From contig CANPXV010000003.1 in assembly GCA_947586855.1 (NCBI GenBank), positions 24,274 to 88,273 on the forward strand: DNA of 64,000 nucleotides. Direction: 5' to 3'. The position numbers and the translations under genes are program-made. Below the pieces are notes generated by a model. It saw only the letters and a program-made list of their open reading frames with translations, was not told the DNA's origin and did not search any database. Below are positions 1 to 64,000 of the stretch, one piece after another. Within the stretch, counting starts at the first letter, position 1. Each line of letters begins with the position of its first letter. The DNA comes from an uncultured Clostridia bacterium. GTDB lineage: Bacteria > Bacillota > Clostridia > Christensenellales > CAG-314.

Positions 1-1
1 G

Positions 2-448
2 GCCATTGCCCGTCGCCTCAGCCGTTGCAGCGCCGTTTTCTACATCGGCCGCACCTGGGACAGCCCCACGGCAAGCGAGGGCAGCCTCAAACTGAAAGAA
101 ATCAGCTACATCCACAGCGAGGCCTATCCCGCAGGAGAGCTTAAACACGGCACGTTGGCCTTGATGGACAGCTCGGTGGCGGTGGTGGCGATAGCAACGG
201 ACAGCGCACTATGCGACAAAATGGTGTCGTCCGTAACCGAAGTTGCCGCCCGAGGCGCCTTTGTTGCGGTGCTGTCCCCCTTCGACTTCGGCAAAACGCC
301 TCGCCTGCCCTTGCCGCAGGTGCACCCCTATCTGTATGGGATAGTATCCGTGGTGCCGCTGCAACTGTTGGCGTATCACACCGCCAAAACGCTGGGCAGA
401 GACGTGGATAAGCCCCGCCATCTGGCAAAATCCGTGACAGTGGAGTGA
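2..448 (+). CDS. glmS: glutamine--fructose-6-phosphate aminotransferase, C-terminal fragment (5' end outside window)
   Basis: Frame is open from the window edge. The SIS-domain tail EGSLKLKEISYIHSEAYPAGELKHGTLAL...DKPRHLAKSVTVE* matches the conserved GlmS C-terminus. Confidence 0.9.
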   Translation, partial: AIARRLSRCSAVFYIGRTWDSPTASEGSLKLKEISYIHSEAYPAGELKHGTLALMDSSVAVVAIATDSALCDKMVSSVTEVAARGAFVAVLSPFDFGKTPRLPLPQVHPYLYGIVSVVPLQLLAYHTAKTLGRDVDKPRHLAKSVTVE

Positions 449-898
449 GCTTTGGGCGGGCCGAACCTCGGTTTGTTATACAAATGCTTACACCTTGCGG
501 GGCGGACGTCGGGGCAAACAGACTGCAAAAATATCTTTGCCGCAGTTGCGCAAAAACGTTTGACAAAAAACTATAAATATATTACGATATAACCATCAAG
601 TGCACAACGCACCGTCGCAACGTTGGAGGCCAAGGCTTTGGGAACATCTAAGCTCAAATTTTCCAATAATATCGGCGCCGAGCAAACGTCTCAATTGACG
701 TTGCGTGCGTATTTTGCGGCTGTTTTGTGCAGAAATTTTTTGTGATACGGCAAGCATCTGTTTTTGGGTGCTTGTTTTTGTTTGTAAAAGCGCATTTTGC
801 AGCCAATCGGGGCAAAAACGGGGTGCGCCGCAGCAAATCGGAAGCGGGAGCGGGCTGCCGTATGTATTTTTCGGCAGAAAAAATACAAAAATTGGGTA

Positions 899-927
899 TT
901 GACTTGACCCCCTCGAAATGGTATAAT
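899..927 (+). promoter_or_regulatory. sigma-70-type promoter for the 1001-12841 operon
   Basis: TTGACT (899-904), 17-nt spacer, TGgTATAAT extended -10 (TATAAT 922-927), about 70 nt upstream of the first ORF. Confidence 0.5.
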
Positions 928-1000
928 CTTTTTTGGTAAGGTATAGTTTGGGGCACTTGCGCCCTGTTGATAAGTACTAAACATAGTTTTGGAGGACAAT

Positions 1001-1288
1001 ATGCTCGGATTGTTAGCGGCGGCAGCAAAAACCAGCCTCAAACCGTGGGATATCGGTTTCTTTATCGCATGCGGGGTGATAGTCGTTTTGATTGTCGCCG
1101 TATATTTTTTAATTCCCGTTTTCAACAAAAAACAGTATCAGGAGCAACGAGACAACCTTCACAAAAGAGAAAAGGCGTTCAGGGCCAATCAGCAACCTCA
1201 AGGTGAGGATGTCGCCGACCAAACGCCTGCGCAAGACGAAACGTTGGCAGATGCCACTGTCGAAGAAAAGGCAGCCGACAAGGACTGA
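1001..1288 (+). CDS. small single-pass membrane protein, hypothetical
   Basis: ATG at 1001 is preceded by GGAGG (991-995). One hydrophobic helix (IGFFIACGVIVVLIVAVYFLIPVF) followed by a charged tail. No family recognised. Confidence 0.5.
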   Translation: MLGLLAAAAKTSLKPWDIGFFIACGVIVVLIVAVYFLIPVFNKKQYQEQRDNLHKREKAFRANQQPQGEDVADQTPAQDETLADATVEEKAADKD

Positions 1289-1301
1289 GGACTGATCCGA
1301 T

Positions 1302-2702
1302 ATGAAAGGTGGCAAGATCTTCGCCCAGATAGTCTACTATATTTTCACTGCGCTGATTGGGGTTTTTCTTGCACTGACTTTGCCTCAGTATTTTTTCACG
1401 TTCAACAAACTGCCCAAACGTATAGTAGACGCCCTGGACGAAGGCGATGTGTACACTGCGGCGCTGCTGACGTCCAATTTTTTCAATGGCGAGCCGGTTT
1501 TGGACGTCAAACTTGCCGATGGCAGTGGGCTGGTGCTCTTTGAGTCGGTCATGGAAAACGAAGCCCCCGCCGACGACGACGAAAACGCTCCCTACGAGCA
1601 CACCCTCTACAAAACGTTTTGGGGATTTTTGTACGGGACGGAAGATCGCTATGTGACATATAGCAGAGAGTCCAACAAGACAGAGTTGCTTGTCACGCAA
1701 CAGGACGGGACGACCGTCTCGGTGCGGCTGTTGGATTTCGACAACAACGACGACGGCAAAGCGGATGGGATAACGACCTTCAACAACTTTGGGTTTATCC
1801 TGCTCAGTCTGCCTCAATCGCAAATCGATTCTGTCGCAAAACTGCAATTTCTTGACGTAAACGGCGACACATATTGCACGGTAGAGACCCAGCCATTGCG
1901 TTTTGATACGGCGTACTTTTCTTTTTTTGACGAGTTTTCCTTTCAGGATCAAAGCAACTATATCGAACTTAACAACAATTACGTGGGGCAACTCAATTCG
2001 CCGTCCATTACCGCTCAGCAGTGGAACGACATCTCAGGGTTGCGCAACAGAATGAACGAAAAGTTCATCGGTGAGTATATTGCCGCAGGGTACAGTTTTT
2101 CCGGCGAAACCAATCCGGAATACGCCGAGCTCAACACCGAGCTCAACAAGCAATCCAACATTCTGGCGTCGGTGATAATAGTCTCCTACTTTGTGGTTAT
2201 CTACGTCATAGGAGATTTTCTGCTTGGCGGACACTATATCCTCAGATTTTTCGATTGGTTTCTGTTTACGGTGTGCAAGATCCCCCGCAAGCAAAAGAAG
2301 TCCCCCAAAAGGGAAGAAGTTTACGGGCACGACTATTTCAGCATGGTCACCCTCAAATTGGATACATCCGCCGTGCCGGAGTTTAGCGGCAGTGTGGAAA
2401 TCAAATATACCAACAGCGATAGCGAGGCCAAGTGGACGCTGCTCAAAGCGGAAAACTACACGTCCACGCAGCGTATCAAGGCGGGGGTGTATGTCAATCC
2501 CCACATCGACATCAACCGCAGCTATGCGCCCGTGGATTTGCCCGACAATCTGGAAGTGGAAGGCTATCGGATAGAGCGCCTGATAAAGATCGTCAAGCGG
2601 GACGCCCCTGTTGAGGCAACGCAAGAGGCTGGGCAAACCGAAACGCCCGCCCAACCCGACATCGGGCAACAAACGCCGTCCGACACCAAACAAGAAAATT
2701 AA
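1302..2702 (+). CDS. hypothetical membrane protein (466 aa)
   Basis: Long ORF packed tightly into the operon. N-terminal TM helix plus a central TM pair (ILASVIIVSYFVVIYVIGDFLLGG...FDWFLFTVC). No recognisable catalytic motif. Confidence 0.55.
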   Translation: MKGGKIFAQIVYYIFTALIGVFLALTLPQYFFTFNKLPKRIVDALDEGDVYTAALLTSNFFNGEPVLDVKLADGSGLVLFESVMENEAPADDDENAPYEHTLYKTFWGFLYGTEDRYVTYSRESNKTELLVTQQDGTTVSVRLLDFDNNDDGKADGITTFNNFGFILLSLPQSQIDSVAKLQFLDVNGDTYCTVETQPLRFDTAYFSFFDEFSFQDQSNYIELNNNYVGQLNSPSITAQQWNDISGLRNRMNEKFIGEYIAAGYSFSGETNPEYAELNTELNKQSNILASVIIVSYFVVIYVIGDFLLGGHYILRFFDWFLFTVCKIPRKQKKSPKREEVYGHDYFSMVTLKLDTSAVPEFSGSVEIKYTNSDSEAKWTLLKAENYTSTQRIKAGVYVNPHIDINRSYAPVDLPDNLEVEGYRIERLIKIVKRDAPVEATQEAGQTETPAQPDIGQQTPSDTKQEN

Positions 2703-2722
2703 AAAAGCGAGAGGTAACGCTT

Positions 2723-3868
2723 ATGAGAATATCTATTCAACACCTAACCAAGATTTTCCCCAGCCGTACCAAAGGCGGAGCAGCGGTGCATGCCGTAGAG
2801 GACATGAATATCGAAATTCCGTCCGGCAAACTCGTTGGTCTGCTTGGACCTTCCGGCTGCGGCAAATCGACCACTCTCTTTATGCTGAGCGGTCTCGAAA
2901 GTCCGTCCTCCGGCCAAATTGTCTTTGACGATCAGGACGTGACCACCCTTGCGGCAGAAAAGAGAGGTATCGGTCTGGTATTCCAAAACTACGCTCTCTA
3001 TCCGCACATGACAGTGAGAGAAAACATTCGTTTCCCGCTGGACAATATGCGTATCAAGCGTGAGGAAGGCAATGCCCGTGCACTTGACGCCGCTCGTCTG
3101 GTGCAGATCGAGGACCTGTTGGACCGCAAGCCCAACGAACTGTCCGGCGGTCAGCAACAGCGTGTGGCAATAGCCCGCGCTTTGGTCAAGATGCCCAACG
3201 TGCTGCTGCTGGACGAGCCCCTGTCCAACCTGGACGCCCGTCTGCGCCTGCAAACCCGCGAGGAAATCAAGCGCATCCAGAGAGAAACGGGTATCACCAC
3301 GGTGTTCGTCACCCACGACCAGGAAGAAGCCATGTCCATTTGCGACATCATGGTGGTGATGAAGCTGGGCGTTGTTCAACAAATCGGAGAGCCTCAGCAC
3401 ATCTACGACGACCCCAACAACCTGTTTGTTGCCAACTTCCTCGGCACGCCTCCCATCAACATCTTCAAGGGACGTATCGAGGGCGGCAAGGTCTACATCG
3501 GCGATGAGGCCGTTTCCTCTACCGAATTTGCCGACCAGCCTGTGTATGTGGGCATTCGTCCCGAGGGCTACATTTACGACCCCAAGGGCGTGTTTACGCT
3601 GGATGTGGACCACATCGAGGTCATGGGCAGAGACAAATCCGTCGTTGCCATCCACCAAAGCTCCACCAAGCCCACGGTGCGCTGCATAATCGACAGTGAC
3701 GTTGCCTTGCCTGAGGGCGCAACGCAGCTGCGTTTCAACATCAAGCCCTACAAGATGTTCCTTTTCAATGCGGAAAGCGAGGTTCGTCTGCGTGTCGGCG
3801 AGGAGCAACCCGTCGAGGAGGACGTTGCCGTTGTCGAGGAACAACCCACAACCGATCAGAGAGGTTAA
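2723..3868 (+). CDS. ABC transporter ATP-binding protein, CUT1 sugar-type (MsmX/UgpC/MalK-like)
   Basis: Walker A GPSGCGKST, signature LSGGQQQRVAIARAL, Walker B LLLDEPLSNLD, H-loop VTHDQ. C-terminal MalK-type regulatory/OB domain. Confidence 0.9.
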   Translation: MRISIQHLTKIFPSRTKGGAAVHAVEDMNIEIPSGKLVGLLGPSGCGKSTTLFMLSGLESPSSGQIVFDDQDVTTLAAEKRGIGLVFQNYALYPHMTVRENIRFPLDNMRIKREEGNARALDAARLVQIEDLLDRKPNELSGGQQQRVAIARALVKMPNVLLLDEPLSNLDARLRLQTREEIKRIQRETGITTVFVTHDQEEAMSICDIMVVMKLGVVQQIGEPQHIYDDPNNLFVANFLGTPPINIFKGRIEGGKVYIGDEAVSSTEFADQPVYVGIRPEGYIYDPKGVFTLDVDHIEVMGRDKSVVAIHQSSTKPTVRCIIDSDVALPEGATQLRFNIKPYKMFLFNAESEVRLRVGEEQPVEEDVAVVEEQPTTDQRG

Positions 3869-3871
3869 GCT

Positions 3872-4918
3872 ATGAGTTTCAAAAACAAAAATCCTCGAGA
3901 TGTCGAGGCGGACTTGGTGCTTAGCGACGGACCGCAACTCACCAGGGGCGAAAAATTCCGCCGCGGGCTACGGGCTCAAAGCGGTTGGCTGTTTGTAGCG
4001 CCTGCGCTCATTTTGATGGCGGTATTTACCTTTTATCCCATCATTATGGCATTTATACATGCGTTTCAGGAAGACTACAACGGCGCAAACGGCACATACA
4101 GCGGTTGGGGCTTTTCCAACTTTGTGCACGTCGTCAAGGGAGACTTGAACAGAGGCGGTGCAGACTTCCTTCAATGTCTGGTCAACACGTTGATATTCAC
4201 CTTTATCTCCGTTCCCGTTTCCACATTGTTGGCGCTGCTCATTTCCGTTGCGCTCAACTCCATCAAGGCCGTACAAAAGGCATATCAGACAATACTGTTT
4301 TTGCCCTATCTCACCAACGCATTGGCAATGGGCGCCGTGTTTGCAACCTTCTTTACCGTTGTAGGCACCAAATCTCACACGGAGACAGTCGGTATCGTCA
4401 ATCTGGTGTTGGGATTGAAAGACAACCCCATCAATTGGACGGACGTACTCAGTTCGCCCAAGTGGGAACTGGGGCGCATCACCATCCCCTGGGCCAACTA
4501 CATAGTGCTCATGGTCTATGAGGTCTGGTCGGGCTTGCCCTTCAAGATCCTGATACTGTTCAGCGCATTGCAGTCCATCAACAAGCAGTACTACGACGCT
4601 GCCAAGGTGGACGGTGCCAGCCGTTGGACAACTTTGTGGCACATCACTGCGCCGATGGTTTCTCCGCAAATCAGCTACCTGCTTGTTACGGGTATCATGG
4701 GCGGCATGAAGCAGTACTCGGCAGTAGTGGGTATATTCGGCGAAAAGATGGGCCTGCGCTACGAAATGGGCACCATGGTCGGATATATCTACAACTACAT
4801 CGGAGAGGACAAATATGCAGGCCTTGCATTTGCGGGATCTCTGATACTGTTTGTGATCATCATGATCATAACTTGGATCAACAACAAAGTGACCAAGAAG
4901 CGCACAACTTACAGGTAA
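3872..4918 (+). CDS. ABC transporter permease (MalF/UgpA-like)
   Basis: Six-TM pattern with the binding-protein-dependent transport core (DAAKVDGASRWTTLWHITAPM). Directly follows the ATPase. Confidence 0.85.
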   Translation: MSFKNKNPRDVEADLVLSDGPQLTRGEKFRRGLRAQSGWLFVAPALILMAVFTFYPIIMAFIHAFQEDYNGANGTYSGWGFSNFVHVVKGDLNRGGADFLQCLVNTLIFTFISVPVSTLLALLISVALNSIKAVQKAYQTILFLPYLTNALAMGAVFATFFTVVGTKSHTETVGIVNLVLGLKDNPINWTDVLSSPKWELGRITIPWANYIVLMVYEVWSGLPFKILILFSALQSINKQYYDAAKVDGASRWTTLWHITAPMVSPQISYLLVTGIMGGMKQYSAVVGIFGEKMGLRYEMGTMVGYIYNYIGEDKYAGLAFAGSLILFVIIMIITWINNKVTKKRTTYR

Positions 4919-4931
4919 GGAGGAGAAGAAT

Positions 4932-6041
4932 ATGCTCAGATTATTAGCCATTTCATCTTCCGCAGCAGGTTGGATACTTGCCGCATTGGTATGCGTTATC
5001 ATTGCGGAACTGGTAGTTGTGCTGCGTTTGTACAAGCGTTATCGTTACGAAAAGTCCACCCGCATCGCAGCAGATGCCGTCCACATCGATTGGAGCCAAA
5101 CCCAATACGTCCGTTTGGAGCAAGGTGCGTCCGAGCTGGATGTGGAAAAGGAACTCAAACGCCAAAAGGTAGTCGGGATTGTCAAAAACGTGTTTGTTTA
5201 TATCTTTTTGACAGCCTGTGCACTGCTCGCCTTTTTGCCCTTCTATTGGATGATCATCTCCTCGCTCAAAACCGAGGACGAATATCGCGAGGCTGTGCCC
5301 ACGTTCTTCCCGCGTCAATTTCAATGGGGCAACTACAAGGCGATAATGAACCAATCCACCAGTGCCAACAGCCCCACATTTTGGCGAATTTTGCTCAATA
5401 CGTTGGTGGTGGGCTTTATGTCTACAACGATAGGCGTCATCATCACCGTCCTCACGGCCTATGCTCTTGCCCGCATGAACTTCAAAGGTAAAAACATCTT
5501 GTTTGCCATCATGTTGGCAACGATGATGATCCCCGGCGAAATGTTCACCCTGTCCAATTATCTTACCGTCAGCAAGTTGCAAATGAGGCAGACCTACACA
5601 GTACTTATATTGCCCTTCCTGGTCAGCGTGTACTACATCTACCTGTTGCGCAACAATTTTATGCAGATACCAAACTCACTGTATCAAGCGGCCAAAGTGG
5701 ACGGTTTGTCCGACATGGGGTACCTGATCAAGGTGATGGTGCCGTTGACGGCCCCCACCCTCATTTCCATAACGCTGCTCAAATTTATCGGCACCTGGAA
5801 CAGCTACATCTGGCCCCGCTTGGTCAACGAGCAACAATGGCAAATGATAACCAACTGGGTAACAGGCTCCTTCGTGGACCGCGGCAATGTGCTTTATGGC
5901 GGCCGCTATGGTGACAGCGACCCGTTGATCACCCTCAAAATGGCCGCTGTCTGTATGGTCAGCTTGCCGCTGTTCATACTGTTTATCTTCTGCCGCAAGT
6001 ACATCATGCGCGGCGTATCCAAGAGCGGCACCAAGGGCTAA
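4932..6041 (+). CDS. ABC transporter permease (MalG/UgpE-like) with about 90-aa N-terminal extension
   Basis: LPFYWMIISSLK... and QAAKVDGLSDMGYLIKVMVPLTAPT match the MalG-type EAA region. An extra N-terminal TM helix and a charged linker are present. Confidence 0.85.
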   Translation: MLRLLAISSSAAGWILAALVCVIIAELVVVLRLYKRYRYEKSTRIAADAVHIDWSQTQYVRLEQGASELDVEKELKRQKVVGIVKNVFVYIFLTACALLAFLPFYWMIISSLKTEDEYREAVPTFFPRQFQWGNYKAIMNQSTSANSPTFWRILLNTLVVGFMSTTIGVIITVLTAYALARMNFKGKNILFAIMLATMMIPGEMFTLSNYLTVSKLQMRQTYTVLILPFLVSVYYIYLLRNNFMQIPNSLYQAAKVDGLSDMGYLIKVMVPLTAPTLISITLLKFIGTWNSYIWPRLVNEQQWQMITNWVTGSFVDRGNVLYGGRYGDSDPLITLKMAAVCMVSLPLFILFIFCRKYIMRGVSKSGTKG

Positions 6042-6122
6042 GATTTTTTGCCATTACACAAACTATCTACGGACTTATCCGCACGGCAGTGCGGTGGAGT
6101 TAATAAAAAAAAGGAGAAAACT

Positions 6123-7553
6123 ATGAAAAAGATTTTGACAGCGGTGATTGTTATTTCGTTGCTTGCAGCGGGCTGCCTCACCATCTTTGCAGCATGTGCC
6201 GAGGGCGGAGATGTCGATCACACGATCTATTTCTACTCTTCACAAGGAGATGCGCTTCAAACGATAACCGACCAGGCTATTGCGGCATTTGAAGCAAAGT
6301 ATCCCGGCTGGACGGTAGAACACAGCAACCCCGGCGGATATGATGAGGTTCGCGACAAGATACGGCAAGACTTCCCTGCCGGCACTCAGCCCGACCTTGC
6401 ATATTGCTATGCCGACCACGTTGCCGCCTACATGAGCTCTAATGCACAATATCTTGTGGATATGAGCGAGTTCTACACCAGCGACAGAAACTTCTCGTAC
6501 ACCTATACTGATGGCAGTGGTGCCGAGCAAACCGTCAATGTGGAGCATATCGGCTTTACTGAAGCAGAAACCTCCAAATTCGTCAAAGGCTACATCGAAG
6601 AAGGCTACGCCAAGAACTATGCCGACTACGACAAGTACGGTTTCAGCGAGAATTCGCTGCTCACGCTGCCCTTTGTAAAGTCCACAGAGTTGATGTATGT
6701 CAACAGAACAGCCCTCATGGCTTGCGGCATCGAAGAGCCCGCCGAAACTTGGGACCAACTTTGGAAGGATTGCGAAAAGATCAAAGCCAAGTATCCCTCC
6801 TGCACTCCTCTTGGATATGACAGCGAGGCCAACTGGTTCATCACGATGTGCCAACAAAACGGTTGGGGCTACACATCTGCATCCGGCAATCACTACCTCT
6901 TCAACAACGATAACACCAAAGTATGGCTTGGCCAACTTGCCGAGTACTATGACAAGGGCTATATCACCACCCAAGAGGACTATGACGCCTACACCAGCGG
7001 TCTGTTTGTAAAGGGCGTCAGCAACGAGGACGGCCAAAACGGGCTTGTGTACTGCATCGGTTCCAGCGGTGGCGCCAGCCACCAGGATCCCAGCGGTCTG
7101 TTCGATTTCGACATCGTTCCCATCCCGGGCAGCAAGCAAGCTGACGGCACCACCAATTACAGCTGCATCAGCCAAGGCCCCTCTTTGGTTATGTTGACGG
7201 GCGGCAACAACGCCTCCAATGCCGACGAGAAGAAGATCATGACTTGGCTCTTCGTCAAAGAGTTGCTTGATCCCACCTTCCAGGCTGCATTCTCCATTGC
7301 CAGCGGTTATAACCCCATGCGCACCGACGTCTTTGACATTGAAACCTATCAAAAGCATATGGCAGGCGGCAGCGCCACTGCCAAAGCAGCAGCCATCGCA
7401 ACCGAACTGAGCGATCGTTTCTTTGCTTCTCCCGCCTTTGACGGATCCAGCAACGCCCGCGACCAAGTTGGTATTGCCCTGCTTGTTGCCATGACCGGTT
7501 CCCGCGATCCCAGCAGAGCTTTGTCCGAAGCAATCAGCGCCTGCGGTCAATAA
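6123..7553 (+). CDS. extracellular solute-binding lipoprotein of the ABC importer
   Basis: ATG at 6123 after AAGGAG. Signal peptide with lipobox (LTIFAAC). Length and composition are typical of CUT1 SBPs. The ORF-track start at 6048 lacks an RBS. Confidence 0.8.
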   Translation: MKKILTAVIVISLLAAGCLTIFAACAEGGDVDHTIYFYSSQGDALQTITDQAIAAFEAKYPGWTVEHSNPGGYDEVRDKIRQDFPAGTQPDLAYCYADHVAAYMSSNAQYLVDMSEFYTSDRNFSYTYTDGSGAEQTVNVEHIGFTEAETSKFVKGYIEEGYAKNYADYDKYGFSENSLLTLPFVKSTELMYVNRTALMACGIEEPAETWDQLWKDCEKIKAKYPSCTPLGYDSEANWFITMCQQNGWGYTSASGNHYLFNNDNTKVWLGQLAEYYDKGYITTQEDYDAYTSGLFVKGVSNEDGQNGLVYCIGSSGGASHQDPSGLFDFDIVPIPGSKQADGTTNYSCISQGPSLVMLTGGNNASNADEKKIMTWLFVKELLDPTFQAAFSIASGYNPMRTDVFDIETYQKHMAGGSATAKAAAIATELSDRFFASPAFDGSSNARDQVGIALLVAMTGSRDPSRALSEAISACGQ

Positions 7554-7601
7554 CATTTCTCTTGACACACTGCAAAGTGTAAATTTCAAAAAGGACCAAC
7601 T

Positions 7602-8843
7602 ATGAAAAAACTTCTTCCAATTGTCATTGTTATGCTGTTGATGGTCAGTTGCGTGTTTGTCGCATGCGACGGCGGCAACAAGGTGGCCGACAACACAGAA
7701 CATTTGACCGACATCACCAAGACCCTCACGCTCACCAAGGACTACAAAAACAAGTCGTTCTTCAATGATGGTATTGGCGTGGTTCGCGTAGATGCCTTCA
7801 CCGATGGCGACACTACCCGCTTTTACAGCGATACAGATGGCACCGTCAACGTGCGTTATTACAGCATCGACACGCCTGAGTCTACCACCAGTGTCGAAAA
7901 GTGGGGCAAGGCCGCATCCACCTTTGTCAAGGAGCGTCTCAGCGAGGCCACAGAGATAGTGGTGGAGTCCAGCACGGGCGGCGAGCCTGAGATGGACAGT
8001 TACCATACTCGTTGGTTGGGATACGTCTGGTACAAGACGGCCGATCACGATTTCTATCTGCTCAATCTCGAGATTGTCGAAAACGGTTACAGCAAAAACA
8101 ACGGTTCGGGCACAGCCAAGTTTGCATACAACAGCTACTTTGCCAAGGCCGAGTCTGCTGCCCGCAAGATGCAGCTGAGGGTGTTCTCCAAGTTGGATGA
8201 CCCCCTCTACAACGACGACCCCGTCGAGTTTGCCATCAAGGATTTCGAGGGCAACGAGGATATGTACTACGACAAGGCGACCGAAGTCGGCGCCAAGGTG
8301 ATTTTCGAGGCGTACATTGTCGGCCACGAAGTGAGCAAAAGCGGCACGCATATGTTCGAGGCAAGTCAGTTTGTGGATGGCGTCAAGCACTCCATCAACG
8401 TCTACACGGGCTACAACTCCAATCCTGCGTCCAACGCATTGTGTATTGGCACTTTGTACAAATTTGTGGGCACCGTGCAGTTATACGGCAGCGGCTATCA
8501 GATCAGCAACATTTCTTATAGCGAGCTGTACGACAGCAACAAGCTCACAGTCCCCCGTGCGGCCAACGTTTATCTTACGTTCAGCAACAACGTCTCCTAC
8601 AAGGCCGATTACGACAAGAGCCTCTACACGGGCCTCACTGTCACAGAGATTGTCAGCCAAAATGAGGGTCAAACTGTATTCAAGGCCACGGCGTCTTTGG
8701 TCAGCGCAAGCGGCACAGCCTCGCAACCCACCGAGTTTACCGTAACCGCCAACAACAGCCAAACCTACAAAGTCGGCGACTTCCTCATGGTAAACGCACT
8801 TCGCACAAGCGAAGAATCTACCCAATTGACATTGTTAGCATAG
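7602..8843 (+). CDS. secreted thermonuclease (SNase)-family lipoprotein with C-terminal OB-fold-like extension
   Basis: Lipobox VFVAC. SNase core motifs VRVDAFTDGDTTRF...VRYYSIDTPES...WGKAAS...LNLEIVENGYS. About 200 aa of extra beta-rich C-terminal sequence. Confidence 0.75.
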   Translation: MKKLLPIVIVMLLMVSCVFVACDGGNKVADNTEHLTDITKTLTLTKDYKNKSFFNDGIGVVRVDAFTDGDTTRFYSDTDGTVNVRYYSIDTPESTTSVEKWGKAASTFVKERLSEATEIVVESSTGGEPEMDSYHTRWLGYVWYKTADHDFYLLNLEIVENGYSKNNGSGTAKFAYNSYFAKAESAARKMQLRVFSKLDDPLYNDDPVEFAIKDFEGNEDMYYDKATEVGAKVIFEAYIVGHEVSKSGTHMFEASQFVDGVKHSINVYTGYNSNPASNALCIGTLYKFVGTVQLYGSGYQISNISYSELYDSNKLTVPRAANVYLTFSNNVSYKADYDKSLYTGLTVTEIVSQNEGQTVFKATASLVSASGTASQPTEFTVTANNSQTYKVGDFLMVNALRTSEESTQLTLLA

Positions 8844-8875
8844 CTAACTAAAAAAAATAATATAAGGAGAAAGCG

Positions 8876-11800
8876 ATGAAAAAATCAACTAAGTATATGC
8901 TTTTGGCGTTACTTTGCTGCTTGTGCATTGTCAGCACTATTGTGTTGGCAGCCTGCGGCGAGGGCGACCTCGAAGGCTACAAGCCGTCTTGGGCCGACAC
9001 CGAAGTAAAAGAAGATTTTGCATTGGATAAGTACGTCTACATCGACCAGGAAACGGGCGAGGGCGTAGACCCCATCAAGTGGTCATCCAACAACAATGCG
9101 ATTGTTCTTACGGAAAACGAAACCGATTGGACGGCCAAGGTCACACTTGGCGATGAGCGTCAAACGGTCGAGCTCACCGCAAAAGTCGGCTCGCACAAAA
9201 AGGTATTCACGGTGTATGTGGCCAAACTGACCGCCTCTGTCTTTGCCGACAGCTACACCTTCAAAAACGACAGAAAAACCCTTTCCAAGGATTTCGATCT
9301 GGACACCAGCTGCACCTTCCAAGGCAAAACTGCCACAATTTCTTGGGAAGTTGCCAACGAGGCCAGCGGGCACTACATCAAGGTCGAAGGTAACAAGTGC
9401 AAGGTCACTCCCAGCGGAATGAAGCCGGAGGTTCGTCTGCGCGCCACCTTCAAATACGGCACAGACGAGGTCAATCAAACCTACCGTTTCACCGTCTATG
9501 TGGACCTTGACGACGAGGCTCTCATCGACTATTGGTACAACAACACAGGCGTCAGCCAAGACCTCGAAGGTTACGTTGTTGCCATTGCCGAAAACGACTC
9601 CAACTATGCAAACGTCACTTTCTACATGGCAGATAAGAGCTGGAAAGCCGGCTACTATATCTTCCGCGGCGGTGCGGATGCTGCATGCCACGCCGCACTC
9701 AAAGTGGGCAGCTACGTTCGCGTAACAGGCACCACCAACACCAACTACAGCGGCCTCATCGAGACCAACCAGGGCGGCACAGTCACCGTTGATGCCGACA
9801 AGTCTGTCACCGAGGCAGAGGTTGCCAGCCATGTCTACGCAGTGGATAACGACCTCATTGGCGAAGTTCCCAGCACAGTCTATCACGAGTCTCAACGCGT
9901 TTCGCTCACTGGCTGGACTGTCAAAAACGTTTCCGCACCCGCAGGCTCCGCCAATTCCGAGACATTGATGACCCTCACCAAGGACGGCAAGGACGTCAAC
10001 GTTCAGCTCTCCGGCTACATGAAGGGCCACTACACACTCAAAGATGACAATTGGCAAGCCATCATCAACAAAGTAAAGGATCAGACGGGCAAACTGTGCA
10101 CAATCACCGGTATCCTGGGCAACTACCAGGGCAACTTCCAGGTATTGGCAATCAGCGCCGACCTCATCTCCTTTACTGATCCCGCACCCGTTGTTGAGGA
10201 AAAGCCTTATGTCAATTGGGATCCCAGTCAAGAATTGACAGGAGAATTCTATTTCGGCTTTGGCTATAACGGAACATACTACTTTGCGGGTGATGCCACA
10301 AACAGCAAATACAATATCTCTACAACAACAGATTTGAGCAAAGCGTACAAATTCAAGGTCGCCAAGAGTGGTGACGGTTACACCGTCCAACGCACAAGCG
10401 ACAACAAGTACCTTGGACTCAAAAAGAGTGGAAACAATATTAACGGCGGATACGTAGACGACGCATTCGTTTGGAAATATGATGAAGGTTTCAAAGGTTT
10501 CTACGCTAACTTTGATTCGAAAGATCGCTATTTGGGCAACTATTTGTCAAGCGATAAACTTAGAAATAGCGGCGATATCGCTCCGAGCGAAACATCCTAT
10601 ATAAACAAGGATGACGAGGCAAAAGCAAAAGTCGATGTTTCTCAATTTGTTGCAAGACTCTGCAAAGATAACCCCAACTACAAGGTATGGGCACCCGAGG
10701 CAGGCACTTACAAACTCGGTATGTACCAAAAGGGCTTGTATAAGACCCTGTATGCAACTGCCACCTTGGATGGCAGCCGTATAACGACGACTGATGATCC
10801 TACCAAGGCAGCAGACGTGGTTGTGGCAAAGGTTGCGGGTGGATACACTCTCAAACTTGGTACCAAGTTTATCGAGATTGAAGCCTACAAAAAGGATGAA
10901 ACCGCCAAAAACTTCTCCTACAAATTGGTACTTGTAGACACAGCAACAGGCGCATGGGTTTGGGACAACAGCCTTGCAAAAGGTATGTTTACATTCCTTG
11001 ACGATGTTGAGGGAGCAGAGGCTGCCTTCATTGGCACCTATGGCACATATGATACAATGAGCGCCAGCAGCACCTACTACATCACGGGTAGCAATGCAGG
11101 TAATGCAGATGTTTCTCAATTTCTTGCACGCATTGGCAGCATAAAAGAAGATACTTTTGTCGCTGCAAGAGACCCCGAAATTGTCGATCCCGATGCTGTC
11201 AAGGTGCGTGCGGCTGTTGATGAAATCAACGAATTGTTCTCCTCCAAGAGCATTGCCAAACTTGCCGATAACAAAAATATCAGCGGTCACTACATTCTTC
11301 CCGGCGATGTGGAGTTCACCCTTCCCGCCAAGAGTGGCGAAGTTTCCGTTTCATACAAACTTGTTTGGAACAACAGCTTCGTGACACTTGGCACCGATGG
11401 CAAACTGTCCATCAAGCCGGGCGACCTGCACGAACGTATCAACCTGCGTATCGACTTCAAACTTGGTAACTACTCCACCTACGAGTATGTCACTATCGAG
11501 ACGTACAAGCAAACCGACCAACAAATCGTTGATGCCGAAATGGGCGACCTTGTTTACGATAAGGCCATGTCTCAGGGTCAATCCGTCACTCTTCCATCCG
11601 AGGGCGCACGCTATCCCGGCGTCTCCATCGCTTGGAGTGTCGAGGGCAAAACCGACGCAGACAAGGCCAAGATGGACGGCATTTCCATCAACAATGACGG
11701 CAAGCTCGTCATCGATTGGGTAGCCCCCGGCGATGTCACCTTCATCCTCAAAGGCGTTGTAACCCGCGGCGACAAATCTGCCACCTACACCCGCGAAATC

Positions 11801-12841
11801 ACCGTTCCCAAGATCGTCGAGATCATGGGCGATGTAGAGATCGACTTCGTGTCTCGTTTTGCCACTTTCGACAAGACCAACGATTGGACGAGCAGCTATC
11901 AGGCTCACTCCGTACCCATTGGTTTGGACCTTGTTGTTGATTTCAGCAGGGCAGACTCTCAGTCCTCCACAATCACGGACCGTCCTGTCATCGCTGCCAA
12001 CAACAATACGCAATATGTAACAGCAACCCTCACGGGCGGTGGCAAGGACATCAAGTCTGTCAACTTCTCGCTCGCTCAATGGAACACCAAGACCTTCCAG
12101 TCCATGTACATCGAGACATCCAAGGACGGCAAGACCTGGACGGCAGTTGCCAATGTGGGCTTCAAAGATCAAGGTACGGGTATCGATGATGGCAAGTTTG
12201 TCGAAAACCTCACCGCTGATAACCTCGATGCCGGTGTGATCGCCGTTCGTCTGGCAATCGCCACCAAGGCTACCTCCAACACGCAAGTCGGTCTTACCTC
12301 CATCAAGCTCAACGTCCGTGAGAACACCAGCGTCAAGGCTCCAGTCAAGGCAGTTTACACACTTGATACCACTACCAATGAAGCAAAAGGCACCAACAGT
12401 TCATACGCAGGCAGCGGTAATGTGACGGTTGATGGTGTGACATGGAAAGGTGAAGGCAACCTGACAACGCAACCTTGGAGATTGGGTGGCAAAGCTACTA
12501 AGTCTAACGACACGGTCACCAAGTTGGAAGCTGCAAGACATATCACGAGCACAACTTCGGTAAACCACGACGTTGCTAAAGTTGTTTTGACTCTCGGCGC
12601 TGTCGGTATCACTGTTACGAAAGCAACATTTGAAGTTTTCACTTCTGATCCCGCAGTTGCAGGTGCAAAAGCCAGCTTCACTAAGGATTTCACTGCAAAC
12701 GTCAAGGCTAACGAAGTGATAGAGTTCGCTCCCGAAACAGGCACTTGGTCAAATTGCTATTACAGACTGACTTTCGAAGTGACTACTGAAAACACCAGTA
12801 ACGTATATGTCGAATTCAGCAGTCTTGCATTCTTTGCATAG
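8876..12841 (+). CDS. 1321-aa multidomain cell-surface lipoprotein, function unknown
   Basis: Lipobox VLAAC. Ig-like repeats; OB-fold-like segments (YVVAIAEND...VGSYVRVTGTTNTNYSGLIETNQGG; KLCTITGILGNYQGNFQVLAI); beta-trefoil-like and discoidin-like C-terminal segments. Domain calls were made by eye only. Confidence 0.65.
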   Translation: MKKSTKYMLLALLCCLCIVSTIVLAACGEGDLEGYKPSWADTEVKEDFALDKYVYIDQETGEGVDPIKWSSNNNAIVLTENETDWTAKVTLGDERQTVELTAKVGSHKKVFTVYVAKLTASVFADSYTFKNDRKTLSKDFDLDTSCTFQGKTATISWEVANEASGHYIKVEGNKCKVTPSGMKPEVRLRATFKYGTDEVNQTYRFTVYVDLDDEALIDYWYNNTGVSQDLEGYVVAIAENDSNYANVTFYMADKSWKAGYYIFRGGADAACHAALKVGSYVRVTGTTNTNYSGLIETNQGGTVTVDADKSVTEAEVASHVYAVDNDLIGEVPSTVYHESQRVSLTGWTVKNVSAPAGSANSETLMTLTKDGKDVNVQLSGYMKGHYTLKDDNWQAIINKVKDQTGKLCTITGILGNYQGNFQVLAISADLISFTDPAPVVEEKPYVNWDPSQELTGEFYFGFGYNGTYYFAGDATNSKYNISTTTDLSKAYKFKVAKSGDGYTVQRTSDNKYLGLKKSGNNINGGYVDDAFVWKYDEGFKGFYANFDSKDRYLGNYLSSDKLRNSGDIAPSETSYINKDDEAKAKVDVSQFVARLCKDNPNYKVWAPEAGTYKLGMYQKGLYKTLYATATLDGSRITTTDDPTKAADVVVAKVAGGYTLKLGTKFIEIEAYKKDETAKNFSYKLVLVDTATGAWVWDNSLAKGMFTFLDDVEGAEAAFIGTYGTYDTMSASSTYYITGSNAGNADVSQFLARIGSIKEDTFVAARDPEIVDPDAVKVRAAVDEINELFSSKSIAKLADNKNISGHYILPGDVEFTLPAKSGEVSVSYKLVWNNSFVTLGTDGKLSIKPGDLHERINLRIDFKLGNYSTYEYVTIETYKQTDQQIVDAEMGDLVYDKAMSQGQSVTLPSEGARYPGVSIAWSVEGKTDADKAKMDGISINNDGKLVIDWVAPGDVTFILKGVVTRGDKSATYTREITVPKIVEIMGDVEIDFVSRFATFDKTNDWTSSYQAHSVPIGLDLVVDFSRADSQSSTITDRPVIAANNNTQYVTATLTGGGKDIKSVNFSLAQWNTKTFQSMYIETSKDGKTWTAVANVGFKDQGTGIDDGKFVENLTADNLDAGVIAVRLAIATKATSNTQVGLTSIKLNVRENTSVKAPVKAVYTLDTTTNEAKGTNSSYAGSGNVTVDGVTWKGEGNLTTQPWRLGGKATKSNDTVTKLEAARHITSTTSVNHDVAKVVLTLGAVGITVTKATFEVFTSDPAVAGAKASFTKDFTANVKANEVIEFAPETGTWSNCYYRLTFEVTTENTSNVYVEFSSLAFFA

Positions 12842-12896
12842 CACGCTCTGACCATATCAAGCAACTGAATATTTGCTCCCAAGCCCCAGCGGCTTC

Positions 12897-12924
12897 AAAG
12901 GCTCCCCTTGCGGGAGCCTTTTTC
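12897..12924 (+). terminator. intrinsic terminator of the nuclease/ABC operon
   Basis: AAAGGCTCCC-cttgc-GGGAGCCTTT hairpin followed by a T-run. Confidence 0.7.
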
Positions 12925-13175
12925 CTATCCCCCTCCCACAAAAACCTCTTTCCCCGCCCCTGTCTCCCTCGCCCTCTTTCCCTTACCTTCTCTCTTCTCT
13001 CCTCTTCTCTTTTTTCCTATCATTTTCTTATTTATCCCTCTCGCCCTTTTCTTCTTTATTTAATTTTTTCTCCTTGTTTTTTTCTTTTATTTCTCACGTA
13101 AGTTTCTTTTCTTCCTCTCTCTTATTCTCTCTTTACTAAATTTCCCATTGTCCCTAAAACCCCGCCCTATGTCTG
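12922..13175 (+). repeat. polypyrimidine (C/T) tract, family member 1
   Basis: About 250 nt almost devoid of purines on the + strand (ctttcccttaccttctctcttctctcctcttc...). Starts at the terminator T-run. Confidence 0.8.
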
Positions 13176-13231
13176 TCATAGCTTAACCGTCCACCGCTGC
13201 ATTATCTAAATTGTCAACCGTGGTGCACGTA

Positions 13232-13260
13232 TTGCCATTTGCGGCGATTTGTGCTACAAT
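13232..13260 (+). promoter_or_regulatory. promoter of the GHMP kinase gene (apparently leaderless mRNA)
   Basis: TTGCCA (13232-13237), 17-nt spacer, TGcTACAAT (TACAAT 13255-13260). The ATG at 13267 lies 7 nt after the -10 and has no SD. Confidence 0.5.
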
Positions 13261-13266
13261 AGCACT

Positions 13267-14523
13267 ATGAAGCTGTTTTCCTGCTCAAACCAATTGTCGC
13301 CCTATCTTTTGCCGCTGTACGGGCGCAAAAATATTGCCGATTTGCGGCGTTTCGACGAGGTGCTGGCCAATTTTCGGCGGCTGTTTGGCGGCTCGCAGGC
13401 GCACGTTGTCAGTTCTCCCGGGCGATTGGAGCTGATCGGCAACCATCTGGACCACAACGGCGGCAAAGTGGTGGCGTGCACCGTCAATCTGGACATTTTG
13501 GCGGCCTTTTTGCCCAACGATCGGCAGCAAATCCGCATTTGCGGCAACGGGCGCAGCACTGTTACGCTACGTCTGGACGACCGCCAACATCACGGGCGCA
13601 GCGCAGGTCTTGTGCTGGGCGTGGTGCAATATCTGCAACAAAACGGCTACAACGTGGGCGGATTTGACGCCTACACCGATTCCGTCATCCCTACAGGCGC
13701 AGGGGTAAGCAGCAGCGCCGCCTTCGAGCTGGCCGTGGGCGCCATTTTGTCTGCGCTCTACAACCAAGGGGCCATCCCCGCCGAGACCCTTGCCCGTGCG
13801 GGGCAATATGCCGAGGTAAACTTTTTTGGCAAGCCGTGCGGCCTGCTGGATCAAAGCGTCATCGCTATCGGCGGCGCCGTTTTGCTGGATTTTGCCGACG
13901 GCCTGCGCCACACCCGCCTTGCGTTGCCAAGCGACCCCGTGCCCGTGCTCATCAACAGCGGCGGCAGCCACTCGCAACTATCCGCCCTGTATGCGCAGAT
14001 CCCTGCCGATATGCACGCCGTTGCCCGCTTTTTTTGCCGTCAGCGCTTGGTGGATGTGCCGCCCGACGCCTTTTTTGCCGCTTTCGACGCCGTTGTGCGC
14101 CAAGTGGGAGAGCTGCCCGCCCTGCGTGCCCGCCACTTTTTTACCGAGCAGGCCCGTGTGCAGCAGTTTGCCGATATGCTGTCTCCCACCGCCGAACGTC
14201 CCGACGACGCCCGACCCGACATCGAACACCCCGATATTGCCAAACTGATATCCCTTGTGGACGCCTCCGGCCAAAGCAGCCTGTGCGACCTGCGCAATTG
14301 CGCCGCAGACGAGCACGACACAGCCATCGCCGACATCATTTCGCTTGCGCACAGCCTTGCCCCCTGCGCCGCCCGAGTGCACGGAGGAGGTTTTGCGGGC
14401 ACGGTGTTGTGCCTTGTGCCCCGCATGCATTTGGACGCATTTGTATCCGCCGCTGCACAGCAACTTGGCGCCGACAAGATCCTGCCGCTGCGCCTTCGCT
14501 CTCTCCCCGTCACCGTCCTCTGA
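13267..14523 (+). CDS. galactokinase-family GHMP sugar kinase
   Basis: SPGRLELIGNHLDHNGG (galactokinase signature region), GHMP motif PTGAGVSSSAAFELA, C-terminal GGGFAGTVLCLVP. Confidence 0.8.
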   Translation: MKLFSCSNQLSPYLLPLYGRKNIADLRRFDEVLANFRRLFGGSQAHVVSSPGRLELIGNHLDHNGGKVVACTVNLDILAAFLPNDRQQIRICGNGRSTVTLRLDDRQHHGRSAGLVLGVVQYLQQNGYNVGGFDAYTDSVIPTGAGVSSSAAFELAVGAILSALYNQGAIPAETLARAGQYAEVNFFGKPCGLLDQSVIAIGGAVLLDFADGLRHTRLALPSDPVPVLINSGGSHSQLSALYAQIPADMHAVARFFCRQRLVDVPPDAFFAAFDAVVRQVGELPALRARHFFTEQARVQQFADMLSPTAERPDDARPDIEHPDIAKLISLVDASGQSSLCDLRNCAADEHDTAIADIISLAHSLAPCAARVHGGGFAGTVLCLVPRMHLDAFVSAAAQQLGADKILPLRLRSLPVTVL

Positions 14524-14574
14524 CCCCTCCCCACAAGCCATGCTTGTCGTGCTTTTCTCGTCCTTCCGACGTTC

Positions 14575-14600
14575 AGCCTCGCCCTGTGCGAGGCTTTTTT
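14575..14600 (+). terminator. intrinsic terminator
   Basis: AGCCTCGC-cctgt-GCGAGGCT followed by TTTTTT. Confidence 0.7.
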
Positions 14601-14784
14601 CTTCTTTTTTTTCGTCCCTTTTTATTTCTTCTTCTCTTCCTCTCCTTTTTTCTTTATCCTCTCTCTTCCTTTCTCTCTTCCTTTCCCATCTTCTTTTCTT
14701 TCTCTTCTCTCTTCCTTTCTTTCCCATCTTCTTTTCTTTCCTCTCCTCTTTTCTTTTTCTGCTCTCTTCCTTTTCTTTTTTTTC
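14596..14784 (+). repeat. polypyrimidine (C/T) tract, family member 2
   Basis: About 190 nt of C/T-only sequence beginning in the terminator T-run. Internal near-repeats (cttcctttc(tt)tcccatcttcttttctttc appears twice). Confidence 0.8.
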
Positions 14785-14880
14785 GGCACAGAGTGGGCGC
14801 AAAGGCTGGACGGGTAGGGTACACTCTAAACAAAAATCTTAGTAAAAATAAAAATTGTTTAGAATAACTAATCAAAACGT

Positions 14881-14909
14881 TTGACAATACCTTATCAATG
14901 CTATATACT
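14881..14909 (+). promoter_or_regulatory. promoter with long (about 175 nt) leader upstream of the HTH-cupin regulator/pot operon
   Basis: TTGACA (14881-14886), 17-nt spacer, TATACT (14904-14909). Same TTGACA-17-TATACT architecture as the two sRNA cassettes at 36.7/37.2 kb. Confidence 0.5.
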
Positions 14910-15087
14910 GTCATTGTTGCCCTTGGCAATCAATTTTATTTTCGCAAATGCAGCGTGCGCAAGTGGTGCACGGGCGCCGTCCGACGGGCGAGCGTGTTGT
15001 AGTTTGGCGTTTTGCCTCTGCGGCAAGGCGCACCGTAAATATTTTTGGTTTGGCCAAAGGGTATTTTTTGTTTTGGGAGCGTCGAAA

Positions 15088-15624
15088 ATGGTAGAAATCG
15101 GTCGAAAAATCAGACAATACCGACAGCAGCTGGACCTCACTCAGGAAGAGCTGGCGCAGCGCACGGAGCTGACCAAAGGCTACATCTCACAGTTAGAAAA
15201 CGACCTTTGCTCGCCCTCCATCGCCACGCTGGAAGATATCCTCAACGTATTGGGCGTCACTCTGCCGGATTTTTTTGCCGAGCAGCGCAGCGAGCAAGTT
15301 GTGTACACCCCGTCCGACTACTTTGTATCCAACAACGGCAGCGGGCAAAGCACCTGGCTGATACCCAACTCGCAGGTCAAGCAGATGGAGCCCATCGTGC
15401 TCACGTTGCAAGCGGGCCAGCAAAGCATGGAGCGCAGCCCCTTTGAGGGGGAGGAATTTGGCTTTGTGCTGCAAGGCTCGGTGGAGCTGTCCGTGGGCGA
15501 GGAGTGCTATCTTTTGCGCAAGGGAGAGTCCTTTTCGCTAAACGGCACCCGACAGCACGTCATCAAAAACGCACACAAAGGCGAAAGCAAAGTTTTGTGG
15601 GTAACAACCCCGTCTAATTTTTAG
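15088..15624 (+). CDS. XRE-family HTH + cupin-domain transcriptional regulator
   Basis: N-terminal HTH (IRQYRQQLDLTQEELAQRTELTKGYISQLEND) and C-terminal cupin barrel (EEFGFVLQGSVEL...). The ATG at 15088 is preferred to the ORF-track start. Confidence 0.8.
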   Translation: MVEIGRKIRQYRQQLDLTQEELAQRTELTKGYISQLENDLCSPSIATLEDILNVLGVTLPDFFAEQRSEQVVYTPSDYFVSNNGSGQSTWLIPNSQVKQMEPIVLTLQAGQQSMERSPFEGEEFGFVLQGSVELSVGEECYLLRKGESFSLNGTRQHVIKNAHKGESKVLWVTTPSNF

Positions 15625-15632
15625 GAGGCACC

Positions 15633-17090
15633 ATGGACGACAAAATCATCGAAATCAAAAACGTCAGCAAATCGTACGGCGACAAGCCCGTTGTCAAAAA
15701 CATTTCTCTCAGCATACGCCGAGGCGAATTTGTCACCTTGCTTGGCCCCAGCGGCTGCGGCAAGACGACCACGCTGCGCATGATTGCCGGCTTTGAGCAG
15801 CCCACAAGCGGCACAATACTGTTCAACGGCAAGGACATCACCGAGTTGCCGCCCCACAAGCGCAACATCAACACGGTGTTCCAGAAGTATGCGCTGTTTC
15901 CCCATCTCAACGTGTTTGGCAACATAGCGTTCGGCCTCAAAATGAAAACGGTGCCCAACGGCGAGCCCATCACCGACAAAAACGGCAACAAGGTGCAAAA
16001 AATGCGCCACCTCACCAAGGCGGAGATACGAGACAAGGTCAACAACGCCCTCAAAATGGTGGATCTGGAAGACTACGGCCACCGTGCGGTAAACAGCCTT
16101 TCGGGCGGACAGCAACAGCGTGTGGCCATCGCCCGAGCCTTGGTAAACGAGCCGCAGGTGCTGCTGCTGGACGAGCCTCTGGGTGCGCTGGACCTCAAAA
16201 TGCGCAAAGACATGCAGTTGGAGCTGATGCAGATGCACAAACAGTTGGGCATCACCTTTGTGTACGTCACGCACGATCAGGAAGAGGCCCTCACCATGTC
16301 CGATACCATCGTGGTGATGAAGGACGGCGAGATCCAGCAGATCGGCAACCCCACCAAGGTGTACGACGAGCCCGCCAACGCCTTTGTGGCGGACTTTATC
16401 GGCGAAAGCAACATCCTGAGCGGCACCATGGTCAAGGATTGTTGCGTGGATATATCCGGCCACAAATTTGAGTGCGTGGACAAGGGCTTCAAGTTCAACG
16501 AGCCCATCGACGTCATCGTTCGGCCGGAGGACATCAAGATCGTGCCCACCTCCGACAAGCAATGTCTGGTGGAGGCGGACGTGCTCAGCTGCGTGTTCAA
16601 AGGGGATCACTATCAGGTGACGGCCCTCACGCACGGCGACGAGCGCAACGAGGTGATCATCCACGACAATGTAGAGGTGCGCACAGGTGACACAATCGGG
16701 CTGTACATCAAGCCGTTCGACTTCCACATCATGCACAAATCCCGCCTCATCAACGAGCTGGACGGCGAGATATGGGAGCAAAACGTGGTGTACTTTTGCG
16801 AGGGCAAATTCCCCTGCGTCACAGACCTTGACGAGGGCACCAAGGTGCACATCAAGGTGGATTTTGACGACGTGGAGCTAACCGACGACGAGGAGGACGG
16901 CACCATCGGCGCCACGATAATATCCGCCATCTACAAGGGCAGCTATTGGCAGTACATTGTGCGCACGGACGACTACTACGACTTTTTTGTGGACAACGAC
17001 TACGAGTGGAGTATCGGCGACCGAGTGGGCATCAAGATCGCCCCGGAAAAGATTTTGTTGGAGGAGGTGCCTGATGAAAAAGAGGTTTAA
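15633..17090 (+). CDS. potA: spermidine/putrescine ABC transporter ATP-binding protein, unusually long (485 aa)
   Basis: GPSGCGKTT, LSGGQQQRVAIARAL, LLLDEPLGALD, VTHDQEEA. An insertion follows the Q-loop region, and the C-terminal domain is extended. Confidence 0.85.
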   Translation: MDDKIIEIKNVSKSYGDKPVVKNISLSIRRGEFVTLLGPSGCGKTTTLRMIAGFEQPTSGTILFNGKDITELPPHKRNINTVFQKYALFPHLNVFGNIAFGLKMKTVPNGEPITDKNGNKVQKMRHLTKAEIRDKVNNALKMVDLEDYGHRAVNSLSGGQQQRVAIARALVNEPQVLLLDEPLGALDLKMRKDMQLELMQMHKQLGITFVYVTHDQEEALTMSDTIVVMKDGEIQQIGNPTKVYDEPANAFVADFIGESNILSGTMVKDCCVDISGHKFECVDKGFKFNEPIDVIVRPEDIKIVPTSDKQCLVEADVLSCVFKGDHYQVTALTHGDERNEVIIHDNVEVRTGDTIGLYIKPFDFHIMHKSRLINELDGEIWEQNVVYFCEGKFPCVTDLDEGTKVHIKVDFDDVELTDDEEDGTIGATIISAIYKGSYWQYIVRTDDYYDFFVDNDYEWSIGDRVGIKIAPEKILLEEVPDEKEV

Positions 17091-17874
17091 GTTTCGCTTT
17101 TCTCGTCGGGCGTTTGCCTACCCCTACATGGCGTTTTTGCTGTTGTTTGTGGTGGTGCCGCTGGTGATAATACTCATCAACGCCTTTTTGGACGACGCCA
17201 ACAAGTTTACCTTCCAAAACTTTGCAGAGTTCTTTTCCGACGCAGGCGGCGGATTGACGGTGTTGGGCAACTCGCTGGTCATCGGGTTGGTGACAACGCT
17301 CATCTGCCTTGTGATTGGCTACCCATGTGCCTATTTGCTGGCCAAGTATCACGCCAAGAGCCGTGTGTTTGTGCTGCTGTTCATTTTGCCGATGTGGGTC
17401 AACTTCCTCATCCGCACCTTGTCTACCAAGGCGATATTTATGGCGCTGGACGTGGAGCTGGGCATGGGCACGGTGCTGTTTGGCATGGTGTACAACTACC
17501 TGCCCTATATGATATTGCCGCTGCACACCACATTGGTCAGTATCGACCACAGCTACATCGAGGCGGCCGAGGACCTTGGCGCCGACAAAATGACGGTGTT
17601 TCTCAAAACGGTGCTGCCCCTTTCCACCCCGGGCATTGTCAGCGGCATAACCATGACATTTATCCCCGCAATCAGCACCTTTGCCATATCGGAGATTTTG
17701 TCATCCAGCAAAATTTTCCTCTTTGGCGACGCAATCAACATGCACTTTTCCAAAACCACCAACAGCTTTGGCGTGGGCAGCGTGATGAGCCTTGTTATGC
17801 TGGTGCTGGTGATAGTGGCCAACATTGCTGTGGGCCTCACAAGTAAGGACGAGGAGGCGGCGAGCGTACTATGA
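17074..17874 (+). CDS. potB: spermidine/putrescine ABC transporter permease
   Basis: Six-TM permease with EAA region (SYIEAAEDLGADKMTVFLKTVLPLSTPG). The ATG at 17074 overlaps the potA end. Confidence 0.85.
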   Translation: MKKRFKFRFSRRAFAYPYMAFLLLFVVVPLVIILINAFLDDANKFTFQNFAEFFSDAGGGLTVLGNSLVIGLVTTLICLVIGYPCAYLLAKYHAKSRVFVLLFILPMWVNFLIRTLSTKAIFMALDVELGMGTVLFGMVYNYLPYMILPLHTTLVSIDHSYIEAAEDLGADKMTVFLKTVLPLSTPGIVSGITMTFIPAISTFAISEILSSSKIFLFGDAINMHFSKTTNSFGVGSVMSLVMLVLVIVANIAVGLTSKDEEAASVL

Positions 17875-18686
17875 AAAAGCGCAACATTTTGTCTCGCATT
17901 TGCGCCGACGGCTATCTCGGCTTGGTGCTGGCGCTGTTGTATCTGCCCATATTGCTGATTATCGTGTTCAGTTTCAGCGGCACAAGCCGTTTCAGCTTTG
18001 CCAACGGGTTCACCCTGGATAGCTACAAGGCGCTGTTCGACCCGGAACAAAACGGCGGATTGGTGTCCGCCCTCGAAAACACTGCGATATTGGCCATTTC
18101 TGCCAGCGTAATATCCACCGTGCTGGGCGCATTTTCCACAATCGGTATCTATGCGCTGGGCCGCAAGATGAAAAAAATCACCCTCACCGTCAACCAACTG
18201 CCCATGATCAACAGCGAGGTGGTGATGGCGGTCAGCCTCATGGTGTTTTTTGCGGCGTTTTCCTTTATCTTTCCGCAGGGCATGACCCGCCTGATTATCA
18301 GCCACGTGGCATTTTGCACGCCCTATGTGGTGCTGTCCATTTTGCCCCGATTGCAGCGCATGGACCCCAACATGTACGAGGCGGCGCTGGACTTGGGCGC
18401 AAATCCCTTTACCGCCATGCTCAAAGTGGTGTTTCCCTTTATCATGCCGGGCATCATCAGCGGCTTTGCGATGGCGTTTACGCTCAGTCTGGACGACTTT
18501 ATCATCACGCAATTCAACAAGGGCGACACGGGCATCGAGACCCTCTCCACCTACATCTACGAGGACGCCCGCGTCAAGAGCCTCGAACCGTTTTGGTTTG
18601 CGGTGTTCAGCATATTCTCGGTGGTGATGTTTGCGCTGCTGCTGGTGATGAACATCAAGCGTACCTCCAAGGAGGTGGCCAAATGA
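17871..18686 (+). CDS. potC: spermidine/putrescine ABC transporter permease
   Basis: EAA region NMYEAALDLGANPFTAMLKVVFPFIMPG. Start overlaps the potB stop (ATGA). Confidence 0.85.
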   Translation: MKKRNILSRICADGYLGLVLALLYLPILLIIVFSFSGTSRFSFANGFTLDSYKALFDPEQNGGLVSALENTAILAISASVISTVLGAFSTIGIYALGRKMKKITLTVNQLPMINSEVVMAVSLMVFFAAFSFIFPQGMTRLIISHVAFCTPYVVLSILPRLQRMDPNMYEAALDLGANPFTAMLKVVFPFIMPGIISGFAMAFTLSLDDFIITQFNKGDTGIETLSTYIYEDARVKSLEPFWFAVFSIFSVVMFALLLVMNIKRTSKEVAK

Positions 18687-20251
18687 AAAATTTTGTGCGT
18701 ATTTTGTCCCTTTTGCTGCTGGTGTGCGCCCTTTTGGCGGTGTTTGCCGCCTGCGACAGTCAACCTGTCGAGACGCTTGTGATCTACAATTGGGCGGACT
18801 ACATTTACAGCGAGGACAAGCTCAAAGAGGACTTCGGCGCCTACTACTCGCAGATGACGGGCGGCAAGCAAATCGAAATCACCTACGTCACCTTCGACAC
18901 CAACGAGACCATGCTCACCCGCCTCACCAAGGGCGACAGCAACGTGGACGTGGTGTGCCCCAGCGAGTACGCCATACAAAAGCTCATCGAGATGGACATG
19001 CTTATGCCCCTCAACTACTTTGACGAGCAAACCTACAAAAGCAAATTTTCCGACGCAGTGGATCTGTCCAAATACGTCCACAACGCCGACAACGTAGAGG
19101 AAGGTATCCGCAGCAAGGTGGGCAGCACCTTTGGGCAGATAGAAATTGCCTCCACAGGGCAAAAAGTAAGCATGCTGGACTACTTTGTGCCCTATATGTA
19201 CGGCACGCTGGGCATTTTGTACAACAAATATGCCTTTATGGATGCGGGCATCTACGACGAGGAGACGCTCAACAAGGCCAATTGGGGCATTTTGTTCAAC
19301 GACGACGGCAACGGCAATGTGCTGTCCGACAAGCTCAGCGGCAACATCCTGATGAAGGACAGCATCCGGGACAGCTACGCCGCAACGGTGTTTTACCTGT
19401 TGGAAAGCGACCAACTCGATGGCAAAACCAACGACGAGGGCAGGTTGTACACAAGCATGTCCGCAGGCGAGCTCATCAACGAGGTGGACGACAATCTTTT
19501 GGAGCTGGTCAAGGAGGCGCTCACCGCCCAAAAGCAGCAGCTGTTCGGCTACGAGGTGGATTTCGGCAAAGACGATTTGCTCTCCGGCAACGCCATCGTG
19601 GACCTTGCTTGGAGCGGCGACGCCATGTACGCTGTGGAAGAGAGCTGGAACGACGACCTCGGCGAGGAGGGCGACTACGAGTTGTCCTACTATGTGCCGC
19701 ACAGCACGGGCAACATCTGGTTTGATGGCTGGGTGGTGCCCAAGCAAAAGACGGAAAACAAGGAACATCTTGACGCCGTCAAACTGTTTATCAACTTCCT
19801 CAATCGCCCCGATATCGCCGCCCAGAACCTCTACGAGATCGGCTACTCGGCGGCCGTCAAACCGCAGGCCCTGTTGGATAGCCCCGAGGCCATGGCGTTT
19901 TTGGCGGAGGGCTACGACTATGACCCCGACGACCCCGAGCAGATGGAGCAGTTTACCGAGGAGTTTTTCCACTACGAGGACGAAATCGACCACAGCAATT
20001 GGCGCTACCCCTTTGTCAGCGCCGAGCTGAACGCCGACAACTACCGCAATATCGACAGCCTTGGCGTCATGCGGGATTTTGGCGACAAAAACCATGATGT
20101 CGTCACCGCCTGGAACTATTCTCGCTCGGTAGGCGTCACCACTTGGCCGCTGCTGGGCTGGACGGCGCTGGCCGTGGCGGCAGTTGTGGGGGCAGTGTTT
20201 GCCGTGATAGGCGTCAAACGCTACCTGCAACACCGACAAAAAGAAGAATAA
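18683..20251 (+). CDS. potD: spermidine/putrescine-binding lipoprotein with additional C-terminal TM helix
   Basis: ATG at 18683 overlaps the potC stop. Lipobox AVFAAC. PotD-like body. C-terminal hydrophobic helix WPLLGWTALAVAAVVGAVFAVIGV followed by KRYLQHRQKEE. Confidence 0.8.
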   Translation: MKNFVRILSLLLLVCALLAVFAACDSQPVETLVIYNWADYIYSEDKLKEDFGAYYSQMTGGKQIEITYVTFDTNETMLTRLTKGDSNVDVVCPSEYAIQKLIEMDMLMPLNYFDEQTYKSKFSDAVDLSKYVHNADNVEEGIRSKVGSTFGQIEIASTGQKVSMLDYFVPYMYGTLGILYNKYAFMDAGIYDEETLNKANWGILFNDDGNGNVLSDKLSGNILMKDSIRDSYAATVFYLLESDQLDGKTNDEGRLYTSMSAGELINEVDDNLLELVKEALTAQKQQLFGYEVDFGKDDLLSGNAIVDLAWSGDAMYAVEESWNDDLGEEGDYELSYYVPHSTGNIWFDGWVVPKQKTENKEHLDAVKLFINFLNRPDIAAQNLYEIGYSAAVKPQALLDSPEAMAFLAEGYDYDPDDPEQMEQFTEEFFHYEDEIDHSNWRYPFVSAELNADNYRNIDSLGVMRDFGDKNHDVVTAWNYSRSVGVTTWPLLGWTALAVAAVVGAVFAVIGVKRYLQHRQKEE

Positions 20252-20261
20252 ACCTTTGCCT

Positions 20262-20311
20262 CACCTCGCCGGTGGGGCAAGTTGGGCCACCTCGCCGGTG
20301 GGGCAAGTTGG
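20262..20311 (+). repeat. tandem duplication of a 24-nt hairpin-forming unit
   Basis: cacctcgccggtggggcaagttgg occurs at 20262-20285 and 20288-20311. The first copy forms a 10-bp stem with the flanking ttgcc. No T-run. Confidence 0.6.
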
Positions 20312-20534
20312 AAGAAATTATCACCCGAAGTAATGTGTCGTTGCGCCCAAATCACTCCGAGGCGAGCTATGTCACAACTCTCGCTTGGTTGTTCTCCCAC
20401 ACATGTTTAGTACATCAACTTGTGTGGGTACTCACTACAAGGGTTTTTCGCCTTTTTTGCGCAAAATTCCGCTTGAAGCCTCACCGATTTTTTGATATAC
20501 TTATTGTGCAAATTGCCACGAGGTACATTTATCT

Positions 20535-23500
20535 ATGACTCAACACAAAAATCTGTTTTGTTTTGCCCTGTTGCTGCTGTTTTCGGCGGCGCTTTTGCTT
20601 ACCTGTGCGGGCGGCGAGGCGTTGGCGCAGCAGTCGCAGGACCCCGACCTGTATTGGAGCGAGACCAACAAGCCCGTGTTTTACGGCGCAACGGAGATAA
20701 CTTTTTCGCTGGGCGCCGTGGACGAGTTCGACGCCAAGGACAGTCGTTTTCGGCTGTTTGCCAAGGATTTCGAGGACGGCGACCTGGACAGCAGGATAGT
20801 GCGCAGCGGCACTGTCAACACCGCCAAGGCGGGCGACTACACTTTGCAGTACAGCGTAAGGGACAGTCACGGCAACGTGTCGCAGCTTACGGTGCCAGTG
20901 CACGTGGTGGACGACGGCAAAAACGCCATCACAGTGCGCCGCACGCTCTACGCCCTGCCCAACGATTGGAACATGCAGCTTGCGGGTTTTTCTCGCTGCA
21001 ACAGCGGCGACCGCCAGATTTTGGGCATTTATCTGCCCCACGGGGCGTCCTTCCGCATGAAGGCCCTCTGCCCCAACCTCAAAGACACCTCGGGCAACAG
21101 CGGTATCGGTGTGGCGCTGCTCAACGATGACGCCCGCCGAGAGTCCTCCACAACAATATCTACCCAGCCTGCGCAAACGGACGCAGATGGCTACGTCACC
21201 GTGCAAAATACCATCACCAGCGGCCTTGTCAACGGCGAGATCATCCCCGACAACACTGCCTGCGTGCCCCTTGTCAGCACCCCCAAGCTGCTGCGGGGCA
21301 AGGATATCTCCACAACCTACCGGATCGAAATCAGCTACGACGCCGACACAGTGCACCCCTTGCAGTACTATCACTATGGCGATTTTGGCGGGGGAGATGA
21401 GGGCGAAAGCAAGTTTGTGGCGCAGTGGAAGGCCTCGGGCGACGGCCACGCCGTAGAAGAAAACAACGCAATAACCGTCATTGTGCCCATCGGCGATATG
21501 GAAAGATGGCAAACGGAGCGTGCCAAAAACAACGGCAACCGCTTCACCCGCAATCTGGACGAGCACCTTGCCTACTATGAAAAGGTCGTCACCTTTATGG
21601 ACAAAATCGTCGGTCTGGACTACAACCCCGACGACGCCATCGACCAAAATTTGCGTGCCAAGTATCTTGTCAAGGCCAACGCACACGGTGCAGGTGCCGC
21701 CTACTACTCCGGCAATCACGTCGGCGTCAACTCCCGTATCGAGCAAACCGTCACCTACAACGATGCCGAGTACAAGCAAGTGGTGCGGGGGCAGATGTAC
21801 TCCTTCTTCGAGATGAATTGGGGCGGCCTGCACGAGCTGGGACACGGCTATCAAGGCGGTTTGGGCAACGGCAGCATGGGCCTGGGCGAAACTTCCAACA
21901 ACATCTTGTGCCACTATGTGCAGATGGACGACGAAATATGGACGGCGCAATCGGCCTATTGGCTGGGCAAGACGCTCAACGCTCCCGTCAAGGATTCGCA
22001 GGGGCAGGACAGCACAGTAGAGCAGATCCACAATGTCGGCCGCCTCACCAACCAAACCTACGACGACTTTTTTGTGCACAGCGAGGTGGGCGACAGGCTG
22101 TACTTCCTCATCAACCTGTTTGATAGCTTCGAGGGCTGGCAAACCTACGCCAAGTTTTTCAGTTGGTATCGCAGTTTGCGCCGCACCTGCCAGCAGCTGT
22201 CGCTTGCCGCACCAAATCAGCAGGATTGCTATGTGCGCTTTTTTGCCGAAACCTACAACACCAACGTGCTGCCCTATTTCAACGCCTGGGGGCTGGATAC
22301 GTCCGACGCCGTAACCGAGCTTGCCTACAAATGCGGCACAACGCTATCCGTTTTGCAGGATGCGGCAGGTGACAAAACCGACGACATCAAGCAGAGCGAA
22401 AACCTGTCGCTAAGCTACGGACTTGTGTCCGACGAGGTGCTGGCGGCAAACGGCGTGGAGGGCAGCCTCACCGTGCGGTTCAATATAAACTCCGCCGACA
22501 GATTGCAGGGCAAAACCGTCCTGCTGGAAAAGGGCGGCAAGGTGCTCTACAATGCCCATATCGACAGCGGCGAGGCCCGTTTCGACGGCATTTCCGCAGG
22601 CAGCTATCTGGTGCGGGTGCCCGTGCTTACCGATTACATCTGCCGCGTCGGCACGGCAAACGTCAAGCAGGGGCAAAACGAGCTTGCAGCCGACTACACC
22701 GCCCGCCCCGACAGTGACTTCAACCCCCAAACGCTGCGTATCAGCGGTCCCAACAACACAGTAGGGCTGACGATTGCCTTCTCCGACAGCCTCACCGCAA
22801 CGCTCAGCAAGGGCGGCGCCAATCTGGGCAATCAGGGCAACGAGTGGAAGCAAAATCCCGACGAGGTGTTTGTCTCCGTCAAACTGGCCGATAGCAGCGG
22901 AAAGCAGCTGTTTTTCCAAGAGGTAAAGGGCTCGGGATTTTTTACCACCGTGGCCGAGCCCTCGCAGCAGCTGAGTGTCGATTACGGCAGCAAGGTGACG
23001 GTGTACACGCACGCACCGCAATATGTGCAGGTCATCTCGCAACTGACGGACAAGCAGCTGGATTGCTACCGCATAACAACGCCTGCCGCCGGCAAAACCT
23101 ACGTCTACACCCTCACCAAGCAGGGGCTTGTGGCGGACTATCTGGCCGAAACCGACCTGCAACAGGCCATTTACGACGAAACCAAGCAGGATATGGCAGC
23201 GCAGTTGCAGCGTCTTGTGGACGGTTTGCAGGATGGCGCTTTGGACGCTGCCTACTATCAAACGGAGGATAAGGCCGCCATTCTGGATCTGTACAACCGC
23301 TTGCAACCGCAGGACAGACAGCAATTTGACGAAACCTGCCGCAAGATAGTGCAGGGTGGCAGCCCCGTCATTGCAGCAAGCGACATCGGCATAGACGTCG
23401 CCCACACTCTCGATTGGACGCAGTACGTGTCGGCAACGGACGCCGAGGACGGCCCCATTACGCTGGACTCGCACAATTTGCGGGTGCAAACGGCTTTCAA

Positions 23501-23762
23501 TGGCACGCAAGCGGGCACTTTCGACGTCACCTTTTTTGTGACGGACAGCGACGGCAACGTCTCCTCGCAGCAGGTGACGCTCACCGTCGAGCGCAATGCT
23601 GTTGTGACGGACGGCGACAACGACCCGGCACATCAGGTGTCGCCCGCAGATGGTTCCTCGGGGCTCAGCACAACCGCCACCATCTTGATATGGGTGGGCG
23701 CATTTGCAGCCATGGCCGTCGCCGCAGTGGTGATAGTGCTCATTCTCAAAAAGAGAAGGTAA
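20535..23762 (+). CDS. M60-like (enhancin-type) zinc metallopeptidase with Ig-like domains and C-terminal membrane anchor
   Basis: Signal peptide. HELGHGYQGG...GETSNN fits the HEXXH...E gluzincin signature of M60-like peptidases. Ig-like domains at both ends. C-terminal TM helix followed by KKRR. Confidence 0.7.
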   Translation: MTQHKNLFCFALLLLFSAALLLTCAGGEALAQQSQDPDLYWSETNKPVFYGATEITFSLGAVDEFDAKDSRFRLFAKDFEDGDLDSRIVRSGTVNTAKAGDYTLQYSVRDSHGNVSQLTVPVHVVDDGKNAITVRRTLYALPNDWNMQLAGFSRCNSGDRQILGIYLPHGASFRMKALCPNLKDTSGNSGIGVALLNDDARRESSTTISTQPAQTDADGYVTVQNTITSGLVNGEIIPDNTACVPLVSTPKLLRGKDISTTYRIEISYDADTVHPLQYYHYGDFGGGDEGESKFVAQWKASGDGHAVEENNAITVIVPIGDMERWQTERAKNNGNRFTRNLDEHLAYYEKVVTFMDKIVGLDYNPDDAIDQNLRAKYLVKANAHGAGAAYYSGNHVGVNSRIEQTVTYNDAEYKQVVRGQMYSFFEMNWGGLHELGHGYQGGLGNGSMGLGETSNNILCHYVQMDDEIWTAQSAYWLGKTLNAPVKDSQGQDSTVEQIHNVGRLTNQTYDDFFVHSEVGDRLYFLINLFDSFEGWQTYAKFFSWYRSLRRTCQQLSLAAPNQQDCYVRFFAETYNTNVLPYFNAWGLDTSDAVTELAYKCGTTLSVLQDAAGDKTDDIKQSENLSLSYGLVSDEVLAANGVEGSLTVRFNINSADRLQGKTVLLEKGGKVLYNAHIDSGEARFDGISAGSYLVRVPVLTDYICRVGTANVKQGQNELAADYTARPDSDFNPQTLRISGPNNTVGLTIAFSDSLTATLSKGGANLGNQGNEWKQNPDEVFVSVKLADSSGKQLFFQEVKGSGFFTTVAEPSQQLSVDYGSKVTVYTHAPQYVQVISQLTDKQLDCYRITTPAAGKTYVYTLTKQGLVADYLAETDLQQAIYDETKQDMAAQLQRLVDGLQDGALDAAYYQTEDKAAILDLYNRLQPQDRQQFDETCRKIVQGGSPVIAASDIGIDVAHTLDWTQYVSATDAEDGPITLDSHNLRVQTAFNGTQAGTFDVTFFVTDSDGNVSSQQVTLTVERNAVVTDGDNDPAHQVSPADGSSGLSTTATILIWVGAFAAMAVAAVVIVLILKKRR

Positions 23763-24031
23763 TTTTTGTCCAACAAACTGCAATCAGATTGCAACAGTCT
23801 TTGCCCTTTTTCACGTCCCTTGCCCGTCCCAAAGGCGAGTGCAGGGGGCACATCGGGCGCAATCGATGTGTATCGGGGCAGAGACGGGCGGCAAATTGGC
23901 CTATATTTCCGTTAAAGTGGTGCAATAAAGTTGTAAAAACAGCCGTTTTGTGGTAAAATACCCCTTAGTGGTATTTCCGATTTGGGAGGTATCGCACACT
24001 ACACACAGCTTTTAGCTTTTGAGAGGAAACG

Positions 24032-25549
24032 ATGAAGATTTTACCATATCCTCAAAAGTCCGAAAATATCTCCGGCAGTTTTTGTATTGACGGCAATGCC
24101 AAGGTGTTCTGCGAAAACGAGTTTGTTCCGCAGGCCGAGCGGCTTGCCGACCTGATATACGAAAGCTGCGGTTTCTTTTTGCAGTTTACCGACGTCATCG
24201 AGCAAGCGCAGATAATCTTTGCCAAGGATGCCGAATTGCCCGCCGAGGGTTACGTCATCATGATAAGCCGAGGCGTGGCCACCGTCACATCGGCCACAAG
24301 CGCAGGGTGTTTTTACGCAGTGGAAAGTTTGCGACAACTGTTCAATCTGGACGTCAAGCAGACCCGCATCGTGTGCAGCGACGGCTACATCGAGGATAGC
24401 CCCCGCTTTGCCTATCGAGGCTTTATGTTGGATATTGCCCGCCACTTTTTCGGCTTGGACGTGCTCAAACGCATTGTGGACTTGATGTCGCAGGTCAAGC
24501 TAAACAAGTTGCACCTGCACCTGACGGACGATCAGGGCTTTCGTCTGCAAATAGACAAGTACCCCCGCCTGACGGAGTTTGCCAGTGTCCGCAGCGGGTC
24601 CGAGGTGCGCACAGGCGGCGAAAGTTACATCGACGACGTGCCCCACGCAGGCTACCTCAGCAAGCAGGATGTGGCCGAACTTGTGGCCTATGCCGCCGAT
24701 CGCAATGTGGAGATCATTCCCGAAATTGACCTCCCCGGGCATTTTGTGGCCGCCATTGCCGCCTATCCGCAGCTAAGCTGCACGGGCAGCGTCACCGAGG
24801 TGCGCAAAAAGTGGTCGGTATCCAAGGATATTTTGTGCGCAGGCAACGACAACGTCTACGATTTTGTCAAGGACATTCTGGACGAGGTTTGCGAGCTGTT
24901 CCCCTCGCAGTACGTCCACTTGGGCGGCGAGGACGTGGCCAAGGACAGGTGGTGCAACTGCAAACTGTGCCGAGAGCGCATGTCTCAGCTCAAATTGGAC
25001 AGCGTAGAGGAGCTGCAAACCCACATGATAGAGGTTTTCCGCACCTATCTGCAACAAAAGGGCAAGACGGTCATCATCCGCAACGACGGCATAACCGCCT
25101 CCGCCGACAAACGCATTGTCAGTCAGGTTTGGACCAAGGTGAGGCATCGTAAGGCGGCCCGTTTGGCCAACAGCGGCCACCCCGTCATCATTTCGCCCCG
25201 TCGTCGTGTGCACCTTCACCACGACTACAATGCGCTTTCCCTCAAAAAAACGCTCAAAACCAACCCCTATCGCCGTGTTCCCAAGTCGCAGTACGCCAAC
25301 GTGCTGGGCATAGAGGGCGCTTTGTGGACGCAGGACGTGCAGGACGAGCAACAGCTGTTTTATCTGCTGCTGCCCCGCATGGACGCCTTGGCCGAGTGCG
25401 CCTGGAACAAGCGTCACAGGGACTTTTTGCACCGTCTGCAAAAGCGTTTGGCGCTGTACGATAAATTGCAGCTAAACTACAACAGAAAATTTGTGCGCAA
25501 ACACAACGAAAATCCCGTTGCAGATGCGCCTCAGGGAGATACAATATGA
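24032..25549 (+). CDS. beta-N-acetylhexosaminidase (GH20)
   Basis: RGFMLDIARHF, KLNKLHLHLTDDQGFRLQI, HLGGEDV - the canonical GH20 catalytic-domain motifs. Confidence 0.85.
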   Translation: MKILPYPQKSENISGSFCIDGNAKVFCENEFVPQAERLADLIYESCGFFLQFTDVIEQAQIIFAKDAELPAEGYVIMISRGVATVTSATSAGCFYAVESLRQLFNLDVKQTRIVCSDGYIEDSPRFAYRGFMLDIARHFFGLDVLKRIVDLMSQVKLNKLHLHLTDDQGFRLQIDKYPRLTEFASVRSGSEVRTGGESYIDDVPHAGYLSKQDVAELVAYAADRNVEIIPEIDLPGHFVAAIAAYPQLSCTGSVTEVRKKWSVSKDILCAGNDNVYDFVKDILDEVCELFPSQYVHLGGEDVAKDRWCNCKLCRERMSQLKLDSVEELQTHMIEVFRTYLQQKGKTVIIRNDGITASADKRIVSQVWTKVRHRKAARLANSGHPVIISPRRRVHLHHDYNALSLKKTLKTNPYRRVPKSQYANVLGIEGALWTQDVQDEQQLFYLLLPRMDALAECAWNKRHRDFLHRLQKRLALYDKLQLNYNRKFVRKHNENPVADAPQGDTI

Positions 25550-26541
25550 AAAAAATCGGTGTTTTGACCAGCGGCGGCGACAGTCAGGGCATGAATGCGG
25601 CAGTGTATGCCACTGTGCGTTCGGCGCTGTCGCACGGGTTGGAGGTATACGGCATTTATCACGGCTACACGGGCCTCATTGGGGGCGAAGTGCGCCGTCT
25701 GGACGCAAAAAGCGTCGAGGGCATCATCCACAAGGGCGGCACAGTGCTGGGTACGGCACGCTGTCCCGAGATGAAAACGCCCCAAGGCCGTCAGCAAGCC
25801 CTGCAAACGCTGCAACGTTACGGCGTCGAGGGGCTGGTGGTCATCGGCGGCGACGGCAGCTTTCAGGGCGCCAAGGTGCTTAGCACGCAATACGGCGTCA
25901 AGGTCATCGGCATACCGGGCACCATCGACAACGACCTGGCCTACACCGACTACACGCTGGGCTTTGACAGCGCCGTGGCGGTGGTGGTAAACAACGTCAA
26001 CCTTCTGCGGGACACCATGTCCTGCAACGACCGCACCTGCGTGGTAGAGGTTATGGGGCGCGATTGCGGCGACATCGCCCTGCATGCGGCCCTTGCTTGC
26101 GGCGCCGAGGCCGTCTGCGTGCCGGAAAAAGGCTACCATCCCGACGATCTGGCGCAGCTTATCCGCCACAATGCGCAAGTCGGCAAAAAGGATAACATCA
26201 TTTTGGTGGCGGAAGGTATCCGCTCCGACGGCACTCTGGACAAGGGACACGAGGCGGACAAGGTGATGAAGGACATTTTGCAGCGCCTGCCCGACCTAAA
26301 CATCCGCTCGATGGTGCTGGGACACCTTCAACGCAGCGGCGACGCCACCGTGTTCGACCGCAAATTGGGCATAAACATGGGCGTGCACGCCGTCAAGTGC
26401 CTTGTTGAGGGCAAAACGGACCGTGTCATCGGCATACACAACGACGTCGTGTTCGACGAGGACATGTTGGAGGCGCTTGCCAAGCAAAAGCACTTCGACG
26501 ACTCCCTCTACACCTTGGTGGGTGCGCTTGCCAAGTACTAA
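25546..26541 (+). CDS. pfkA: ATP-dependent 6-phosphofructokinase
   Basis: MKKIGVLTSGGDSQGMNAAV..., GGDGSFQGA, GIPGTIDNDL, MGRDCGDIAL. Confidence 0.9.
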   Translation: MKKIGVLTSGGDSQGMNAAVYATVRSALSHGLEVYGIYHGYTGLIGGEVRRLDAKSVEGIIHKGGTVLGTARCPEMKTPQGRQQALQTLQRYGVEGLVVIGGDGSFQGAKVLSTQYGVKVIGIPGTIDNDLAYTDYTLGFDSAVAVVVNNVNLLRDTMSCNDRTCVVEVMGRDCGDIALHAALACGAEAVCVPEKGYHPDDLAQLIRHNAQVGKKDNIILVAEGIRSDGTLDKGHEADKVMKDILQRLPDLNIRSMVLGHLQRSGDATVFDRKLGINMGVHAVKCLVEGKTDRVIGIHNDVVFDEDMLEALAKQKHFDDSLYTLVGALAKY

Positions 26542-26550
26542 GCGGCTTTT

Positions 26551-26582
26551 TCGGTGCTCATCGGGCACCGATTTGTTTTTTG
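26551..26582 (+). terminator. intrinsic terminator after pfkA
   Basis: CGGTGC-tcatcgg-GCACCG hairpin followed by atttgTTTTTT. Confidence 0.6.
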
Positions 26583-26732
26583 GGACGTCAAACAGGTTCT
26601 GATTTACCCTTTTGAGACATCATAAGGGCGCCGTTTTGCCATTTTGAGACGCTCGACAGACGCTTTTGCCCATTTTGTGCGGTGTTCGGAGCGTGATCCT
26701 GTAACTTTTTTGCGTAAATTCCCGCCATTTTG

Positions 26733-26761
26733 TTGCGAAATTCGCTCGGCGGTGCTACAAT
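26733..26761 (+). promoter_or_regulatory. promoter of the FMN riboswitch-ribU unit
   Basis: TTGCGA (26733-26738), 17-nt spacer, TGcTACAAT (TACAAT 26756-26761). Confidence 0.55.
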
Positions 26762-26777
26762 ATACTCACAACAACAA

Positions 26778-26895
26778 ATTCTTTGGGGCGTGGTGCAAGT
26801 CCACACCGATAGTGACAGCCTATGAACGCCTGTTTTCAGGCGCCGATCAGGTGAAATTCCTGAGCCGACGGTAACAGTCCGGATGAGAAAAGAAT
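26778..26895 (+). promoter_or_regulatory. FMN riboswitch (RFN element)
   Basis: P1 attctt/aagaat. Conserved cores GGGGCGTGGTGCAAGTCCACACCG and CAGGTGAAATTCCTGAGCCGACGGTAACAGTCCGGATGAGA. A riboflavin transporter gene lies downstream. Confidence 0.85.
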
Positions 26896-26915
26896 AAATA
26901 CTTTTCGTATTTTGC

Positions 26916-26941
26916 GCCCTTGTATTCCAAGGGCCTTTTTG
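26916..26941 (+). terminator. riboswitch expression-platform terminator
   Basis: GCCCTTG-tattc-CAAGGGC followed by cTTTTT. Confidence 0.7.
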
Positions 26942-27145
26942 TTGCTCCGAGACAAATGTTGTGCAGGAAGCAATCAAAAAAAGCAAGACGCTCTAAGCTG
27001 AACTCCCTGCAATCACGGACCTCTACCGAAAGCAGGATTCCCGACCGAGGTTGTGTATTATATTCTCTATATGAAACCTGCTCAACTCGCCCCGCCGGCG
27101 AGGCGGCGTTTCAAAGATACACAAATCAAAAAGGAGGTATCTGTT

Positions 27146-27934
27146 GTGACAAATTTATTGTCTATCAGTCAAATAGCCATCAGTTGGCTTGTGGCCGTGT
27201 TGGCCATCGTTATCGCATTGCAGTTGGGCGCCATTGTGGTTTTGGCCGTGCGCCGTCGCAAGGGCGTGTCGGCTCGTCAGCAGACGGCGGGGGCAAAGGC
27301 CGTCACCTTCAAATCGGTGACGTACCTCACCAAGGTGGCATTGCTAAGCGCCATGGCCGTGGTGTTGCTGTATGTGGAGTTTCCGCTGCTCCCCGCCACC
27401 CCGTGGCTCAAACTCAACGTATCCGATGTGCCCTGTCTGCTGGCCACGTTTATGTTCGGGCCCATCACGGGCACCGTTGTCAATGGCGTCAAAGTGGGCG
27501 TTTGCCTGCTGCTGAGGGGCACAAGTACGGGCTTTGTGGGGGATCTGTCCAACTTGATAAGCGGCACCGTGTACGCCGTTGTTGCGGGCCTCATCTATAT
27601 GATCTGGCGCAACAAAAAGGGCGCCGTGGTGGCCCTGACGGTTAGCAGTGCGCTGTTTTGCGGCGTGATGTGGCTGTGCAACCAATACATGCTGCTGCCC
27701 TTCTTCGGCATGGACGGCGACCCTGCGGAAATGACCGTGCTGCTGTGGTGGACGCTGCTGTTCAACGTCATCAAGACGCTGCTGACGGCGCTGCTTACAT
27801 TTGTCATCTACAAGCCTCTAAGCCGAGCCCTGCATTGGGAGTTTGGCACGGGCAAGCCCTCCAAGCAAACGCCTGTGCAGGCCGCTGCGGGGGCCGATAG
27901 CTCTCAGACAAGCGAGCTTCCCCAAGAAAAATAA
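27146..27934 (+). CDS. ribU: ECF-type riboflavin transporter S component
   Basis: GTG at 27146, 8 nt after AAGGAGG. Multi-TM protein with the RibU-like segment YVEFPLLPATPWLKLNVSDVPCLLATFMFGPITG. Sits under the FMN riboswitch. Confidence 0.8.
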   Translation: MTNLLSISQIAISWLVAVLAIVIALQLGAIVVLAVRRRKGVSARQQTAGAKAVTFKSVTYLTKVALLSAMAVVLLYVEFPLLPATPWLKLNVSDVPCLLATFMFGPITGTVVNGVKVGVCLLLRGTSTGFVGDLSNLISGTVYAVVAGLIYMIWRNKKGAVVALTVSSALFCGVMWLCNQYMLLPFFGMDGDPAEMTVLLWWTLLFNVIKTLLTALLTFVIYKPLSRALHWEFGTGKPSKQTPVQAAAGADSSQTSELPQEK

Positions 27935-27951
27935 AATTGTAACGCACAGGG

Positions 27952-27982
27952 AAAGTCAACCTCGCAAGTGAGGTTGACTTTT
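27952..27982 (+). terminator. intrinsic terminator after ribU
   Basis: 12-bp stem AAAGTCAACCTC/GAGGTTGACTTT with a 6-nt loop, then a T-run. Confidence 0.7.
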
Positions 27983-28021
27983 CGCATGCCTCTGGGCTTA
28001 TCGGGTGCGTGCGCATTTTGC

Positions 28022-28050
28022 TTGCAAAGCGCCGCAAAGTGTAGTACAAT
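28022..28050 (+). promoter_or_regulatory. promoter of tsaE-tsaB-rimI (apparently leaderless)
   Basis: TTGCAA (28022-28027), 17-nt spacer, TACAAT (28045-28050). The ATG at 28058 lies 7 nt after the -10 and has no SD. Confidence 0.5.
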
Positions 28051-28057
28051 ATACCCG

Positions 28058-28483
28058 ATGGAAATTTTGGCGCAAATCACAACACATTCGACAGAGGAGA
28101 CGGAGCACTTTGCCCGCACCTTTGCCGCACAGCTTCACGGCGGCGAAACTTTGCTGCTGCAAGGGCCGCTGGGAGCAGGCAAAACGCATTTTGTCAAGGG
28201 TCTGGCAGTGGGCTTGGGCATTTCGGATGTCGTCACCAGCCCCACATTTGCCCTGCACAACGAGTACGTCGGGCGGCTTGCGCTCAACCATTTCGATTTT
28301 TATCGGGTGGATAGCGCCGAGGAGGTAGAGATGCTTGGCCTGCACGAGCTTTTTTGTCTGCCCAACGCCGTTTCAGCCATCGAGTGGAGCGACAACGTGG
28401 CCGAGCTGCTGCCTCGCAATTGCACACAGGTGCGCATAGATGTGTTGGGCGACTTGGTGCGCAGGATCACGGTGCAAAGATGA
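28058..28483 (+). CDS. tsaE: tRNA t6A37 biosynthesis ATPase TsaE
   Basis: LQGPLGAGKTHFVKGLAVGLG...VTSPTFAL - the TsaE P-loop and SPTF motifs. Confidence 0.85.
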   Translation: MEILAQITTHSTEETEHFARTFAAQLHGGETLLLQGPLGAGKTHFVKGLAVGLGISDVVTSPTFALHNEYVGRLALNHFDFYRVDSAEEVEMLGLHELFCLPNAVSAIEWSDNVAELLPRNCTQVRIDVLGDLVRRITVQR

Positions 28484-29043
28484 ACATTCTTTTTGTAGAT
28501 ACAACCACAACCGACCTGGTGGTGGCGTTGGTGCAGGATAACAACGTGGTGCAGGTGTGTTGCCGAGACGATCAACGCCGTCACAGCGAGCTGTTGTGCA
28601 ACAAGGTGGCAGAAGCGCTTTTGCTGGCCAAGGTGGATTTTTCTATGTTGGACGCCTACGCATGCGCCATCGGCCCGGGCAGTTTTACGGGGATACGGAT
28701 AGGCGTTTCCACCGTCAAGGGCTATGCCACGGCCGTCCCAAGGCCCTATATCGCCGTCAATTGCTTGCAGGCGTTGGCGCTTTCGCAGCGATTGGGAGCA
28801 AAGGGCAGTGCGGTGGTGGACGCCGGCAACGGCTACTATTTTGCCGACTACATCAACGGCGTTGCGCCCTGCTTGGTGCCCTACGACGACGTACGTGCGG
28901 CAAACGCTGCGTCGGGCACGGCCTGCGACTATCTCGACGGCGCCGTGCAGCTTATTTTGCAACGCTTTGCCAACAGGCAGTGGGACGAAGATCTGGTGCC
29001 GCTGTATATCAGGCGCTCTCAGGCGGAGGAAAACAGAAAATGA
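28480..29043 (+). CDS. tsaB: tRNA t6A37 biosynthesis protein TsaB (short form)
   Basis: ILFVDTTT..., GPGSFTGIRIGVSTVKG. Start overlaps the tsaE stop. Confidence 0.75.
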   Translation: MNILFVDTTTTDLVVALVQDNNVVQVCCRDDQRRHSELLCNKVAEALLLAKVDFSMLDAYACAIGPGSFTGIRIGVSTVKGYATAVPRPYIAVNCLQALALSQRLGAKGSAVVDAGNGYYFADYINGVAPCLVPYDDVRAANAASGTACDYLDGAVQLILQRFANRQWDEDLVPLYIRRSQAEENRK

Positions 29044-29492
29044 TCAAACAACTTGGGTTTTCGATGCCCACCGTGTTTCAGCTCAACAAGATCGAAAAGG
29101 CCTGCTTTGGCAAGGACGCCTGGTCGGTGCCCAACCTTGTGGGAGAGTTTCAAAACGACTACTCGCACATGTTTGGCGAGGTGGTGGACGACGTCGTTGT
29201 GGGCTACGTTTGCGTGCGCATCATGTACGAGGAGGCGCAGATTTGCAACATTGCCGTTCTGCCGGAGTTTCGCCGTCAGGGCATTGCCACCCGCCTGTTG
29301 GAGACGGTTGCCGATTTTGCCAAGGTGCAGCAGTGTCAGCGCTGCGAGCTGGAAGTAAACACCGCCAACACTGCCACTGTGCAGCTGTACAAAAAATGCG
29401 GCTATGAAGTGGTGGGCACCCGCCCCAATTTTTACCGCCGCACCCGCCGCTATCCCACGCGGGACGCCTACACAATGGTCAAAACACTGTGA
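29040..29492 (+). CDS. rimI: ribosomal-protein-alanine N-acetyltransferase (GNAT)
   Basis: GNAT motif A NIAVLPEFRRQGIATRLL. Conserved tsaE-tsaB-rimI gene order. Confidence 0.8.
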   Translation: MIKQLGFSMPTVFQLNKIEKACFGKDAWSVPNLVGEFQNDYSHMFGEVVDDVVVGYVCVRIMYEEAQICNIAVLPEFRRQGIATRLLETVADFAKVQQCQRCELEVNTANTATVQLYKKCGYEVVGTRPNFYRRTRRYPTRDAYTMVKTL

Positions 29493-29796
29493 CGCCTCTC
29501 GGCTAATTGTGATTTTGTCCAATCTTCACTTTGTCAAATCTCAATCTTTCCAACCGCTTTTTCTCGCCAACCATTTACGGTTGGCGTGTTCTTTGTCAAC
29601 TCAATAATTTTTTAATTTAGCTCGTTCTATATTTCTAAAAACATCAATTTTATTTCAAATGCCCATTTGGGGGCTTGATTATGTCGAAAATCGGCAAAAT
29701 ATAGAATACTACGACACGCATAATATATAAATTATGTTATATTTTGCCTGTTTCGGCAGGTTTTTGTCACTTTGAGGGGGCGTTTGTCATAGGATA

Positions 29797-30495
29797 TTGG
29801 CGAGAGGTATCGGGGTGTATTTTGTTGCGATGGGAGAGGGCAAGCCTGTTGTGTGGCTGCACGGCTGGGGTTGTGACGGCAGCATTTTTGCTCCCGTTGC
29901 GCAGCGTGTGCCCCGTCGCAAGCACTATCTGCTTGATCTGCCCGGCTTTGGGCAATCGCAGCCCGTGCCGATTGACGGCTGGACGGTGCAGGACTACGCC
30001 GACGAACTGCTTGCCTTTGTCCGCTCGCAAAACCTTGTCTCCGTCACGTTGGTGGGGCACAGCTTCGGGTGCCGTGTGGCGATGGTTTTTGCGGCGCAGC
30101 ACCCCTCGCTGGTGGACGGCCTGATGTTGGTGTCGCCGGCGGGTCTGCGCAAATTTTCCTTCAAGCGGCAGTGGAGGGTGTGGCGCTACAAGCTGTCCGT
30201 TCGGTTGGGACGTCCCTCTTTGCGGCACGCCTCCGCCGACTACCTTGCCTCTCGCCCCCTCAAAAACACCCTTGTCAAGGTGGTCAACGCCGACCTCTCC
30301 CGCTACGCCAAGCGCATTGCCTGCCCCACGCTGATTGTCAACGGCAACCGAGACGACGCCACGCCCCTTGCCCACGCCCGCCGATTGCACAAGCTCATCA
30401 AGGGCAGCAGTCTTGCCGTCATCGAGGGCGGACATTTTGCATTTTTTTCCGCCCCGCAGGCCTTTGCCAACGCAGTGGAAATTTTTACGGAGTAG
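29797..30495 (+). CDS. alpha/beta-fold hydrolase
   Basis: KPVVWLHGWG, nucleophile elbow GHSFGC, C-terminal GGHFAF. Start is uncertain (TTG 29797, GTG 29815 or ATG 29830). Confidence 0.7.
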   Translation: MARGIGVYFVAMGEGKPVVWLHGWGCDGSIFAPVAQRVPRRKHYLLDLPGFGQSQPVPIDGWTVQDYADELLAFVRSQNLVSVTLVGHSFGCRVAMVFAAQHPSLVDGLMLVSPAGLRKFSFKRQWRVWRYKLSVRLGRPSLRHASADYLASRPLKNTLVKVVNADLSRYAKRIACPTLIVNGNRDDATPLAHARRLHKLIKGSSLAVIEGGHFAFFSAPQAFANAVEIFTE

Positions 30496-30497
30496 CC

Positions 30498-31964
30498 ATG
30501 CGCATCCTGTTTGAGCTGTTCAGCGCCATATGTCTCACGGCGGCCTCGACGGAGTGTTTCCGCACATTGCAGTCGGTCGGATATCGTCCCAACAGGGGCT
30601 ATTTCCGCATATATTTTTCGGTATATTTTGCCGTGCTGGCGGTCGTGCAGGCGGCGTCAACGCTTTTGGAGCTGTTTGTGCCCTATGCGCTGTACATCAA
30701 CGCAGCGCTCTACCTGATTGTGGCCTCGGTGTGGTGCGCCCTCCCCCGCAAAACGCCATTGCGCCTCACCAAGCGCATGTGTCGGATGTTGGCGGTGCAG
30801 TGCCTGTTGCTGTGTGCGCTGTGTCTTACGATAAGTTGCAGCTATTGGGTGTGGCTGCTGCCCCTTGCAACGCTGGCAAGTTGGGCGTGCTGTCTGCCCT
30901 TGGACGCCGCAATCAACGCCGCCTATCTGCGCAAAGCAAGCGCCAAATTGGCGGCAAGCGGCATCACGGTGGTGGCCGTCACGGGTAGCTACGGCAAGAC
31001 GTCCGTCAAGGATATGCTTTCGGCACTGCTAAACGACAGCCTCTGCGCCCAAGGCAGCTGCAACACGCCGTTGGGGATAGCCGCCTTCATCAACCGCACC
31101 GACCTCTCGGGCGCAAAGTACCTCGTGTTGGAGTTCGGCGCCCGCTGCAAGGGGGATATTGCCCGCTTGTGCAAGCTCTACAAGCCATTAGGCGGCGTGG
31201 TGACAGGCATTTGCCGCCAGCACCTGTCCACTTTCGGCACGATGGAGCGCATCATCGCCACCAAGCGAGAGCTGACGGAAAATCTGCCCCAACAGGGCTT
31301 TTGCGTGCTCAACGGCAACGATCCGCTTGTTGCGGGCTTTGCGGATAGCGGAGTTTGTTCCAAACGCTTGTCCTATGACGGCCTTCAAATCGATGTAGAG
31401 GCGGTGGATTTCGACGGCACGCAGCTGCTTGTCACCGCCGACGGCGCAAGCTACCCCATCCGCCTGCCGCAAATAGGCAGCTATCTGGCGGATAACCTGG
31501 CCCTCTGCCTGCAAACGGCGCTGGCTCTCGGCCAAACGTTGCCGCAAACGATGGCCAATGCAGTCAATGTGCGCCAAACGCCCCACCGTATGCAACTGAT
31601 GGAGGGCGCCCGCTGCCACATCATCGACGACAGCTACAACGGCAGCGAGATGGGCGTCAGGTCCTGTGCGCAAACGCTTGCCCGCTTTTGTTGCCCCAAG
31701 GTGGTCATCACGCAGGGGCTGGTGGAGTGCGGCAAACAGCGCCGTCGCCTCAACGAGCAGTGCGGCAAGGTGTTGGGCGAGGTGTGCGATGCGGCTGTGG
31801 TGCTGGGCAAAAATGCCAAATATCTGGCGCAGGGATTGTCCCAAACGGGCTGTCGGGTGCTGTATGCCGACACTCTCCGTCAGGCGGTGGGGTTGGCGGT
31901 GCCGTTGGCGCAGGACGGCATTTTGCTCTTTCAAAACGATCTGCCCGACATTGCGGGCGCATAA
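30498..31964 (+). CDS. murF: MurF-like Mur ligase with N-terminal polytopic membrane domain
   Basis: Mur-ligase P-loop VVAVTGSYGKTSVKDML and MurF-type IDDSYNGSE. The first 150 aa or so are 4-5 hydrophobic helices instead of the usual soluble N-domain. Lies upstream of ddl. Confidence 0.7.
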   Translation: MRILFELFSAICLTAASTECFRTLQSVGYRPNRGYFRIYFSVYFAVLAVVQAASTLLELFVPYALYINAALYLIVASVWCALPRKTPLRLTKRMCRMLAVQCLLLCALCLTISCSYWVWLLPLATLASWACCLPLDAAINAAYLRKASAKLAASGITVVAVTGSYGKTSVKDMLSALLNDSLCAQGSCNTPLGIAAFINRTDLSGAKYLVLEFGARCKGDIARLCKLYKPLGGVVTGICRQHLSTFGTMERIIATKRELTENLPQQGFCVLNGNDPLVAGFADSGVCSKRLSYDGLQIDVEAVDFDGTQLLVTADGASYPIRLPQIGSYLADNLALCLQTALALGQTLPQTMANAVNVRQTPHRMQLMEGARCHIIDDSYNGSEMGVRSCAQTLARFCCPKVVITQGLVECGKQRRRLNEQCGKVLGEVCDAAVVLGKNAKYLAQGLSQTGCRVLYADTLRQAVGLAVPLAQDGILLFQNDLPDIAGA

Positions 31965-31979
31965 ACGCAGGAGAATGAT

Positions 31980-33062
31980 ATGATCAATCGCAATCAACTC
32001 AATATCGCAATCGTGTACGGCGGCCAAAGCTGCGAACACGAGATTTCCGTCATAACGGCCTGCCTTGCCAAGGGCTATTTCGGCGGTAGGCTGTTCAGCG
32101 TGTACATCGACAAGCACAACGTGCCCTATCTGGTGGACAACGACCTCACTCCCAAGGCGCACATGACCTTTCGCCCCAAAAACAGGGTGGTGTTTTTGCA
32201 GGGGCAGGGCGCAATAGGCGTGGTGCGACGTCGCCGCATCAGGGTGCAGCCGATAGACGTAGTTGTCAATTGCTGTCACGGCCTCAACGGAGAGGACGGC
32301 TGCATTGCCGCACTGTGCCAACTTAGCGGAATACCTTTGGTGGGCTCGGACGTGGCCTCGTCTGCGGTGGCGATGGACAAGGTGCTGACAAAGCGTGTGC
32401 TGTCCGCATGCGGTTTTCCCGTGTTGGAGGGGCAAAGTCTCGCAAATGGGCAGCCCCTCCCGCCCAAATTGACCTATCCGCTCATCGTCAAGCCGTCCAA
32501 ACTCGGTTCCAGCATAGGCGTAAAAGTGGCGCACGACATTCAGCAGCTGCAACTTGCGCTGCAAACTGCCTTCAAGTACTGTTCCACCGTGCTGATAGAG
32601 CCCGCCCTCACCCATTTTACCGAGCTCAACTGCGCCGCATTGAGGGCGCAAGGCAAGGTGGCAGTCAGCAATGTGGACAGCCCCGTCACCCTCAACGAGC
32701 TGCTCACCTTCGACGACAAATACATCTGCAACAACGCAACAAAAAAGTCCTCCGATACTGTTTCGGAGGAGCTGATAACAGAAGTACGCACACTTACGGC
32801 GCAAATTTACGACAAATTGGGCTTCGGCGGGGTGATAAGGGTGGATTTTTTGTTGGATAACCAAACGGGCAAGCTGTACGTCAACGAGATAAACACCACG
32901 CCCGGTTCGCTGGCGCTGGGGCTGTGGGAGGGCATATTTTCTCGCACGCAGTACGGCGAGGCGCTGGTGGATCAGGCCGTCGCCGACTACCGACAGCTGC
33001 AAAGCTACACTTACAGCTTTTCGTCGGGGGTGCTGGACGGCAACGGCTGCAAAAAGAAGTAG
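31980..33062 (+). CDS. ddl: D-alanine--D-alanine ligase
   Basis: IAIVYGGQSCEHEISV, HGLNGEDGCIAALCQLSGIPLVG, IVKPSKLGSSIGV, VNEINTTPGS. Confidence 0.9.
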   Translation: MINRNQLNIAIVYGGQSCEHEISVITACLAKGYFGGRLFSVYIDKHNVPYLVDNDLTPKAHMTFRPKNRVVFLQGQGAIGVVRRRRIRVQPIDVVVNCCHGLNGEDGCIAALCQLSGIPLVGSDVASSAVAMDKVLTKRVLSACGFPVLEGQSLANGQPLPPKLTYPLIVKPSKLGSSIGVKVAHDIQQLQLALQTAFKYCSTVLIEPALTHFTELNCAALRAQGKVAVSNVDSPVTLNELLTFDDKYICNNATKKSSDTVSEELITEVRTLTAQIYDKLGFGGVIRVDFLLDNQTGKLYVNEINTTPGSLALGLWEGIFSRTQYGEALVDQAVADYRQLQSYTYSFSSGVLDGNGCKKK

Positions 33063-33102
33063 CCCCGCCGTCGGATAATGTCGCAAACGATTGCCGCAGC
33101 CG

Positions 33103-33279
33103 CTATGTCCTGTCCGAAAGGTTGCGGCAACGTTGCACAGCGGCCTGAAACTCGGTCAGAGTAAACTGCGGCGCAAAAAAGTCGCACGCAGCAACCATGG
33201 TGGGGCAAGGCGTCTGCGGTGCCGTCAGTTTGCAAAATATTTCACATAGGTTAAATTCGTCCGAGCAATCGTATTTCAT
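33103..33279 (-). CDS. small Cys-rich hypothetical protein (58 aa)
   Basis: ATG at 33279 follows a strong AAGGAGG. Five Cys (MKYDCSDEFNLCEIFCKLTAPQTPCPTMVAAC...). Divergent from the WYL regulator. No family recognised. Confidence 0.45.
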   Translation of the reverse strand: MKYDCSDEFNLCEIFCKLTAPQTPCPTMVAACDFFAPQFTLTEFQAAVQRCRNLSDRT

Positions 33280-33376
33280 CGCTTGCCTCCTTGTTTTATG
33301 TCTATATTGTATCACACTATATATGCCAACTATATGTCAGCTTTATAAAAATTTTTAGATAATTTTTGCGCCATTA

Positions 33377-33405
33377 TTGACAAATATCTGACAGTGTTTT
33401 ATAAT
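33377..33405 (+). promoter_or_regulatory. promoter of the WYL regulator gene
   Basis: TTGACA (33377-33382), 17-nt spacer, TATAAT (33400-33405). A CTGACA repeat within the spacer is a possible operator. Confidence 0.55.
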
Positions 33406-33500
33406 CGATTGTGAGGTAAGCTGCCAATGTCGCCAAGGTAAAGCCCCGTTTGCGGCCCTGTGCAGCCAACGCAATATACTATTTTGGCGAGGTGCAAAAT

Positions 33501-34421
33501 ATGCAAATACCTGTATTGGTGGGCATGTTGTCCACGCTGCTTGCCGCCGACGACGTTGTGCGAGCGGACGATTTTGTCAAAAAATACGAAATTTCCAAGC
33601 GGTCGGTCTATCGGTACATCGCCATGCTGTCGGAGGGCGGCGTGCCCATCGAGAGCTGTCTGGGCAGGGGCGGGGGCTGGCGCATAGTGGAAAACTACAA
33701 GTTGAAGGCCACCTATTTCACTCCGGAGGAGTACGAGCGCCTCATTTTCAGCCTGCAAAGCTTCACCTTGCAGGACGACATCACCAAGCAAGCCACCCTC
33801 AAACTGACGGGGCTAAATCGCAGCCACAAAAGCGCCACCGTGCTCAAAAGCGAGCAATTTATCGTGGACGGCGGCGACAGCATGCCGGGAGAGCTGGTCA
33901 ACACGCTAAGCGAGTGCATAGCGCAAAAAAAGTTGTGCCACATCGAGTACCACTCCAAGGACGGCGTGGATTCCGTCCGTGTCATCGAGCCCTACTGCCT
34001 CATCTTGAAGGACGGCGCCTGGTATGTGTACAGTTTTTGCCGTCTGCGCAGGGATTTCAGGTATTTCAAGGTGGCCCGTATCGTCAATTTGCAGGTGGGA
34101 GAGCGTTTCAGCGGGCGCCCCTACGACGGCGTGGACAGCAGCGTCATCAAGACGGACGTGCTCAAAGGCAAAGAGATGGTGGAGGTGTTGCTTTCGGTGG
34201 ACAGCACTGCGCTATCCGCCTGCGAGGAGTGGTTGGGCGTCAATGCCGTCGTCAAGCTGGGCGAGGACTTTGTTGCCAAGGCCACCCTGCCCTACGACGA
34301 AATGCTCATCAACAAGATTTTGTCGCTGGGCGTGGGCGTCCGTGTCGAAAAGCCCCGACGTCTGCGCCTTGCCGTGATCGAGCGTTGCAGCCTCATCGCC
34401 CAACGCAATGCCGAGGAGTGA
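33501..34421 (+). CDS. HTH-WYL domain transcriptional regulator (YafY-like)
   Basis: N-terminal DeoR-like HTH (FVKKYEISKRSVYRYIAMLSEGGVPI), central WYL-type segment (HIEYHSKDG...EPYCLILKDGAWYVYSF) and a C-terminal WCX-like part. Confidence 0.75.
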   Translation: MQIPVLVGMLSTLLAADDVVRADDFVKKYEISKRSVYRYIAMLSEGGVPIESCLGRGGGWRIVENYKLKATYFTPEEYERLIFSLQSFTLQDDITKQATLKLTGLNRSHKSATVLKSEQFIVDGGDSMPGELVNTLSECIAQKKLCHIEYHSKDGVDSVRVIEPYCLILKDGAWYVYSFCRLRRDFRYFKVARIVNLQVGERFSGRPYDGVDSSVIKTDVLKGKEMVEVLLSVDSTALSACEEWLGVNAVVKLGEDFVAKATLPYDEMLINKILSLGVGVRVEKPRRLRLAVIERCSLIAQRNAEE

Positions 34422-34456
34422 ACAAAGCGGCTTTGTACGCCGCAAGTTTCGGCCCC

Positions 34457-35506
34457 TCAGTGCGGCCCTTTGCCCCTTTTGCCCGACTGTGCGGCTTGCA
34501 GGATCAACTCGGCCACCCTGTCCGTGCCGTAGAGGGCACGTTGCGCCCGTTGTTTGGCGCAGATGGCGTTGCGGTTGTCGTAGGCGGCGTTGACGGCGCT
34601 TTCAATGCTATCGGGCAGCTGTTGCTCGGATAGTTGCAGTCCGCAGCCCCGCTCCACAAACCACATGGCGTTTTGCAGCTGTTCGCCCCTCGATTGTTTG
34701 GTGAGGGGCACCGTCACAAAGGGCACCTGCGCCAATGTCAGCTCGGATAGTGTGTTGGCGCCTGCCCTTGTCAGACACACGTCCGCCGCCGCAAATATAT
34801 CCCCCATATTGTCGGCAAATTCGCTTTGACGCACAAAGTTGCAGTCAAGGCGTTTGTTTTTGCCGCACAGCACAAAGATGTCGAAGCGCTCCGCCAAATG
34901 CGGGCAGCCCTGCACGGCGTCGTTGAGAGCCTTTGCCCCCAAACTGCCGCCCGTCACCAGCAGCAGCGGTTTTTTGCCGTCAAAACCCATGGTTTGCAGC
35001 CCTTTTTGACGGTCGCCGTGCAAAATTTCCTCCCGCACGATCAGCCCCGTCGTTTGCGAATCTTTTGCGCCGAAAGCGGACAGGTACACGTCGGCATAAC
35101 GTGCGGACAGCCTGTTTGCCAGCCCGGGCGACATGTCGCTTTCGTGTATCACGGTGGGTATGCCCAAGCGTTTTGCAGCTATCACCACGGGCAGCCCCAC
35201 ATAGCCGCCCTTGCTGAACACCACATCGGGGCGCAGCCGGGATAGGTGCCGTTTGGCCTGCCTCACGCTGCCCACCAGCCGAAAGGGCAGCAGCAGATTG
35301 CCCAAACTTAGTTTGCGTTGCAGCTTGTAGGCGGCAATGGTGCGATATTGCGATATGACGCCCCTCTCCGCAAAAGGCGCCGTCAGCTGTTTTTCCATGC
35401 CGTCGGTGCCTATGTAAAAAATGGTGTGCGCTTTCAGTTTGTTTATCAGGGCCAGGTTGGGCGTGATGTGCCCGGCCGTGCCCCCTCCGGTAAAAGCTAT
35501 CTTCAT
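34457..35506 (-). CDS. murG: UDP-N-acetylglucosamine--N-acetylmuramyl-(pentapeptide) pyrophosphoryl-undecaprenol GlcNAc transferase
   Basis: MKIAFTGGGTAGHITP..., GGYVGLPVVIAA, LLVTGGSLGA, ADVCLTRAGANTLSEL. Confidence 0.9.
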   Translation of the reverse strand: MKIAFTGGGTAGHITPNLALINKLKAHTIFYIGTDGMEKQLTAPFAERGVISQYRTIAAYKLQRKLSLGNLLLPFRLVGSVRQAKRHLSRLRPDVVFSKGGYVGLPVVIAAKRLGIPTVIHESDMSPGLANRLSARYADVYLSAFGAKDSQTTGLIVREEILHGDRQKGLQTMGFDGKKPLLLVTGGSLGAKALNDAVQGCPHLAERFDIFVLCGKNKRLDCNFVRQSEFADNMGDIFAAADVCLTRAGANTLSELTLAQVPFVTVPLTKQSRGEQLQNAMWFVERGCGLQLSEQQLPDSIESAVNAAYDNRNAICAKQRAQRALYGTDRVAELILQAAQSGKRGKGPH

Positions 35507-35666
35507 GGTGATAGTGTATGCAGACGGGGCGTATTTTATAAGGGTTTGCTTGCGCCGATTGCTGTTTTTGCGGCGTTTGGGCGCAGCGCAGCGGCAAAAG
35601 ATGTTGTTGACTTTTGCGGCGGAATTGCTTACAATATAGCTATCGAAATCAAGGACGGTGTATCAC

Positions 35667-36620
35667 ATGAAGCTAAGCAGATTTACCTCGCACGACGGCC
35701 GAGAGGTGCAACTGTACACCTGGGACGAAGTGCCCCTTGCCAAGGGCGTTGTCAAGATTGCCCATGGCATGGTGGAGCACTCTGCCCGCTACGACGATTT
35801 TGCCCAATTTCTCAATCAACACGGCTACATCGTGGTGATGAACGACCATCGGGGCCACGGCCTCACCGCCGAAAAGGACAGCCTCGGCTACGAAGAGGGG
35901 GATATGTTCGGCAACAACGTCAAGGACCAGCTTGCCATCTTGGATCACTGCCGCAACAAGTACAATCTGCCCCTGTACATGATGGGACACAGCTACGGCA
36001 GCTTTGTTGTGCAGGCCGTCATCGAGCAGCACCCCTCTGTCAACGGATTTGTGCTGTGCGGCAGCAACTACATCAAGGGCGTAAGCTACACGGCGTGTTC
36101 CGTCATCGCCAAGGGCATGTGCCGACACAAGGGCGGCCGCTATCCTGCCGAGCTTATCGCCAAACTGTCCTTTGGCAGCTACGAAAAGAAGTTTCCCGGC
36201 AAAAACAATTGGCTCAACCGAGACGAAAACGAGGTTGCCAAGTACAACAACGACGAGCTGTGCAGCTACACCTGTTCCGCCAACTTCTATCGCACCTTTA
36301 TGGCGGGCATCTCAAAGTTGTACGATAAGCAAAGTTACAGCGCCATCAACACCGATACCCCCATCTTGCTGATTGCGGGCAGCGACGACCCCGTCGGCAA
36401 CTACGGCAAGGGCGTGGCAAAACTGCAAAAATTTTATACCGACAAGGTGGGCGTTCAGGACGTGACAATGCACTTGTACGACGGCGCCCGCCACGAGATT
36501 CTCAACGAAACCAACAAATCTCAGGTGTACAACGACGTGCTTAGCTGGCTGGACGAACGCACCCCTGCGCCCGCCGCTCCCACCGACGAACCTCCCGTCG
36601 AAAAACGCCGCCGCCGCTGA
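35667..36620 (+). CDS. alpha/beta hydrolase (lysophospholipase / monoacylglycerol-lipase-like)
   Basis: VKIAHGMVEHSARY, DHRGHG, elbow GHSYGS, late HEILNE. ATG at 35667 follows AAGGA. Confidence 0.75.
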   Translation: MKLSRFTSHDGREVQLYTWDEVPLAKGVVKIAHGMVEHSARYDDFAQFLNQHGYIVVMNDHRGHGLTAEKDSLGYEEGDMFGNNVKDQLAILDHCRNKYNLPLYMMGHSYGSFVVQAVIEQHPSVNGFVLCGSNYIKGVSYTACSVIAKGMCRHKGGRYPAELIAKLSFGSYEKKFPGKNNWLNRDENEVAKYNNDELCSYTCSANFYRTFMAGISKLYDKQSYSAINTDTPILLIAGSDDPVGNYGKGVAKLQKFYTDKVGVQDVTMHLYDGARHEILNETNKSQVYNDVLSWLDERTPAPAAPTDEPPVEKRRRR

Positions 36621-36747
36621 TTTGTCCCGACCGCCGCAGTGGTGCAATGTTTTCACTGCTGTCGTGCGATTTCACTCGCCCCTCTCAACTCTCCCGCCCG
36701 CTACCTGCCCACAGCCCTTTTGCCGCATCGCATGTGATGCAATTTTA

Positions 36748-36776
36748 TTGACATCTGCCACAAAAGAAGATATACT
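36748..36776 (+). promoter_or_regulatory. promoter of candidate sRNA 1
   Basis: TTGACA (36748-36753), 17-nt spacer, TATACT (36771-36776). Confidence 0.5.
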
Positions 36777-36782
36777 AACAAC

Positions 36783-36866
36783 AGGTAAGTGGCATATTGC
36801 GCACTTACACCTGCCGTCAAGTGTTGCGGCATTGCCCCGAACGGATAGTTTCGGGGACATTTTTTG
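36783..36866 (+). ncRNA. candidate small RNA 1 (about 84 nt), unknown class
   Basis: Bounded by a consensus promoter and an intrinsic terminator (CCCCGAA-cggatagt-TTCGGGG plus TTTTTT, 36835-36865). Two upstream hairpins. No SD-led ORF. Confidence 0.4.
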
Positions 36867-37249
36867 CCCTCTTGCCCTGCGATTTAGTACGTAGTGTGGT
36901 GGTGCAAACTCGCCGTCGAATCGCTTGCGCCTTGTTTCTCTTCCTCTTCTTCCCTCTTTTCTTTTCTCTTCTTTTTTTTCTTTCTTCTTTTTCCCTTATT
37001 TTTTTTCTTTTTCACCCTCTCTTCTCTCTCTTTTTTCCCTTTCCGTCCTTCCTTTTATTTTCTCACCCCGACCATTTGCTGTTTTATGTAATACAGTGGA
37101 GTAATGTTTTCGCCGCCATCATATCGATTTTACCCCGTCTCAGCCTCTCCTTTCTCTTCTTTTTTCTTTTCCTTCTTCTATCCCTCTCCTCTCTCACGCC
37201 CTCTATCTGCCCACAGCCCTTTTGCCGCATCGCATATGATACAATTTTA

Positions 37250-37278
37250 TTGACATCTGCCGCAAAGTGATATATACT
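37250..37278 (+). promoter_or_regulatory. promoter of candidate sRNA 2
   Basis: TTGACA (37250-37255), 17-nt spacer, TATACT (37273-37278). Flanks are near-identical to the sRNA 1 promoter. Confidence 0.5.
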
Positions 37279-37284
37279 TATAGA

Positions 37285-37368
37285 CAGTTGAACGGCTTAT
37301 GTGCGTTCATTCCCGCCAACTCACTTGTGGCATTGCCCCGAACGGATTAGCTTCGGGGACTTTTTTTG
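37285..37368 (+). ncRNA. candidate small RNA 2 (about 84 nt), paralogue of sRNA 1 with divergent 5' body
   Basis: Same promoter and the same terminator (CCCCGAA...TTCGGGG plus TTTTTTT, 37336-37367). The 5' 50 nt or so differ strongly from copy 1. Confidence 0.4.
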
Positions 37369-38551
37369 CCCACTTGCCCTGCGATTTAGTACGTAGTGTG
37401 GTGGTGCAAACTCGCCGTCGAATCGCTTGCGCCTTGTCTCTCTTCCTCCTCTTTCTTTTCTCTCTTCCTTCCTCTTTTATTTCTTTTTTTTTCTTTTCCC
37501 GCTCCCCTTCTCTTTCACTCTTTTCTTATTTCTCTTTCCCGCCCGTTTGCTGTTTTTTTTGTGTAGCGCAGTGGTGCGTTTTTGCTGCCATCTGGTCGCC
37601 CCGTTCCAGCTTCTCCTCTCACTTCTTTTTTTTCCTTCTTCTATCCTCTCATCTCTCCCACCCGCTACCCGTCCACAACCCTTTTCGCCACCTCTTGCCC
37701 AGCGATTTTGTACGTAGTGTGGTGGTGTCATATTTACGCCGTCGAATAGATTGCGCCATGTCTCTCTTTTTCTTTTTTTCTCTCTTCTTTCTCCCTTATT
37801 TTTTCTCTCCTTTTCTTTCCTCTCCCTTCTCTTTTTTTATTTCTTCCTCTCTTTCTCTTTTCTTTTTCCTTCCCCACCTGTTTTCTGTTTTTTGTGTAGT
37901 GTAGTGGTGCGTTTTTGCTGCCATCTGGTCGCCCCGTTCCAGCTTCTCCTCTCACTTCTTTTTTTTCCTTCTTCTATCCTCTCATCTCTCCCACCCGCTA
38001 CCCGTCCACAACCCTTTTCGCCACCTCTTGCCCAGCGATTTTGTACGTAGTGTGGTGGTGCAAACTCGCCGCCGAATCGCTTGCGCCATGTCTCTCTTTC
38101 TCCTCTTTCTTTTCTCTCTTCCTTCCTCTTTTATTTCTTCTCTTTTCTTTTTCCGCTCCCCTTCTCTTTCACTCTTTTCATATTCCCTTTCCCGCCCGTT
38201 TGCTGTTTTATGTAATATAGTGGTGTAATTTACCAACGCCATCGTATCGATTACGCCCCGTTCCAGCCTCTCTCTTCTTTTTTTCCTTCTCCTTTCTCTT
38301 TTTTTTATTTTTTCTCTTTTCCCCCTCTCCTTTTTTTCTTATTTCCCTTCTCTCTTTTATTTTTTATCCCTTTTATCCTCTCTTTTTTCTTCTTTGCCGG
38401 TCGGAATTTTGGTACAAAGGGGCGAATGAATAAATATGCAAAGGCGATTTATAAATATGCAAAAAAGCGCATAAACATACAAAATATTCTGTATAAACAA
38501 TTTTTCTTGCAAAAACCGTTGTTTTCGGGTGAATAAATATAAAAATAGTTA

Positions 38552-38580
38552 TTGCATTGCGGCGGCAAATATGGTATAAT
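38552..38580 (+). promoter_or_regulatory. gyrBA promoter
   Basis: TTGCAT (38552-38557), 17-nt spacer, TGgTATAAT (TATAAT 38575-38580), in an AT-rich block about 105 nt upstream of the gyrB ATG. Confidence 0.55.
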
Positions 38581-38686
38581 ATCTGCGTTGGAGAGTGCAT
38601 TTTATGCAATTTTGCCTCGGCAGCGGGGCAGGGCTTGCGGTGCGCTCTGCAAAGTACAACGGATACACTCATTCGGAGGATAACAA

Positions 38687-40648
38687 ATGAGCAAAACTTA
38701 CGAAGCAAAAGACATTCAGGTGTTGGAGGGCTTGGATGCCGTGCGTATGCGGCCGGGCATGTACATCGGCACTACGGGGCGCACGGGTCTGCATCACCTG
38801 TTGTGGGAGATAGTGGACAACGCCGTGGACGAGGCCAGCAACGGCTTTGCGGACAGGGTAGAGGTCACACTGCACACGGACGGCAGCGTCACTGTCAGCG
38901 ACAACGGCCGAGGCATACCCGTCGACGAGCACCCGCAGCTAAAAATCAGCGGCGTCGAGGTGGTGTTTACGCAGCTGCACGCAGGCGGCAAGTTCAACAA
39001 CGAAAACTACGCTTTTTCCGGCGGATTGCACGGCGTGGGTGCCAGCGTCACCAATGCGCTTTCGTCCTGGCTGACGGTCAACGTCAAAAAGAACGGCTAC
39101 GAGTACGAGCAGCACTTTCACAGCCCCACCGACGCCAATGGCAAGGTGCTAAGCGGCGTCCCCAAGGATCACCTCACCAAGATTGGTCCCACCGATCAGC
39201 ACGGCAGCACGATAACCTTTTTGGCCGATGCCCGAGTGTTCAAAAACATCCAGATGGACTACGACATCATACACAAGCGCATCAAGGAGTTGGCCTTTCT
39301 CAACCGGGGCATCACCTTTGTGCTGACGGACGAGCGTGGTGTGGACGACGACGGCAACGTGCGCAGCGAAACATTCTGCTACAACGGCGGACTGAAAGAC
39401 TTTGTGCTGTACCTCAACGAAAACAAGGCGCCGCTGCACCTCAATCCGCTGTATTGGAGCGGCAAAAACGACACTTTGCAGCTGGAATTTGCCTTTCAAT
39501 ATACCACCAACTACACCGAAAACCTCATTTCTTACGTCAACAATATCCCCACGGGCGAGGGCGGCATGCACGAGACGGGCCTCAAAACGGCCATGACGAA
39601 GGTGTTCAACGACTACGCCCGCAACAAAGGCTTTTTGAAAGCCAAGGACGAAAACCTGCTGGGCGAAGATTTTCGAGAGGGTATCACGTTGGTGATGTCC
39701 GTCAAGATGGCCAACGTGCAGTTTGAGGGGCAAACCAAAACCAAATTGGGCAATGTAGAGGCCAAGATCGCCTGCGAGGCGCTGGCTACCGACGCCTTTG
39801 CCGAGTTGCTCTCCAAAAACAGCTCCGACGCCGAGACCATCATCAAAAAATCCATCGCTTCGGCCAAGGTGAGAGAGGCCGCCCGCAAGGCAAAGGAAGT
39901 CACCCGCCAAAAGAACAGCATTTTCAACAGCACTTTGGTGGGCAAGTTGGCCAGCTGCACGGGCAGGGACGCCTCCAAAAACGAGCTGTTCATCGTGGAA
40001 GGCGACAGCGCAGGCGGCAGCGCCAAGCAAGCCCGCAACCGTCGTTTTCAGGCCATTTTGCCGCTGAGAGGCAAGCCGCTCAATGCCGAGCGCAAGCGTA
40101 TCGACCAGGTGTTGGCCAACGAGGAGATCCGCTCCCTCATCAACGCCCTGGATACGGGCATAGGAGAAGAGGACTTCAACATCGACGACCTCAAATACAA
40201 CAAGATAATCATTTTGTCCGACGCCGACCAGGACGGCGCCCACATCAGGGCCATTTTGCTTACCTTTTTCTTCCGCTACATGCGAGAGCTCATCACCGAC
40301 GGCCACGTGTACATTGGCATGCCGCCGCTGTACAAGATCTCCAAGAAGGACAAGGTGCGCTACGCCTACGACGACTACGAATTGCAGGAGATCGTCGGCG
40401 AGTTCGGCCGAGGCTACGACCTGCAACGCTACAAGGGATTGGGCGAGATGAACGCCGAGCAGCTGTGGGAGACCACCATGAACCCCGAAACCCGCACCCT
40501 TATGCGTGTCACCATCGAAAACATCTCCGAGGCGGAGCGCATGGTGACCACCCTCATGGGGGATCAGATCGACGCGCGCAAGGCGTACATCACAGAAAAC
40601 GCCGATTTCAACAAGGACAACGACGCCCTGTTCGACAAATTGGTGTAG
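38687..40648 (+). CDS. gyrB: DNA gyrase subunit B
   Basis: YEAKDIQVLEGLDAVRMRPGMYIG, HHLLWEIVDNAVDE, GGLHGVGASV, EGDSAGGSAKQARNR, PLRGK, DADQDGAHI. Confidence 0.95.
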   Translation: MSKTYEAKDIQVLEGLDAVRMRPGMYIGTTGRTGLHHLLWEIVDNAVDEASNGFADRVEVTLHTDGSVTVSDNGRGIPVDEHPQLKISGVEVVFTQLHAGGKFNNENYAFSGGLHGVGASVTNALSSWLTVNVKKNGYEYEQHFHSPTDANGKVLSGVPKDHLTKIGPTDQHGSTITFLADARVFKNIQMDYDIIHKRIKELAFLNRGITFVLTDERGVDDDGNVRSETFCYNGGLKDFVLYLNENKAPLHLNPLYWSGKNDTLQLEFAFQYTTNYTENLISYVNNIPTGEGGMHETGLKTAMTKVFNDYARNKGFLKAKDENLLGEDFREGITLVMSVKMANVQFEGQTKTKLGNVEAKIACEALATDAFAELLSKNSSDAETIIKKSIASAKVREAARKAKEVTRQKNSIFNSTLVGKLASCTGRDASKNELFIVEGDSAGGSAKQARNRRFQAILPLRGKPLNAERKRIDQVLANEEIRSLINALDTGIGEEDFNIDDLKYNKIIILSDADQDGAHIRAILLTFFFRYMRELITDGHVYIGMPPLYKISKKDKVRYAYDDYELQEIVGEFGRGYDLQRYKGLGEMNAEQLWETTMNPETRTLMRVTIENISEAERMVTTLMGDQIDARKAYITENADFNKDNDALFDKLV

Positions 40649-40660
40649 CGAGGTGACAAA

Positions 40661-43141
40661 ATGAGCAAACAAGTAGATATTTTCGATTTGGAACACAGCG
40701 ACATAGTAAAAATGGAGGACGGCAGCAACCTGCTTACCAAGCCAATGGAGGTGGTGATGCACGAATCCATGATGCCCTATGCCGAGCACGTAATATTGGA
40801 TAGGGCGTTGCCCCGTGTGGAGGACGGCCTCAAACCCGTCCAGCGCCGCATATTGTACTCGATGTACGAGCAGGGCAACACTCCCGACAAGCCCACACGC
40901 AAGTCCGCCCGTATCGTGGGCGACTGCATGGGCCGCTATCACCCCCACGGCGACAGCTCCATCTACGATGCAATGGTGCGTATGGCGCAACCCTTTGCCA
41001 TGAACGTGCCCTTGATCATCGGTCAGGGCAACTTCGGCAACATCGACGGCGACAGCGCCGCAGCCATGCGTTACACCGAGGCCAAGCTGTCTCCCTGCGC
41101 ATTGGAGCTGCTTCGGGATATCGAAAAGGACACCGTCCGCTGGTCCCGCAACTTCGACGACACCACCAAGGAGCCGGACATGCTGCCGGGACGCTTTCCC
41201 AATCTGTTGGTAAACGGCGCCACGGGCATAGCGGTTGGCCTTGCAACCAACATCCCGCCCCACAACTTTGGCGAGGTGATAGACGGCACAATTGCCTACA
41301 TCGACAACCCCCGCATTTCGTTGCAATCCATGATGAAGATCATCAAAGGGCCGGATTTTCCCACGGGCGGGCACGTCATCCCCGGCGACGGCCTTGCCCA
41401 GGCCTACGAGACGGGCAAGGGCAAGATAACCATTCGTGCCAAAATGCACATCGAGGTGGCACCCGGCGACAGGCGCAACATCGTCATCACCGAGATCCCC
41501 TACGGTCTCAGCAAGGCGGATATGCTGATAAAAATCGCCGCCTTGAAGGACGAAAAGAAGGAGATGTTTGCCGGAATAGCCGAGATCGTCGACGAAAGCG
41601 ACAAGGAAGGTTTGCGTGCCGTCATCAAGTTGCGCAAGGATTGCGACTTGGCCCAAGTGGTGCAAAACCTGTTCAAATACTCGCAATTGCAGGTCAGCTA
41701 TGGCATCAACATGGTGGCCATCGCCGACGGCAAGCCCCAGCTGATGGGCCTGCTTGACATCATCGCCTACTATGTGGCCTACCAGCGGGACGTCATTCTC
41801 AAACGCAGCAAGTTCGAGCTGGAAGAGGCCAAGGAGCGTGCGCACATACTGCAAGGTCTGGTCATCGCCGTCACCAACATCGACGAGGTGATACGGATAA
41901 TCAAAAACTCCGCAGGCACCACGGACGCCCGCAACAAGCTGAGGGAGCGCTTCGACTTGTCCGAGCGGCAGGCGCAGGCCATTCTCGATTTGCGTCTGGC
42001 CCGCCTCACCAAGCTGGAAGTAAACAAGCTGGAAAACGAACTGAAAGAGTTGGAGCACACAATTGCACGCCTCAACATCATCATCAACAGCCGCAAGGAG
42101 CAGATGAACCTCATCAAGACCGAGCTGACCGTGCTCAAACGCAACTACAAAACGCCCCGCCTGTCGGAGATTTGCAAGAGCGAGGAGGACGCCGTTATCC
42201 CCAGCGAAACGGACGAAAAACCCGTCGAAACGGTGGTGGTGGGCATTTCCGCCGACTACACAGTCAAGCGCATACCCGTCAAAAACTTCAATCTCTCGCA
42301 AAAGGACGCCATCGGCAGCAGCTCGGCGGAGCTGTTGACCCGTGCCGTGGAGACCAAGACGGACGTCAACGTGATGTTTTTCAGCAATCTGGGCAACTGC
42401 TTCCGTATCAAGGCGGGGGACTTGCCGGAGATCCGCTATCGGGATACGGGCGTGATGCTAAGCCACATCTTCCCCGAGGCGCAGATGGGCGAGCTGCCCG
42501 TGGCCGTCTTTGCCCAAAACAGCGACGACACCGGCGGCGAACTGCTGTTCTACACCCGTCAGGGCATGATCAAGCGCACCGCCTGGAGCGAGTATCAACT
42601 GCTAAAACCCGTGTTTCAGGGCTACAAGGGCAAGGACGATGACGAAGTGTTCAAGGTGGAGCTGGTGCGCCCCGACACGGAGATATTCTACGTCACCAAC
42701 AGGGGCGGCTGCACCCGTTTCGACGTGGCCGAGGTGCCCTTGCAAGGCCGTGTGGCGGGCGGCGTGCATTGTATCAACCTGTCCGACTCCGAATACGTCA
42801 TGTTTGCGGGTCAGGTAAGCGGCGGCGAGGTGCTGCTTGTCACCAACAAGGGCTTTATGAAGCGCCTGCCCGTCAGCGAAATCGCCAAGCACGCCCGCAA
42901 CTGCAAGGGCGCCAAGGGTATCGAGTTCGGCGTCAACGGCAGCAGTATCGTGTTTGCCGACTACCCCGCAAATGGCTCCTTCAAGCTGGCCGTCTACGAC
43001 AGGGCCAACACCTATGTTGTGGATAGCGCCGATGTCTCGGTGGAAAACAAAAACCACAAGGGCAAGCTGCCTCTGGGCAAAAAGGGCGGCATAGCGGTGG
43101 AAAAAATCATCCGCTACTGCACCGAGTCGGAAAAGATTTAG
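40661..43141 (+). CDS. gyrA: DNA gyrase subunit A
   Basis: [46 protein letters not shown] (catalytic Tyr region), C-terminal beta-pinwheel repeats. Confidence 0.95.
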
Positions 43142-43142
43142 C

Positions 43143-43295
43143 TTTGTCGGATTATCGCCTCGTCGGGATAGATTTACTTCCGTTGGAAAGATATCGTCTT
43201 GTCGGAGATATAGTTGTGTCGGATATATGGACTCGTCGGCAGAGATTTAACCTCCGTCTGATAAGATATATTCCCTCGGATAAAGATTTTAGTCT
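43143..43295 (+). repeat. array of about 8 degenerate 17-20-bp direct repeats (core GTCGGA-N-AKAT)
   Basis: Cores near 43147, 43163, 43183, 43201, 43219, 43236, 43256 and 43276, e.g. gtcggattat, gtcgggatagat, gtcggagatat, gtcggatatat. Lies immediately after the gyrA stop. Confidence 0.55.
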
Positions 43296-43407
43296 TTTCT
43301 GTACTCATTCCCGCAGTGGTGCGATTTTGCCCGCAACTACTTCGATTTTTGCAGAAATATAGAATACTATTTCACACATAGTATCCCAAAACACTCATTT
43401 TAATAAC

Positions 43408-43444
43408 AAAAAAAAGCCCTTCTGCAACCGAGAAGGGCTTTTTG
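43408..43444. terminator. bidirectional intrinsic terminator (gyrA side / trmB side)
   Basis: A-run, GCCCTTCT-gcaaccg-AGAAGGGC, T-run. Reads as a terminator on both strands. Confidence 0.75.
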
Positions 43445-44128
43445 CTATTCCTTGCGCAAATGCACTTTCAGCTCAAGTATGGGCAGGCCGAGGCTGCGAA
43501 ATTTTGCCTCGTACTCCGTCACGATATTGTCGTCGGCGTCGGGCAGGTCGTAGCACACGTCCGTCACTTCAAAGCCGTTTTGCGCATAGCTTTCCAACGA
43601 CCATTCAAAAAAATCCCTGTTGTCCGTTTTCTGGCGTATCTCGCCGTCGTCCGTCAGCAGCGTCTTGTATTTTTCCAAAAAGTTTTTGCTTGTCAACCTG
43701 CGATTGGCGTAGGTTTTTTTGGGGAAGGGGCAGCTGAAATTGAGCGCAATACGGCTTATCGAGTGAGGGGGCAGGTATCTGTCCAGATTTTCCGCCCGCA
43801 CGTTGAGGAAGCGCAGATTGGGAAGGTGCAGCGGCAGTGCGTTTTCGCAAGCAACCACAATCACATTGGACAGTTTTTCCACCGCAACAAAGTTCAGCTC
43901 GGGGTGGCGTTGTGCGCTTTGGATAGCCCAGGCGCCCTTGCCGCAGCCGATTTCCAGCACAACGGGTTGCACCTCGTCAAATGCGTGGGCGATATCTATG
44001 CGATAGGCCAGCTTTTGCTGTTCGGTCAGGGTGTAGTAGCCGTCGCCTTCTCGTGCAAGCAGCAGCTCTCCGCACTGCGCAATGCGTTCTTCCAGATGTT
44101 TTTTGAGGCGCATGCGCATATCAGTCAA
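43445..44128 (-). CDS. trmB: tRNA (guanine46-N7)-methyltransferase
   Basis: VVLEIGCGKGAW (SAM motif I), NFVAVE, LNFSCPFPKK, TDN..FFEW - a typical TrmB layout. Confidence 0.85.
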   Translation of the reverse strand: MTDMRMRLKKHLEERIAQCGELLLAREGDGYYTLTEQQKLAYRIDIAHAFDEVQPVVLEIGCGKGAWAIQSAQRHPELNFVAVEKLSNVIVVACENALPLHLPNLRFLNVRAENLDRYLPPHSISRIALNFSCPFPKKTYANRRLTSKNFLEKYKTLLTDDGEIRQKTDNRDFFEWSLESYAQNGFEVTDVCYDLPDADDNIVTEYEAKFRSLGLPILELKVHLRKE

Positions 44129-46217
44129 GGCCCTCCAACTCTTGCAGCCACACGTCGGGGCAGGCGTCGGTGGGGATGCGCAGGCTCATCTTGGACAGGT
44201 CCACCGAGCCCAGCCGAACGCTGTCGGGGGTGCAGCTGCGCTTAAACTGCTGCGAAAAGAACCTTTTCACAAAAAATCTCAGCCATTTCAGGATGGTGGC
44301 GTCGTCGTATATACCCGCAAAGGAGCGTTTTGCCAGCTCAAACACCTTGCGCGCGCCAAAGCCCTTGCGCACGATCAAAAACAAAAAGTAGTCGTGCAGT
44401 TGATAGGGCCCCACGCTGTTTTCGGTGATCTGCGCAATGTTACCCTCGCTGTCGGTGGGCAGCAATTCGGGGCTGACGGGCGTTTCGATGATGTCGTGCA
44501 GCACCTTTTTCAGCGTCCCCTTGCTGTGATGTTCGCAGTGGGCCAGCAGCGTTTTTACCAACGTTTTGGGCACCGAGGCAATGGCGGCATACATGCTCAT
44601 CTGGTCGCCGTTGAAGGTGCTCCAACCCAGCGCCGCCTCGCTCATATCGCCCGTGCCCACAACCAGGCCATTTTCGGCATTGGCGATGTCCATCAGCACC
44701 TGCGTGCGCTCTCGGGCCTGGGCGTTTTCGTAGACGGTGTCGGGGGCAAAGTTGTGCCCGATGTCCTTCAAATGCTGCGTCACGGCGGCGGATATGTCGA
44801 TCTGGCGCACTTCGCAGCCCAATTCGCTCATCAGCGACAGGCTGTTGCCAAGGGTGCGCTTGCTTGTGCCAAAGCAGGGCATTGTCACCGCCACAATATC
44901 CTTGGCGCTGCGGTTGGATAGCTCCAACGCCCGTTTTGCCACCAGCAGTGCAAGGGTGCTGTCGCTGCCGCCCGATACGCCCAGCACCAGCTTTTTGGCG
45001 CCGATGTGGTCGATGCGCTTTTTCAGGCCAAAGCTGAGTATCGTCAATGCCCTTTCGCACACCTCGTCGGCGTTTTCGACGGGCACAAACGGGTTGGGAT
45101 CGTAGGTGCGGGCCACGCCTTTCAGCGGCAGGCAAAAGCTCACAACGTCGTAGCCATCGGGCGTGCGACCCTTGTCCAGACGGGCACGCTCGTTCCGGAT
45201 AAAGTCAAAGTCCGCCACGGCCTCGACATATCCGCTGCCAAAGGGTTGCGCCTCGGCCAGGCACTGTCCGTTTTCGCACACCATATTGTGCGCCGAAAAC
45301 ACCGTCGCCGAGGTGGATTCGCTTGGCCCCGACGAGCAATATGCGTAGATAACGCCGCACTTTGCCGACTGTATCTCTATCATTTTTTTGCGGTAGGCCG
45401 CCTTTACGATGGTCTCGTTGCTGCTGGACAGGTTAAGCACCGCATTGGCCCCCGCCGCCGCATGTCCCACCGATGGCGAATCGGCCACCCACACATCCTC
45501 GCACACCTCCACGGCAAAGCGCATTTCGCTGTGGAGGGCGTTGTCAAACAGCAGCCTCACGCCAAATGGCACCTGCTTGCCCAGCAGATAAACGGTGGTG
45601 TTGGGGCCGTCGTAGGGGCAAAAAAACCGCTTTTCCATAAACTCGTTGTAGTTGGGCAGATTTTTTTTGGGGATAACGCCCAGCACCTGCCCATGCAGCA
45701 GCACCGCAGCCACGTTGTACAGCCGCCCGTCGTTGCCGCACAGAGGCAGCCCCACAACAGTGATCACGTCCAGATCGGCCAAGGCCGCAGCGATGTCGCA
45801 GAGAGAAGTTACCGCCGCATTGCGCAAGCTGTCAGAGAAAAACAAATCGCCGCAGGTGTAGCCCGTCACGGATAGCTCCGGCAGCACGGCAATCTGCACG
45901 TTGTTTTGGGCGGCTTGGCGCACAGCCTCGACGATCTTTTTGGCGTTGAAGTCGCAATCGCCCACACGCACCTCGGGGCTGATGCAGGCAATGGCCACCA
46001 TGCCCAGGTAGGGTGCGTCGGTGCCCAGCAGCCACTGTTCCGATACGTCCAACGCCGCCGCCAGACGGCTCAGCTTGTCCGGACGGACGCTTTTCAGCTC
46101 TCCGCTCATGATTTTGTTGACGGTGCCCTGCGACAATCCGCTGCTCTCCGCCAGCTGTTTGAGGGTGCAGCCCTTTTGCCTTTTTGCTTCGTTAAGTTTT
46201 GCCACGATGTTTTGCAT
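44121..46217 (-). CDS. nadE: glutamine-dependent NAD+ synthetase with N-terminal XRE-type HTH domain
   Basis: Residues 1-65: HTH (CTLKQLAESSGLSQGTVNKIMSG). Then a CN-hydrolase domain (VLPELSVTGYTCGDLF). Then an NAD-synthase PP-loop (VLGVSGGSDSTLALLV). Confidence 0.85.
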   Translation of the reverse strand: MQNIVAKLNEAKRQKGCTLKQLAESSGLSQGTVNKIMSGELKSVRPDKLSRLAAALDVSEQWLLGTDAPYLGMVAIACISPEVRVGDCDFNAKKIVEAVRQAAQNNVQIAVLPELSVTGYTCGDLFFSDSLRNAAVTSLCDIAAALADLDVITVVGLPLCGNDGRLYNVAAVLLHGQVLGVIPKKNLPNYNEFMEKRFFCPYDGPNTTVYLLGKQVPFGVRLLFDNALHSEMRFAVEVCEDVWVADSPSVGHAAAGANAVLNLSSSNETIVKAAYRKKMIEIQSAKCGVIYAYCSSGPSESTSATVFSAHNMVCENGQCLAEAQPFGSGYVEAVADFDFIRNERARLDKGRTPDGYDVVSFCLPLKGVARTYDPNPFVPVENADEVCERALTILSFGLKKRIDHIGAKKLVLGVSGGSDSTLALLVAKRALELSNRSAKDIVAVTMPCFGTSKRTLGNSLSLMSELGCEVRQIDISAAVTQHLKDIGHNFAPDTVYENAQARERTQVLMDIANAENGLVVGTGDMSEAALGWSTFNGDQMSMYAAIASVPKTLVKTLLAHCEHHSKGTLKKVLHDIIETPVSPELLPTDSEGNIAQITENSVGPYQLHDYFLFLIVRKGFGARKVFELAKRSFAGIYDDATILKWLRFFVKRFFSQQFKRSCTPDSVRLGSVDLSKMSLRIPTDACPDVWLQELEGLD

Positions 46218-46543
46218 ATTTTCTCCATTTTTTTGCGATTTTTTTTGTTTTTTGCCCTTGATAACGCTCTTCCGCCCAAATTTCAGGCACCTTTGCGCCC
46301 GAATTTTTAACGATTGTGCGCTCTATAAGGGCGATTTTTTACTTGATTTTTAGCAAGTTTGCTGCCTTGCGCCCTGCACAAACGTGATTTTTTTGTTTCC
46401 GCTTTTGCAGGACAGCAAATTTTATTCTCAATATATTTTACTCTCAATCGATTATAAAATCAACAAAATCGCAACGCAAAATTTATAAAAAATTCAGTGT
46501 CCCGCTTGTTCATTTGCAAGATTTTATAAAATCCGCCCCTCAC

Positions 46544-46563
46544 CGCCGCACGCCCTTGTCCAA
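46544..46563 (+). repeat. left copy of 20-nt direct repeat flanking the Dpn-type island
   Basis: cgccgcacgcccttgtccaa. The partner at 49414-49433 is cgccgcacgcccttggtcaa (19/20 identical, same orientation). Confidence 0.5.
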
Positions 46564-46602
46564 TACAAAATCGCAACAATTTTTGCCCACCCTTTTCCGA
46601 TA

Positions 46603-46636
46603 CGAAAAAAAACACGAGATTTGTCCTCGTGCTTTT
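46603..46636 (-). terminator. intrinsic terminator of the island operon
   Basis: On the - strand: CACGAG-gacaaat-CTCGTG followed by TTTTTTTT. Confidence 0.7.
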
Positions 46637-46656
46637 CATTTCACATTTTCCATTAT

Positions 46657-47256
46657 TTATTTTCTAAACACAAACAGGTACTCATGCGCAAGCAGAAGAA
46701 AATTAAACTTGATGCTGTTTGTTTTCCAATAGCCTGTTGCCTTGCAGTTGTGCTGTTCTTTTATGATAATCTCTTTTGTCTTGAACCCAGCAAGTTCGAA
46801 TACTCGCATGGTTTCAAATGCGAGAGGCTTGACCATACCTTTTTGCCTCGTATCGCCCATAAGGATAGCACAAAACTTATCCTTTTTCAATACCCGATAA
46901 CATTCCTCGGCAACTTTGCCCATTTCAAACAGGAACTCTTTCATTGGCAGGCGGGACAAGTCCCCGTCAATGTCCTCGCTGTAATGGATAATATCGGCAT
47001 ACGGTGGGTGAGTGCACACAAGGTCTATGCTTTCGTCCCCAAGCGGCAGCTTGCGTGCGTCCCCAACGGCAAGTGATGTGGTCGCCTGCGTGTCAAAATC
47101 AAACTCGCATTTTCTTTTCGACAGTTCAATTGCGTGTGGATTTATGTCAATGCCGACAAAATTCCTGTGCGTCAGCTTGGCCTCGACAGCAGTAGTGCCG
47201 CCTCCGACAAATTGATCCAACACGGTATCGCCCTCTTGGGTATAGCGCAAAATCAC
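46657..47256 (-). CDS. site-specific DNA methyltransferase (N6-A or N4-C); start codon problematic, possibly a pseudogene
   Basis: Motif I VLDQFVGGGTT, then motif IV THPPY, then HEYLFVFRK*. Conserved-looking sequence (THDAKYRGNWSPYIPRN) continues upstream of the first GTG up to an in-frame TAA. Confidence 0.6.
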   Translation of the reverse strand: MILRYTQEGDTVLDQFVGGGTTAVEAKLTHRNFVGIDINPHAIELSKRKCEFDFDTQATTSLAVGDARKLPLGDESIDLVCTHPPYADIIHYSEDIDGDLSRLPMKEFLFEMGKVAEECYRVLKKDKFCAILMGDTRQKGMVKPLAFETMRVFELAGFKTKEIIIKEQHNCKATGYWKTNSIKFNFLLLAHEYLFVFRK

Positions 47257-47319
47257 GTTGCGGGGGATATACGGCGACCAATTGCCACGATACTTTGCGT
47301 CGTGGGTTGCACGGCGAGA

Positions 47320-47514
47320 TTAAAATTCCATCCATTCGGTTGGTTCGTCTCCGACAGATGCCATTTGCCGAAACTGTACCTCGCCGGGTTCTAAAACAAA
47401 TTTACCTTTGCGATATTTTTCCTCGGCAATTTCAAGTGCTTGGACGCTATCATCTGCCATTACCTCAAATTCTTGTACAACTGTTTCTTCGATAGCAATA
47501 ATAAACTTTTTCAT
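47320..47514 (-). CDS. DpnD/PcfM-like small protein (64 aa)
   Basis: MKKFIIAIEETVVQEFEVMADDSVQALEIAEEKYRKGKFVLEPGEV fits the recalled DpnD/PcfM pattern. Sits directly downstream of the DpnI-like gene, as in the pneumococcal DpnI cassette. Confidence 0.55.
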   Translation of the reverse strand: MKKFIIAIEETVVQEFEVMADDSVQALEIAEEKYRKGKFVLEPGEVQFRQMASVGDEPTEWMEF

Positions 47515-47522
47515 TTCTCACC

Positions 47523-48293
47523 TCAATAGAGTTTTTTGTATTCTCCTCTCTGGGTAAATTGCAAAAATCCTTTGTCTCGCAAGTATTGCAATTGCTGTCG
47601 GATTTTAGGCTTCACGTTGTGATTGTTTGGATGTTTTGCCGACAATATCGCCTCGAAACGATAAATGTCATCAAGAGTAAATTCCTGCATTTGTATCTGG
47701 TTGACGCATTGAAGCACATCAAACAACCAACCGCGAGCCTCGATATTTGAAAGTTCCAAATTGGAGCTTCTGGACATTTGCGACAACACTATTCCTTTAT
47801 CTATGGCGCAGCCGTTCTCAACTATTTTGATAAAGCCCTGTTGCGGGACAGTGTGCAGCAATATGTTGCAACCCACCCAGCCTGCTCTGCGTGCACTTGC
47901 CGAAAGGGGCTTGCGTTTTTCAATCATAGACGGGACAAAAAAGTGTTTGGGAACAATAACAAGGTCTTTTACAACCATGGATTGCTTTTGGTAACTCATA
48001 AACAGAAAATCAGGGTTGCGGTTGCTTGTTATTCGTGCAATCATTGTTTCGTAAGCACCGTCATTTATTTTCTCGCCCAATTTTCCGCCTTTACTTTTCA
48101 GTTCAAATTCGTTTTTACAATGCTCGCAGTAGAAGTCGGCCACAGGACGGTTGTTTTGAAAATGCAATATTTTTTCATTGCCGCAACGTGGGCAATACAG
48201 ATTTTCTCCCACCCAAGTCTCTGTCAATAGACGTGCTCGTTGTGTTTCGCTGTGATAAACGTCAATTCCATCAAAGTGCATTTGTAAATCCAT
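47523..48293 (-). CDS. dpnC: DpnI-like type IIM methyl-directed restriction endonuclease (cuts G6mATC)
   Basis: Collinear with the recalled S. pneumoniae DpnI sequence: YCPRCGN...FQNNRPVADFYCEHCKNEFELKSK, INDGAYETM, RKPLSASARRAGWVGCNI, C-terminal winged helix IRQQLQYLRDKGF. Confidence 0.85.
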   Translation of the reverse strand: MDLQMHFDGIDVYHSETQRARLLTETWVGENLYCPRCGNEKILHFQNNRPVADFYCEHCKNEFELKSKGGKLGEKINDGAYETMIARITSNRNPDFLFMSYQKQSMVVKDLVIVPKHFFVPSMIEKRKPLSASARRAGWVGCNILLHTVPQQGFIKIVENGCAIDKGIVLSQMSRSSNLELSNIEARGWLFDVLQCVNQIQMQEFTLDDIYRFEAILSAKHPNNHNVKPKIRQQLQYLRDKGFLQFTQRGEYKKLY

Positions 48294-49236
48294 AAGTTTT
48301 CAACTCCTTGTTGCATTTTGTCAAAACAATCTTTGCCCCTGTTGCATCGATGTCGTCTATAAACTTGGAAAGCCTGATTTGCTCGCTGTCATCGAAGGCA
48401 TCGGCATTGTAGGACGTGAAAGCCGAAGTTTCGGAAATGGGGCGATAAGGCGGATCGAGATATACAAAAGTATTCTTGTCGATGAACTCTTTCGATAAGG
48501 AATAGTCGCCGCAAACGATAGTAACGTTTTGCAAAACTTTGCTGATATTAAGCAAGTTTTCCTCGTCGCAAATCGTCGGATTTTTGTATGCGCCCATTGG
48601 GACGTTGAATTGTCCTTTGCGGTTTACCCGATACAGTCCGTTGAAGCAAGTCTTGTTGAGGAAGATAAAATAAGCCGCTTTTTCGACCGCTGTTTCGTCT
48701 GTCAATACCACGGAATTGAATTTATCACGGATGGAATAGTAGTAAAACTTTCTGCCGTTTTCGTCCATTGGCAAAAATACCATTTGCATTTCTTTGAGGC
48801 GCACAATCAGCCTCTCAACATCCTTTTTGATAACGTTGTACGCATTGATAAGCTCGGCATTTATGTCCCCAATATACAGTTCGGCAAAATCATACTTCGA
48901 CAGTACGTTGAAGAGTAGTGCGCCGCCGCCCACCATAGGTTCACAATACTTTGTAAGAACCCTTTCGCCGCCCGAGGGCAGCATCTTTTCAAGCTCGTCG
49001 ATGAGTTGTCCCTTGCCGCCCACCCATTTGACAAACGGTTTCAACGTGATTTGATGTTCCTTTTCGTAACGAACGGTTCTCTTGTCTATGGGCTTTTCGG
49101 CGTCGCTTGGGATAATCCACATATTTCCGACCATCATAGCGCCGTCAATCCTGTTTTCGGCACAGAGAATTGCCACACGCCGTTGCGAAATGTTCCACTT
49201 TTCGGCGGCTTCTTTTGCCGACATATAACTCAACAT
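48271..49236 (-). CDS. Dam-type (D12-class) N6-adenine DNA methyltransferase with N-terminal HTH; apparently C-terminally truncated
   Basis: HTH_17-like N-terminus. FVKWVGGKGQL, EPMVGGGALLF, CFNGLYRVNRKGQFNVP, VYLDPPY. Ends 17 aa after the GAKIVL strand, whereas Dam/DpnM have about 45-50 more aa. The 3' end overlaps the dpnI start. Confidence 0.7.
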   Translation of the reverse strand: MLSYMSAKEAAEKWNISQRRVAILCAENRIDGAMMVGNMWIIPSDAEKPIDKRTVRYEKEHQITLKPFVKWVGGKGQLIDELEKMLPSGGERVLTKYCEPMVGGGALLFNVLSKYDFAELYIGDINAELINAYNVIKKDVERLIVRLKEMQMVFLPMDENGRKFYYYSIRDKFNSVVLTDETAVEKAAYFIFLNKTCFNGLYRVNRKGQFNVPMGAYKNPTICDEENLLNISKVLQNVTIVCGDYSLSKEFIDKNTFVYLDPPYRPISETSAFTSYNADAFDDSEQIRLSKFIDDIDATGAKIVLTKCNKELKTYGFTNAL

Positions 49237-49261
49237 AAAGCACCTCACTTTTGATGTCTAT

Positions 49262-49290
49262 ATTATATTCCAACTCTCGAACAAAAGCAA
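49262..49290 (-). promoter_or_regulatory. promoter of the island operon
   Basis: On the - strand: TTGCTT (49290-49285), 17-nt spacer, TATAAT (49267-49262). Confidence 0.5.
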
Positions 49291-49413
49291 GCATTTTCTT
49301 GTTGAAGTCCGATCTTATTTCCCAAAGCAAGTGCTATCCGCAGAGGCGTTGGGTTTGTCTCCCCGCAGGGGAGTAAGGGGAGCAACACAATGTGTTGCGT
49401 AGCGCTACTTCGT

Positions 49414-49433
49414 CGCCGCACGCCCTTGGTCAA
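49414..49433 (+). repeat. right copy of 20-nt direct repeat flanking the island
   Basis: cgccgcacgcccttggtcaa. See 46544-46563. Confidence 0.5.
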
Positions 49434-49592
49434 CACCAACCTCGCAAGCTCGGTTGGTTCCGTTGACGGTCGGCGGCTCCTCTCCCACAAAAGTTTCGCA
49501 AGCTCGACTTTTGCGGGTGCCCGTGGGGCGTCTCGTTATAGAAACACGCCCAAGAAGTGGGGCGAGCGACAGGGCGGCAAACAAAAGCGAGC

Positions 49593-49626
49593 AATAGAAA
49601 AGGGGTGCACCTGGTGTGTACCCCTT
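49593..49626 (-). terminator. intrinsic terminator after tRNA-Asn
   Basis: On the - strand: GGGGTACAC-acc-aGGTGCACCCC-type hairpin followed by TTTTCT. Confidence 0.6.
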
Positions 49627-49658
49627 TCTGTTGCGACCACAAGTGCAGCCGCCCACAA

Positions 49659-49733
49659 TGGCTCCCCGTGTTGGGTTTGAACCAACGACCCTCCGGTTAA
49701 CAGCCGGATGCTCTGCCGCTGAGCTAACGAGGA
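49659..49733 (-). tRNA. tRNA-Asn (anticodon GTT), CCA encoded
   Basis: Manual fold: acceptor TCCTCGT/ACGGGGA, D-arm AGCTCAGCGGCAGAGC, anticodon stem TCCGG/CCGGA with loop CTGTTAA, T-arm GGTTCAAACCC, discriminator G plus CCA. Confidence 0.9.
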
Positions 49734-49750
49734 ATATCAATTGCGTTTAT

Positions 49751-49779
49751 ATCCTACCACCTGCGGCGCAAAATGTCAA
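49751..49779 (-). promoter_or_regulatory. possible tRNA-Asn promoter
   Basis: On the - strand: TTGACA (49779-49774), 17-nt spacer, TAGGAT (49756-49751), 17 nt before the tRNA 5' end. Confidence 0.4.
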
Positions 49780-50029
49780 ATGTTTTTATGAAAAAATTTT
49801 TCCGCAGCCCTTTTTGCGGTTCGCCCGATGTTTTTGCGCTGTCCGATCGCCTTCCATCGCCACCGGATAGCAGCGGTGTTATAGCTTACCATGCGATGGA
49901 AAAGTAAGCGCAAGAGGTTTGCAATTTCTATGATAACGACCTGCGCACATGTCAGTACCGCAAATGACATAAAAATATGCATAATACCTTTTGGATAATA
50001 AAAGCGGTGCAGTAGCTATCCTAAAACCA

Positions 50030-50512
50030 TTTCCTCTCCCATTCTCTCTTCTTTTTTTTCTTTTTCTTCTTTTCTTTTTATTATTTTTTTTTATTCTTTT
50101 TCTCTCGTTCGTTTCACCCCGTACCTCTTCTTTTTTTCTCCCCCTTTCCTTCTCCCTCTCTTTTCTTTCTTTTCCTTTTTCTTTTTTTTATTCATTTCTT
50201 TGATTTTTTCTCTTGTTCGTTTCTCCCCGTCCCCTCTCTCTTTCTCTCCTCTCCACTTTTTTTTCTTCCTCTCCCTTTCTCTCTTCTTTCTTTCTTTTCC
50301 TTCTTCTTTTTTTTATTCCTTTCTTTGATTTTTTCTCTCGTTCGTTTCACCCCGTACCTCTTCTTTTTTTCTCCCCCTTTCCTTCTCCCTCTCTTTTCTT
50401 TCTTTTCCTTTTTTTATTATTTTTTTTATTTATTTCATTCTTTGATTTTTTCTCTTGTTCGTTTCTCCCCTGTCCCCTCTCTTCCTCTCCCCTTCTCCCC
50501 TTCTTCTCGGCA
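50030..50512 (+). repeat. polypyrimidine tract array with about 115-125-bp internal periodicity
   Basis: The box TTTGATTTTTTCTCTYGTTCGTTTCWCCCCGTMCC recurs at about 50100, 50200, 50325 and 50443, alternating in two variants. The header AGCGGTGCAGTAGCT at about 50003 precedes the tract. Confidence 0.85.
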
Positions 50513-50638
50513 TACTGCGCATTTTTGCGCATAAAATATACAAAAATACAAAATTTTCGACAAAAGTTGCCATGTTCGCAGCGCAAAAATTGCATTATAA
50601 TATAGTTGCGCATGGGCAAAACGTCAAGGGGGATAGAC

Positions 50639-51391
50639 ATGGTCAAGCAAACGGTGGTGGCCGTTGCGGTGACGTTGGTATGCGTGATGCTGGTATGCGG
50701 CATGGGCGGATATGCCCAGGTGTACGCCAACGGACGTTCGGTGCCCATTTACAGCGTGGATCGGCAGGACAATCTGGTGTCCATCAGTTTCGACGCCGCC
50801 TGGGGAGCGGACAAAACTCGGCAAATAATGGATGTTTGCGACAGTTACGGCGTCAAAGCCACCTTCTTTCTGGTGGGATTTTGGGTGGACAAATACCCGC
50901 AAATGGTGGCGGAAATCGCCTCGCGCGGTTTCGAGATAGGCACGCACAGCGCCACGCACCCGCAGATGAGCAAGCTGACCGAGCAGCAATGCCGAGAGGA
51001 ACTGCTGACAAGCAGCAAAAAGATATTCGAAATCACCGGCGCCCCCGTGCAGTTGTTTCGGCCGCCCTTTGGCGACTACAACAACACATTGCTAAGCGTG
51101 GCCAAAGGTCTGGGGCTGTACACCGTGCAGTGGAGCGTGGACAGCCTGGATTGGAAGGGCCTATCCGCCGTGGAGATAGCGCAGCGAGTGCAGCAGGCGC
51201 AAAGCGGCGACATCATATTGTGTCACAACAACAGCGACCACATAGTGGAGGCGTTGCCCCTAATTTTTGAGGCGATGCGTTTCAAAAATCTGCAATTTGT
51301 ACCCATAGGGCAGCTCATCTATCGCAACGGATACACAATCGACAGCAGCGGCCGACAGCGGCAGGACAAATCCGCCAACACCCTGTTGTAA
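50639..51391 (+). CDS. polysaccharide deacetylase (NodB homology domain), secreted/membrane-anchored
   Basis: N-terminal TM/signal, then VSISFDAAWG, KATFFLVG.W, IGTHSATHP, LFRPPFGDYN - the NodB motifs. Confidence 0.8.
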   Translation: MVKQTVVAVAVTLVCVMLVCGMGGYAQVYANGRSVPIYSVDRQDNLVSISFDAAWGADKTRQIMDVCDSYGVKATFFLVGFWVDKYPQMVAEIASRGFEIGTHSATHPQMSKLTEQQCREELLTSSKKIFEITGAPVQLFRPPFGDYNNTLLSVAKGLGLYTVQWSVDSLDWKGLSAVEIAQRVQQAQSGDIILCHNNSDHIVEALPLIFEAMRFKNLQFVPIGQLIYRNGYTIDSSGRQRQDKSANTLL

Positions 51392-51449
51392 CAGATGACT
51401 GCACAATGTACCCCACAAGGCAAATGTAAAACACACGAGAGGTATCCAC

Positions 51450-52103
51450 ATGAACACACCTTCATCCAACAACAGCGTAACGCTTTGCGGCACCGTGATA
51501 GGCGAACCGACCTTCTCTCACGAGGTGTACGGCGAGCGGTTTTTCGAGGTGACGCTGGCCGTCAAGCGCCTTTCGGGCATGGAGGACATCCTGCCGATAA
51601 GCATATCCGAGCACCTGCTATCGGGGCAATTTCACGACGGCAACCAAGTGTGCGTGACGGGGCAATTTCGCAGCTACAACAAGACCGTCGAGGACAAAAG
51701 CAAGCTGATGCTCACCGTTTTTGTGCGGGACGTGCCGCAGGTGGACGAAAGCGTCAACCCCAACACCTTGCAGCTGACGGGCTATGTGTGCAAGCCCCCG
51801 ATCTACCGCACAACCCCCTTCAACCGAGAGATCTGCGACGTGCTGCTGGCCGTCAACCGACAGTACAACAAAAGCGACTACATCCCCTGCATCGTGTGGG
51901 GGCGCAACGCCCGATTTGCCGCCAATCTGCCCGTGGGCGAGCACATAAGCGTGTTGGGCAGGGTGCAATCCCGCAACTACCAAAAAAAGCTGCCCGACGA
52001 CACCGTTGTCACCCGCACCGCCTACGAGGTGTCCGTCAGCAAACTTAGCGTGGTTGGGTCGGAGGCCGACGTAATCGCCACATCCGCTCACCCATTGACG
52101 TAG
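51450..52103 (+). CDS. SSB-family protein with two tandem OB folds
   Basis: Two repeats of an SSB-like OB pattern (VTLCGTVIGEPTF...VCVTGQFRSYN; LQLTGYVCKPPIY...ISVLGRVQSRNYQ). No acidic C-terminal tail typical of canonical SSB. Confidence 0.55.
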   Translation: MNTPSSNNSVTLCGTVIGEPTFSHEVYGERFFEVTLAVKRLSGMEDILPISISEHLLSGQFHDGNQVCVTGQFRSYNKTVEDKSKLMLTVFVRDVPQVDESVNPNTLQLTGYVCKPPIYRTTPFNREICDVLLAVNRQYNKSDYIPCIVWGRNARFAANLPVGEHISVLGRVQSRNYQKKLPDDTVVTRTAYEVSVSKLSVVGSEADVIATSAHPLT

Positions 52104-52118
52104 CCAACTGCGGCCATT

Positions 52119-52258
52119 CCGCTTGCGATTGCCCGCTATATGGTGCGATTGTCCAAGCGGCACAGTCGGCGATAAAGTGGTGCGATTGTCCGTCAATCGG
52201 TGCGATTTTTTCCAAGTGGTGCGATATTTTCCAAGCGGTGCGATTGTTCGTCAAACAG
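52119..52258 (+). repeat. iteron-like array: 5-6 direct copies of GGTGCGATTnTYC with about 19-bp spacing
   Basis: Copies start near 52123 (degenerate), 52142, 52179, 52199, 52218 and 52237, e.g. ggtgcgattgtccaagc, ggtgcgattgtccgtca, ggtgcgattttttccaag, ggtgcgatattttccaagc, ggtgcgattgttcgtca. Confidence 0.65.
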
Positions 52259-52343
52259 ATGATATCAAGTGCACCCCATCAGGCAACAATGTTGTTCTTG
52301 CCCCGCCCTACCTTTCGCTCGGCCCGTCATCAACGTCTTATAC

Positions 52344-52386
52344 GCAAAAAAACTCCCGAAAGCGCACACTTTCGGGAGATTTTGTA
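52344..52386 (-). terminator. intrinsic terminator of the 617-aa gene (weakly bidirectional)
   Basis: CTCCCGAAA-gcgcacac-TTTCGGGAG with a long T-run on the - strand. Confidence 0.7.
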
Positions 52387-52420
52387 TAGAAAAAATTTTG
52401 TTTTTTGTTGCAACTTGTTC

Positions 52421-54274
52421 TTATTTTAGGTTTTCCTCTGTTTCGGCTGGCGAGGCGGTAGGTTGGGTGCGCTTTCTGCGACGCAAAAACACAACTGTCA
52501 GCACAACGGCCAGCGTCACTGCGACGCACATCACAACCAAACCGAACACGGCGTTGGTGGTGAGGGCGGTCACGGCAATCAGCCTATCCGAGAAGCAATA
52601 TCCCGTCACGGTTGTGCCGTCGTCGTACAGCACCTGCACAAGCGATGTGCCGTTGTCGTACTGCTTGATGAGGGTCACTCGGGTGCCGCTGCTGAGGTGT
52701 TCCAGCTCCTTTTCGTCGGTGCGGGCGTGGTGGGCCTCGTCCATGGTGTCTGGGTTGTTGTTGTCGTACAGCTGGACGTATCCAAACAGCGTGCCGTTCA
52801 CTTTGCGGTCGCCAACAACTTCCAGCCCGTCGATGTTGGCGCTAAGGTAAAACTGCCCAACATCCTCCTGCTTGACAAATCCCTTTGTATTGCCAAAGGA
52901 CACGTAGTACCACACGTTTTGCCCCTCGGTAAAGCGTTGTAGCACGGTCACTTCGGTGCGGTTGGTGGCCGATTGATTGTGCACCGTCCAATATTTTTCC
53001 GTCATGTAGCTGCTGTTGGGCAGCGGTGCAAGATACACAGCCCCCAGCGAATTGAACTTAAATTCCGTCTTGTATTCCACAACGTCGTGGCTCATAGCCG
53101 TATCCACCACCTGCAATTTGCCGTCGTTTTGCGGCGAGGTGGCGTTGTCGCTCTTTTTGACCCAGCCAAATTTGTCCCCAATCAGCACGTAGTAGAAGGG
53201 GCTTTCCTCCGCCCCGTCGTAGCCCAGCACGATGTACTGCTCGGCGTTTTCGATGAGCCGTTCCACACTGTTCTCGCCGCCGGTCTTGAACACGATATTG
53301 GACGGATAGCCGGCGCTCTTCACCAACGTGAAAGATGTGTACTTGGTGGGCACGTCGCCGCTAAGAGTTTCGGTGCCTATTGTGGCGGATACTTGCAGAG
53401 TGTTCTCGTTGTTTTTGGTGTAGATATCCACCTTGTGCTGACTGTTTAGCACAAACAGTTTTTGGCCGTCCGACGCCACGTCGGTGATGGTGCCGTTTTG
53501 TTGCGGATAGTCGCTTATCAGTGCCACGGGGTTGCAGATGCTGTCGGCGATCTCCACGTAGTGCACAGCATTGTCGCTGAAATATGCGGGGAAGGTCTTG
53601 TTTTGATCCGTCGTCCAGGCAAACAGCCCTTTGGCGCCGCTGTTTGAGATGTCAAGTTTATCGTTTACAACATCTTCTTCGGGCAATCCAAGGCTGTTTT
53701 TGCCATTTGCCCGTTTGAGGTTTGCGCTGTCGTTGCCGTACAGGTAGTAGAGGAAGCCGTCGTCGAGAGCCAAAATATCTGCGAAATTGTCAAAGTTGCC
53801 AAGACCCACACCCCAAAATTTGTCGCCGCCGTTGCGATACAGCTGCGTGGTAGTGGCATAGATTTCGGTCTTTGTGTCGCCAAATGCGCCGTAAACCATA
53901 TTTACGGGGTTGGGCTGCACGGCAAACACGGTCGCTTGCGTCAAAGCGTTGTCGCCCACAGTGTACTCCACAACCTTGTTGGACAGCACCGCATACAGGC
54001 CGCCCTCCTTGGACGAAAGTCCCTCAACGTCGCCGTCCACCTCCTGCGTAAAGCAGTAGTTGGGCTTGTCGCCGGACACGTCAAAGCACAAAATCACGCT
54101 TTTGCCGCTTTCGATTTTGTCCGCAACAAACAGCTTGCCCTGCACGGTGGCGATGGCGGTGGGATCGAGGAAATATGTTATGTCGCTGACGGCGCTTGCC
54201 TCTGCCGTGACAAATGTGGGCAGGGTCAGCGCAACTACCAGCAGCAAAATGGCTACTACAACAGGTTTCTTCAT
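52421..54274 (-). CDS. secreted beta-rich protein with SH3b-like domains and C-terminal membrane anchor
   Basis: Signal peptide (LPTFVTAEASA). Repeated SH3b-like segments (YYVLIGDKFGWVKKSD; WYYVSFGNTKGFVKQEDV). C-terminal TM helix followed by RRRKR. Confidence 0.6.
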   Translation of the reverse strand: MKKPVVVAILLLVVALTLPTFVTAEASAVSDITYFLDPTAIATVQGKLFVADKIESGKSVILCFDVSGDKPNYCFTQEVDGDVEGLSSKEGGLYAVLSNKVVEYTVGDNALTQATVFAVQPNPVNMVYGAFGDTKTEIYATTTQLYRNGGDKFWGVGLGNFDNFADILALDDGFLYYLYGNDSANLKRANGKNSLGLPEEDVVNDKLDISNSGAKGLFAWTTDQNKTFPAYFSDNAVHYVEIADSICNPVALISDYPQQNGTITDVASDGQKLFVLNSQHKVDIYTKNNENTLQVSATIGTETLSGDVPTKYTSFTLVKSAGYPSNIVFKTGGENSVERLIENAEQYIVLGYDGAEESPFYYVLIGDKFGWVKKSDNATSPQNDGKLQVVDTAMSHDVVEYKTEFKFNSLGAVYLAPLPNSSYMTEKYWTVHNQSATNRTEVTVLQRFTEGQNVWYYVSFGNTKGFVKQEDVGQFYLSANIDGLEVVGDRKVNGTLFGYVQLYDNNNPDTMDEAHHARTDEKELEHLSSGTRVTLIKQYDNGTSLVQVLYDDGTTVTGYCFSDRLIAVTALTTNAVFGLVVMCVAVTLAVVLTVVFLRRRKRTQPTASPAETEENLK

Positions 54275-54424
54275 TGTGTACCTCTCAGGGCGGCTATTGC
54301 CCCTTTTGTGACGTCGGCAGGGACGAGCAAGCGCCCATCTGTCCCCGACGCATATTATCTAATTATACAGTATAGCAAAAAGAACGTATTTTTTCAACAC
54401 TTTGCGCCCAATTGCAACAAAATT

Positions 54425-55155
54425 TCCTCCCCTGCCCCCGCTTTCTCCCTTTTCCCTCTCTTTTCTCTTTCCCTCATTCATTTATTATTTTATTCTTTTC
54501 TCACCCAAACATATTTTTTCTCTCATTCTCTCTTGCCCCTCTCGCTTTTCCCCTCTCCGCTCTTGCTTTCTTTTCTCCCCTCATAATAGAGGGGCATTAT
54601 TTCCTGCAATAAAGTAGAAAAAGTGATTGCAAGGGTTGTGCGATCTCAAAAATAACAAGCGCACATGCCCGTTGCGGCAAAAGATGTTGTGCAAATGACT
54701 TAAAAAAATGTGGTGATAGCTTTTTTATAGATAACAGCGGTGCAGCAGCTTTCAAACTCGCCCCGTCCCCCTCATCTCTCCCATTCTCTTCCTTTTCTTT
54801 CTCTTCCCCTTTCCCCCTCTTCCTTTCTTCTTCCCATTTTCTTTCTCTCTTCCTCTTCTTTCTTTTTTCACTCTTTTATTTTTTCCTATTCTTTTTTATC
54901 GTTCGTTTCTTCCCGCCCCTCGCTCGGAATTTATGTCGCCGTGTGCGAACGAAATAAAATTATTTGCCGCCGCCCGCCCCTCTCTCCCTCTCTTCTCACT
55001 TCCTTTCTCTTCTTCTTTTCTCTCTTTTTCTCATTTTTTTCTTTCTCTCTTCTCTCTTCTCTCTTATTTCCCCCTCTCTTTCTTTCTTCCCTCCCCTCTC
55101 TTTCTTCTTTTTCTTCTCTTTCTTCTCCCCTTTTTTCTTCTTTCCATCTCTCGCT
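54425..55155 (+). repeat. three polypyrimidine tracts (54425-54590, 54757-54925, 54975-55155) in a divergent intergenic region
   Basis: C/T-only runs. The header AGCGGTGCAGCAGCT at about 54735 followed by CTCTCCCATTCTCT matches the header of the 50-kb array. A GTTCGTTTCTTCCCGCCCCTC box lies at about 54900. Confidence 0.8.
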
Positions 55156-55340
55156 CAAAAAAATTTTCAAAAAAAAGTGTAAAATTTTGAAAAAACTGAC
55201 AGACAGTTGGCAACATTGATGTGCTATTATACTATCGAATAGAACAAACGTTCGATAATTCGCCTTGCCCCGATAGGCGTCTCAACGTTTGAGGCTATCA
55301 GTTTTCGGTACGCAGCACACGGCAAAAGGAGGTGAGCAAG

Positions 55341-55775
55341 GTGAATTACGATATGATAATGCTCAAAAATGCGGTACGGATGAACAAATCTGCAAAAATA
55401 CTCTCTCGGGAGCTGCAACGTTTGGCGATACAGTCCTACGACACGTTGCATTGGAGGGACGGCACAATGGGCCAGGTGGCGGCCATGGGCGCATTGACGC
55501 AGGACATATCTCGCCTGCGCCTGTTTTGGGATAGCGTTGTGGGTGCGCTCAAACGCATTTCCCCCGCCGAGAGGGCGTTGTTGGTGGCGGTCTACCTCAA
55601 ATGTTGCGACAAGCAGCGTCTTGCGGACAGGTTTGGGGTGTCCGTTTCGACGGTGTATCGCAAGTTATTTGTGGCCCGCAAGCATTTTTGCGCAGCCCTG
55701 CAAAAGATGGGTTGCGACGAGCAGTGGTTCCAACAAAACTACGGCGATTTCGATTGGTTGGTGCGCCGCCGCTAA
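55341..55775 (+). CDS. ArpU/sigma-70 region-4-like phage late transcriptional regulator
   Basis: GTG at 55341, 8 nt after GGAGG. C-terminal region-4-type HTH (ISPAERALLVAVYLKCCDKQRLADRFGVSVSTVYRKL). About 145 aa and located upstream of a terminase. Confidence 0.5.
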   Translation: MNYDMIMLKNAVRMNKSAKILSRELQRLAIQSYDTLHWRDGTMGQVAAMGALTQDISRLRLFWDSVVGALKRISPAERALLVAVYLKCCDKQRLADRFGVSVSTVYRKLFVARKHFCAALQKMGCDEQWFQQNYGDFDWLVRRR

Positions 55776-56509
55776 ATATCCTGATCGAAAACGGCGTTTT
55801 TCTTTTTGAGGTTGCCGGGCAAAAAAAGCGCCAATGTCAGCCCCACGGCCAGCACCACAACAAACACGATGAGCAAAATCTCCGACGTGGGCGTGGGTTC
55901 TGTCGGCGTCTCCGTTGCGGGCGGCTCTGTCTCCGATGGAGTGGTGACGGCGGGGCGGCTTGGCAGCGGCGTGGGGTGGGGCGAGATTTGCGGTGCGCTC
56001 ACCGTTTCGGCGTCCACATAGCCGAATTTGCCCCCGTAGTAGACGTAGTACCAAGTGGTGCCGTAGTTGACGATGCTGCCGTAGTAGCTCAGTTTTTGGG
56101 TGTTGACGGCGGTTATCACGGGCAGGGCAGAGGGCGTCGGCGATTGTCTCAGCGGCGCACTGCCGCCCAGCACCGCGATTTTTTCGGTGGGGTACAGCGG
56201 CGCAACGGGCGCAGACAGGCAGTCGCTTACCTGTGATTTGTACACATAGCCCGATATCAACGGAAAATCCTCTTCGTTTTGCATTATATACACAAAGTAC
56301 ATTCGGTCCGTCTCCGCCTGTATTTGCAGATAGTAGGATTTTTCCAGCACAAACAGGCGTTGATCGTCGCTTTCCGAGGCAAACAGGTACACGTCGTCCT
56401 CGGTGATACGGGCAAAGGAGACGGTTTCGGCAAGGGCGGCGCAGGATACGTCCGCACAGCAGGTCAACCACCAGCACAGCAGCAGCGCTGCGACAATTTT
56501 TTTTAACAT
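55772..56509 (-). CDS. SH3b-domain protein with signal peptide and C-terminal membrane anchor
   Basis: ATG at 56509 after GGAGG. Signal MLKKIVAALLLCWWL. SH3b-like WYYVYYGGKFGYVDAE. Pro/Thr linker, then TM helix ILLIVFVVVLAVGLTLALFL. Confidence 0.6.
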   Translation of the reverse strand: MLKKIVAALLLCWWLTCCADVSCAALAETVSFARITEDDVYLFASESDDQRLFVLEKSYYLQIQAETDRMYFVYIMQNEEDFPLISGYVYKSQVSDCLSAPVAPLYPTEKIAVLGGSAPLRQSPTPSALPVITAVNTQKLSYYGSIVNYGTTWYYVYYGGKFGYVDAETVSAPQISPHPTPLPSRPAVTTPSETEPPATETPTEPTPTSEILLIVFVVVLAVGLTLALFLPGNLKKKNAVFDQDI

Positions 56510-56631
56510 AACAACCTCCACAGGTGCAACAGGCACAGTATAGCCCCAAGCGCAGGGTAAAATTTGCCAAGTTGTGTAGGTTGGTGGGAGAATAGTGCTG
56601 TTTGCGAGGGGCAACACACAGGGGGATAATC

Positions 56632-58044
56632 GTGAAAGAATTGATAAATCGCATACACGCCATCGAGACGGAGCAGCGCCGCCGACAGAGCAGTCCGCTT
56701 GCCCGTTACAACAAGGGCAAGGTGCACGCCAAACAGATGGCGTTTCACCGATGTCTCAAACGCAACAGGTGGGTATTTGGCGGCAATCGCAGCGGCAAAA
56801 CGGAGTGCGGCGCAGTGGAGACGGTGTGGCTGGCCCGAGGTATACACCCGTTTCGGCCCAATCGCCCCAACGTAAATTGCTGGGTGGTGTCCCTCAGTCA
56901 GCAGGTGCAGCGAGATGTGGCGCAGCAAAAGCTGCTGTACTATCTGGACAGGAGTTGGATACGTGAGATCGTCATGGAAAGCGGCTCCAAGTCCAGCCCG
57001 GAGTTTGGCGTCATCGACTACATTGTGATAGACAACGTGGCGGGCGGCACATCTCGCATTGCCTTCAAAAGCTGCGAGGCGGGCCGAGAAAAATTTCAGG
57101 GCACAAGTCTGGATTTCGTCTGGTTCGACGAGGAGCCGCCCCGTGACATCTACGAGGAGTGCCGCATGCGTATTCTGGACCGCAAAGGGCACATTTTCGG
57201 CACAATGACGCCCTTGAAAGGGCTAAGCTGGGTGTACGACGAGATCTACCTCAACAAGCACAACTCGCCGGAGGTGTGGTGCGAGTTTATGGAGTGGAGC
57301 GACAACCCCTTTCTCAATGGAGACGAGGTGGCGCTGATGTCGCAAAGCATGTCCGCCGAGCAGCTTCAAAGCCGCCGATACGGCAAATTTACGCAGGCCA
57401 ACGGGCTTGTGTATCCGGAGTTCGGCGAGCAAAACGTCATCGAACCCTTTGACGTGCCCACAGCCTGGCACGACGCCATTTCGGTGGATCCGGGGCTGCA
57501 CAATCCGCTATCCTGCCATTGGTATGCCAGAGACGGCGACGGCAACGTGTATGTGATTGCCGAACACTACCAAGCGCAGCGGGATGTGGAGTATCATGCC
57601 GACAGGATCAAGCAGATTTCCCGTCAGCTGGGCTGGAAAAACGGCGCCGAGCTGACCGTGCTGATGGACAGCGCCGCCAACCAACGCACCCTCAACGGGC
57701 AACGCAGCGTGGCCGAGCTGTTCAGAGAGCAGGGCGTCAACGTCAACACCCGTGTGGACAAGGGACTGTATGCAGGCGTCAACAGGGTCAAAACCATGCT
57801 CAAACCGCTCAACGGCCCGCCCAAACTGTACATTTTTTCCACCTGCGTCAACATGCTGCGAGAGATCAAAGGCTACTTTTGGGGCAGCGGCGACGTCCCC
57901 GTTAAAAAGGACGACCACGCCATGGACGAGCTGCGCTACTACATATGCACCCTGAGCGAGCCCTCGGGCGAAAAACTTGCCAAAACGCAGGTGGAGCGTG
58001 ACAAGGAACGGCTGATAAGGCAATTGAGGAGCAGGCGCCCATGA
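56632..58044 (+). CDS. terL: phage terminase large subunit
   Basis: Walker A FGGNRSGKTE, Walker B LDFVWFDEEP, TMTPLKG coupling motif, C-terminal RNaseH-like nuclease (ISVDPG..., DDHAMDELRY). Confidence 0.85.
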   Translation: MKELINRIHAIETEQRRRQSSPLARYNKGKVHAKQMAFHRCLKRNRWVFGGNRSGKTECGAVETVWLARGIHPFRPNRPNVNCWVVSLSQQVQRDVAQQKLLYYLDRSWIREIVMESGSKSSPEFGVIDYIVIDNVAGGTSRIAFKSCEAGREKFQGTSLDFVWFDEEPPRDIYEECRMRILDRKGHIFGTMTPLKGLSWVYDEIYLNKHNSPEVWCEFMEWSDNPFLNGDEVALMSQSMSAEQLQSRRYGKFTQANGLVYPEFGEQNVIEPFDVPTAWHDAISVDPGLHNPLSCHWYARDGDGNVYVIAEHYQAQRDVEYHADRIKQISRQLGWKNGAELTVLMDSAANQRTLNGQRSVAELFREQGVNVNTRVDKGLYAGVNRVKTMLKPLNGPPKLYIFSTCVNMLREIKGYFWGSGDVPVKKDDHAMDELRYYICTLSEPSGEKLAKTQVERDKERLIRQLRSRRP

Positions 58045-58352
58045 TAGACAAGCAAATGCTGGTGGATATTCTCGTCAAAAGGGCCAAGGGCTACCGCTAC
58101 ACCGAGCGCACGGACGAATATGCGGTGGTGGATGGCGAGCGCAAGTTGGTCAAGAGCAAAAAGGTAAGCAAGTGCATCCAGCCCGACGTCAACGCCGTCA
58201 AGGCGCTCATCACCCTCGACGACAGTCAGGACGTCACCCAACTGACGGACGAGCAATTGCAGGTAGAAAAGCTGCGTCTGCTGCGCCTGCTCAACATCAT
58301 GGAGGCCGCCCCCGACGAGCCCACCCCCGACGGCAGCGACAACGAAGAGTAA
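58041..58352 (+). CDS. hypothetical phage protein (103 aa)
   Basis: Start overlaps the terL stop. Charged helical protein. No family recognised. Confidence 0.45.
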   Translation: MIDKQMLVDILVKRAKGYRYTERTDEYAVVDGERKLVKSKKVSKCIQPDVNAVKALITLDDSQDVTQLTDEQLQVEKLRLLRLLNIMEAAPDEPTPDGSDNEE

Positions 58353-58370
58353 ATAAGGAGGCAAAAATCA

Positions 58371-58598
58371 ATGCTAAACAACATTTTCAACAAAATCAAA
58401 TGCGACGTCAAGGACTGCAAAAACGACGCAACATGCAGTTTCGACGTCAAACTCAGGGGCGGCAAGTGCTTTTTGTGCGACAGCTGTCTGGCCGCTCTCA
58501 CATCGGACGGGCGCCAACGCACAGTGCCCAAAAGTCCGCAAAGCGCAATAAAAAAGCGTCTGGAACATCGTGCGGAGGAGGCAAACAGTGACAGATAA
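58371..58598 (+). CDS. small Cys-rich (zinc-ribbon-like) phage protein
   Basis: Strong RBS AAGGAGG. CDVKDC...C...CFLCDSC pattern. Confidence 0.45.
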   Translation: MLNNIFNKIKCDVKDCKNDATCSFDVKLRGGKCFLCDSCLAALTSDGRQRTVPKSPQSAIKKRLEHRAEEANSDR

Positions 58599-60465
58599 CA
58601 ACCAATTTCATCAAATCACGCAACCTGCGCCCGATGAGCCGCAACCGCAGACGGTGGTGTGCGCCGAGGACGTGGTGCGTTCGGTGCAGGCGGATTTCGC
58701 CGAGAGGCAGCGCATGCGCCGTCCCTACGAGCTAAGTTGGCAGCTCAACATGAACTTTACCATGGGCAACCAATATTGCGCCGTCTCGCCGAGGGGCGCC
58801 ATCGAGCAGGAGGACAAGTACTTTTTCTGGCAGGAAAAGCAGGTGTTCAACCACATCGCCACGATAGTGGACACAAGGGTATCCCGCCTCAACCGAGTGC
58901 GTCCCCGTCCCGTCGCCAGGCCCTTTTCCGTCAGTGAGTCGGATATCAACGCCGCCAAGCTGTCCACCAAGATACTCAACAGCGTATCGGACAAGCTGCA
59001 CCTCAGCGAGCTGATCGGCCGTGCAACGGTGTGGAGCGAGGTGTGCGGCACCGCCTTCTACAAGGTAAGCTGGGACCCCGACCGTCAGGACGTGCAGCTG
59101 TCGGTATGCTCTCCATTCGAGATCTACCCCGACAGCAACGTCACCCCCACCTTGGAGGAGTGCGCTTCGGTGATACATGCCAAGGTGTATTCGGCGCAGG
59201 ACGTCAAGGACACCTGGGGAGCGGATCTTGCGGGCGAAACGGTCAAGGTGTACGCCATCGACGGCGCCCAAAGCGTGGGCGGCATGGGGTACAATTCGGT
59301 GGTGCCATCGATAGTCCAGGAGGGCAAAAAGGATCAGGTGCTGGTGATAGAGCGCTACACCAAGCCCACCCAGCAATATCCCAACGGCAAATTGGAGATC
59401 GTTGCGGGCGACCGTCTGCTATATATGGGAGAGCTGCCCTACATGCTGGGCGAGGACAACACATTTTGCTATCCCTTTGTGCGGCAGGTTGCGTTGGAGC
59501 AGGCCGGTTGCTTTTGGGGGACGAGCATGGTGGAGCGGTGCATACCCATTCAGCGTGCCTACAACGCCGTCAAAAACCGCAAGCACGAGTTTCTCAACCG
59601 CCTTTCGATGGGCGTGCTGATGGTGGAAGATGGCTCGGTGGATACAGACAGCCTGCAAGAGGAAGGCCTGTCCCCGGGCAAAATTCTGGTGTATCGTCAA
59701 GGCTCGGCCAAGCCGCAGCTTATGGACAGCGGCGACGTGCCCAACGACTTCACCTACGAGGAGGAGCAGCTGCTCAAAGAGTTTGTCACCGTCAGCGGCG
59801 TGTCGGAGTTTGCCCGCAACAGCACCACCCCCACGCAAGTGACCAGCGGCGTGGCGTTACAGCTGATTGCCGAGCAGGACGACATTCGCCTCAGTTGCAG
59901 CGTAGACAGTATCCGCAACTGTATCAAGCGCATTTCGCAGTACGTTTTGCGGCTGTACCGCCAATTTGTAAGCGCTCCCAAACTTATGCGCTACGCCGAC
60001 GGGCAAAACAGCGCCGAGGTGTTCTACTTTACGGGCAGCAACATCGGCGCCGACGACATCGTGTTCGAGACGGAAAACGAGCTCAGCGACAGCCTTGCCA
60101 CCCGCCGCAGTATGATATTTGACCTGCTCAAAGCGGGCGTTCTGTCCGATGGCAACGGCAAGATGTCCGCCGCCACCAAAAGCAAAGTTTTGTCCCTTAT
60201 GGGCTTTGGCAATTGGGAGGCGGCACAGGACGTGGCGCAGATGCACCTTGCACGGGCCGAGAGGGAAAACGTGGATATCGACCATGCCGAGGTGCTGCCC
60301 GTGGACGACCACGACATACACATCGAGGAGCACACTCGCTTTGTTGTGGGCAGGGATATCGACGGCCAAAGCAAGCAATATCGCAACAAGGTGTTGGATC
60401 ACATCGCCGCCCACCGAGCCATGCAAGCCGCCCAACAGGCGCCCAAAATACATCAAGGAGAGTAG
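58588..60465 (+). CDS. phage portal protein
   Basis: GTG at 58588 after GGAGGAGG. Portal-typical N-terminal region (YELSWQLNMNFTMGNQY...FNHIATIVDTRVSRL...RP). About 625 aa and adjacent to terL. Confidence 0.8.
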   Translation: MTDNNQFHQITQPAPDEPQPQTVVCAEDVVRSVQADFAERQRMRRPYELSWQLNMNFTMGNQYCAVSPRGAIEQEDKYFFWQEKQVFNHIATIVDTRVSRLNRVRPRPVARPFSVSESDINAAKLSTKILNSVSDKLHLSELIGRATVWSEVCGTAFYKVSWDPDRQDVQLSVCSPFEIYPDSNVTPTLEECASVIHAKVYSAQDVKDTWGADLAGETVKVYAIDGAQSVGGMGYNSVVPSIVQEGKKDQVLVIERYTKPTQQYPNGKLEIVAGDRLLYMGELPYMLGEDNTFCYPFVRQVALEQAGCFWGTSMVERCIPIQRAYNAVKNRKHEFLNRLSMGVLMVEDGSVDTDSLQEEGLSPGKILVYRQGSAKPQLMDSGDVPNDFTYEEEQLLKEFVTVSGVSEFARNSTTPTQVTSGVALQLIAEQDDIRLSCSVDSIRNCIKRISQYVLRLYRQFVSAPKLMRYADGQNSAEVFYFTGSNIGADDIVFETENELSDSLATRRSMIFDLLKAGVLSDGNGKMSAATKSKVLSLMGFGNWEAAQDVAQMHLARAERENVDIDHAEVLPVDDHDIHIEEHTRFVVGRDIDGQSKQYRNKVLDHIAAHRAMQAAQQAPKIHQGE

Positions 60466-60468
60466 AAT

Positions 60469-60867
60469 ATGTCGGAATTTGGCAAATTTTCTTCGGCAGA
60501 GGAACTGCTGAAAGGCTACAACGAATTGGAAAAAAGTTTCACTCAAAAATGTCAGCAACTAAGTCAGTTGCAGCGTTCGGCGCAGACAACCCCGCCCTCG
60601 GCAGAGGCCTGCGTCACGGACGAAAGCGGTACAAGCGAGGTTACCCCGTCACCGCAGCAACAGGCAGTGCCCCAACAGTCCGACGGGGCTGTTGATGCGC
60701 CCACGGTCCCTTTGTCCGCAACGCCCGACGTCCCTGCGGACGAATGCGCAAGCGCTGCCCGTCCACCCAAGGTTATGACGGGTGGAGGCAATGTCTCGGC
60801 GGCCCTGCCAAACCGCCCCAAGACCCTCAAAGAAGCGTCGGAATTGGCAAAAAAATATTTTGTATAG
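60469..60867 (+). CDS. scaffolding-like phage protein
   Basis: Position between portal and capsid. N-terminal FSSAEELLKGYNELEKSFTQK helix, low-complexity Pro/Ser/Thr middle, short basic C-terminus. Confidence 0.45.
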   Translation: MSEFGKFSSAEELLKGYNELEKSFTQKCQQLSQLQRSAQTTPPSAEACVTDESGTSEVTPSPQQQAVPQQSDGAVDAPTVPLSATPDVPADECASAARPPKVMTGGGNVSAALPNRPKTLKEASELAKKYFV

Positions 60868-60880
60868 GAGATAAAAAACA

Positions 60881-62044
60881 ATGGTAACACTCACAAGTGC
60901 CGACAACGCACTCAAAACACTCTATCTCGGCGTTGTGTCCGAGCAACTCAACACGGCGGTCAATCCGCTGCTTGCCCGTATCGAGCAGACCACAAGCGAC
61001 GTCTGGGGCAAGGAAGTGCGCAAGCTGGCGTCTTTTGGCGTCAACGGCGGCATAGGCGCAGGCACCGAGGACGGCGAATTGCCCTCGGCGGCAGGCAACA
61101 ACTATGCGCAGTTTGTGCTTCCCCTCAAAAACCTCTACGGCACGATAGAAATTTCCGACAAGGCCATTCGCGCAAGTATGGATAACAGCGGCGCCTTTGT
61201 CAACTTGCTGCAATCGGAGATGGAAGGGCTGATCAGGGCCTCCAAATTCAACTTCGGCCGCATGCTGTACGGCGACGGCAGCGGCAAGCTGTGCACGGTA
61301 AGCGCCGTCAGCGGCAACGAAGTGACGGTGGACTCTGTCAACAACGTCATGGAAGGCATGGTGGTGGATGTCATCGGCAACAGCGGCAAAACGCCCGTAG
61401 CAACCGCCCGCCGCATAGTGGATATCGACCGAGAGGGCAAAAAAATCACACTCAGCGGCGCAGCGCTCACGGGCACAGTCACCGCCGACGACTTCTTGAC
61501 GGTGCAGGGCAGCTACAACAAGGAGATCACCGGTCTCGGCGCCATCTTCGGCGACAGCGCAACGCTCTACGGTTTGCAGCGCACCTCCAACAAGTGGCTC
61601 ACTCCCTACAAAAAGACGGCCGAAACATTGAACGACGTCACCATCCAGAAGGCCATCGACGCTCTGGAAGAGACGGCAGGCTCCACAGCCGATTTCATCG
61701 TGTGCTCGGGCGGCGTCAAGCGTGCCTATCAGGACTACCTGATCACCAATCGCACCAACATCGACGTGATGAACCTGCAAGGGGGTTTCAAGGCCATCAG
61801 CTACAACGGTATCCCCGTGGTAAGCGACCGTTTTGTGCCGTCGGGCACCATGTACATACTCAACACCGCCGATTTCCACCTGCACCAGCTGTGCGATTGG
61901 CGCTGGTTAGAGGGGGACGACGGACGCATAATCAAGCAGGTACCCAACAAGCCCGTCTACACGGCCACGCTGGTCAAGTACGCCGACCTCATCTGCGACA
62001 GACCTATCGGTCAGGCCATGATAAGCGGCATCACAGAGGCGTAA
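60881..62044 (+). CDS. major capsid protein (HK97-fold type, inferred)
   Basis: 387 aa in the canonical position after the scaffold. The N-terminal LKTLYLGVVSEQLNTAVNPLLARIE resembles recalled capsid/encapsulin-like families. Not verified by search. Confidence 0.6.
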   Translation: MVTLTSADNALKTLYLGVVSEQLNTAVNPLLARIEQTTSDVWGKEVRKLASFGVNGGIGAGTEDGELPSAAGNNYAQFVLPLKNLYGTIEISDKAIRASMDNSGAFVNLLQSEMEGLIRASKFNFGRMLYGDGSGKLCTVSAVSGNEVTVDSVNNVMEGMVVDVIGNSGKTPVATARRIVDIDREGKKITLSGAALTGTVTADDFLTVQGSYNKEITGLGAIFGDSATLYGLQRTSNKWLTPYKKTAETLNDVTIQKAIDALEETAGSTADFIVCSGGVKRAYQDYLITNRTNIDVMNLQGGFKAISYNGIPVVSDRFVPSGTMYILNTADFHLHQLCDWRWLEGDDGRIIKQVPNKPVYTATLVKYADLICDRPIGQAMISGITEA

Positions 62045-62095
62045 CGTCCAATGCGGAGCAGGGGCTGACCCTGCTCTTGCCATAGGGAGGACACA

Positions 62096-62407
62096 ATGAC
62101 ACTCATTCGCATAACGCAAGACGTTTTTGATATAGCACAGCGCTTGCAGGCACTCAACGACGACTACGAATTGTACTACAACGCTCGTTTGGGTCGCTAC
62201 GAGGTGCACAGCAAGGCACGGGGCACACTGCAATTTGTGCTGCCCTATGCCGAGCTGGACGCCCGTGCGGTAGAGTACGCCCGCAAGACGGCCGTTTGCA
62301 ACGCCGACGCCCTCTTTGACGAGGTGGAGCGGCACAATGCCGCTGTGCGCCGACAGCAAATATCCCGTGCGGCACAGGCTGTGCAAGGGAGGATCGATGA
62401 AACTTAA
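62096..62407 (+). CDS. hypothetical phage protein (103 aa)
   Basis: RBS GGGAGGA. Lies in the head-module operon. No family recognised. Confidence 0.4.
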   Translation: MTLIRITQDVFDIAQRLQALNDDYELYYNARLGRYEVHSKARGTLQFVLPYAELDARAVEYARKTAVCNADALFDEVERHNAAVRRQQISRAAQAVQGRIDET

Positions 62408-62945
62408 AGAACTGATACAAAAGTGCAGCGAGCTGTTGGGGTTAGAGCTGTCCCGAAGCTACTTTCAGGCCACCTCGCAGCCGCAAAACACCTACATAGA
62501 CAAACTTGTGGCCTGTTTCGACTCGGTCTATGAGGAGCTTTTTCGGGATTACGCCTCGCCCCTCAGACGCACGGTGGTGCAGTCGGCGGACGGGGTCGTG
62601 GATCTGTCGGGACTGCGCCTCAACAAGGTGGTGTCCCTCACGGACGGCGAAGGGCGAGACGTTCCCTTTCGTTACAGCGACAACGCTTTGTCGGTGGGGC
62701 GGCAGGGCAGCTTCAATCTGTGCTACTCTCGCCTGCCCGACGACGTGGCGTGGGACGAAGAAATCAAGTTGCCTGCGCCCTATCTCAGCGACAGACTGCT
62801 CACCTACGGCATCATGAGGGAGTATCTTTGCACCGTGGGCGATTGGTCGGCCGCCGGGATGTGGGACGAACGCTATCGGACGGCCATCACCGCCGCATGC
62901 AGCAAAACCACGTCCATGCGCCTGCCCGTGGGGAGGTGGTGGTGA
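62397..62945 (+). CDS. hypothetical phage head-completion/connector-position protein
   Basis: ATG at 62397 after AAGGGAGGA, overlapping the previous ORF. Assigned by position only. Confidence 0.4.
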   Translation: MKLKELIQKCSELLGLELSRSYFQATSQPQNTYIDKLVACFDSVYEELFRDYASPLRRTVVQSADGVVDLSGLRLNKVVSLTDGEGRDVPFRYSDNALSVGRQGSFNLCYSRLPDDVAWDEEIKLPAPYLSDRLLTYGIMREYLCTVGDWSAAGMWDERYRTAITAACSKTTSMRLPVGRWW

Positions 62946-64000
62946 TGTACTATCCCAAACCGCTGCGCAAGGCTGCGGCTGCGGAGCTGACCCTGCGGCT
63001 GAAAGACCTGCCCAACGACCTGTTGGAGGACTGCGACAACATGCGCCTGTCAGGCGGCGGCGTTGTGCCGCTGGGGCAGTTCAAAAAGGTGACGTTTTCC
63101 TCCAAGGCCGTCAAGCCCGTGCACGTCTCCGGCGACAAGGCCTATGTGGTGGCGCAGGACGGGCTGTACGAGGTGGCAAGCTCCGCCAAGTGCATGATTG
63201 CCCAACCCCTCGACGACGGCTGCTGCGCAAACTACGCCCAAAAGCTGCTGTTCAGCTGCAAGGAGGGGCTGTTCGACCTCACGGACAACGCACAGCGGCT
63301 GCACATCAAGGGCTACAATTCGCTGGTGGCGGTGGGCGATCGCCTGTTGGGCGCAGATGACAGCGGCCTCACCGTCAACAAGGTGGACGACTGCTCCGAT
63401 TGGAGCCAAAGCGTCAACGTCTACCCTTATGTGGCGTGCGATTGCCTTGTCGCCGACCGGACGCAGGCGGTGGCGCTGGGTGACGTGTGCTACGTCTACA
63501 AGGTGCGTGCAGAGGAGTTGCAGTCGGTTTTTCGCCCGATAGCCTACAACGTGGGCAAGGTGTGCAAAGATTCGGTGGCGACGCTGCCGCATATGACGGT
63601 GTTCACCTCCGACAGCGGCGTGTATTGCTACCGAAAGGACGCCGTGCGCAAGCTGTTTGACAATTTGGACGGCACCTTGCGCTTCGATATGGCCGCAGGC
63701 TGCCCCTTCGACGGCATGTATCTGGTGTCCTGCCGCCGCACAAGCAGCAAAACCAACGACGTCACGCTGCTGCTGGACCCCGACCGCCAAAAAGTGGTGG
63801 GCGTGCTCAACACGGGGTATTCGGCGATGTGTTCGGACGGGCAAACCGTCTACGCCGTGCGCAACAACGAGCTGTACCTTCTCGGCAGCGGACAGGGCAA
63901 TTGCAGCCTCACCGTCACCGCCGATATGGGCACTGCGGCCACCAAATTTCTGACCGGCCTCACCGTGCTCACCCAAAACTCCCTCACCGTGTGGATAGAG
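62945..64000 (+). CDS. hypothetical phage structural protein, 3' end outside window
   Basis: ATG at 62945 overlaps the previous stop (ATGA). The frame is open for 352 codons to the window edge (MYYPKPLRKAAAAEL...). Missing from the ORF track because no stop is reached. Confidence 0.45.
   Translation, partial: MYYPKPLRKAAAAELTLRLKDLPNDLLEDCDNMRLSGGGVVPLGQFKKVTFSSKAVKPVHVSGDKAYVVAQDGLYEVASSAKCMIAQPLDDGCCANYAQKLLFSCKEGLFDLTDNAQRLHIKGYNSLVAVGDRLLGADDSGLTVNKVDDCSDWSQSVNVYPYVACDCLVADRTQAVALGDVCYVYKVRAEELQSVFRPIAYNVGKVCKDSVATLPHMTVFTSDSGVYCYRKDAVRKLFDNLDGTLRFDMAAGCPFDGMYLVSCRRTSSKTNDVTLLLDPDRQKVVGVLNTGYSAMCSDGQTVYAVRNNELYLLGSGQGNCSLTVTADMGTAATKFLTGLTVLTQNSLTVWIE

Follow-up and report, generated by a model that had tools for sequence, protein, structure and literature searches.

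In Mollicutes, a 'putative nucleotide transporter operon' has been described that holds the P80/P81/MslA lipoprotein, an SNase lipoprotein (MAG_5040, mhp379, MPN133, MBOVPG45_0310), a Ugp-like ATPase and two permeases (PMC3585158, PMC4045577, PMC9740415). The genes for the SNase, the SBP-like lipoprotein and the ABC components are polycistronic in M. agalactiae, where import of nucleotide precursors was proposed (PMC3585158), and MslA binds both ssDNA and dsDNA (PMC4045577). These papers confirm the parallel that a preliminary description of the present DNA had drawn, namely MPN133 and its counterparts upstream of a Ugp-like ABC operon, and the coupling concept itself is already published for Mollicutes. 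A further locus, from Izemoplasma (Xianfuyuplasma coldseepsis), combines a thermonuclease with ABC transporters in an organism for which degradation of DNA, and growth supported by it, were shown experimentally (PMC8397711), and a dinucleotide-binding ABC protein is represented by the PDB 7C0F series from Thermus thermophilus (Chandravanshi et al., FEBS J 2021, as cited in PMC12718374).

Here we analyse a 64,000-nucleotide stretch of DNA from an uncultured Clostridia bacterium (GCA_947586855.1, CANPXV010000003.1:24274-88273), in its whole length referred to as the window. We consider it probable, at roughly 65%, that an operon in this window constitutes a surface kit for scavenging of extracellular nucleic acids, through capture, cleavage and import of the fragments.

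Organization of the operon and its host

Positions 1001-12841 hold eight plus-strand open reading frames, all in one orientation and separated by gaps of 3-81 nt. The features are as follows.

899..927, plus strand: sigma-70-type promoter, TTGACT-17-TATAAT with an extended -10 TG, 11/12 matches
1001..1288, plus strand: g1, membrane protein of 95 aa with one membrane pass, C-terminal tail charged and acidic
1302..2702, plus strand: g2, 466-aa membrane protein with two TM segments
2723..3868, plus strand: g3, MalK/UgpC-type (CUT1) ABC ATPase
3872..4918, plus strand: g4, permease 1, UgpA/MalF-like
4932..6041, plus strand: g5, permease 2, UgpE/MalG-like, with an additional N-terminal TM segment
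6123..7553, plus strand: g6, 476-aa lipoprotein SBP, phospho-ligand branch of CUT1
7602..8843, plus strand: g7, lipoprotein, predicted SNase nuclease (SNase domain ~60-197, OB-like domain 213-314, further beta domain)
8876-12841, plus strand: g8, whole gene, 1321-aa lipoprotein
8876..10180, plus strand: g8, conserved core with lipobox, a pair of Ig-like (aBig_2) domains and a pair of putative OB folds
10181..12841, plus strand: g8, variable part with two ~150-aa repeats, then Ig-like and discoidin-like modules
12897..12925, plus strand: intrinsic terminator, 10-bp GC-rich stem followed by UUUUU

The promoter is the top-scoring of 16 promoter-like sites in 14 kb, a GGAGG ribosome-binding site precedes the ATG of g1 at 1001, and the terminator hairpin (12897-12921), taken together with its U5 tract, has a folding energy of -22.4 kcal/mol (z = -4.1). 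From the single promoter, the single terminator and the short gaps, g1-g8 are predicted to be co-transcribed. The reading frames, promoter and hairpin thus recover the eight co-oriented genes that had been placed between 899 and 12897, and Pfam/NCBIfam searches together with the ORF check agree with the gene content reported there (two membrane proteins, a full ABC importer and two further lipoproteins, the SNase and the one of 1321 aa). In g6, g7 and g8, the N-terminus opens with MKK and continues through a hydrophobic segment to a lipobox Cys. As start of the SBP gene, TTG 6048 is less likely than ATG 6123, which sits behind an AAGGAG site.

The host is a gut Clostridia bacterium with a small genome. 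Its portrayal as a walled, GC-rich Firmicute holds for the wall, as judged from two PBP transpeptidase genes in the genome, but not for the composition, the GC content of ~51% being only moderately high. The gene galK lies just downstream of the operon, a neighbour seen only in the subclade of the window's close relatives, and an M60 mucinase-like gene is also found nearby.

Conservation of the cassette

The linkage of nuclease and ABC genes is kept in 80/80 species loci fetched, which does away with the concern that it might be confined to one genome. The order g1-g8 is the same in 60 complete loci and in L048, complete except that its SBP gene is split in two, while the visible part of 16 contig-truncated loci is consistent with it; a shorter form, with a core of five genes, is present in another six species of the genus. 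The carriers make up one Clostridia-labelled and one Mollicute-labelled clade, with those seen in the latter being Anaeroplasma and Acholeplasmatales-labelled only, and the cultured Anaeroplasma bactoclasticum is among the carriers. Across the 80 loci, no glycoside hydrolase (0/80) and no glycerophosphodiesterase is part of the cassette, whereas the nuclease is invariably present.

The ABC importer and its substrate-binding protein

The importer classifies as CUT1 (TC 3.A.1.1), since one operon encodes its MalK/UgpC-type ATPase, a pair of BPD_transp_1 permeases and an SBP of cluster D (SBP_bac_1/8). ABC_tran (PF00005) is detected in g3 at 1.9e-38, next to a weak MalK/CysA C-terminal OB domain, and PF00528 in g4 and g5 at 6e-15 and 2.6e-10, respectively, the latter permease having seven hydrophobic segments. 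The top NCBIfam models are UgpC for g3 (348.7 bits, cut-off 432), UgpA for g4 (55.1 bits, cut-off 335) and UgpE for g5 (1.5e-34; 120 bits, cut-off 297), and g6 matches UgpB at 29.1 bits (cut-off 411) as well as SBP_bac_8 in Pfam at 8.6e-28. With all four equivalog cut-offs missed by a wide margin, we rejected the assignment as a UgpBAEC orthologue.

The AF2 model of g6 (pLDDT 93.4) is confirmed as an SBP fold by Foldseek, with the dinucleotide binder of the 7c0f series first (1e-22, TM 0.8) and UgpB next. The top sequence match is again the protein from T. thermophilus that binds a dinucleotide, UpG (2.4e-10), at an identity of only ~18%. Using a profile of the g6 family, UgpB (5.8e-25) and 7c0x (1.6e-24) are level at the top and sugar binders appear at 1e-12 or worse, at least 12 orders of magnitude behind; Foldseek too ranks phospho-ligand binders above sugar binders, by a smaller margin than the profile.

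In marine UgpB, phosphate is coordinated by Tyr64, Ser143, Ser266 and Tyr342, a signature reported to be specific to the phospho-ligand CUT1 SBPs (UgpB, the GPC binder and the U3G dinucleotide binder) and to be missing in glucose binders (PMC12718374). In HMMER alignments these residues correspond to Y74 (conserved in at least 90%), S188 (invariant), S315/S316 (invariant and at least 90%, respectively) and Y397 (invariant; all in A2 numbering), the register having been verified at W169/W172 of E. coli and at the positions mutated in the Thermus protein. The mutated residues Y56, F79, S127 and T240 of the Thermus protein align with the conserved Y74, Y97, S188 and S315, and its Y246 with a His. 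Hence, g6 belongs beside UgpB and the dinucleotide binder from Thermus, with the phosphate signature kept, and not with oligosaccharide binders, a placement that would have spoken against the preliminary description. On the reading that we favour, its cargo would be a phosphate-bearing nucleic-acid fragment. SNase products bear 3'-phosphates and the solved dinucleotide binder holds UpG, which counts against assigning a definite ligand to g6.

A Ugp-like importer of non-nucleic phospho-esters (glycerophosphodiesters, teichoic-acid or phospholipid head-group fragments), with the nuclease loosely linked, e.g. for general phosphate mobilisation, would be congruent with the Ugp models heading the NCBIfam matches, with UgpB sharing the top of the profile search, and with the conserved Arg447, which in the alignment falls on the Arg through which UgpB contacts glycerol. 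However, we regard this explanation as rather unlikely, considering the widely missed Ugp cut-offs, the glycerol Trp clamp of UgpB that is not kept in register (W169/W172 align with A237/F240), and a cassette that carries the nuclease and no glycerophosphodiesterase.

The SNase lipoprotein

The SNase domain (PF00565) of g7 scores 44.8 bits against a cut-off of 21 bits, and 47.9 bits in a genome search in which g7 is the sole SNase gene. The Ca2+ ligands Asp21, Asp40 and Thr41 of the S. aureus nuclease align with D70, D90 and T91, and the catalytic Arg35, Glu43 and Arg87 with R85, E93 and R137, all of which are invariant in 28 homologues; the possibility that catalytic residues are missing is thereby refuted. 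Tyr113 and Tyr115 of the S. aureus enzyme are not conserved in the family. We interpret g7 as a predicted Ca2+-type SNase nuclease. Its region 213-314 matches the OB1 domain of g8 (hhalign probability 92.7%, E 4.3e-7). Both the SNase and the OB domains are acidic, with a pI of ~5, which counts against the nucleic-acid reading.

Nucleotide metabolism of the genus

In the genus, purM was detected in 0/25 genomes and pyrB above the cut-off likewise in 0/25, as opposed to 15/16 and 14/16 for other families of the order, the genomes being MAGs of ~70-96% completeness from one clade and therefore not independent. For pyrE, no match attained the cut-off. Salvage and processing genes are on the other hand present, with NrdD, two SurE, two PNP and an nrnA-nrnA-surE cluster. 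As judged from gene content, the genus appears unable to make purines and pyrimidines de novo. The cassette is not tied strictly to auxotrophy, since purM occurs in 5/25 other cassette-bearing genomes, including A. bactoclasticum.

The purM-positive carriers would also suit the view that the same machinery mainly provides bulk nutrition from eDNA (phosphorus, nitrogen, carbon) rather than nucleotide precursors, as proposed for Izemoplasma, which grows on DNA and has the locus introduced above. Because neither de novo pathway was found in the genus, however, a supply of precursors is needed whatever else is gained, and we deem bulk nutrition unlikely as the main benefit; the two benefits are mutually compatible.

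The giant lipoprotein and the membrane proteins

The core of g8 is kept in all homologues, with aBig_2 in 31/42 and tRNA_anti-codon OB in 15/42 (best E 5e-6), while in g8 itself the PF01336-like OB reaches a Pfam score of 18 bits, below the cut-off. The AF2 model of the core (pLDDT 92.5) displays a beta1-3/alpha/beta4-5 unit twice, at residues 230-297 and again at 341-425, and Foldseek returns tandem Ig proteins, p204 HINab-dsDNA and Teb1 AB, the HIN/Teb1 tandem OB matches being at low TM. The OB domains are acidic. The modules of the variable part differ in copy number and order among species, with the whole protein ranging from 717 to 2427 aa. Here, Pfam gives weak hints (Fascin 0.046, aBig_2 0.004, F5/8-type-C 6e-4), and no sequence match was found in PDB. 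This half looks lectin- or adhesin-like, which counts against the nucleic-acid reading.

That the operon is an ordinary oligosaccharide CUT1 importer, with a glycan-binding g8 and a nuclease that does something else, for instance clears an eDNA matrix, would fit the mostly sugar cargo of CUT1 systems, the weak discoidin and beta-trefoil hints in the C-terminal modules of g8, the nearby M60 mucinase-like gene and two points that we counted against the nucleic-acid reading, namely the ability of OB folds to bind oligosaccharides also and the downstream galK, but is improbable in light of the distant sugar binders in the g6 profile, the conserved phosphate Tyr/Ser signature, the cassette devoid of glycoside hydrolases and the confinement of the galK neighbour to close relatives.

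Of the two membrane proteins, g1 has one TM segment (residues 20-38), no Pfam or NCBIfam family above the cut-off, and a position immediately upstream of g2 in 60+ related loci. The TM segments of g2 (6-24 and 291-309) delimit an acidic ectodomain (25-290), with a Ca2+-loop-like DxNxDGxxD motif at 147-155, from a cytoplasmic beta-rich domain (310-440). No Pfam family was found in any member of an alignment of 36 homologues and no NCBIfam family for g2, and 58/58 database relatives are without name and without domains. In the loci examined, g2 is invariably located in the cassette. We take g1 and g2 to be cassette-specific membrane subunits.

Proposed mechanism

Domain identities, residue conservation, synteny and the failure to find de novo genes were computed; from these we infer all biochemical steps and the identity of the cargo. 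In the scavenging of nucleic acids that we favour, the OB-fold modules of g8 and g7 would hold extracellular DNA/RNA at the membrane surface, where the SNase domain of g7 would cut it into phosphate-carrying mono-, di- and short oligonucleotides. Next, g6 would bind the fragments via a phosphate site of the UgpB/dinucleotide-binder type and pass them on to the permease formed by g4 and g5, which the g3 ATPase would power, and finally, intracellular NrnA (nanoRNase-like), SurE, nucleoside phosphorylase and NrdD could feed NTP and dNTP pools. The subunits g1 and g2 might scaffold or regulate the complex.

In a more specific version, which we put forward tentatively, the cassette would be dedicated, in walled gut bacteria, to the import of phosphorylated fragments of nucleic acids (3'-phospho-nucleotides, dinucleotides, short oligonucleotides). 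It would operate as one surface machine, with g1/g2 as the physical link between the ABC translocator on one side and the SNase and the OB-fold lipoprotein that captures the substrate on the other. If true, no nucleotide/oligonucleotide ABC importer would have been defined before this one, a large group of gut Clostridia auxotrophic for purines and pyrimidines would obtain their nucleotides through it, and g1 and g2 would represent previously undescribed membrane subunits.

Comparison with known systems

By gene content, the cassette resembles the Mollicute operon, with an SNase lipoprotein beside a CUT1/Ugp-like ABC system and an SBP-like lipoprotein, and it is itself found in Mollicute-labelled genomes such as Anaeroplasma. 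The order however differs, being P80, SNase, ATPase and permeases there, and membrane proteins, ATPase, permeases, SBP, SNase and giant lipoprotein here. Moreover, g1 and g2 are extra and not described for mycoplasmas, the SBP is canonical (476 aa, as compared to ~700 aa for P80), putative OB folds are found on the nuclease and the giant lipoprotein, and the host is walled. The Izemoplasma locus, likened through gene content as well, also has thermonuclease and ABC transporters in one cluster, yet is larger and looser, with EddB, other nucleases, phosphohydrolases and phosphate transporters.

The Thermus dinucleotide binder is the closest counterpart of g6 in sequence and fold, with conserved equivalents of its ligand-contact residues; it differs by the low identity and the Y246-to-His exchange and is not reported beside a nuclease. 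UgpBAEC of E. coli and M. tuberculosis, which imports sn-glycerol-3-phosphate/glycerophosphodiesters, has the transporter architecture and the Tyr/Ser/Ser/Tyr set in common with the cassette and provides its top NCBIfam models, though below the equivalog cut-offs; the cassette in turn lacks a Pho-type context, has the Trp clamp out of register, and is linked to a nuclease in place of a GlpQ-type diesterase. Lastly, the catalytic domain of g7 has the same Ca2+ and catalytic residues as Staphylococcus aureus Nuc, but whereas Nuc is small, secreted and basic, the g7 lipoprotein is acidic, extends C-terminally by two further domains and is encoded inside a transporter operon.

Operon architecture and surroundings

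The predicted operon is composed of eight genes, g1-g8, with 3-81 nt between neighbors:

g1: 1001-1288, + strand, membrane protein of 95 aa, one TM helix
g2: 1302-2702, + strand, membrane protein of 466 aa, two TM helices
g3: 2723-3868, + strand, ATPase
g4: 3872-4918, + strand, permease
g5: 4932-6041, + strand, permease
g6: 6123-7553, + strand, lipoprotein binding protein (SBP)
g7: 7602-8843, + strand, SNase lipoprotein
g8: 8876-12841, + strand, giant lipoprotein of 1321 aa

The preliminary description had placed eight co-oriented genes at 1001-12841, between a promoter at 899 and a terminator, an arrangement borne out by open reading frames, promoter, hairpin and Pfam/NCBIfam matches. The promoter (TTGACT-17-TATAAT with a TG extension, 899-927) represents the top promoter-like site of the first 14 kb, and the terminator (12897-12925) is a stem-loop with a GC-rich 10-bp stem and a trailing U5 run (-22.4 kcal/mol, z = -4.1). 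Pfam and NCBIfam recover the ABC components, the SBP and the SNase domain, with zero matches for g1 and g2 and next to none for g8. Lipoprotein signal peptides are found on g6, g7 and g8, and for g6 the ATG at 6123, preceded by AAGGAG, is the better placed start. In the UgpE/MalG-like g5, the usual six helices are preceded by one additional TM helix at the N-terminus and by a loop of ~55 aa (window 4932-5200).

The host genome is a 1.47-Mb MAG, 93% complete, with a GC content of ~51%, and its PBP transpeptidases indicate that the host is walled. The cassettes closest to its own come from rabbit ('Lapin') and 'HAN' MAGs. Upstream of the operon promoter, ~450 nt without an obvious gene (449-898) extend from a glmS-like gene (SIS domain, end 448), with a further promoter-like site at 560-588 and, at 749-776, a hairpin with T-run; an Rfam scan matched no family in this stretch. 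Elsewhere in the window, Rfam detected an FMN riboswitch (26775-26898, 100.8 bits) and a tRNA gene (49662-49733). Immediately 3' of the terminator lies a ~200-nt, nearly pure C/T (polypyrimidine) tract (12926-13140), and further downstream:

13249-14523: galK
14881-15624: HTH-cupin regulator
15633-20251: second ABC importer, with TOBE_2 ATPase, two permeases and a 645-aa SBP
20535-23762: M60 (enhancin-like) peptidase of 1075 aa with a surface Ig domain

In two close relatives (L013 and L017), the genes downstream of the cassette again include galK and the second ABC operon.

Conservation of the nuclease-transporter linkage

A nuclease-family profile recovered 80 loci in 80 species-representative genomes, the ORFs of which were then scanned with the eight window proteins. 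The cassette is complete and in identical order in 60 of these, with one more complete save for a split SBP gene. Another 16 are interrupted by contig ends, the visible part being consistent with the cassette, and the final three hold g3-g8 with g1 and g2 undetectable. Three public contigs with gene calls of independent origin have the identical layout. A tree of concatenated g3, g5, g6 and g7 separates a 62-row clade, mostly Clostridia-labelled, from a 9-row, mostly Mollicute-labelled clade (100% SH-aLRT), the latter including the cultured Anaeroplasma bactoclasticum ATCC 27112. Three Mollicute-labelled loci (L091, L095, L097) have no detectable g1 or g2, although the sequence before their ATPase gene extends for 5 kb or more; either these genes have diverged past detection or the cassette exists there without them.

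Of the 25 genomes of the host's own genus, 22 contain a match to SNase. Six of the weaker ones, in six other species (L098-L103) and with only 33-40% identity to g7, all reside within a shorter g3-g4-g5-g6-g7 form with neither g1 nor g2 detectable and with no giant lipoprotein, save a weak candidate in L098 (a 509-aa gene downstream of the SNase, 31 bits to g8). Together, the synteny of the 80 loci and the genus matches demonstrate that the ABC-SBP-SNase core is conserved far outside the host genome, and the linkage put forward in the preliminary description thus extends well beyond a single organism.

Certain cassette contigs (L059, L071, L030, L050) are filed under implausible organism names, namely Parasutterella, Phascolarctobacterium, Anaeroplasmataceae (in spite of a position within the Clostridia clade) and Candidatus Fimimonas (Myxococcota at NCBI), and are probably mis-binned or mis-labelled records. 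As many NCBI bin labels are unreliable, we state the taxonomic spread only as Clostridia-labelled and Mollicute-labelled clades.

The nuclease and the binding protein

Residues 67-197 of g7, the sole SNase gene of the host genome, align to S. aureus nuclease, with D70, R85, D90, T91, E93 and R137 equivalent to Asp21, Arg35, Asp40, Thr41, Glu43 and Arg87. All six, catalytic residues and Ca2+ ligands, are unchanged across 28 homologues of 43-56% identity. The SNase domain is acidic (pI about 5), and the region that follows it, residues 213-314, resembles the first predicted OB domain of g8 (profile-profile probability 92.7%, E 4.3e-7).

For g6, a confident AF2 model (pLDDT 93.4) was compared to the PDB using Foldseek, and the first match is the T. 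thermophilus 'dinucleotide-binding protein of ABC transporter' (E about 1e-22, TM 0.8), the structure of which contains the endogenous ligand uridylyl-3'-5'-phospho-guanosine. UgpB of E. coli and M. tuberculosis rank next, and then sugar binders. The Thermus protein is also on top in the sequence search (2.4e-10), while with the family profile UgpB (5.8e-25) ties with it (1.6e-24) and sugar binders reach 1e-12 or worse. Thus, by sequence, profile and fold alike, g6 is nearer to UgpB and the dinucleotide binder than to oligosaccharide binders.

UgpB, the GPC binder and the U3G binder (the Thermus protein) constitute a separate CUT1 branch, where two tyrosines and two serines (Tyr64, Ser143, Ser266 and Tyr342) coordinate phosphate, a feature absent in glucose binders (PMC12718374). 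We transferred these positions via family-profile alignments, using E. coli W169/W172 and the list of Thermus mutants to check the register. The four correspond to Y74, S188, S315/S316 and Y397 of the alignment of g6 homologues, each invariant or at least 90% conserved, and the Thermus ligand residues Y56, F79, S127 and T240 to Y74, Y97, S188 and S315. The Trp clamp that holds glycerol in UgpB is out of register in the g6 family. The pattern points towards a phosphate-bearing ligand other than G3P itself, and a mono-, di- or oligonucleotide would fit. The general view is that bacteria import nucleosides and bases, not phosphorylated nucleotides.

The giant lipoprotein and the membrane proteins

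Homologues of g8 have only the first ~435 residues in common, followed by variable copies of a ~150-aa repeat and other modules, giving totals of 717-2427 aa. The AF2 model of the core (pLDDT 92.5) predicts two Ig-like domains and then two units of beta1-3/alpha/beta4-5 topology, as OB folds typically have. Among 42 homologues of the core, Pfam identifies aBig_2 in 31 and the tRNA_anti-codon OB fold in 15 (best E 5e-6), both being sub-threshold in the g8 of the window itself. Foldseek of the four-domain core returned mainly tandem Ig proteins, and also Teb1 AB and the HIN domains of DNA-bound p204, all with low TM scores; this comparison of a predicted model supports the domain types and names no specific relative. 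Searched against PDB sequences, the core profile gave nothing meaningful and the C-terminal 882 aa had no match, with sub-threshold Pfam hints of fascin/beta-trefoil, Ig and discoidin in the variable half. The core domains are acidic (pI about 5), and OB folds are able to bind sugars as well.

The single-pass g1 and its neighbor g2 accompany the cassette in more than 60 species. g2 comprises an N-terminal TM helix, an acidic ectodomain of ~265 aa, a second TM helix and a cytoplasmic beta-rich domain. A Pfam family was found in none of 36 members, and its database relatives are all unnamed and without domains. The ectodomain maintains a conserved DxNxDGxxD loop, which resembles the Ca2+-binding loops of integrin and FG-GAP repeats. 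Our guess is that g1 and g2 scaffold or regulate the transporter.

Nucleotide metabolism of the host

As the genomes are kin to one another and mostly MAGs, the following counts are indicative rather than statistical: purM is found in 0 of 25 genomes of the host genus versus 15 of 16 families elsewhere in the order, and pyrB above the cut-off in 0 of 25 versus 14 of 16; pyrE had no match up to the cut-off. The host genome encodes NrdD, two SurE nucleotidases and two PNP-family phosphorylases, and no dNK-family kinase was found. On another of its contigs (G000:C8:8174-10816), two NrnA-like DHH/DHHA1 proteins (316 and 327 aa) and a SurE 5'/3'-nucleotidase are translationally coupled, plausibly serving to process short oligonucleotides and 3'-phosphonucleotides in the cytoplasm after their import. 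We rejected the idea of a cassette restricted to purine auxotrophs, since purM occurs in 5 of 25 other carriers, Anaeroplasma included.

Function and relation to known systems

The preliminary description had viewed the importer and the SNase lipoprotein as a system for capture, degradation and import of extracellular DNA/RNA. This reading holds, with a mechanism that is well motivated and wholly inferential. The metabolic rationale is clear because neither de novo pathway was found across the genus; combined with a soluble, well-modelled SBP bearing a phosphate signature and the cultured A. bactoclasticum ATCC 27112, it renders the cargo directly testable. The import substrate of SNase-linked ABC transporters in mycoplasmas is a question that dates back to 2007-2013. 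If true, the reading would explain the nucleotide supply of widespread, uncultured, small-genome gut Clostridia (1.3-2.4 Mb), and DNA/RNA or oligonucleotide supplements may help to cultivate such organisms. Our literature search retrieved no paper on the g1-g8 cassette in Clostridia.

The Mycoplasma parallel drawn in the preliminary description is real. The M. agalactiae SNase lipoprotein MAG_5040 shares a transcript with P80 (predicted to be an SBP) and a sugar-type ABC transporter, and supply of nucleotide precursors has been proposed for the operon (PMC3585158). The term 'putative nucleotide transporter operon' has been applied to MBOVPG45_0307-0311, and binding of ssDNA as well as dsDNA is reported for MslA (PMC4045577), with the same genetic context for MPN133 and mhp379 (PMC9740415). 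Izemoplasma possesses a DNA-degradation locus with experimental support (PMC8397711). Compared to the putative nucleotide transporter operon of Mollicutes, the cassette of the window differs in gene order, adds conserved membrane subunits and lipoproteins with predicted OB folds, and belongs to walled hosts.

Follow-up and report, generated by a model that had tools for sequence, protein, structure and literature searches.

Two orphan promoter-to-terminator cassettes upstream of gyrB in an uncultured Clostridia genome belong to a three-hairpin small-RNA family of candidate antisense regulators from a mobile element

The 64,000-nucleotide stretch of an uncultured Clostridia bacterium analysed here (the window) contains two short cassettes with a common promoter and terminator and different bodies, raising the question of what these units carry, to which genetic element they belong and on what they might act. 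Both lie in non-coding DNA, in a CT-rich array upstream of gyrB that was not found in 46 other genomes of the genus, and their flanking genes are an alpha/beta hydrolase (S33) and gyrB/gyrA.

The two promoter-to-terminator units reported by the first-pass annotation were recovered at 36748-36865 (+) and 37250-37367 (+), each with a body of about 84 nt. A promoter scan of 36500-38800 returned exactly two sigma-70-like promoters, at 36748-36776 and 37250-37278 (both +), which share the sequence TTGACA, 17 nt, TATACT, match 11 of the 12 consensus positions and are each followed by a terminator with its T-run. The upstream flank and promoter (repeat family D6) are 88% identical over 97 nt between the cassettes and their final 41 nt differ at three positions and one indel, whereas the 44-nt 5' body can be aligned only with several gaps, in agreement with the strong 5' divergence initially described. 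The 3' handle GGCATTGCCCCGAACGGAT occurs twice exactly in the window, against a chance expectation of 0.03, and the genome-wide search that had been proposed for it found no further copy in the 1.47-Mb genome.

Alignment of filled and empty array modules established the absence of the cassette from modules 3 and 4, at the junction where its insertion or deletion had been suspected. The filled site of both cassettes is bordered by the direct repeat TTTTGCC (36718-36724 and 36862-36868 for cassette 1, 37220-37226 and 37364-37370 for cassette 2, all +). The upstream edge of the inserted segment, which is missing in the empty modules, carries in cassette 1 a small hairpin resembling a terminator, GCATCGCATGTGATGC (36725-36740, +), with a degenerate counterpart in copy 2 (37227-37242, +). 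Neither cassette contains a Shine-Dalgarno-led open reading frame, as had been stated: the long forward frame 37299-37904 starts inside copy 2, has no ribosome-binding site and is open solely because CT-rich DNA is devoid of stop codons.

The order of parts downstream of each promoter is a first hairpin (P1), a short C-rich single-stranded linker, a second hairpin (P2) and a third (P3) that is the intrinsic terminator. Small RNA 1 (36783-36865, +; covariance-model match 92.9 bits) has a predicted 5' end at A36783 ±2 and a 3' end in the T-run 36860-36865, and folds at -32.4 kcal/mol (z = -3.3). Its P1 (36784-36811, +) pairs arms 36786-36791 and 36802-36807 around the loop GCATATTGCG and is followed within the same interval by the single-stranded, anti-Shine-Dalgarno-like linker CACC(T); its P2 (36812-36831, +) pairs TGCCG with CGGCA around the loop TCAAGTGTTG; and its P3 (36835-36865, +) pairs CCCCGAAC with GTTTCGGGG, with one bulged U and the loop GGATA, before the T-run. 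Small RNA 2 (37285-37367, +; 107.3 bits), with a predicted 5' end at 37284-37286 and a 3' end in the T-run 37361-37367, repeats this arrangement, with P1 (TTGAACG/CGTTCA, 37288-37314, +) followed by the single-stranded linker TTCCC, P2 (GCCA/TGGC, 37315-37331, +) with the loop ACTCACTTG, and P3 (CCCCGAAC/GCTTCGGGG, 37336-37367, +) with the loop GGATTA and a T-run. For copy 2, P1 and P2 are backed by folds and family covariation, and P3 by its sequence and the consensus fold.

Comparison with homologues supports this structure. RNAalifold recovered the three helices from seven sequences, with five pairs showing compensatory changes, and among 40 distinct homologues, many of them close relatives in a model-fitted alignment from which the counts are taken, 99.6% of cells pair and all 18 of 18 pairs show double (compensatory) changes: 6/6 in P1, 4/4 in P2 and 8/8 in P3, the last in other members of the family. 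None of 500 shuffles did as well, slid controls paired at just 29-55%, and the ratio of G-U to A-C is 7 to 1 on the strand that bears the promoter and terminator. In the 5' part the P1 and P2 pairs are maintained by compensatory changes, whose absence from homologues was one of the outcomes by which the initial proposal was to be refuted. The promoter is under selection: about 33 of 40 members have one, with a score of 9-11 of 12, whose end falls at model position 0 or -1, as in both window copies, while the spacers differ widely; the 17-nt spacing of the hexamers is kept, and a T-run always follows P3.

The second such outcome, a known RNA family accounting for both copies, was not found either. 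A search of the whole window against Rfam 15 at gathering thresholds returned only an FMN riboswitch and a tRNA, both outside the cassettes, and relaxing the limit to an E-value of 10 over 36600-38700 gave no match on either cassette, nor were there any on homologous loci. Each cassette has its own promoter, an intrinsic terminator and a conserved, structured non-coding segment, which agrees with the original reading of them as self-contained small-RNA genes, neither leaders nor coding sequences. Judged from their sequences, both are intact genes of one undescribed, roughly 85-nt, three-hairpin small-RNA family, and each would be transcribed from its own strong sigma-70 promoter.

Variation in the family is concentrated in the loops. 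Per-column entropy is 1.5 bits in the P1 loop and 1.32 bits in the P2 loop, against 0.4 bits in P3, and the most conserved part is the 3' third (spacer and P3, 0.3-0.4 bits), where P3 retains a bulged U and a loop of the GGNNA type. Only 6-8 nt per loop vary, and every loop ends in UUG at its 3' side on the RNA strand. Whole P2 hairpins reassort as discrete types (alpha to zeta) between two backbones, A and B, and the window holds one copy of A with beta (small RNA 1) and one of B with alpha (small RNA 2), so that the copies differ, as the first-pass annotation had supposed, where the choice of partner is most likely made. The P2 loops of the two window copies are complementary (CAAGUG with CACUUG, -6.7 kcal/mol), as are those of other co-resident paralogues (CAAGUC/GACUUG in genome G024 and ACAGU/ACUGU in locus L051).

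The usual home of the family is a mobile-element-like cluster of about 12 kb from uncultured gut Clostridia, in records whose titles name Christensenellaceae and similar groups. The cluster encodes, in order, a SprT-like protein, small proteins, a surface-repeat protein, p667, p160, p766, an HUH Rep matching PF23343 (G2P/ORF2 type) and an IS30-like transposase matching phrog_4646 and the rve domain. In the usual placement, the small-RNA gene runs opposite to these genes within the 180 nt that separate p160 from p766. Its terminator abuts the p160 stop codon, with which alone it overlaps, and its 5' end lies 55-90 nt from the p766 ATG. The small RNA's own promoter is the only consensus-like one in this gap, and no terminator was found there on the gene strand. 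Given its position between the two genes and on the opposite strand, the small RNA is of necessity antisense to whatever transcript extends from p160 through p766 and rep. Of the contigs that carry the RNA, 14 of 18 from metagenomes and five of seven from genomes have p160, p766 or both adjoining it; placement varies, and the element copies in G005 and G191 carry the RNA elsewhere. This home is not visible from the window alone.

The p160 protein is 150-160 aa long and very basic, and its homologues form at least 279 clusters, each annotated as hypothetical. Searches of phage and plasmid collections and IMG/VR gave no true match to the small RNA. Identification of the element as an IS30-bounded 'IScream' phage was ruled out, those being tailed phages (PMC12823448).

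The distribution of the family is sparse. The first sequence pattern proved too generic, giving at least 120 matches on genome contigs of which about 10% were genuine, and within one order the family is present in nine of 401 genomes. The window genome (93% complete, 36 contigs) yielded no specific match to any of 13 element proteins, the only matches being generic repeat-domain ones to p564; its assembly is without the element, which makes the two window copies orphans and leaves them with no cis target there. The body of small RNA 2 shows 96-97% identity to the copies that lie within the element at loci L013 and L105, and homology with element copies extends only from the -35 hexamer through the terminator. 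Stand-alone chromosomal copies occur singly or in arrays of two to four, in varied contexts in at least five genomes without the element; arrays of several types or copies comprise beta with alpha in the window, epsilon with delta in G024 and four copies each in L037 and L051. Strict mutual exclusion between orphans and element was rejected, as G143 and G113 carry both.

The explanation favoured here, with somewhat better than even confidence, is that the cassettes encode antisense small RNAs that derive from the element and use their loops to act. The family has an antisense home in a mobile element and two differing versions stand alone in this chromosome; therefore, the window RNAs most likely serve as antisense regulators directed by their loops, and not as guide RNAs. 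In the proposed mechanism, the hypervariable P1 and P2 loops would make the first 'kissing' contact with complementary hairpins of the p160-p766 transcript, as in other countertranscripts. Both the duplex formed in this way and the head-on transcription driven by the strong small-RNA promoter would reduce the expression of p766 and rep. On this model, the P2 types that reassort (alpha to zeta) would correspond to specificity groups. The window copies could act in trans on a matching element, either incoming or unbinned with the genome, or alternatively on each other, as the complementarity of their P2 loops suggests. Orphan cassettes might further be domesticated antisense regulators, each P2/P1 loop type silencing the matching group of elements and arrays broadening the protection, and co-resident paralogues might pair through complementary P2 loops, with one RNA titrating the other, although these extensions are regarded as unlikely.

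Potential targets were sought in the genome itself and in the element. Target prediction, as suggested by the first-pass annotation and carried out here with blastn-short, gave nothing above chance in the host genome, the best match (15 nt, E = 0.08) falling well inside a coding region, and no consistent second complementary site was found within the element. A complement to the zeta loop upstream of p160, considered as a covarying target, is a segment of conserved leader that accompanies every loop type.

Host-directed trans-acting small RNAs are an improbable alternative, in which the loops, together with a linker that reads CACCU in small RNA 1 and UUCCC in small RNA 2, would pair with chromosomal ribosome-binding regions and the link to the element would be secondary. 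The tandem paralogues with individual promoters and terminators accord with such a role, as do a P1-P2 linker that is unpaired in every fold and C-rich or anti-Shine-Dalgarno-like, and the variety of chromosomal contexts in which orphans occur in element-free genomes. The backbone A sequence UUACACCU is moreover complementary to the p160 ribosome-binding site AGGUGUAA in several elements, but this site is found whichever backbone the local small RNA has, and the linkers differ between the two backbones. The failure to find a target above chance in the host genome and the absence of any Rfam match to the RsaE, LhrC or csRNA models also count against this role, and a family present in so few genomes of its order is too sparse for a housekeeping regulator.

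It is likewise doubtful that the RNA is an antitoxin or partner of p160, whether type I-like through the 3' overlap or type III-like through protein binding, with the orphans as antitoxin-only 'anti-addiction' copies. The two genes are adjacent in at least 16 loci, both are missing from the related element MT835493.1, and in locus L222 both p160 and the small RNA abutting it are diverged. Weak matches to PemK_toxin were obtained for 12 of 13 p160 proteins (best E 4e-4, motif ERPVVVIE...LAVVPLSS), but they fall under the Pfam cutoff, the AlphaFold model of p160 has a mean pLDDT of 42, and a profile search of the PDB found no match among solved structures. The RNA overlaps p160 at the stop codon only, near-identical p160 proteins accompany different P2 loops, and p160 does not accompany the RNA in G191, in G005 or at any orphan locus.

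The hairpins could instead function as DNA, providing a rolling-circle element, which might be single-stranded, with its origin or packaging signal, with the orphans as relics or decoys and the promoter and terminator incidental or used for priming. This is very unlikely, even though the element encodes an HUH Rep and the three hairpins occupy one of its few intergenic gaps: they would form in single-stranded DNA too, and covariation alone does not separate RNA from ssDNA. Several P2 loops contain CTTG, which we take to resemble the nick-site core of the pC194 and phiX174 origins, but gamma-type loops lack it on both strands, and the rule that loops end in UUG holds on the RNA strand. A DNA signal also agrees poorly with hexamers and a 17-nt spacing kept at a fixed distance despite diverging spacers, with the T-run that always follows P3, and with orphans that retain exactly the promoter-to-terminator unit, in arrays of two to four.

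The guide-like option of the original proposal, taken here to mean that the variable 5' part directs a protein bound to the constant 3' handle to nucleic-acid targets, as CRISPR or omega RNAs do, is extremely improbable: the spacer and P3 are indeed the most conserved part, and a protein could bind P3, given its conservation, bulged U and GGNNA-type loop, but the 5' part consists of two conserved paired hairpins, rather than a free segment, of which only the few loop nucleotides are hypervariable, the window has no CRISPR-type short direct repeats, no effector nuclease gene lies near the window copies, and no Cas, TnpB or IscB-like gene is present beside them or within the element.

These findings have several implications. 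To our knowledge, almost no regulatory RNAs have been described in this group of uncultured gut Clostridia, to which the present results add a structurally well-supported small-RNA family, and the family provides a handle on an abundant, uncharacterised mobile element. Its loop modules, swapped between two backbones, form a compact natural system for the study of antisense specificity. If orphan arrays do act against the element, they may represent an RNA-only defence encoded as promoter-to-terminator units.

Among known systems, the family may be compared with the countertranscript RNAs of phages and plasmids, such as lambda OOP, P22 sar, P1/P7 c4, ColE1 RNA I and R1 CopA; in P1/P7 c4 and ColE1 RNA I, variable loops set the immunity and incompatibility groups. 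Like the present family, these RNAs are 70-110 nt long, with a strong promoter and intrinsic terminator of their own and two or three stem-loops; they are encoded opposite a mobile-element transcript, which for the present family is a predicted one, and vary in their loops. The new family differs in that it resembles no Rfam family, whether by sequence or by covariance model, that it overlaps an intergenic junction rather than a start codon or primer, and that it has lone chromosomal promoter-to-terminator copies, single or in arrays of two to four.

The multicopy C-rich small RNAs of Firmicutes (LhrC1-5 of Listeria, RoxS/RsaE and the streptococcal csRNAs), which pair with the ribosome-binding regions of mRNAs, resemble the family in being tandem paralogues with their own promoters and terminators and in exposing an unpaired C-rich or anti-Shine-Dalgarno-like stretch between hairpins. 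The present family, by contrast, has no Rfam match and has linkers that differ between the backbones, and instead of being conserved across a lineage it occurs sparsely and in association with a mobile element.

A mobile-element small RNA that is convergent with the gene of a small protein and abuts its 3' end recalls the 3'-overlapping type I pairs bsrG/SR4 and txpA/RatA and the type III system ToxIN, the last also through the weak PemK/MazF-like signal of p160, as ToxN shares the PemK/MazF fold. The p160 product, however, is a basic protein of 150-160 aa and not a short hydrophobic peptide, the overlap goes no further than the stop codon, and the assignment of p160 as a toxin is sub-threshold; unlike ToxI, the RNA gene is not a tandem array of 36-nt repeats on the toxin strand but one unit that follows p160 and is oriented against it.

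Phage morons, which are independent promoter-gene-terminator units between phage genes, share with the new unit the abrupt end of inter-copy homology at the -35 hexamer and the terminator, and its presence or absence between otherwise conserved neighbours. The unit described here differs from them in that its cargo is a non-coding RNA and that it also multiplies in chromosomal arrays.

The intergenic stretch at 36621-38686, flanked by the gene of an S33-type alpha/beta hydrolase (35658-36620) and by gyrB/gyrA (38687-43141), contains exactly two sigma-70-like promoters in a promoter scan, at 36748-36776 (+) and 37250-37278 (+), both of the form TTGACA-17-TATACT with 11/12 consensus matches. Each is followed by ~84 nt (copy 1, 36783-36865 (+); copy 2, 37285-37367 (+)) closing with CCCCGAAC...(G/C)TTTCGGGG and a T-run. 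The copies share 88% identity across the upstream flank and promoter and are near-identical over the final 41 nt, and their 5' 44 nt are poorly alignable, so that the promoters, 3' handle and similarity pattern are all as described in the first-pass annotation, which had reported two cassettes with the same promoter and terminator and a diverged 5' body. The 19-nt handle occurs twice within the window, against 0.03 occurrences expected by chance, and a genome-wide check for further copies, which that annotation had called for, found none outside these two in the 1.47-Mb, 36-contig genome.

Both cassettes lie within a 1.8-kb array (36621-38400) of 330-500 nt modules, in which conserved boxes are combined with long CT (polypyrimidine) tracts, with GC skew down to -0.6 and AT skew down to -0.8. 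The cassette is indeed missing from other array modules: at the corresponding junction, modules 3 and 4 lack a ~143-nt segment. A TTTTGCC direct repeat stands on either side of each filled site, a layout that fits either insertion or deletion via that microhomology. A search of 46 further genomes from the genus did not recover the CT-rich array; shorter look-alikes occur on contig C7 and, in the window, at ~54785-55065. The AT-rich segment at 38400-38560 (33% GC), immediately upstream of the gyrB promoter region, carries three ATAAATATGCAAA-like repeats and gave only chance-level matches to Rfam. The Rfam scan also placed an FMN riboswitch at 26775-26898 (+; 100.8 bits) and a tRNA gene at 49662-49733 (-).

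Neither the window copies nor their homologues matched an Rfam family, so that no such family explains both copies. BLAST identified homologues in four further species of the genus, all of them equipped with a promoter and terminator of their own, and covariance-model scores were convincing in 6/47 genomes of the genus, with further matches in 5/150 sampled genomes of the order, spanning four other families, and on 18 metagenome contigs. The family is also carried by seven genome-contig records, titled uncultured Christensenellaceae, Christensenella sp., Clostridia, Eubacteriales, 'Acidiphilium sp. CAG:727' and 'Lachnospiraceae'. An exact 21-nt pattern was present in 9/401 genomes of the order, against 0 for the reversed control pattern.

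Folding predicted three hairpins in both copies, P1, P2 and P3, the last being the terminator, and compensatory changes were already present at five pairs in a seven-sequence alignment. Among 40 distinct sequences, in an alignment fitted to the model and with many closely related rows, standard pairs filled 99.6% of cells, 18/18 pairs changed on both sides, 0/500 shuffles matched the observed covariation and pairing fell to 29-55% once partner columns were slid. G-U pairs outnumber A-C mismatches 7:1 on the promoter- and terminator-bearing strand. The family is a predicted stand-alone small-RNA gene: in ~33/40 members a promoter (9-11/12) has its end at model position 0 or -1, and the 17-nt spacers are often unrelated, which leaves the hexamers and their spacing as its conserved part. 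In one subfamily with a 61-nt 5' extension, the promoter is shifted upstream to match. Locus L037 (5200-7000) holds four small-RNA copies in ~600-bp repeats, three of them with this extension, and after each copy another TTGACT-17-TATACT promoter is aimed downstream into non-coding sequence.

Neighbour comparison revealed a conserved cluster around the RNA gene, with all protein genes on one strand. It encodes a SprT-like protein (by its Pfam domain), p150, which matched no family, three small proteins of 67-78 aa, a surface protein with Listeria-Bacteroides repeats, and p667, which has a signal peptide and is membrane-anchored at its C-terminus. Also encoded are p160, p766 (with membrane helices at its N-terminus and a Walker A motif), an HUH Rep (PF23343; motifs HFHGLLY and YLLKYIGK) and an IS30-like DDE transposase (phrog_4646). 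No family in Pfam, PHROG or NCBIfam matched p766, p667 or p160. The RNA gene lies on the opposite strand within the ~180-nt gap between p160 and p766, its T-run supplying the complement of the p160 stop codon and its 5' end lying 55-90 nt from the p766 start; p160 and/or p766 adjoin the RNA on 14/18 metagenome contigs and in 5/7 genome records. Since the small-RNA promoter is the sole consensus-like promoter in this gap, and no terminator was found there on the strand of the protein genes, p766 and rep are probably transcribed by read-through that enters from upstream and crosses the small-RNA gene. This uncharacterised element is regarded as integrative, with a Rep of the rolling-circle type, and is possibly plectrovirus- or inovirus-like. 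Among phage records, only MT835493.1, an unverified faecal contig, has homologues of p766 and Rep, and it has neither p160 nor the small RNA. L156 (G032:C10:5000-22000) and homologous loci represent an abundant, unannotated ~12-kb gut element encoding the HUH Rep, IS30-like transposase, membrane P-loop protein p766 and anchored surface protein p667.

The window copies are orphans in this assembly, lying outside any element: thirteen element proteins had no specific match in the window's own genome, the sole matches being generic repeat-domain matches to p564; as this is a 93%-complete metagenome-style assembly, the element may have been left unbinned. Copy 2 is 96-97% identical to element copies in the body and 86% in the promoter; upstream of the -35 hexamer and downstream of the terminator, identity falls to background. 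Neighbours at other orphan or array loci are unrelated, and p766 is missing from genomes G008, G024, G062 and G094 and lies elsewhere in the genome in G143 and G113. At L051 1-1300 (-) (G113:C9 ~88.2-89.3 kb), four small-RNA copies alternate with four further mini-units, each running from promoter to terminator and belonging to one of two kinds (~70 nt or ~125 nt), a p766-like gene lying 12 kb off on the same contig; none of these units matched Rfam, so the locus looks like a small-RNA island. At L157 5225-5335 (G005), the small RNA is directly followed by a further unit made up of a consensus-like promoter (TTGACA...TACAAT), ~75 nt of structured sequence and a terminator, and two tRNA genes lie 0.9-1.3 kb upstream, adjoining the element.

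Sequence variation is concentrated in the loops: those of P1 and P2 show column entropies of 1.5 and 1.3 bits, against 0.3-0.4 bits in the spacer and P3. Two backbones, A (GGUAA...UUACACCU, P3 loop GGAUA) and B (GUUGAA...UUCAUUCCC, P3 loop GGAUUA), exchange P2 hairpins of six loop types, alpha (AACUCACUUG), beta (UCAAGUGUUG), gamma (AUAUUGGAUUG), delta (CAAGUCUUUG), epsilon (ACUGACUUG) and zeta (ACAGUCUUG), all ending 3' in UUG. The observed combinations are A+beta, A+gamma and B with each of the six types; in the window, copy 1 is A+beta and copy 2 is B+alpha. P2 loops of co-resident copies are complementary in the window and in L037 (CAAGUG/CACUUG, predicted -6.7 kcal/mol, a value reached by only ~11% of all loop pairs), in G024 (CAAGUC/GACUUG, -9.8 kcal/mol) and in L051 (ACAGU/ACUGU, -7.9 kcal/mol), a suggestive pattern spotted post hoc at few loci.

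The best reading is that the small RNA would be a countertranscript of the p160-to-p766 transcript, its loops initiating pairing with the complementary hairpins of that transcript, and that duplex formation and convergent transcription would reduce p766 and rep expression. P2 and P1 types would then be specificity groups, and orphan copies may act in trans or on one another. A search for a second covarying site inside the element found none.

A rival is a small RNA that resembles an anti-Shine-Dalgarno sequence and would be directed at the host; trans-acting function on different targets had been suggested initially, and the target check returned none above chance in the own genome. At C13:1323-1337 (L007), in the middle of a 253-aa ORF, 15 nt perfectly complement the P1 loop region of small RNA 1; with an E-value of 0.08, this is probably a chance match. 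The small RNA could instead be an antitoxin of p160, a protein with very basic tails and an ERPVVVIE...LAVVPLSSR core that weakly matched PemK_toxin in 12/13 members (best E-value 4e-4, below Pfam's cutoff). Structure prediction was unsuccessful for p160, PDB profiles gave no match and its homologues form at least 279 clusters, all unnamed; near-identical p160 proteins are accompanied by different P2 loops, so that P2 does not track p160. In L220, L221, L200, L181, L031 and others, the p160 leader carries a long, conserved hairpin (GACTGTCGGACGG...CCGTTCGGCAGTC) ~30-70 nt ahead of the p160 start, and this is followed by a ribosome-binding site, AGGTGTAA, complementary to UUACACCU of backbone-A small RNAs. 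Hairpins acting at the DNA level as origin structures are a further rival. The initial reading as a small RNA is supported, and its guide-RNA version with an unpaired variable body falls, the body consisting of the covarying hairpins P1 and P2.

The family is new to Rfam and of a kind already known, that of small RNAs from mobile elements with an antisense or regulatory role; its unusual features are that whole hairpins are swapped as modules and that the minimal unit turns up again in chromosomes, both as orphans and in arrays.

Follow-up and report, generated by a model that had tools for sequence, protein, structure and literature searches.

Dam methylation and DpnI cannot coexist in a cell, and switching between the two modes of defence is a hard genetic problem. 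The pneumococcal Dpn cassettes are said, in the papers of Lacks, to have no sequence in common and to recombine through the host genes that flank them. As described in PMC4471560, which cites Lacks et al. 1986, the DpnI, DpnII and DpnIII cassettes of pneumococcus are syntenic, and one locus holds either dpnC-dpnD or dpnM-dpnA-dpnB depending on the strain, the alternatives being swapped by homologous recombination. In Neisseria, drg (NmeBII/DpnI family) lies at the leuS/dam locus, where this G(m6A)TC-specific DpnI-family endonuclease gene, which has a lower GC, replaces Dam methylation; several meningococcal strains have drg within dam, which is thereby truncated (PMC4269198; PMC516771). Neisserial minimal mobile elements contain no mobility genes, and exchange between conserved flanks has been proposed for them (PMC4269198; PMC516771).

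The window analyzed here, 64,000 nucleotides of a contig from an uncultured Clostridia bacterium (CANPXV010000003.1), contains a GATC restriction cassette. Judged from its sequence and that of its relatives, it is probably a mobile cassette in the methyl-dependent ("type I") state, in which DpnI and DpnD stand in place of DpnII and of the adjoining ends of two methylase genes, and which is exchanged by way of the methylase arms. The parts of the cassette operon are as follows.

46649-49320: GATC restriction cassette, delimited by homology to other copies
49249-49320, minus strand: cassette promoter at the right cassette end (CTTGCT, 17 nt, TATAAT; ribosome-binding site GAGGTG)
48271-49236, minus strand: HTH-Dam methylase with truncated C-terminus, 321 aa
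47523-48293, minus strand: DpnI-family endonuclease, predicted to be methyl-GATC-dependent (type IIM), 256 aa, apparently intact
47320-47514, minus strand: DpnD/PcfM-like gene, 64 aa (Pfam PF14207, E 2.7e-7)
46657-47319, minus strand: remnant of a second methylase (N6_N4, PF01555; Pfam E 9e-25)
46603-46636, minus strand: intrinsic terminator of the operon (hairpin CACGAG...CTCGTG, T run on either strand; from the sequence and a scan)

Both domains of the endonuclease, the N-terminal PD-(D/E)XK catalytic domain and the C-terminal winged helix, are matched over their full length (PF06044 1-181 of 183, E 2.5e-74; PF17726 1-70 of 70, E 5e-33), and the protein aligns end to end with R.DpnI (4ESJ, residues 4-257; E 1.5e-80). 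The motifs ..LTETW.., ..PVADFYCEHC.., ..FELK.. and CPRC appear in this alignment, with E25, D53, E64, K66 and both CXXC pairs (four zinc-binding cysteines) kept; the catalytic and zinc-binding residues are those defined in PMC3424567. The only Dam-like gene adjoining the endonuclease is the truncated one. A second genomic Dam that would clash with DpnI was considered and rejected, since the other D12 methylase of this 93% complete genome pairs with an IceA/NlaIII-type nuclease. Given the conserved residues and the assignment of that methylase, DpnI looks, on sequence grounds, intact and compatible with this genome.

The first-pass annotation had described a four-gene restriction/methylation operon, a description that fails for a working system in that both methylase genes are remnants cut at the DpnI-DpnD junctions. 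Started at the ATG of MLSYM..., which gives 321 aa, the Dam frame consists of 305 codons homologous to the intact 355-aa form and a foreign 16-aa tail, and it overlaps the start of DpnI by 23 nt, so that DpnI begins inside the end of the Dam ORF. Its matches are partial, both to profiles (Pfam D12 1-227 of 253; TIGR00571 2-230 of 267) and to DpnM (2DPM, residues 7-243 of 284). The part after DPPY that would match DpnM 244-284, which holds the last two core strands of the fold, is absent, and the D12-class catalytic domain is thus incomplete; intact homologues have 50 further residues, continuing SNSDPKNV...ELIISN. The second-methylase remnant consists of 220 open codons after the DpnD stop and has no plausible start. 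It lacks the first ~31 codons of its 246-248-aa intact homologues, contains no ATG, and has its first GTG only after the HDAKYRGNW motif, so that it is no full-length ORF; the intact second methylases of G008, G005 and G015 start M..KKISLQPENFELETNTVWAFPNRGKW ahead of ATHDAKYRGNW. The TAA stop of DpnD is in frame with the remnant. A DpnD-methylase fusion by readthrough of this TAA was considered and set aside: the shared frame reflects common descent of the junction, and the downstream part is deleted in most relatives. As for the signals around the operon, the terminator placed at 46636-46603 by the first-pass annotation does have its hairpin, and the promoter it placed at 49290-49262 is conserved (~49260-49290) across 11 aligned cassette copies of both types, with a dyad, ATTCGAGAnTTnGAAT, between the hexamers. 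Homology to other cassette copies stops at 49291-49320.

Relatives with intact cassettes indicate what was replaced. G008 and G015 carry M-R-M cassettes that encode an HTH-Dam of 355 aa, DpnII (PF04556, E 5e-108) and a second methylase of 246-248 aa, and G005 has the same frame but a different, 179-aa centre. The arms in the window are 81-89% identical to those of these three cassettes, the second-methylase arm (46649-47310) reaching 87.8% nucleotide identity to G008, and the centre is unrelated. Where the relatives have DpnII, the last ~50 Dam codons and the first ~31 codons of the second methylase, the window has DpnI and DpnD. The Dam junction follows one and the same codon (..GAKIVL) in the window, G022, L042, L046 and ten database proteins, the latter being 321 aa long with the tail xxxNKELKTYGFTNxx; the second-methylase junction falls in the same frame, within ~12 nt, in the window, G022 and L046. 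The window shares these junctions with a congener and with metagenome contigs, and the cassette copies sit at unrelated sites without common flanks.

Among gut-type Clostridia the DpnII and DpnI versions of the cassette behave as alleles that replace one another. The type I contig L046 and the type II contig L049 agree at 98.3% of positions over the 5,965 bp that lead up to the Dam junction codon, and at 100% in the final 180 nt of the second methylase gene and in 28 nt more. These relatives of the window's cassette have both types at one locus between common flanks, as in a Dpn-type exchange. Truncated and full-length forms are interspersed when the Dam arm is placed in a tree, and its well-supported branches require at least six switches; the 355-aa P0139 and the 321-aa P0131 and P0132 are almost identical. 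Because of the recurring junctions, the one-locus pair and the interleaved tree, homologous exchange seems to run through the methylase genes. Compared with L042, the window's cassette is a mosaic (DpnD 88%, DpnI 74.5% and Dam arm 71% identity). The first-pass annotation had suggested exchange between conserved flanks on the pneumococcal pattern and a comparison with alternative cassettes. That comparison turns up DpnII-type alleles in relatives and the L046/L049 pair, so the exchange of alternative cassettes stands, but the homology that serves it seems to reside within the methylase genes and the flank next to them. In the window's own arms, sliding identity located no breakpoints, identity to G008 being even (80-96%) up to both junctions. 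A search for an alternative allele or empty site in the same species found none: the NadE 90% cluster has one member, all six contigs carrying the window's NadE or DpnI are occupied and 99.6-100% identical, the deacetylase to the right of the island is not on record, and an exact-pattern scan of genome contigs with the left junction returned only a chance match, in Flavivirga.

The history of the cassette may be outlined as follows. Its ancestral form, seen in relatives, would have been an MboI/DpnII-like M-R-M operon of HTH-Dam, DpnII and a second N6_N4 methylase. A DpnI-plus-DpnD module would have displaced DpnII and, with it, the 3' end of the Dam gene and the 5' end of the second methylase gene, leaving an active DpnI that cuts G(m6A)TC DNA beside two catalytically dead methylase remnants, presumably the one combination that would be tolerated in a cell. 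Some ~0.9 kb and ~0.65 kb of the methylase genes would be left to act, with the adjoining flanks, as homology arms through which homologous recombination swaps the centre between DpnII-type and DpnI-type alleles. The whole cassette would have come horizontally into the variable spacer that separates tRNA-Asn from the nadE promoter, with no recombinase, as in the neisserial minimal mobile elements. The conserved promoter is probably controlled by the HTH at the N-terminus of the truncated Dam, an HTH that persists even where the methylase domain is deleted.

The truncated Dam gene also invites a different reading, in which the operon functions in its present form. The 321-aa HTH-Dam would then not be decaying but under selection, as a protein that is non-catalytic or acts in some other way; it might, for example, be a controller that binds the promoter or GATC sites and sets the timing of DpnI expression. 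Pairwise NG86 comparisons indicate strong purifying selection on it, even between truncated copies (dN/dS 0.05-0.08 with dS ~1 or more), and its frame is open in every type I cassette that retains Dam, whereas the second-methylase remnant has decayed, in differing ways in G022, G007, L042, L046 and L048. The low dN/dS and the open frame mean that the truncated Dam could keep a function and need not be a fresh remnant. The same reading accommodates terminal branches of the truncated forms that are at most ~2x as long as those of the full-length ones, the conservation of the promoter dyad and the placing of the DpnI start within the Dam ORF. Yet the near-identity of truncated and full-length arms, both in the tree and between L046 and L049, makes it possible that the arms derive recently from working methylases, which alone would account for the low dN/dS. 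The methylase domain, moreover, lacks the part equivalent to DpnM residues 244-284 and is dispensed with altogether in G007 and L048, although G007 does retain the HTH by itself (62 aa). We consider a functional operon rather unlikely and keep to that of remnants serving as arms.

The arrival of the cassette concerns its surroundings, which contain the following features.

44121-46217: nadE, an HTH-NadE gene
46218-46541, minus strand: upstream and promoter region of nadE, carrying TTATAAAAT-type boxes; conserved host DNA that stops at the island start
46544-46569, plus strand: left repeat copy, a solitary fragment (15 nt exact, 22/26 in all)
49333-49555, plus strand: element A, a dispersed hairpin repeat (at least 11 copies in G000, many in congeners)
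49558-49655, plus strand: element B, a second dispersed repeat (at least six copies in G000)
49659-49733, minus strand: tRNA-Asn(GTT), 3' end towards the island (ARAGORN; Rfam 64.9 bits)

The evidence supports a foreign, AT-richer island without mobility genes, located in a variable spacer adjoining tRNA-Asn. GC is 0.439 in the cassette, compared with 0.533 in the 1.47-Mb genome and 0.589 in nadE, and GC3 is 0.32-0.55 in the cassette genes and 0.77 in nadE; these departures from the host values argue for a foreign origin and put figures to the AT-richness reported in the first-pass annotation. Its other statements on the setting agree with ours: the tRNA, put about 225 bp to the right, is 226 bp away, and no integrase or transposase occurs among the ORFs within the island. 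Positions 46425-46541 are 72-76% identical to the DNA upstream of nadE in G009, G020, G019 and G002, and this host similarity stops at ~46541, 3 bp ahead of the left repeat copy. The distance from nadE to tRNA-Asn is only 290-360 bp in the congeners G017 and G001, and the spacer holds sbcDC in G002 and other genes in G003, all of these being different species whose intergenic DNA cannot be aligned. An Rfam search of 46200-50700 matched only the tRNA, and the hairpin repeats correspond to no known RNA family.

The direct repeats at 46544 and 49414, 2870 bp apart, share the exact 15-mer CGCCGCACGCCCTTG and agree at 22 of 26 positions when extended; the 19/20 identity first claimed is 18/20 ungapped and is reached only with an indel. 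A genome-wide search, as had been proposed, confined the exact 15-mer to these two sites in the 1.47-Mb genome, with one further copy at one mismatch, inside another copy of the same dispersed repeat. A direct match of 15 nt is not rare in this window, because 38 pairs of at least that length occur, low-complexity sequence excluded, against a shuffle mean of 1.7. What is unusual is only the placement, which the first-pass annotation had singled out: the copies lie about 95-105 bp outside the cassette ends, and shuffled 400-nt flanks gave at most 11 nt (rough empirical estimate ~4e-4). The right copy (49414-49439) is the 5' arm of the first hairpin of element A, whose copies are 72-91% alike and whose minus strand folds with z = -3.1. 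The two hairpins with the common loop CGCAAGCTCG noticed earlier are real and form part of this dispersed repeat. The left copy resembles the 5' arm of hairpin 1, and the remainder of 46220-46660 is unique within the genome. Element A as a component of the mobile unit was rejected, since other cassette copies are not flanked by it.

We do not read the repeat as an att site or a target duplication, the right copy belonging to the dispersed hairpin repeat; the left copy is most likely the remnant of another copy of element A, or a recombination joint, and the 15-bp repeat is probably not what moved the cassette. The left 15-mer is nevertheless closest to the adjacent element A (15/15, others at most 14/15), and this, with the unlikely placement, makes a role in insertion possible. 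The repeats, at 15-26 bp, could then mark the insertion itself, if circular or linear cassette DNA had recombined at element A and left one copy at each end, by a short-homology (Campbell-type) crossover or with target duplication. The position of both copies within ~105 bp of the cassette ends, and the stop of host conservation just before the left one, would fit such an event. A simply split element A would not, as its 5' part (49394-49413) is missing left of the left copy, and 22/26 identity is typical between copies of this element; no recombinase is present, 15-nt direct matches are common here, and nine other insertions of the cassette lack a repeat of this kind. We regard an insertion mark as unlikely. 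A remnant of an integrase-mediated tRNA-Asn island, with the integrase lost and the repeats as decayed att sites, is very improbable: the tRNA 3' end does face the island, the spacer varies among congeners and G017 has a second copy of the tRNA 3'-end 10-mer near the tRNA, but the repeat is unrelated to the tRNA, the window has no second tRNA 3' end, 46200-49660 contains no integrase gene or fragment, and the same cassette occurs at many sites not shown to adjoin a tRNA.

A cassette exchanged through its methylase arms would offer a compact solution to the switching problem: a single replacement eliminates DpnII and inactivates both methylases, and what is left of their genes allows the new state to be transmitted, or undone, through ordinary homologous recombination. 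Besides carrying the pneumococcal and neisserial examples over to small-genome, uncultured Clostridia, this points to a wide occurrence of population-level alternation in GATC defence against phages. A further step, which we offer tentatively and hold to be less probable than the exchange as such, is that the methylase genes double as built-in homology arms for a population that flips repeatedly between DpnII and DpnI, each flip to DpnI killing both methylases in one recombination event. Cutting of unmethylated GATC by DpnII and of methylated GATC by DpnI would then alternate within the population; the DpnI state would not last long, or would regularly be made anew, and the ever-fresh look of the remnants would follow from this; the HTH-Dam stump may time the switch so that a methylated cell survives. 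For annotation, "Dam methylase" calls of 309-321 aa beside DpnI genes most likely denote inactive proteins.

Set beside the described systems, of which the pneumococcal Dpn cassettes and neisserial drg come closest, the Clostridia cassettes share features with each. MboI-type M-R-M operons are matched by G008, G015, L049 and L051, whose genes encode, in this order, a Dam-class methylase, a DpnII/MboI-family endonuclease and another adenine methylase; the window differs in lacking that endonuclease and in the truncation of both methylases, and the cassettes as a group differ in the N-terminal HTH of the first methylase and in the extra genes often found in their centre. With the pneumococcal Dpn cassettes they have the same protein families in common, namely DpnI, DpnD, a DpnM-like Dam methylase and DpnII. 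The gene order here, however, is M-R-M, as in MboI, and the types share the promoter, 305 Dam codons and up to 215 codons of the second methylase, so that homology is not confined to host flanks around cassettes without common sequence. The window's cassette resembles neisserial drg in having a DpnI-family gene of lower GC, here predicted to be G(m6A)TC-specific, with dam truncated and no mobility genes. In contrast to the solitary dam of Neisseria, the target here is a three-gene M-R-M operon, which loses DpnII and the ends of two methylase genes in a single replacement and gains DpnD along with DpnI; the methylase remnants seem to be homology arms, and the whole cassette also moves among unrelated sites and species of Clostridia.

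The four - strand reading frames that the first-pass annotation had described (Dam, DpnI, DpnD and a second methylase, here of the N6_N4 family) are present and match their families; the cassette spans 46649-49320, and the terminator hairpin lies at 46603-46636. The reading of these genes as a working four-gene restriction/methylation operon is not supported: both methylases are truncated. In a search of 40 relatives, the methylase genes matched those of G008, G005 and G015 at 81-89% identity, and the DNA between them was unrelated. G008 and G015 carry a complete DpnII endonuclease (PF04556, E 5e-108) at the centre, between a first methylase of 355 aa and a second of 246-248 aa; the three genes form a GATC operon of M-R-M order, like that of MboI. 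Homology of the window Dam ends after ..GAKIVL, and the remaining 16 aa are a foreign tail overlapping the start of DpnI; 50 residues found in intact forms are missing, and the alignment with DpnM (2DPM) stops at residue 243/284. The second methylase frame opens right after the DpnD stop codon, a TAA in that same frame, with its first ~31 codons missing and no credible start. DpnI can be aligned over its full length with the pneumococcal enzyme of known crystal structure, and E25, D53, E64, K66 and the two CXXC pairs are conserved. A predicted cutter of methylated GATC therefore sits between two methylase stumps, and for an enzyme with this activity such an arrangement is the only one that a cell could survive.

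The same chimera recurs in other genomes. The Dam junction codon is identical in the congener G022, where the DNA is only 69-74% identical, in the metagenome contigs L042-L047 and in ten 321-aa database proteins that end in xxxNKELKTYGFTNxx, and the junction of the second methylase falls in the same frame and within ~12 nt in the window, G022 and the metagenome contig L046. Other truncated Dam forms have slightly different junctions, and G007 retains a 62-aa HTH alone before DpnI. Deletions or interruptions of the second-methylase stump differ between G022, G007, L042, L046 and L048; the remnant in G022 (C88, L008) is interrupted by an insertion of ~137 bp at 3700-3837. Alternative cassettes at one locus, of the sort that the first-pass annotation had proposed to look for, were found among relatives of the window's cassette. 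L046 (DpnI type) and L049 (DpnII type) share 98.3% identity over 5,965 bp, a stretch that comprises four flanking genes and Dam to the junction codon, and match at 100% across the final 180 nt of the second methylase and another 28 nt; the two are alleles at a single locus. A tree built on the first ~300 Dam residues of 120 homologues (quick IQ-TREE search) has truncated and full-length forms interleaved, at least six switches are forced by well-supported branches, and one full-length protein is near-identical to two truncated ones. The segments of the cassette also differ in history, as identity between the window and L042 is 88% for DpnD, 74.5% for DpnI and 71% for the Dam arm. Because of the shared junctions, the paired alleles, the interleaved tree and the mosaic segments, the centre has apparently been exchanged by homologous recombination through the methylase genes. 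The proposed likeness to pneumococcal exchange between conserved flanks holds as far as both types occupy one locus, but the homology used apparently lies within the methylase genes and the adjoining flank. The centre is a variable slot, with extra or alternative genes between the two methylase genes:

L049 8086-9417: 443-aa gene
L051 5385-6269 and 7154-8221: DUF4357 gene and 355-aa gene
L018 2680-3297: 205-aa gene
L017 4554-5093: 179-aa PD-(D/E)XK-like gene replacing DpnII
L056 1246-2406: 386-391-aa gene following DpnD

An element with a serine recombinase and Mob_Pre interrupts the cassette terminator hairpin of L049 at its middle (11069-14431) and is absent from the allele L046.

The Dam arm has a dN/dS of 0.06 between the window and the intact copy of G008 and of 0.05-0.08 between truncated copies, in the same range as intact Dam pairs, and the second-methylase stump of the window is equally clean at 0.049. 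Recurrent exchange with functional cassettes accounts for these low values, and a function retained by the Dam stump would do so too. The Dam stump frame is open wherever it is present, and the second-methylase stump decays. Since the ribosome site and start of DpnI are located within the end of the Dam stump ORF, this frame may stay open through translational coupling or polarity. The promoter CTTGCT-17-TATAAT is common to 11/11 cassettes of both types, with the dyad ATTCGAGAnTTnGAAT (also written ATTCGAGAGTTGGAAT) between its hexamers. That both types share this promoter and dyad, and that G007 keeps the HTH alone, suggests that the HTH may autoregulate the cassette operon.

The island is AT-richer than its surroundings, as had been judged by eye, with a GC of 0.439 in the cassette versus 0.533 in the genome and 0.589 in the adjoining nadE; third-position GC is 0.32-0.55 versus 0.77 in nadE. 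The nearby tRNA-Asn is confirmed, no integrase was found at the island, and no repeat of the tRNA 3' end occurs in the window. The features right of the cassette are as follows:

49333-49655: two dispersed intergenic hairpin repeat families (element A, 49333-49555, at least 11 copies in the genome; element B, directly after it, at least 6 copies)
49659-49733, - strand: tRNA-Asn(GTT)

The conserved upstream region of the host's nadE stops at ~46541, and homology between the window and other cassettes stops at 46649-46658 and 49291-49320. Cassette copies of different genomes have no flanks in common. The spacer between nadE and tRNA-Asn is itself variable, since it measures 290-360 bp in G017 and G001 and holds sbcDC in G002 and other genes in G003. 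No conspecific genome without the island was found in the collections searched, and six contigs from other samples, 99.6-100% identical to the window, are all occupied. The 10-mer of the tRNA 3' end, TGGCTCCCCG, recurs at the 'empty' site of G017 (C1, L022, ~800-815), ~110 bp from the tRNA; this extra copy may be an old att scar. In the stretch 44121-46541, NadE carries an N-terminal XRE-type HTH, and repeated TTATAAAAT-like boxes upstream of its gene, conserved in the congeners G009, G020, G019 and G002, suggest autoregulation. Right of the tRNA is a polypyrimidine (C/T) tract of ~480 bp (50030-50512) with internal repeats of 108-125 bp.

Both dispersed families are shared across the genus, and element A has many copies in congeners. 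Hairpin repeats also occur on contigs C1, C5, C6, C8, C9, C11, C13, C22, C26, C28, C30 and C32 of the window's own genome, and element A likewise lies beside the nadE promoter in G020. The loop CGCAAGCTCG is identical in two hairpins of the first family, as the first-pass annotation had noticed, and Rfam gave no match for the repeats. The direct repeats said to bound the island are present at 46544 and 49414, 2870 bp apart, and share the 15-mer CGCCGCACGCCCTTG exactly; their identity, put at 19/20, measures 18/20 ungapped and 22/26 when extended. The exact 15-mer is absent elsewhere in the 1.47-Mb assembly, which holds one additional copy with 1 mismatch. A 15-nt direct match by itself is not special in the window, where 38 such pairs occur outside low-complexity DNA versus a shuffle mean of 1.7. 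As had been argued, it is placement and not match length that is unusual, and shuffled 400-nt flanks reached 11 nt at most. The right copy forms the 5' arm of hairpin 1 in element A. The left copy stands alone as a 26-nt fragment with 85% identity to element A, a value typical between copies of that element, and the flanking repeat is absent at nine other cassette insertions. The left copy is therefore read as what is left of a further element A copy or as a recombination joint, and the direct repeat does not look like a general insertion signature. A short-homology insertion event at the repeat, which would account for the exact 15-mer match of the left copy to the neighbouring element A, is a less likely reading.

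The genome has only one other D12-class methylase, just left of the window, which is accompanied by an IceA/NlaIII-type nuclease and another methylase in a system that we infer to be of the CATG type, not GATC. This locus (L036, C3:19682-22187, ~2-4.5 kb left of the window start) encodes:

IceA/NlaIII-family nuclease (PF05315, E 5e-71)
272-aa N6_N4 methylase, built like the second methylase of the cassette
344-aa D12 methylase

Across the genome CTAG is near-absent (39 sites in 1.47 Mb, observed/expected 0.01), and the palindromes CGCG (0.09), TTAA (0.23), CCGG (0.33) and GATC (0.55) are also depleted, which suggests strong restriction pressure on these sites, past or present.

Two known systems bear comparison with the cassette. 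In Neisseria, the low-GC DpnI-family gene drg replaces dam or inserts in it, leaves a truncated dam in several strains and occupies a locus that has been likened to minimal mobile elements (PMC4269198; PMC516771). In pneumococci, DpnI (dpnC-dpnD), DpnII (dpnM-dpnA-dpnB) and DpnIII share one syntenic locus (PMC4471560). Our literature search found no paper describing a DpnI-DpnD module in an M-R-M operon whose methylases are both truncated. The window cassette unites the clipped methylase of Neisseria with the alternative systems of pneumococci, and differs in that its DpnI-DpnD module lies within an M-R-M operon whose two clipped methylases apparently serve as exchange arms.

Follow-up and report, generated by a model that had tools for sequence, protein, structure and literature searches.

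The DpnI and DpnII cassettes of Streptococcus pneumoniae reportedly go back to the work of Lacks et al. in 1986. The DpnI/DpnII(/DpnIII) cassettes of this species are mutually exclusive, Dam-type methylase(s) with DpnII, accompanied by a second methylase, standing against a methyl-dependent DpnI with DpnD, and their exchange takes place by homologous recombination in shared flanks (PMC3573125, PMC3812788, PMC4471560). A related arrangement is found in Neisseria meningitidis MC58, 053442, Z2491 and alpha710, where drg is inserted within dam and causes its truncation (PMC4269198). Autoregulation of restriction-modification operons, in turn, has been described for the HTH-methyltransferases M.SsoII and M.Ecl18kI (PMC3978073, PMC3695355) and for the C (controller) proteins (PMC2175313).

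The locus described here adds a further case to the Dam/DpnI "either-or" switch already on record. It is contained in the window, the whole stretch of 64,000 nt analysed from an uncultured gut Clostridia bacterium, and its four genes derive, by comparison with related loci, from a mobile GATC restriction-modification operon of the DpnII type. Its features are the following:

49262..49290, minus strand: predicted promoter of the operon (TTGCTT 49290-49285, 17-nt spacer, TATAAT 49267-49262)
48271..49236, minus strand: HTH-Dam remnant, 321 aa, with a predicted HTH at residues ~5-50 and the D12/Dam domain through DPPY and beta-5, cut at residue 305
48322..48323, minus strand: left junction, where full-length dam homology stops (codon ~305) and cassette sequence begins
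48304..48309, minus strand: dpnI ribosome-binding site AAGGAG, 10 nt ahead of the DpnI start codon and within the Dam tail
47523..48293, minus strand: DpnI-family type IIM endonuclease, 256 aa, predicted specificity G(m6A)TC
47320..47514, minus strand: dpnD, 64 aa, DpnD/PcfM-like, companion gene of DpnI cassettes
46657..47319, minus strand: MT2 remnant, circularly permuted N6_N4-type methyltransferase (PF01555 match)
46544..46569, no strand: left-hand 26-nt direct repeat (family D1 of the repeat search), island boundary
49414..49439, no strand: right copy of the repeat, beside tRNA-Asn (49659-49733)

The Dam-like reading frame starts at an ATG (MLSYM...), giving 321 aa, or 325 aa from a GTG upstream at 49248. 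Its stop codon (TGA, 48273-48271) lies downstream of the DpnI ATG (48293-48291), which bears out the 23-nt overlap claimed in the preliminary description, as does the position of the dpnI ribosome-binding site (48309-48304) its placement inside the Dam tail. An element AAGGAGTT(G/A)AA...TATGGATTT around this site is kept in the five loci of the window's group, and the consensus promoter/terminator scan gives no terminator on the minus strand between these genes.

In relatives with the full 355-aa Dam, HTH-Dam is followed by a DpnII endonuclease (PF04556) and then by MT2 (246 aa), and the window is 88-89% identical to them in nucleotides on either side of the DpnI-DpnD replacement. The homology begins 69 nt upstream of dam, breaks off at dam codon ~305 and resumes at MT2 codon ~30, to continue as far as the stop codon of MT2; in the blastn comparison with L004, the left arm ends at 48323 and the right arm begins at 47310. 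A segment of ~1.0 kb with DpnI-DpnD stands in place of the central ~1.1 kb of the DpnII-type operon, and the replacement took the last 50 dam codons, dpnII in its entirety and ~30 codons from the start of MT2. The left junction was placed by a comparison at the nucleotide level of eight DpnI-type and five DpnII-type loci. The earlier proposal that a DpnI-type cassette had been swapped into a DpnII/Dam-type locus is supported by these comparative loci and shared arms, and also by linkage and exclusivity.

As in the pneumococcus, two cassette types with the same gene contents stand against each other, and the arms with 88-89% identity correspond to the shared flanks in which exchange takes place there. 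The pneumococcal cassettes, however, swap whole genes between conserved chromosomal flanks, whereas here the breakpoints lie within both methylase genes, so that the shared flanks are the dam 5′ part and the MT2 3′ part. Other differences are the gene order (M1-R-M2 in the window-type operon, M-M-R in the pneumococcus), the putative N-terminal HTH on Dam and the site of the module, which varies between species. The likeness to Neisseria drg resides in the replacement of dam by a DpnI-family Gm6ATC endonuclease that leaves a truncated dam; nevertheless, the neisserial dam is placed at leuS and no cognate endonuclease is discussed for it, whereas the operon here has DpnII and a second methylase, and the drg paper mentions no HTH, dpnD or second truncated methylase (PMC4269198), besides the difference in phylum. 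The parental module resembles the three-gene GATC systems of the DpnII/MboI/LlaDCHI type in combining a D12 alpha-class Dam-like methylase, a PF04556 endonuclease and a second N6-adenine methylase, but MT2 is circularly permuted, with FxGxG before (D/N/S/T)PPY, and the window has lost the endonuclease.

The linkage between truncation and DpnI is consistent: besides the window, all six of the truncated (320/321-aa) Dam alleles that were looked up are followed by DpnI. A family scan of 82 genomes found DpnI in four, DpnII in ten and both together in none, and full-length Dam together with DpnI was not found in these 82 genomes nor in more than 100 loci. No DpnII was found in the window's own genome (G000), and a related-locus search of genome contigs with DpnI returned three distant loci only, without Dam remnants. 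The only other D12 gene of the genome adjoins an ICEA/NlaIII-type nuclease (PF05315, 5e-59) and reaches 21 bits against the dam model (cut-off 115); it was rejected as a conflicting GATC Dam and belongs to an IceA/NlaIII-like (CATG-type) system. The third N6_N4 methylase has, as judged by eye, a motif layout like that of a Type III Mod. From these assignments, no competing GATC methylase is evident in the genome.

The island is bounded by the two direct repeat copies, which are 85% identical. The right copy sits in a repeat element dispersed in the genus, and positions 49351-49654 match several other contigs of G000 and other genomes; in relatives, nadE lies beside tRNA-Asn and this module is absent. 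The modules occupy different chromosomal sites in different species, and no same-species DpnI/DpnII pair was found. Elsewhere, the central slot of the operon holds other nucleases, namely a 179-aa PD-(D/E)XK protein and, together with a DpnD-like partner, a 236-aa REase-like protein; given this variability, new restriction enzymes might be sought there.

The Dam remnant scores as a GATC-type Dam, with 269 bits (cut-off 115) over positions 2-230 of 267 of the NCBIfam model TIGR00571 "dam", and it matches PF02086 (MethyltransfD12) at 1.1e-57 and 196 bits (cut-off 22), over profile positions 1-227 of 253 only. AdoMet motif I (FxGxG), present as EPMVGGGA, and the catalytic motif IV DPPY are invariant across Dam alleles. 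The structure of DpnM (2DPM) is aligned over residues 7-243 of 284, with ~41 DpnM residues unmatched. The window protein tracks the 355-aa full-length orthologues to residue 305 (...GAKIVL), where 16 residues unrelated to Dam (TKCNKELKTYGFTNAL) replace the last 50 codons, so that the truncation described earlier after the GAKIVL strand is confirmed by both alignment and profile coverage, and the 45-50 missing residues given there amount to 50. Among 19 aligned full-length homologues, 23 of these 50 positions are invariant, the conserved segment SNSDP...R.INS....RG.I.EL being absent from the remnant, and in the AF2 model of a full-length orthologue both beta-6 (328-335) and beta-7 (347-354) belong to the stretch that the remnant lacks, which leaves the catalytic fold incomplete. 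By its sequence, the window Dam is a family member by descent without being a complete enzyme; since its missing segment comprises two core beta-strands as well as the 23 invariant residues, it is probably inactive.

DpnI, on the other hand, matches its family models over their full length, vs the shortened match of Dam to the D12 methylases. Both of its domains are represented, the catalytic PD-(D/E)XK domain by PF06044 (2.5e-74, profile 1-181 of 183) and the C-terminal winged helix by PF17726 (DpnI_C; 5.4e-33, profile 1-70 of 70). The name that Pfam gives to PF06044 is drg (dam-replacing gene). Alignment with S. pneumoniae R.DpnI (4ESJ; E=1.5e-80 over residues 1-255), with residue roles taken from PMC4117772, indicates that the catalytic D53/E64/K66 and the methyl pocket L129/R135/W138/G140 are identical, and that the base-reading N48/R126/R135/Q18/D78 (guanine readers R126/R135/N48, also identical) and the CxxC...CxxC residues are conserved; S17 is changed to T. 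The endonuclease is therefore complete in its predicted sequence, every checked catalytic and methyl-pocket residue being kept. The possibility raised previously that the methylase or the nuclease might have another specificity is not supported, given the retention of the 4ESJ residues in DpnI and the GATC-type score of Dam.

The companion gene dpnD matches PF14207 (2.7e-07, 30.9 bits, cut-off 25) and follows DpnI also in L008, L121, L122, L124 and L031. Immediately after its stop codon, and in frame with it, lies the MT2 remnant, which has lost its first ~30 codons and has neither start codon nor ribosome-binding site, the earliest possible start being a GTG at 47256. Compared with the MT2 of L004 (246 aa), it shows 93% identity over residues 28-246 of the latter, and it matches PF01555 at 6.2e-24. 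As judged from this alignment, the downstream methylase is a second truncated arm, overlooked in the preliminary description.

Upstream of dam, a promoter box CTTGCT(A/T)TT(A/G)TTCGnGnTTTnGAATATAAT is kept in 25 of 25 aligned loci, of both DpnI and DpnII type and including G047, and recurs in L137 and L140; farther upstream, the sequence is unrelated between loci. The consensus promoter scan did not call this conserved promoter, since its -35 matches at only three of six positions. Within the conserved spacer TTGTTCGAGAGTTGGAA lies an imperfect ATTC-N8-GAAT-like dyad, to which the HTH might bind as its operator. The Dam N-terminus reaches 19.4 bits against HTH_17, under the cut-off of 27; AF2 gives helix-helix-strand-strand at residues 4-43, with block-mean pLDDT of 84-87 over residues 1-50, and stand-alone HTH homologues carry the source names of DNA-binding or HTH proteins. 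M.SsoII and M.Ecl18kI offer a possible parallel, with an HTH of ~60 aa ahead of the methylase domain and a dyad-like conserved promoter box, but they are C5-cytosine methylases with divergent promoters, and regulation by the window HTH is putative, its score being below the Pfam cut-off. Similarly, a separate small HTH gene heads the Dam-DpnII-MT2 operon in other lineages, in the manner of the C proteins. In G047, a 62-aa HTH-only remnant precedes DpnI, and in L140 an HTH-only remnant is followed by DpnD and DpnI; promoter and predicted HTH are thus retained in every DpnI architecture examined. The truncated Dam form is old and widespread, which, like its constant retention of promoter and HTH, had also been overlooked. 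Its 320/321-aa proteins make up 12 or more separate clusters at 90% identity.

Considered as a whole, the explanation in which we have high confidence is that the core of a DpnII-type operon was replaced by DpnI-DpnD, with Dam dead and DpnI cutting Dam-methylated DNA. Lacking the end of beta-5, beta-6, beta-7 and the 23 invariant residues, the truncated Dam would be catalytically dead, and MT2 would not be translated as a functional enzyme, so that the chromosome would be unmethylated at GATC. DpnI would be transcribed from the old dam promoter, in translational coupling to the dam remnant, and would cut incoming Dam-methylated DNA. With less certainty, the dam 5′ part may survive as carrier of the promoter, of the HTH autoregulator and of a leader ORF for dpnI, full-length DpnII-type alleles may keep the arms "fresh" by recombining homologously with them, and through the same recombination one cassette type may take the place of the other. 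The preliminary description noted that an active Dam together with DpnI would be self-destructive; the paradox is resolved in that the present pairing probably is not, because the Dam beside DpnI is a cut-off remnant of the replaced DpnII operon.

The role of the remnant itself can be read in other ways. According to pairwise NG86 estimates, truncated Dam gives no hint of decay, with a dN/dS of 0.04-0.10, equal to that of full-length alleles and low across both the HTH and the methylase domain, with 0-2 conservative changes at 105 positions invariant in 78 full-length alleles. Together with the number of 320/321-aa clusters, these values would suit a catalytically dead HTH-Dam domesticated as a DNA-binding protein under full-length purifying selection, which might repress dpnI or bind GATC in partnership with DpnI. 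There is precedent in M.SsoII, a methylase that is also a repressor through its N-terminal HTH (PMC3978073), and in the binding of EcoDam to non-GATC promoter DNA (PMC4417163). Nevertheless, low dN/dS was rejected as proof of function, since the MT2 remnant, to which the window gives no start codon, reaches equally low values (0.04-0.10) and keeps its catalytic motifs, presumably without translation. The methylase domain, moreover, is dispensable because two independent architectures delete it and keep the HTH alone, and a fold without two of seven core strands may be unstable; domestication is rather unlikely. The broader proposal that such domestication occurred across many gut Clostridia lineages, with the methylase fragments acting as built-in homology arms for DpnI/DpnII cassette flips in a mobile restriction-modification island, seems to us equally doubtful. 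The MT2 control would agree with a plain pseudogene without a role of its own, whose arms are overwritten by cassette transfer or gene conversion from DpnII-type alleles, a tentative reading to which we give some weight. In its favour, the dam remnants linked to DpnI are polyphyletic, their grouping in one clade being rejected by the AU test (dlnL 205, p=2.5e-5), synonymous divergence along the dam arm is mosaic, with some tracts common to DpnI-type and DpnII-type alleles, and in 18 of 28 allele pairs (10/10 within the window's own group) synonymous divergence is greater for DpnI than for its dam arm. As signs of recombination in the arms, these results equally support the preferred explanation. 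Cassette-linked substitutions in the arm were also rejected, the candidates reflecting clade membership only; a rise in divergence toward the junction is no more than faintly suggested, in L008 and L122 only. A pseudogene is harder to reconcile with the state of the remnants, since those of dam are intact in 8/8 DpnI-type and 2/2 "type E" alleles (0/10 disrupted), whereas MT2 remnants carry extra deletions or insertions in L008, L122 and L031 (3/~7 disrupted), or with the conservation of promoter and HTH even where the methylase domain is gone, and with a dpnI that begins inside or right after the remnant ORF.

That the truncated Dam might still be an active GATC methylase, coexisting with a DpnI homologue that is inactive or of other specificity, could be argued from its intact motifs through DPPY, but it is very improbable in view of the loss of 50 C-terminal residues (23 of them invariant, beta-6 and beta-7 included), of a DpnI that keeps all the catalytic and Gm6ATC-reading residues of 4ESJ/4KYW, and of the absence of full-length Dam beside DpnI in the genomes and loci surveyed. 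Finally, the genome is a 36-contig metagenome-assembled genome, in which a junction may be an assembly chimera; the probability of this is negligible here, and the chimera was rejected because the Dam(305)/DpnI junction recurs in at least seven independent assemblies from different samples, diverged (78-90% nucleotide identity) yet collinear.

Under the preferred explanation, the replacement of a DpnII-type core by DpnI-DpnD, the Dam-or-DpnI switch known from pneumococci and Neisseria extends to uncultured gut Clostridia, in a variant in which the core of a mobile three-gene operon is replaced and the promoter and a putative HTH regulator are kept. For genome annotation, 320/321-aa "Dam" proteins should not count as evidence for GATC methylation. 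With regard to phage-host ecology, an alternation at the strain or species level between GATC-methylated and GATC-methyl-restricting populations would be predicted.

The reading frames of the operon and the repeats that bound the module are as follows:

49236 to 48271, minus strand: Dam-like ORF with an ATG start (MLSYM...), 321 aa
48293 to 47523, minus strand: DpnI, 256 aa
47514 to 47320, minus strand: 64-aa ORF with a Pfam match to DpnD/PcfM
ending at 46657, minus strand: frame of MT2, the second methylase gene of the operon, with a Pfam N6_N4_Mtase match
46544-46569 and 49414-49439: 26-nt direct repeat bounding the module, copies 85% identical

The preliminary description had presented the Dam-type gene as truncated by, and overlapping, a DpnI-like gene with its ribosome-binding site in the Dam tail, and this holds in each respect: the Dam stop codon (48273-48271) lies 23 nt within dpnI, which starts at 48293, and an AAGGAG motif at 48309-48304, within the Dam tail, precedes the dpnI ATG by 10 nt. 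Against the Pfam family models, the Dam-like protein matches only positions 1-227 of the 253 of MethyltransfD12 (1.1e-57), while DpnI (2.5e-74) and DpnI_C (5.4e-33) are each matched end to end. DpnM (2DPM) aligns with the Dam-like protein over residues 7-243 of 284.

Close homologues retrieved by protein search fall into two length classes, mostly of 355 aa and a minority of 320/321 aa (77-93% identity to the window Dam), which are collinear up to ...GAKIVL; beyond this point the 355-aa forms continue with SNSDPKNVN...RVSA.R.INS....RGKINELLI.N, and the short forms with a 16-aa tail such as RKxNKELKTYGFTNxx. Contigs with a 355-aa form (P0005) carry HTH-Dam followed by a 287-aa DpnII endonuclease (PF04556) and a 246-aa N6_N4 methyltransferase (MT2); on those with the short forms, Dam is followed by DpnI, DpnD and a shortened MT2 in all six looked up (P0014, P0003, P0011, P0002, P0111, P0085). 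Comparison by blastn of the window minus strand with L004, a DpnII-type locus, bears out the proposal that a DpnI cassette was swapped into a locus of this type: window 49305-48323 corresponds to L004 5932-6914 (89%), starting 69 nt ahead of dam and ending near its codon 305, and window 47310-46649 to L004 8033-8694 (88%), from about codon 30 of MT2 to just beyond its stop. Between these arms, about 1012 bp of DpnI+DpnD stand in place of 1118 bp in L004, a stretch made up of the terminal ~154 nt of dam, the entire dpnII gene and the initial 87 nt of MT2. The left junctions fall within ~10 nt of dam codon 305-309 in 8/8 DpnI-type loci retaining the methylase domain, and the right junction (THDAKY...) is identical in another locus (L121) and in the related genome G044. 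The MT2 remnant is in frame with dpnD, directly after the dpnD stop (TAA, then SRRATHDAKYRGNW...); its first ATG, GTG or TTG is the GTG at 47256, and it lacks a Shine-Dalgarno sequence.

The lost Dam terminus is conserved, 23 of its 50 positions being invariant among 19 full-length homologues. In the AlphaFold2 model of a 355-aa orthologue (mean pLDDT 77), the core strands lie at 96-99, 119-122, 239-242, 256-260, 302-308, 328-335 and 347-354, so that a cut at residue 305 takes away a helix and strands beta-6 and beta-7 together with the last part of beta-5; on this model, the truncated Dam would have lost methylase activity. DpnI aligns over its whole length with the solved S. pneumoniae enzyme (E=1.5e-80) and, with residue roles as given in PMC4117772, is identical to it in the catalytic residues (D53, E64, K66), the base readers (N48, R126, R135, Q18, D78) and the methyl cleft (L129, R135, W138, plus G140), with S17 replaced by T; judged from these residues, it is probably an active endonuclease.

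The 1.47-Mb assembly of the window's genome (G000; 92.9% complete) contains one DpnI, two D12 genes and no DpnII. The second D12 gene is located 3 kb beyond the window and reaches 21 bits on the dam model, for which the cut-off is 115; next to it are a further permuted methylase and an ORF with a match to ICEA (PF05315, 5e-59). These three genes form a second R-M system:

contig C3:19767-23660 (L002), ~2-4 kb before the window start: 344-aa D12 methylase (MNYIGSK...), 272-aa permuted N6_N4 methylase homologous to MT2, and convergent ICEA/NlaIII-like ORF

This system, with its two methylases, is probably of the CATG type; IceA is the NlaIII-like nuclease family, whose specificity is for CATG. 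A third N6_N4 methylase (contig C28:7019-8467; L136:1520-2968), cut by the contig end and with a divergent XRE-type HTH gene ahead of it, has DPPYNTGK near its N-terminus and FAGSGTT near its C-terminus, a layout that by eye looks like a Type III Mod. No GATC methylase in conflict with DpnI is visible in this 92.9% complete assembly.

Pairwise dN/dS (NG86) is 0.04-0.10 in the truncated and 0.03-0.07 in the full-length dam alleles, and the truncated alleles show 0-2 changes at 105 positions invariant in 78 full-length alleles (full-length leave-one-out mean, 0.32). The MT2 remnant, the decisive control, being without a start codon in the window, gives the same 0.04-0.10; low dN/dS is therefore no proof of function here, and was rejected as evidence for a functional dam remnant. 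The low values of the arms fit repeated replacement by sequence of functional DpnII-type alleles. Synonymous divergence along the dam arm is mosaic, and that of DpnI exceeds that of its own arm in 18 of 28 allele pairs, including 10/10 within the window's group (pS 0.62-0.88 in DpnI versus 0.34-0.61 in the arm). In AU tests on trees themselves affected by recombination, a single clade of DpnI-linked dam remnants is rejected (dlnL 205, p=2.5e-5), and a clade of the five window-group alleles is not (p=0.078). Disruption is seen in none of ten dam remnants, whereas the MT2 remnants of L008, L122 and L031 carry additional deletions or an insertion, which points to constraint on the upstream part.

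Across 82 species genomes of the family, Dam of the same kind occurs in 19, DpnII in 10 and DpnI in four (G000, G044, G047 and G066), DpnI and DpnII never together in the same genome; 80 metagenome loci are mostly DpnII-type. In some loci the slot between Dam and MT2 holds other genes, including a 179-aa PD-(D/E)XK protein and extra Mrr-like or NucS-like genes. The PD-(D/E)XK protein (176-182 aa; PF20472, 1.4e-5), found between full-length Dam and full-length MT2 at L061:4079-4618, L055:1287-1835 and L047:2858-3388, stands instead of DpnII in some loci and alongside it in others, and is a candidate alternative GATC endonuclease. At L052:1212-2132 and L107:4047-4961, the slot contains a 236-aa protein with a PADLOC REase_II match (1.3e-8), a weak HARE-HTH match and none in the PDB, and a DpnD-like 66-aa gene, with Dam truncated C-terminally at ~320-333 and MT2 lacking 40 N-terminal residues; this protein is possibly another methyl-directed nuclease in place of DpnII.

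The HTH can persist alone: G047 retains only a 62-aa HTH remnant directly ahead of DpnI, together with an MT2 remnant, and L140 has an HTH-only remnant followed by a DpnD-like gene, DpnI and an MT2 remnant. In other lineages (L137-L139, L141-L143), the HTH is encoded by a gene of its own (62-64 aa) that overlaps the beginning of a 292-297-aa Dam, with DpnII and MT2 coming next; a Mob_Pre relaxase adjoins one of these sets and a DDE transposase another. The box CTTGCTnTTnTTCGnGnTTTnGAATATAAT, which comprises a -35-like hexamer and TATAAT separated by a 17-nt dyad-containing spacer, is kept ahead of the operon in all architectures compared, the sequence farther upstream being unrelated. From the parallel with M.SsoII (PMC3978073) and with C proteins (PMC2175313), the HTH may autoregulate the operon and would now control dpnI.

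The module sits between nadE and tRNA-Asn, which adjoin without it in congeners, and in sister species DpnII-type modules are located on other contigs, indicating that the whole R-M module moves as a unit, with cassette exchange taking place inside it. The stretch from the island to tRNA-Asn (49351-49654) belongs to a ~150-bp repeat family, with copies on contigs C1, C8, C11, C26 and C28 of G000 and in many congeners, and the right direct repeat falls within this element. NadE (NAD synthetase; 44121-46217), kept in congeners beside tRNA-Asn, has an N-terminal XRE-type HTH.

The locus is a variant of the pneumococcal DpnI/DpnII cassettes, with the same either-or logic and DpnI+DpnD pairing (PMC3573125, PMC3812788, PMC4471560), and of the Neisseria meningitidis case, where insertion of the DpnI homologue drg into dam is described as 'resulting in dam truncation' (PMC4269198). 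In the present variant, the parent operon has the order M-R-M and is presumably under HTH control, and each of its two methylases has been clipped, leaving the clipped genes as the shared flanks. The DpnI-type arrangement is old and is found across several lineages of gut Clostridia.
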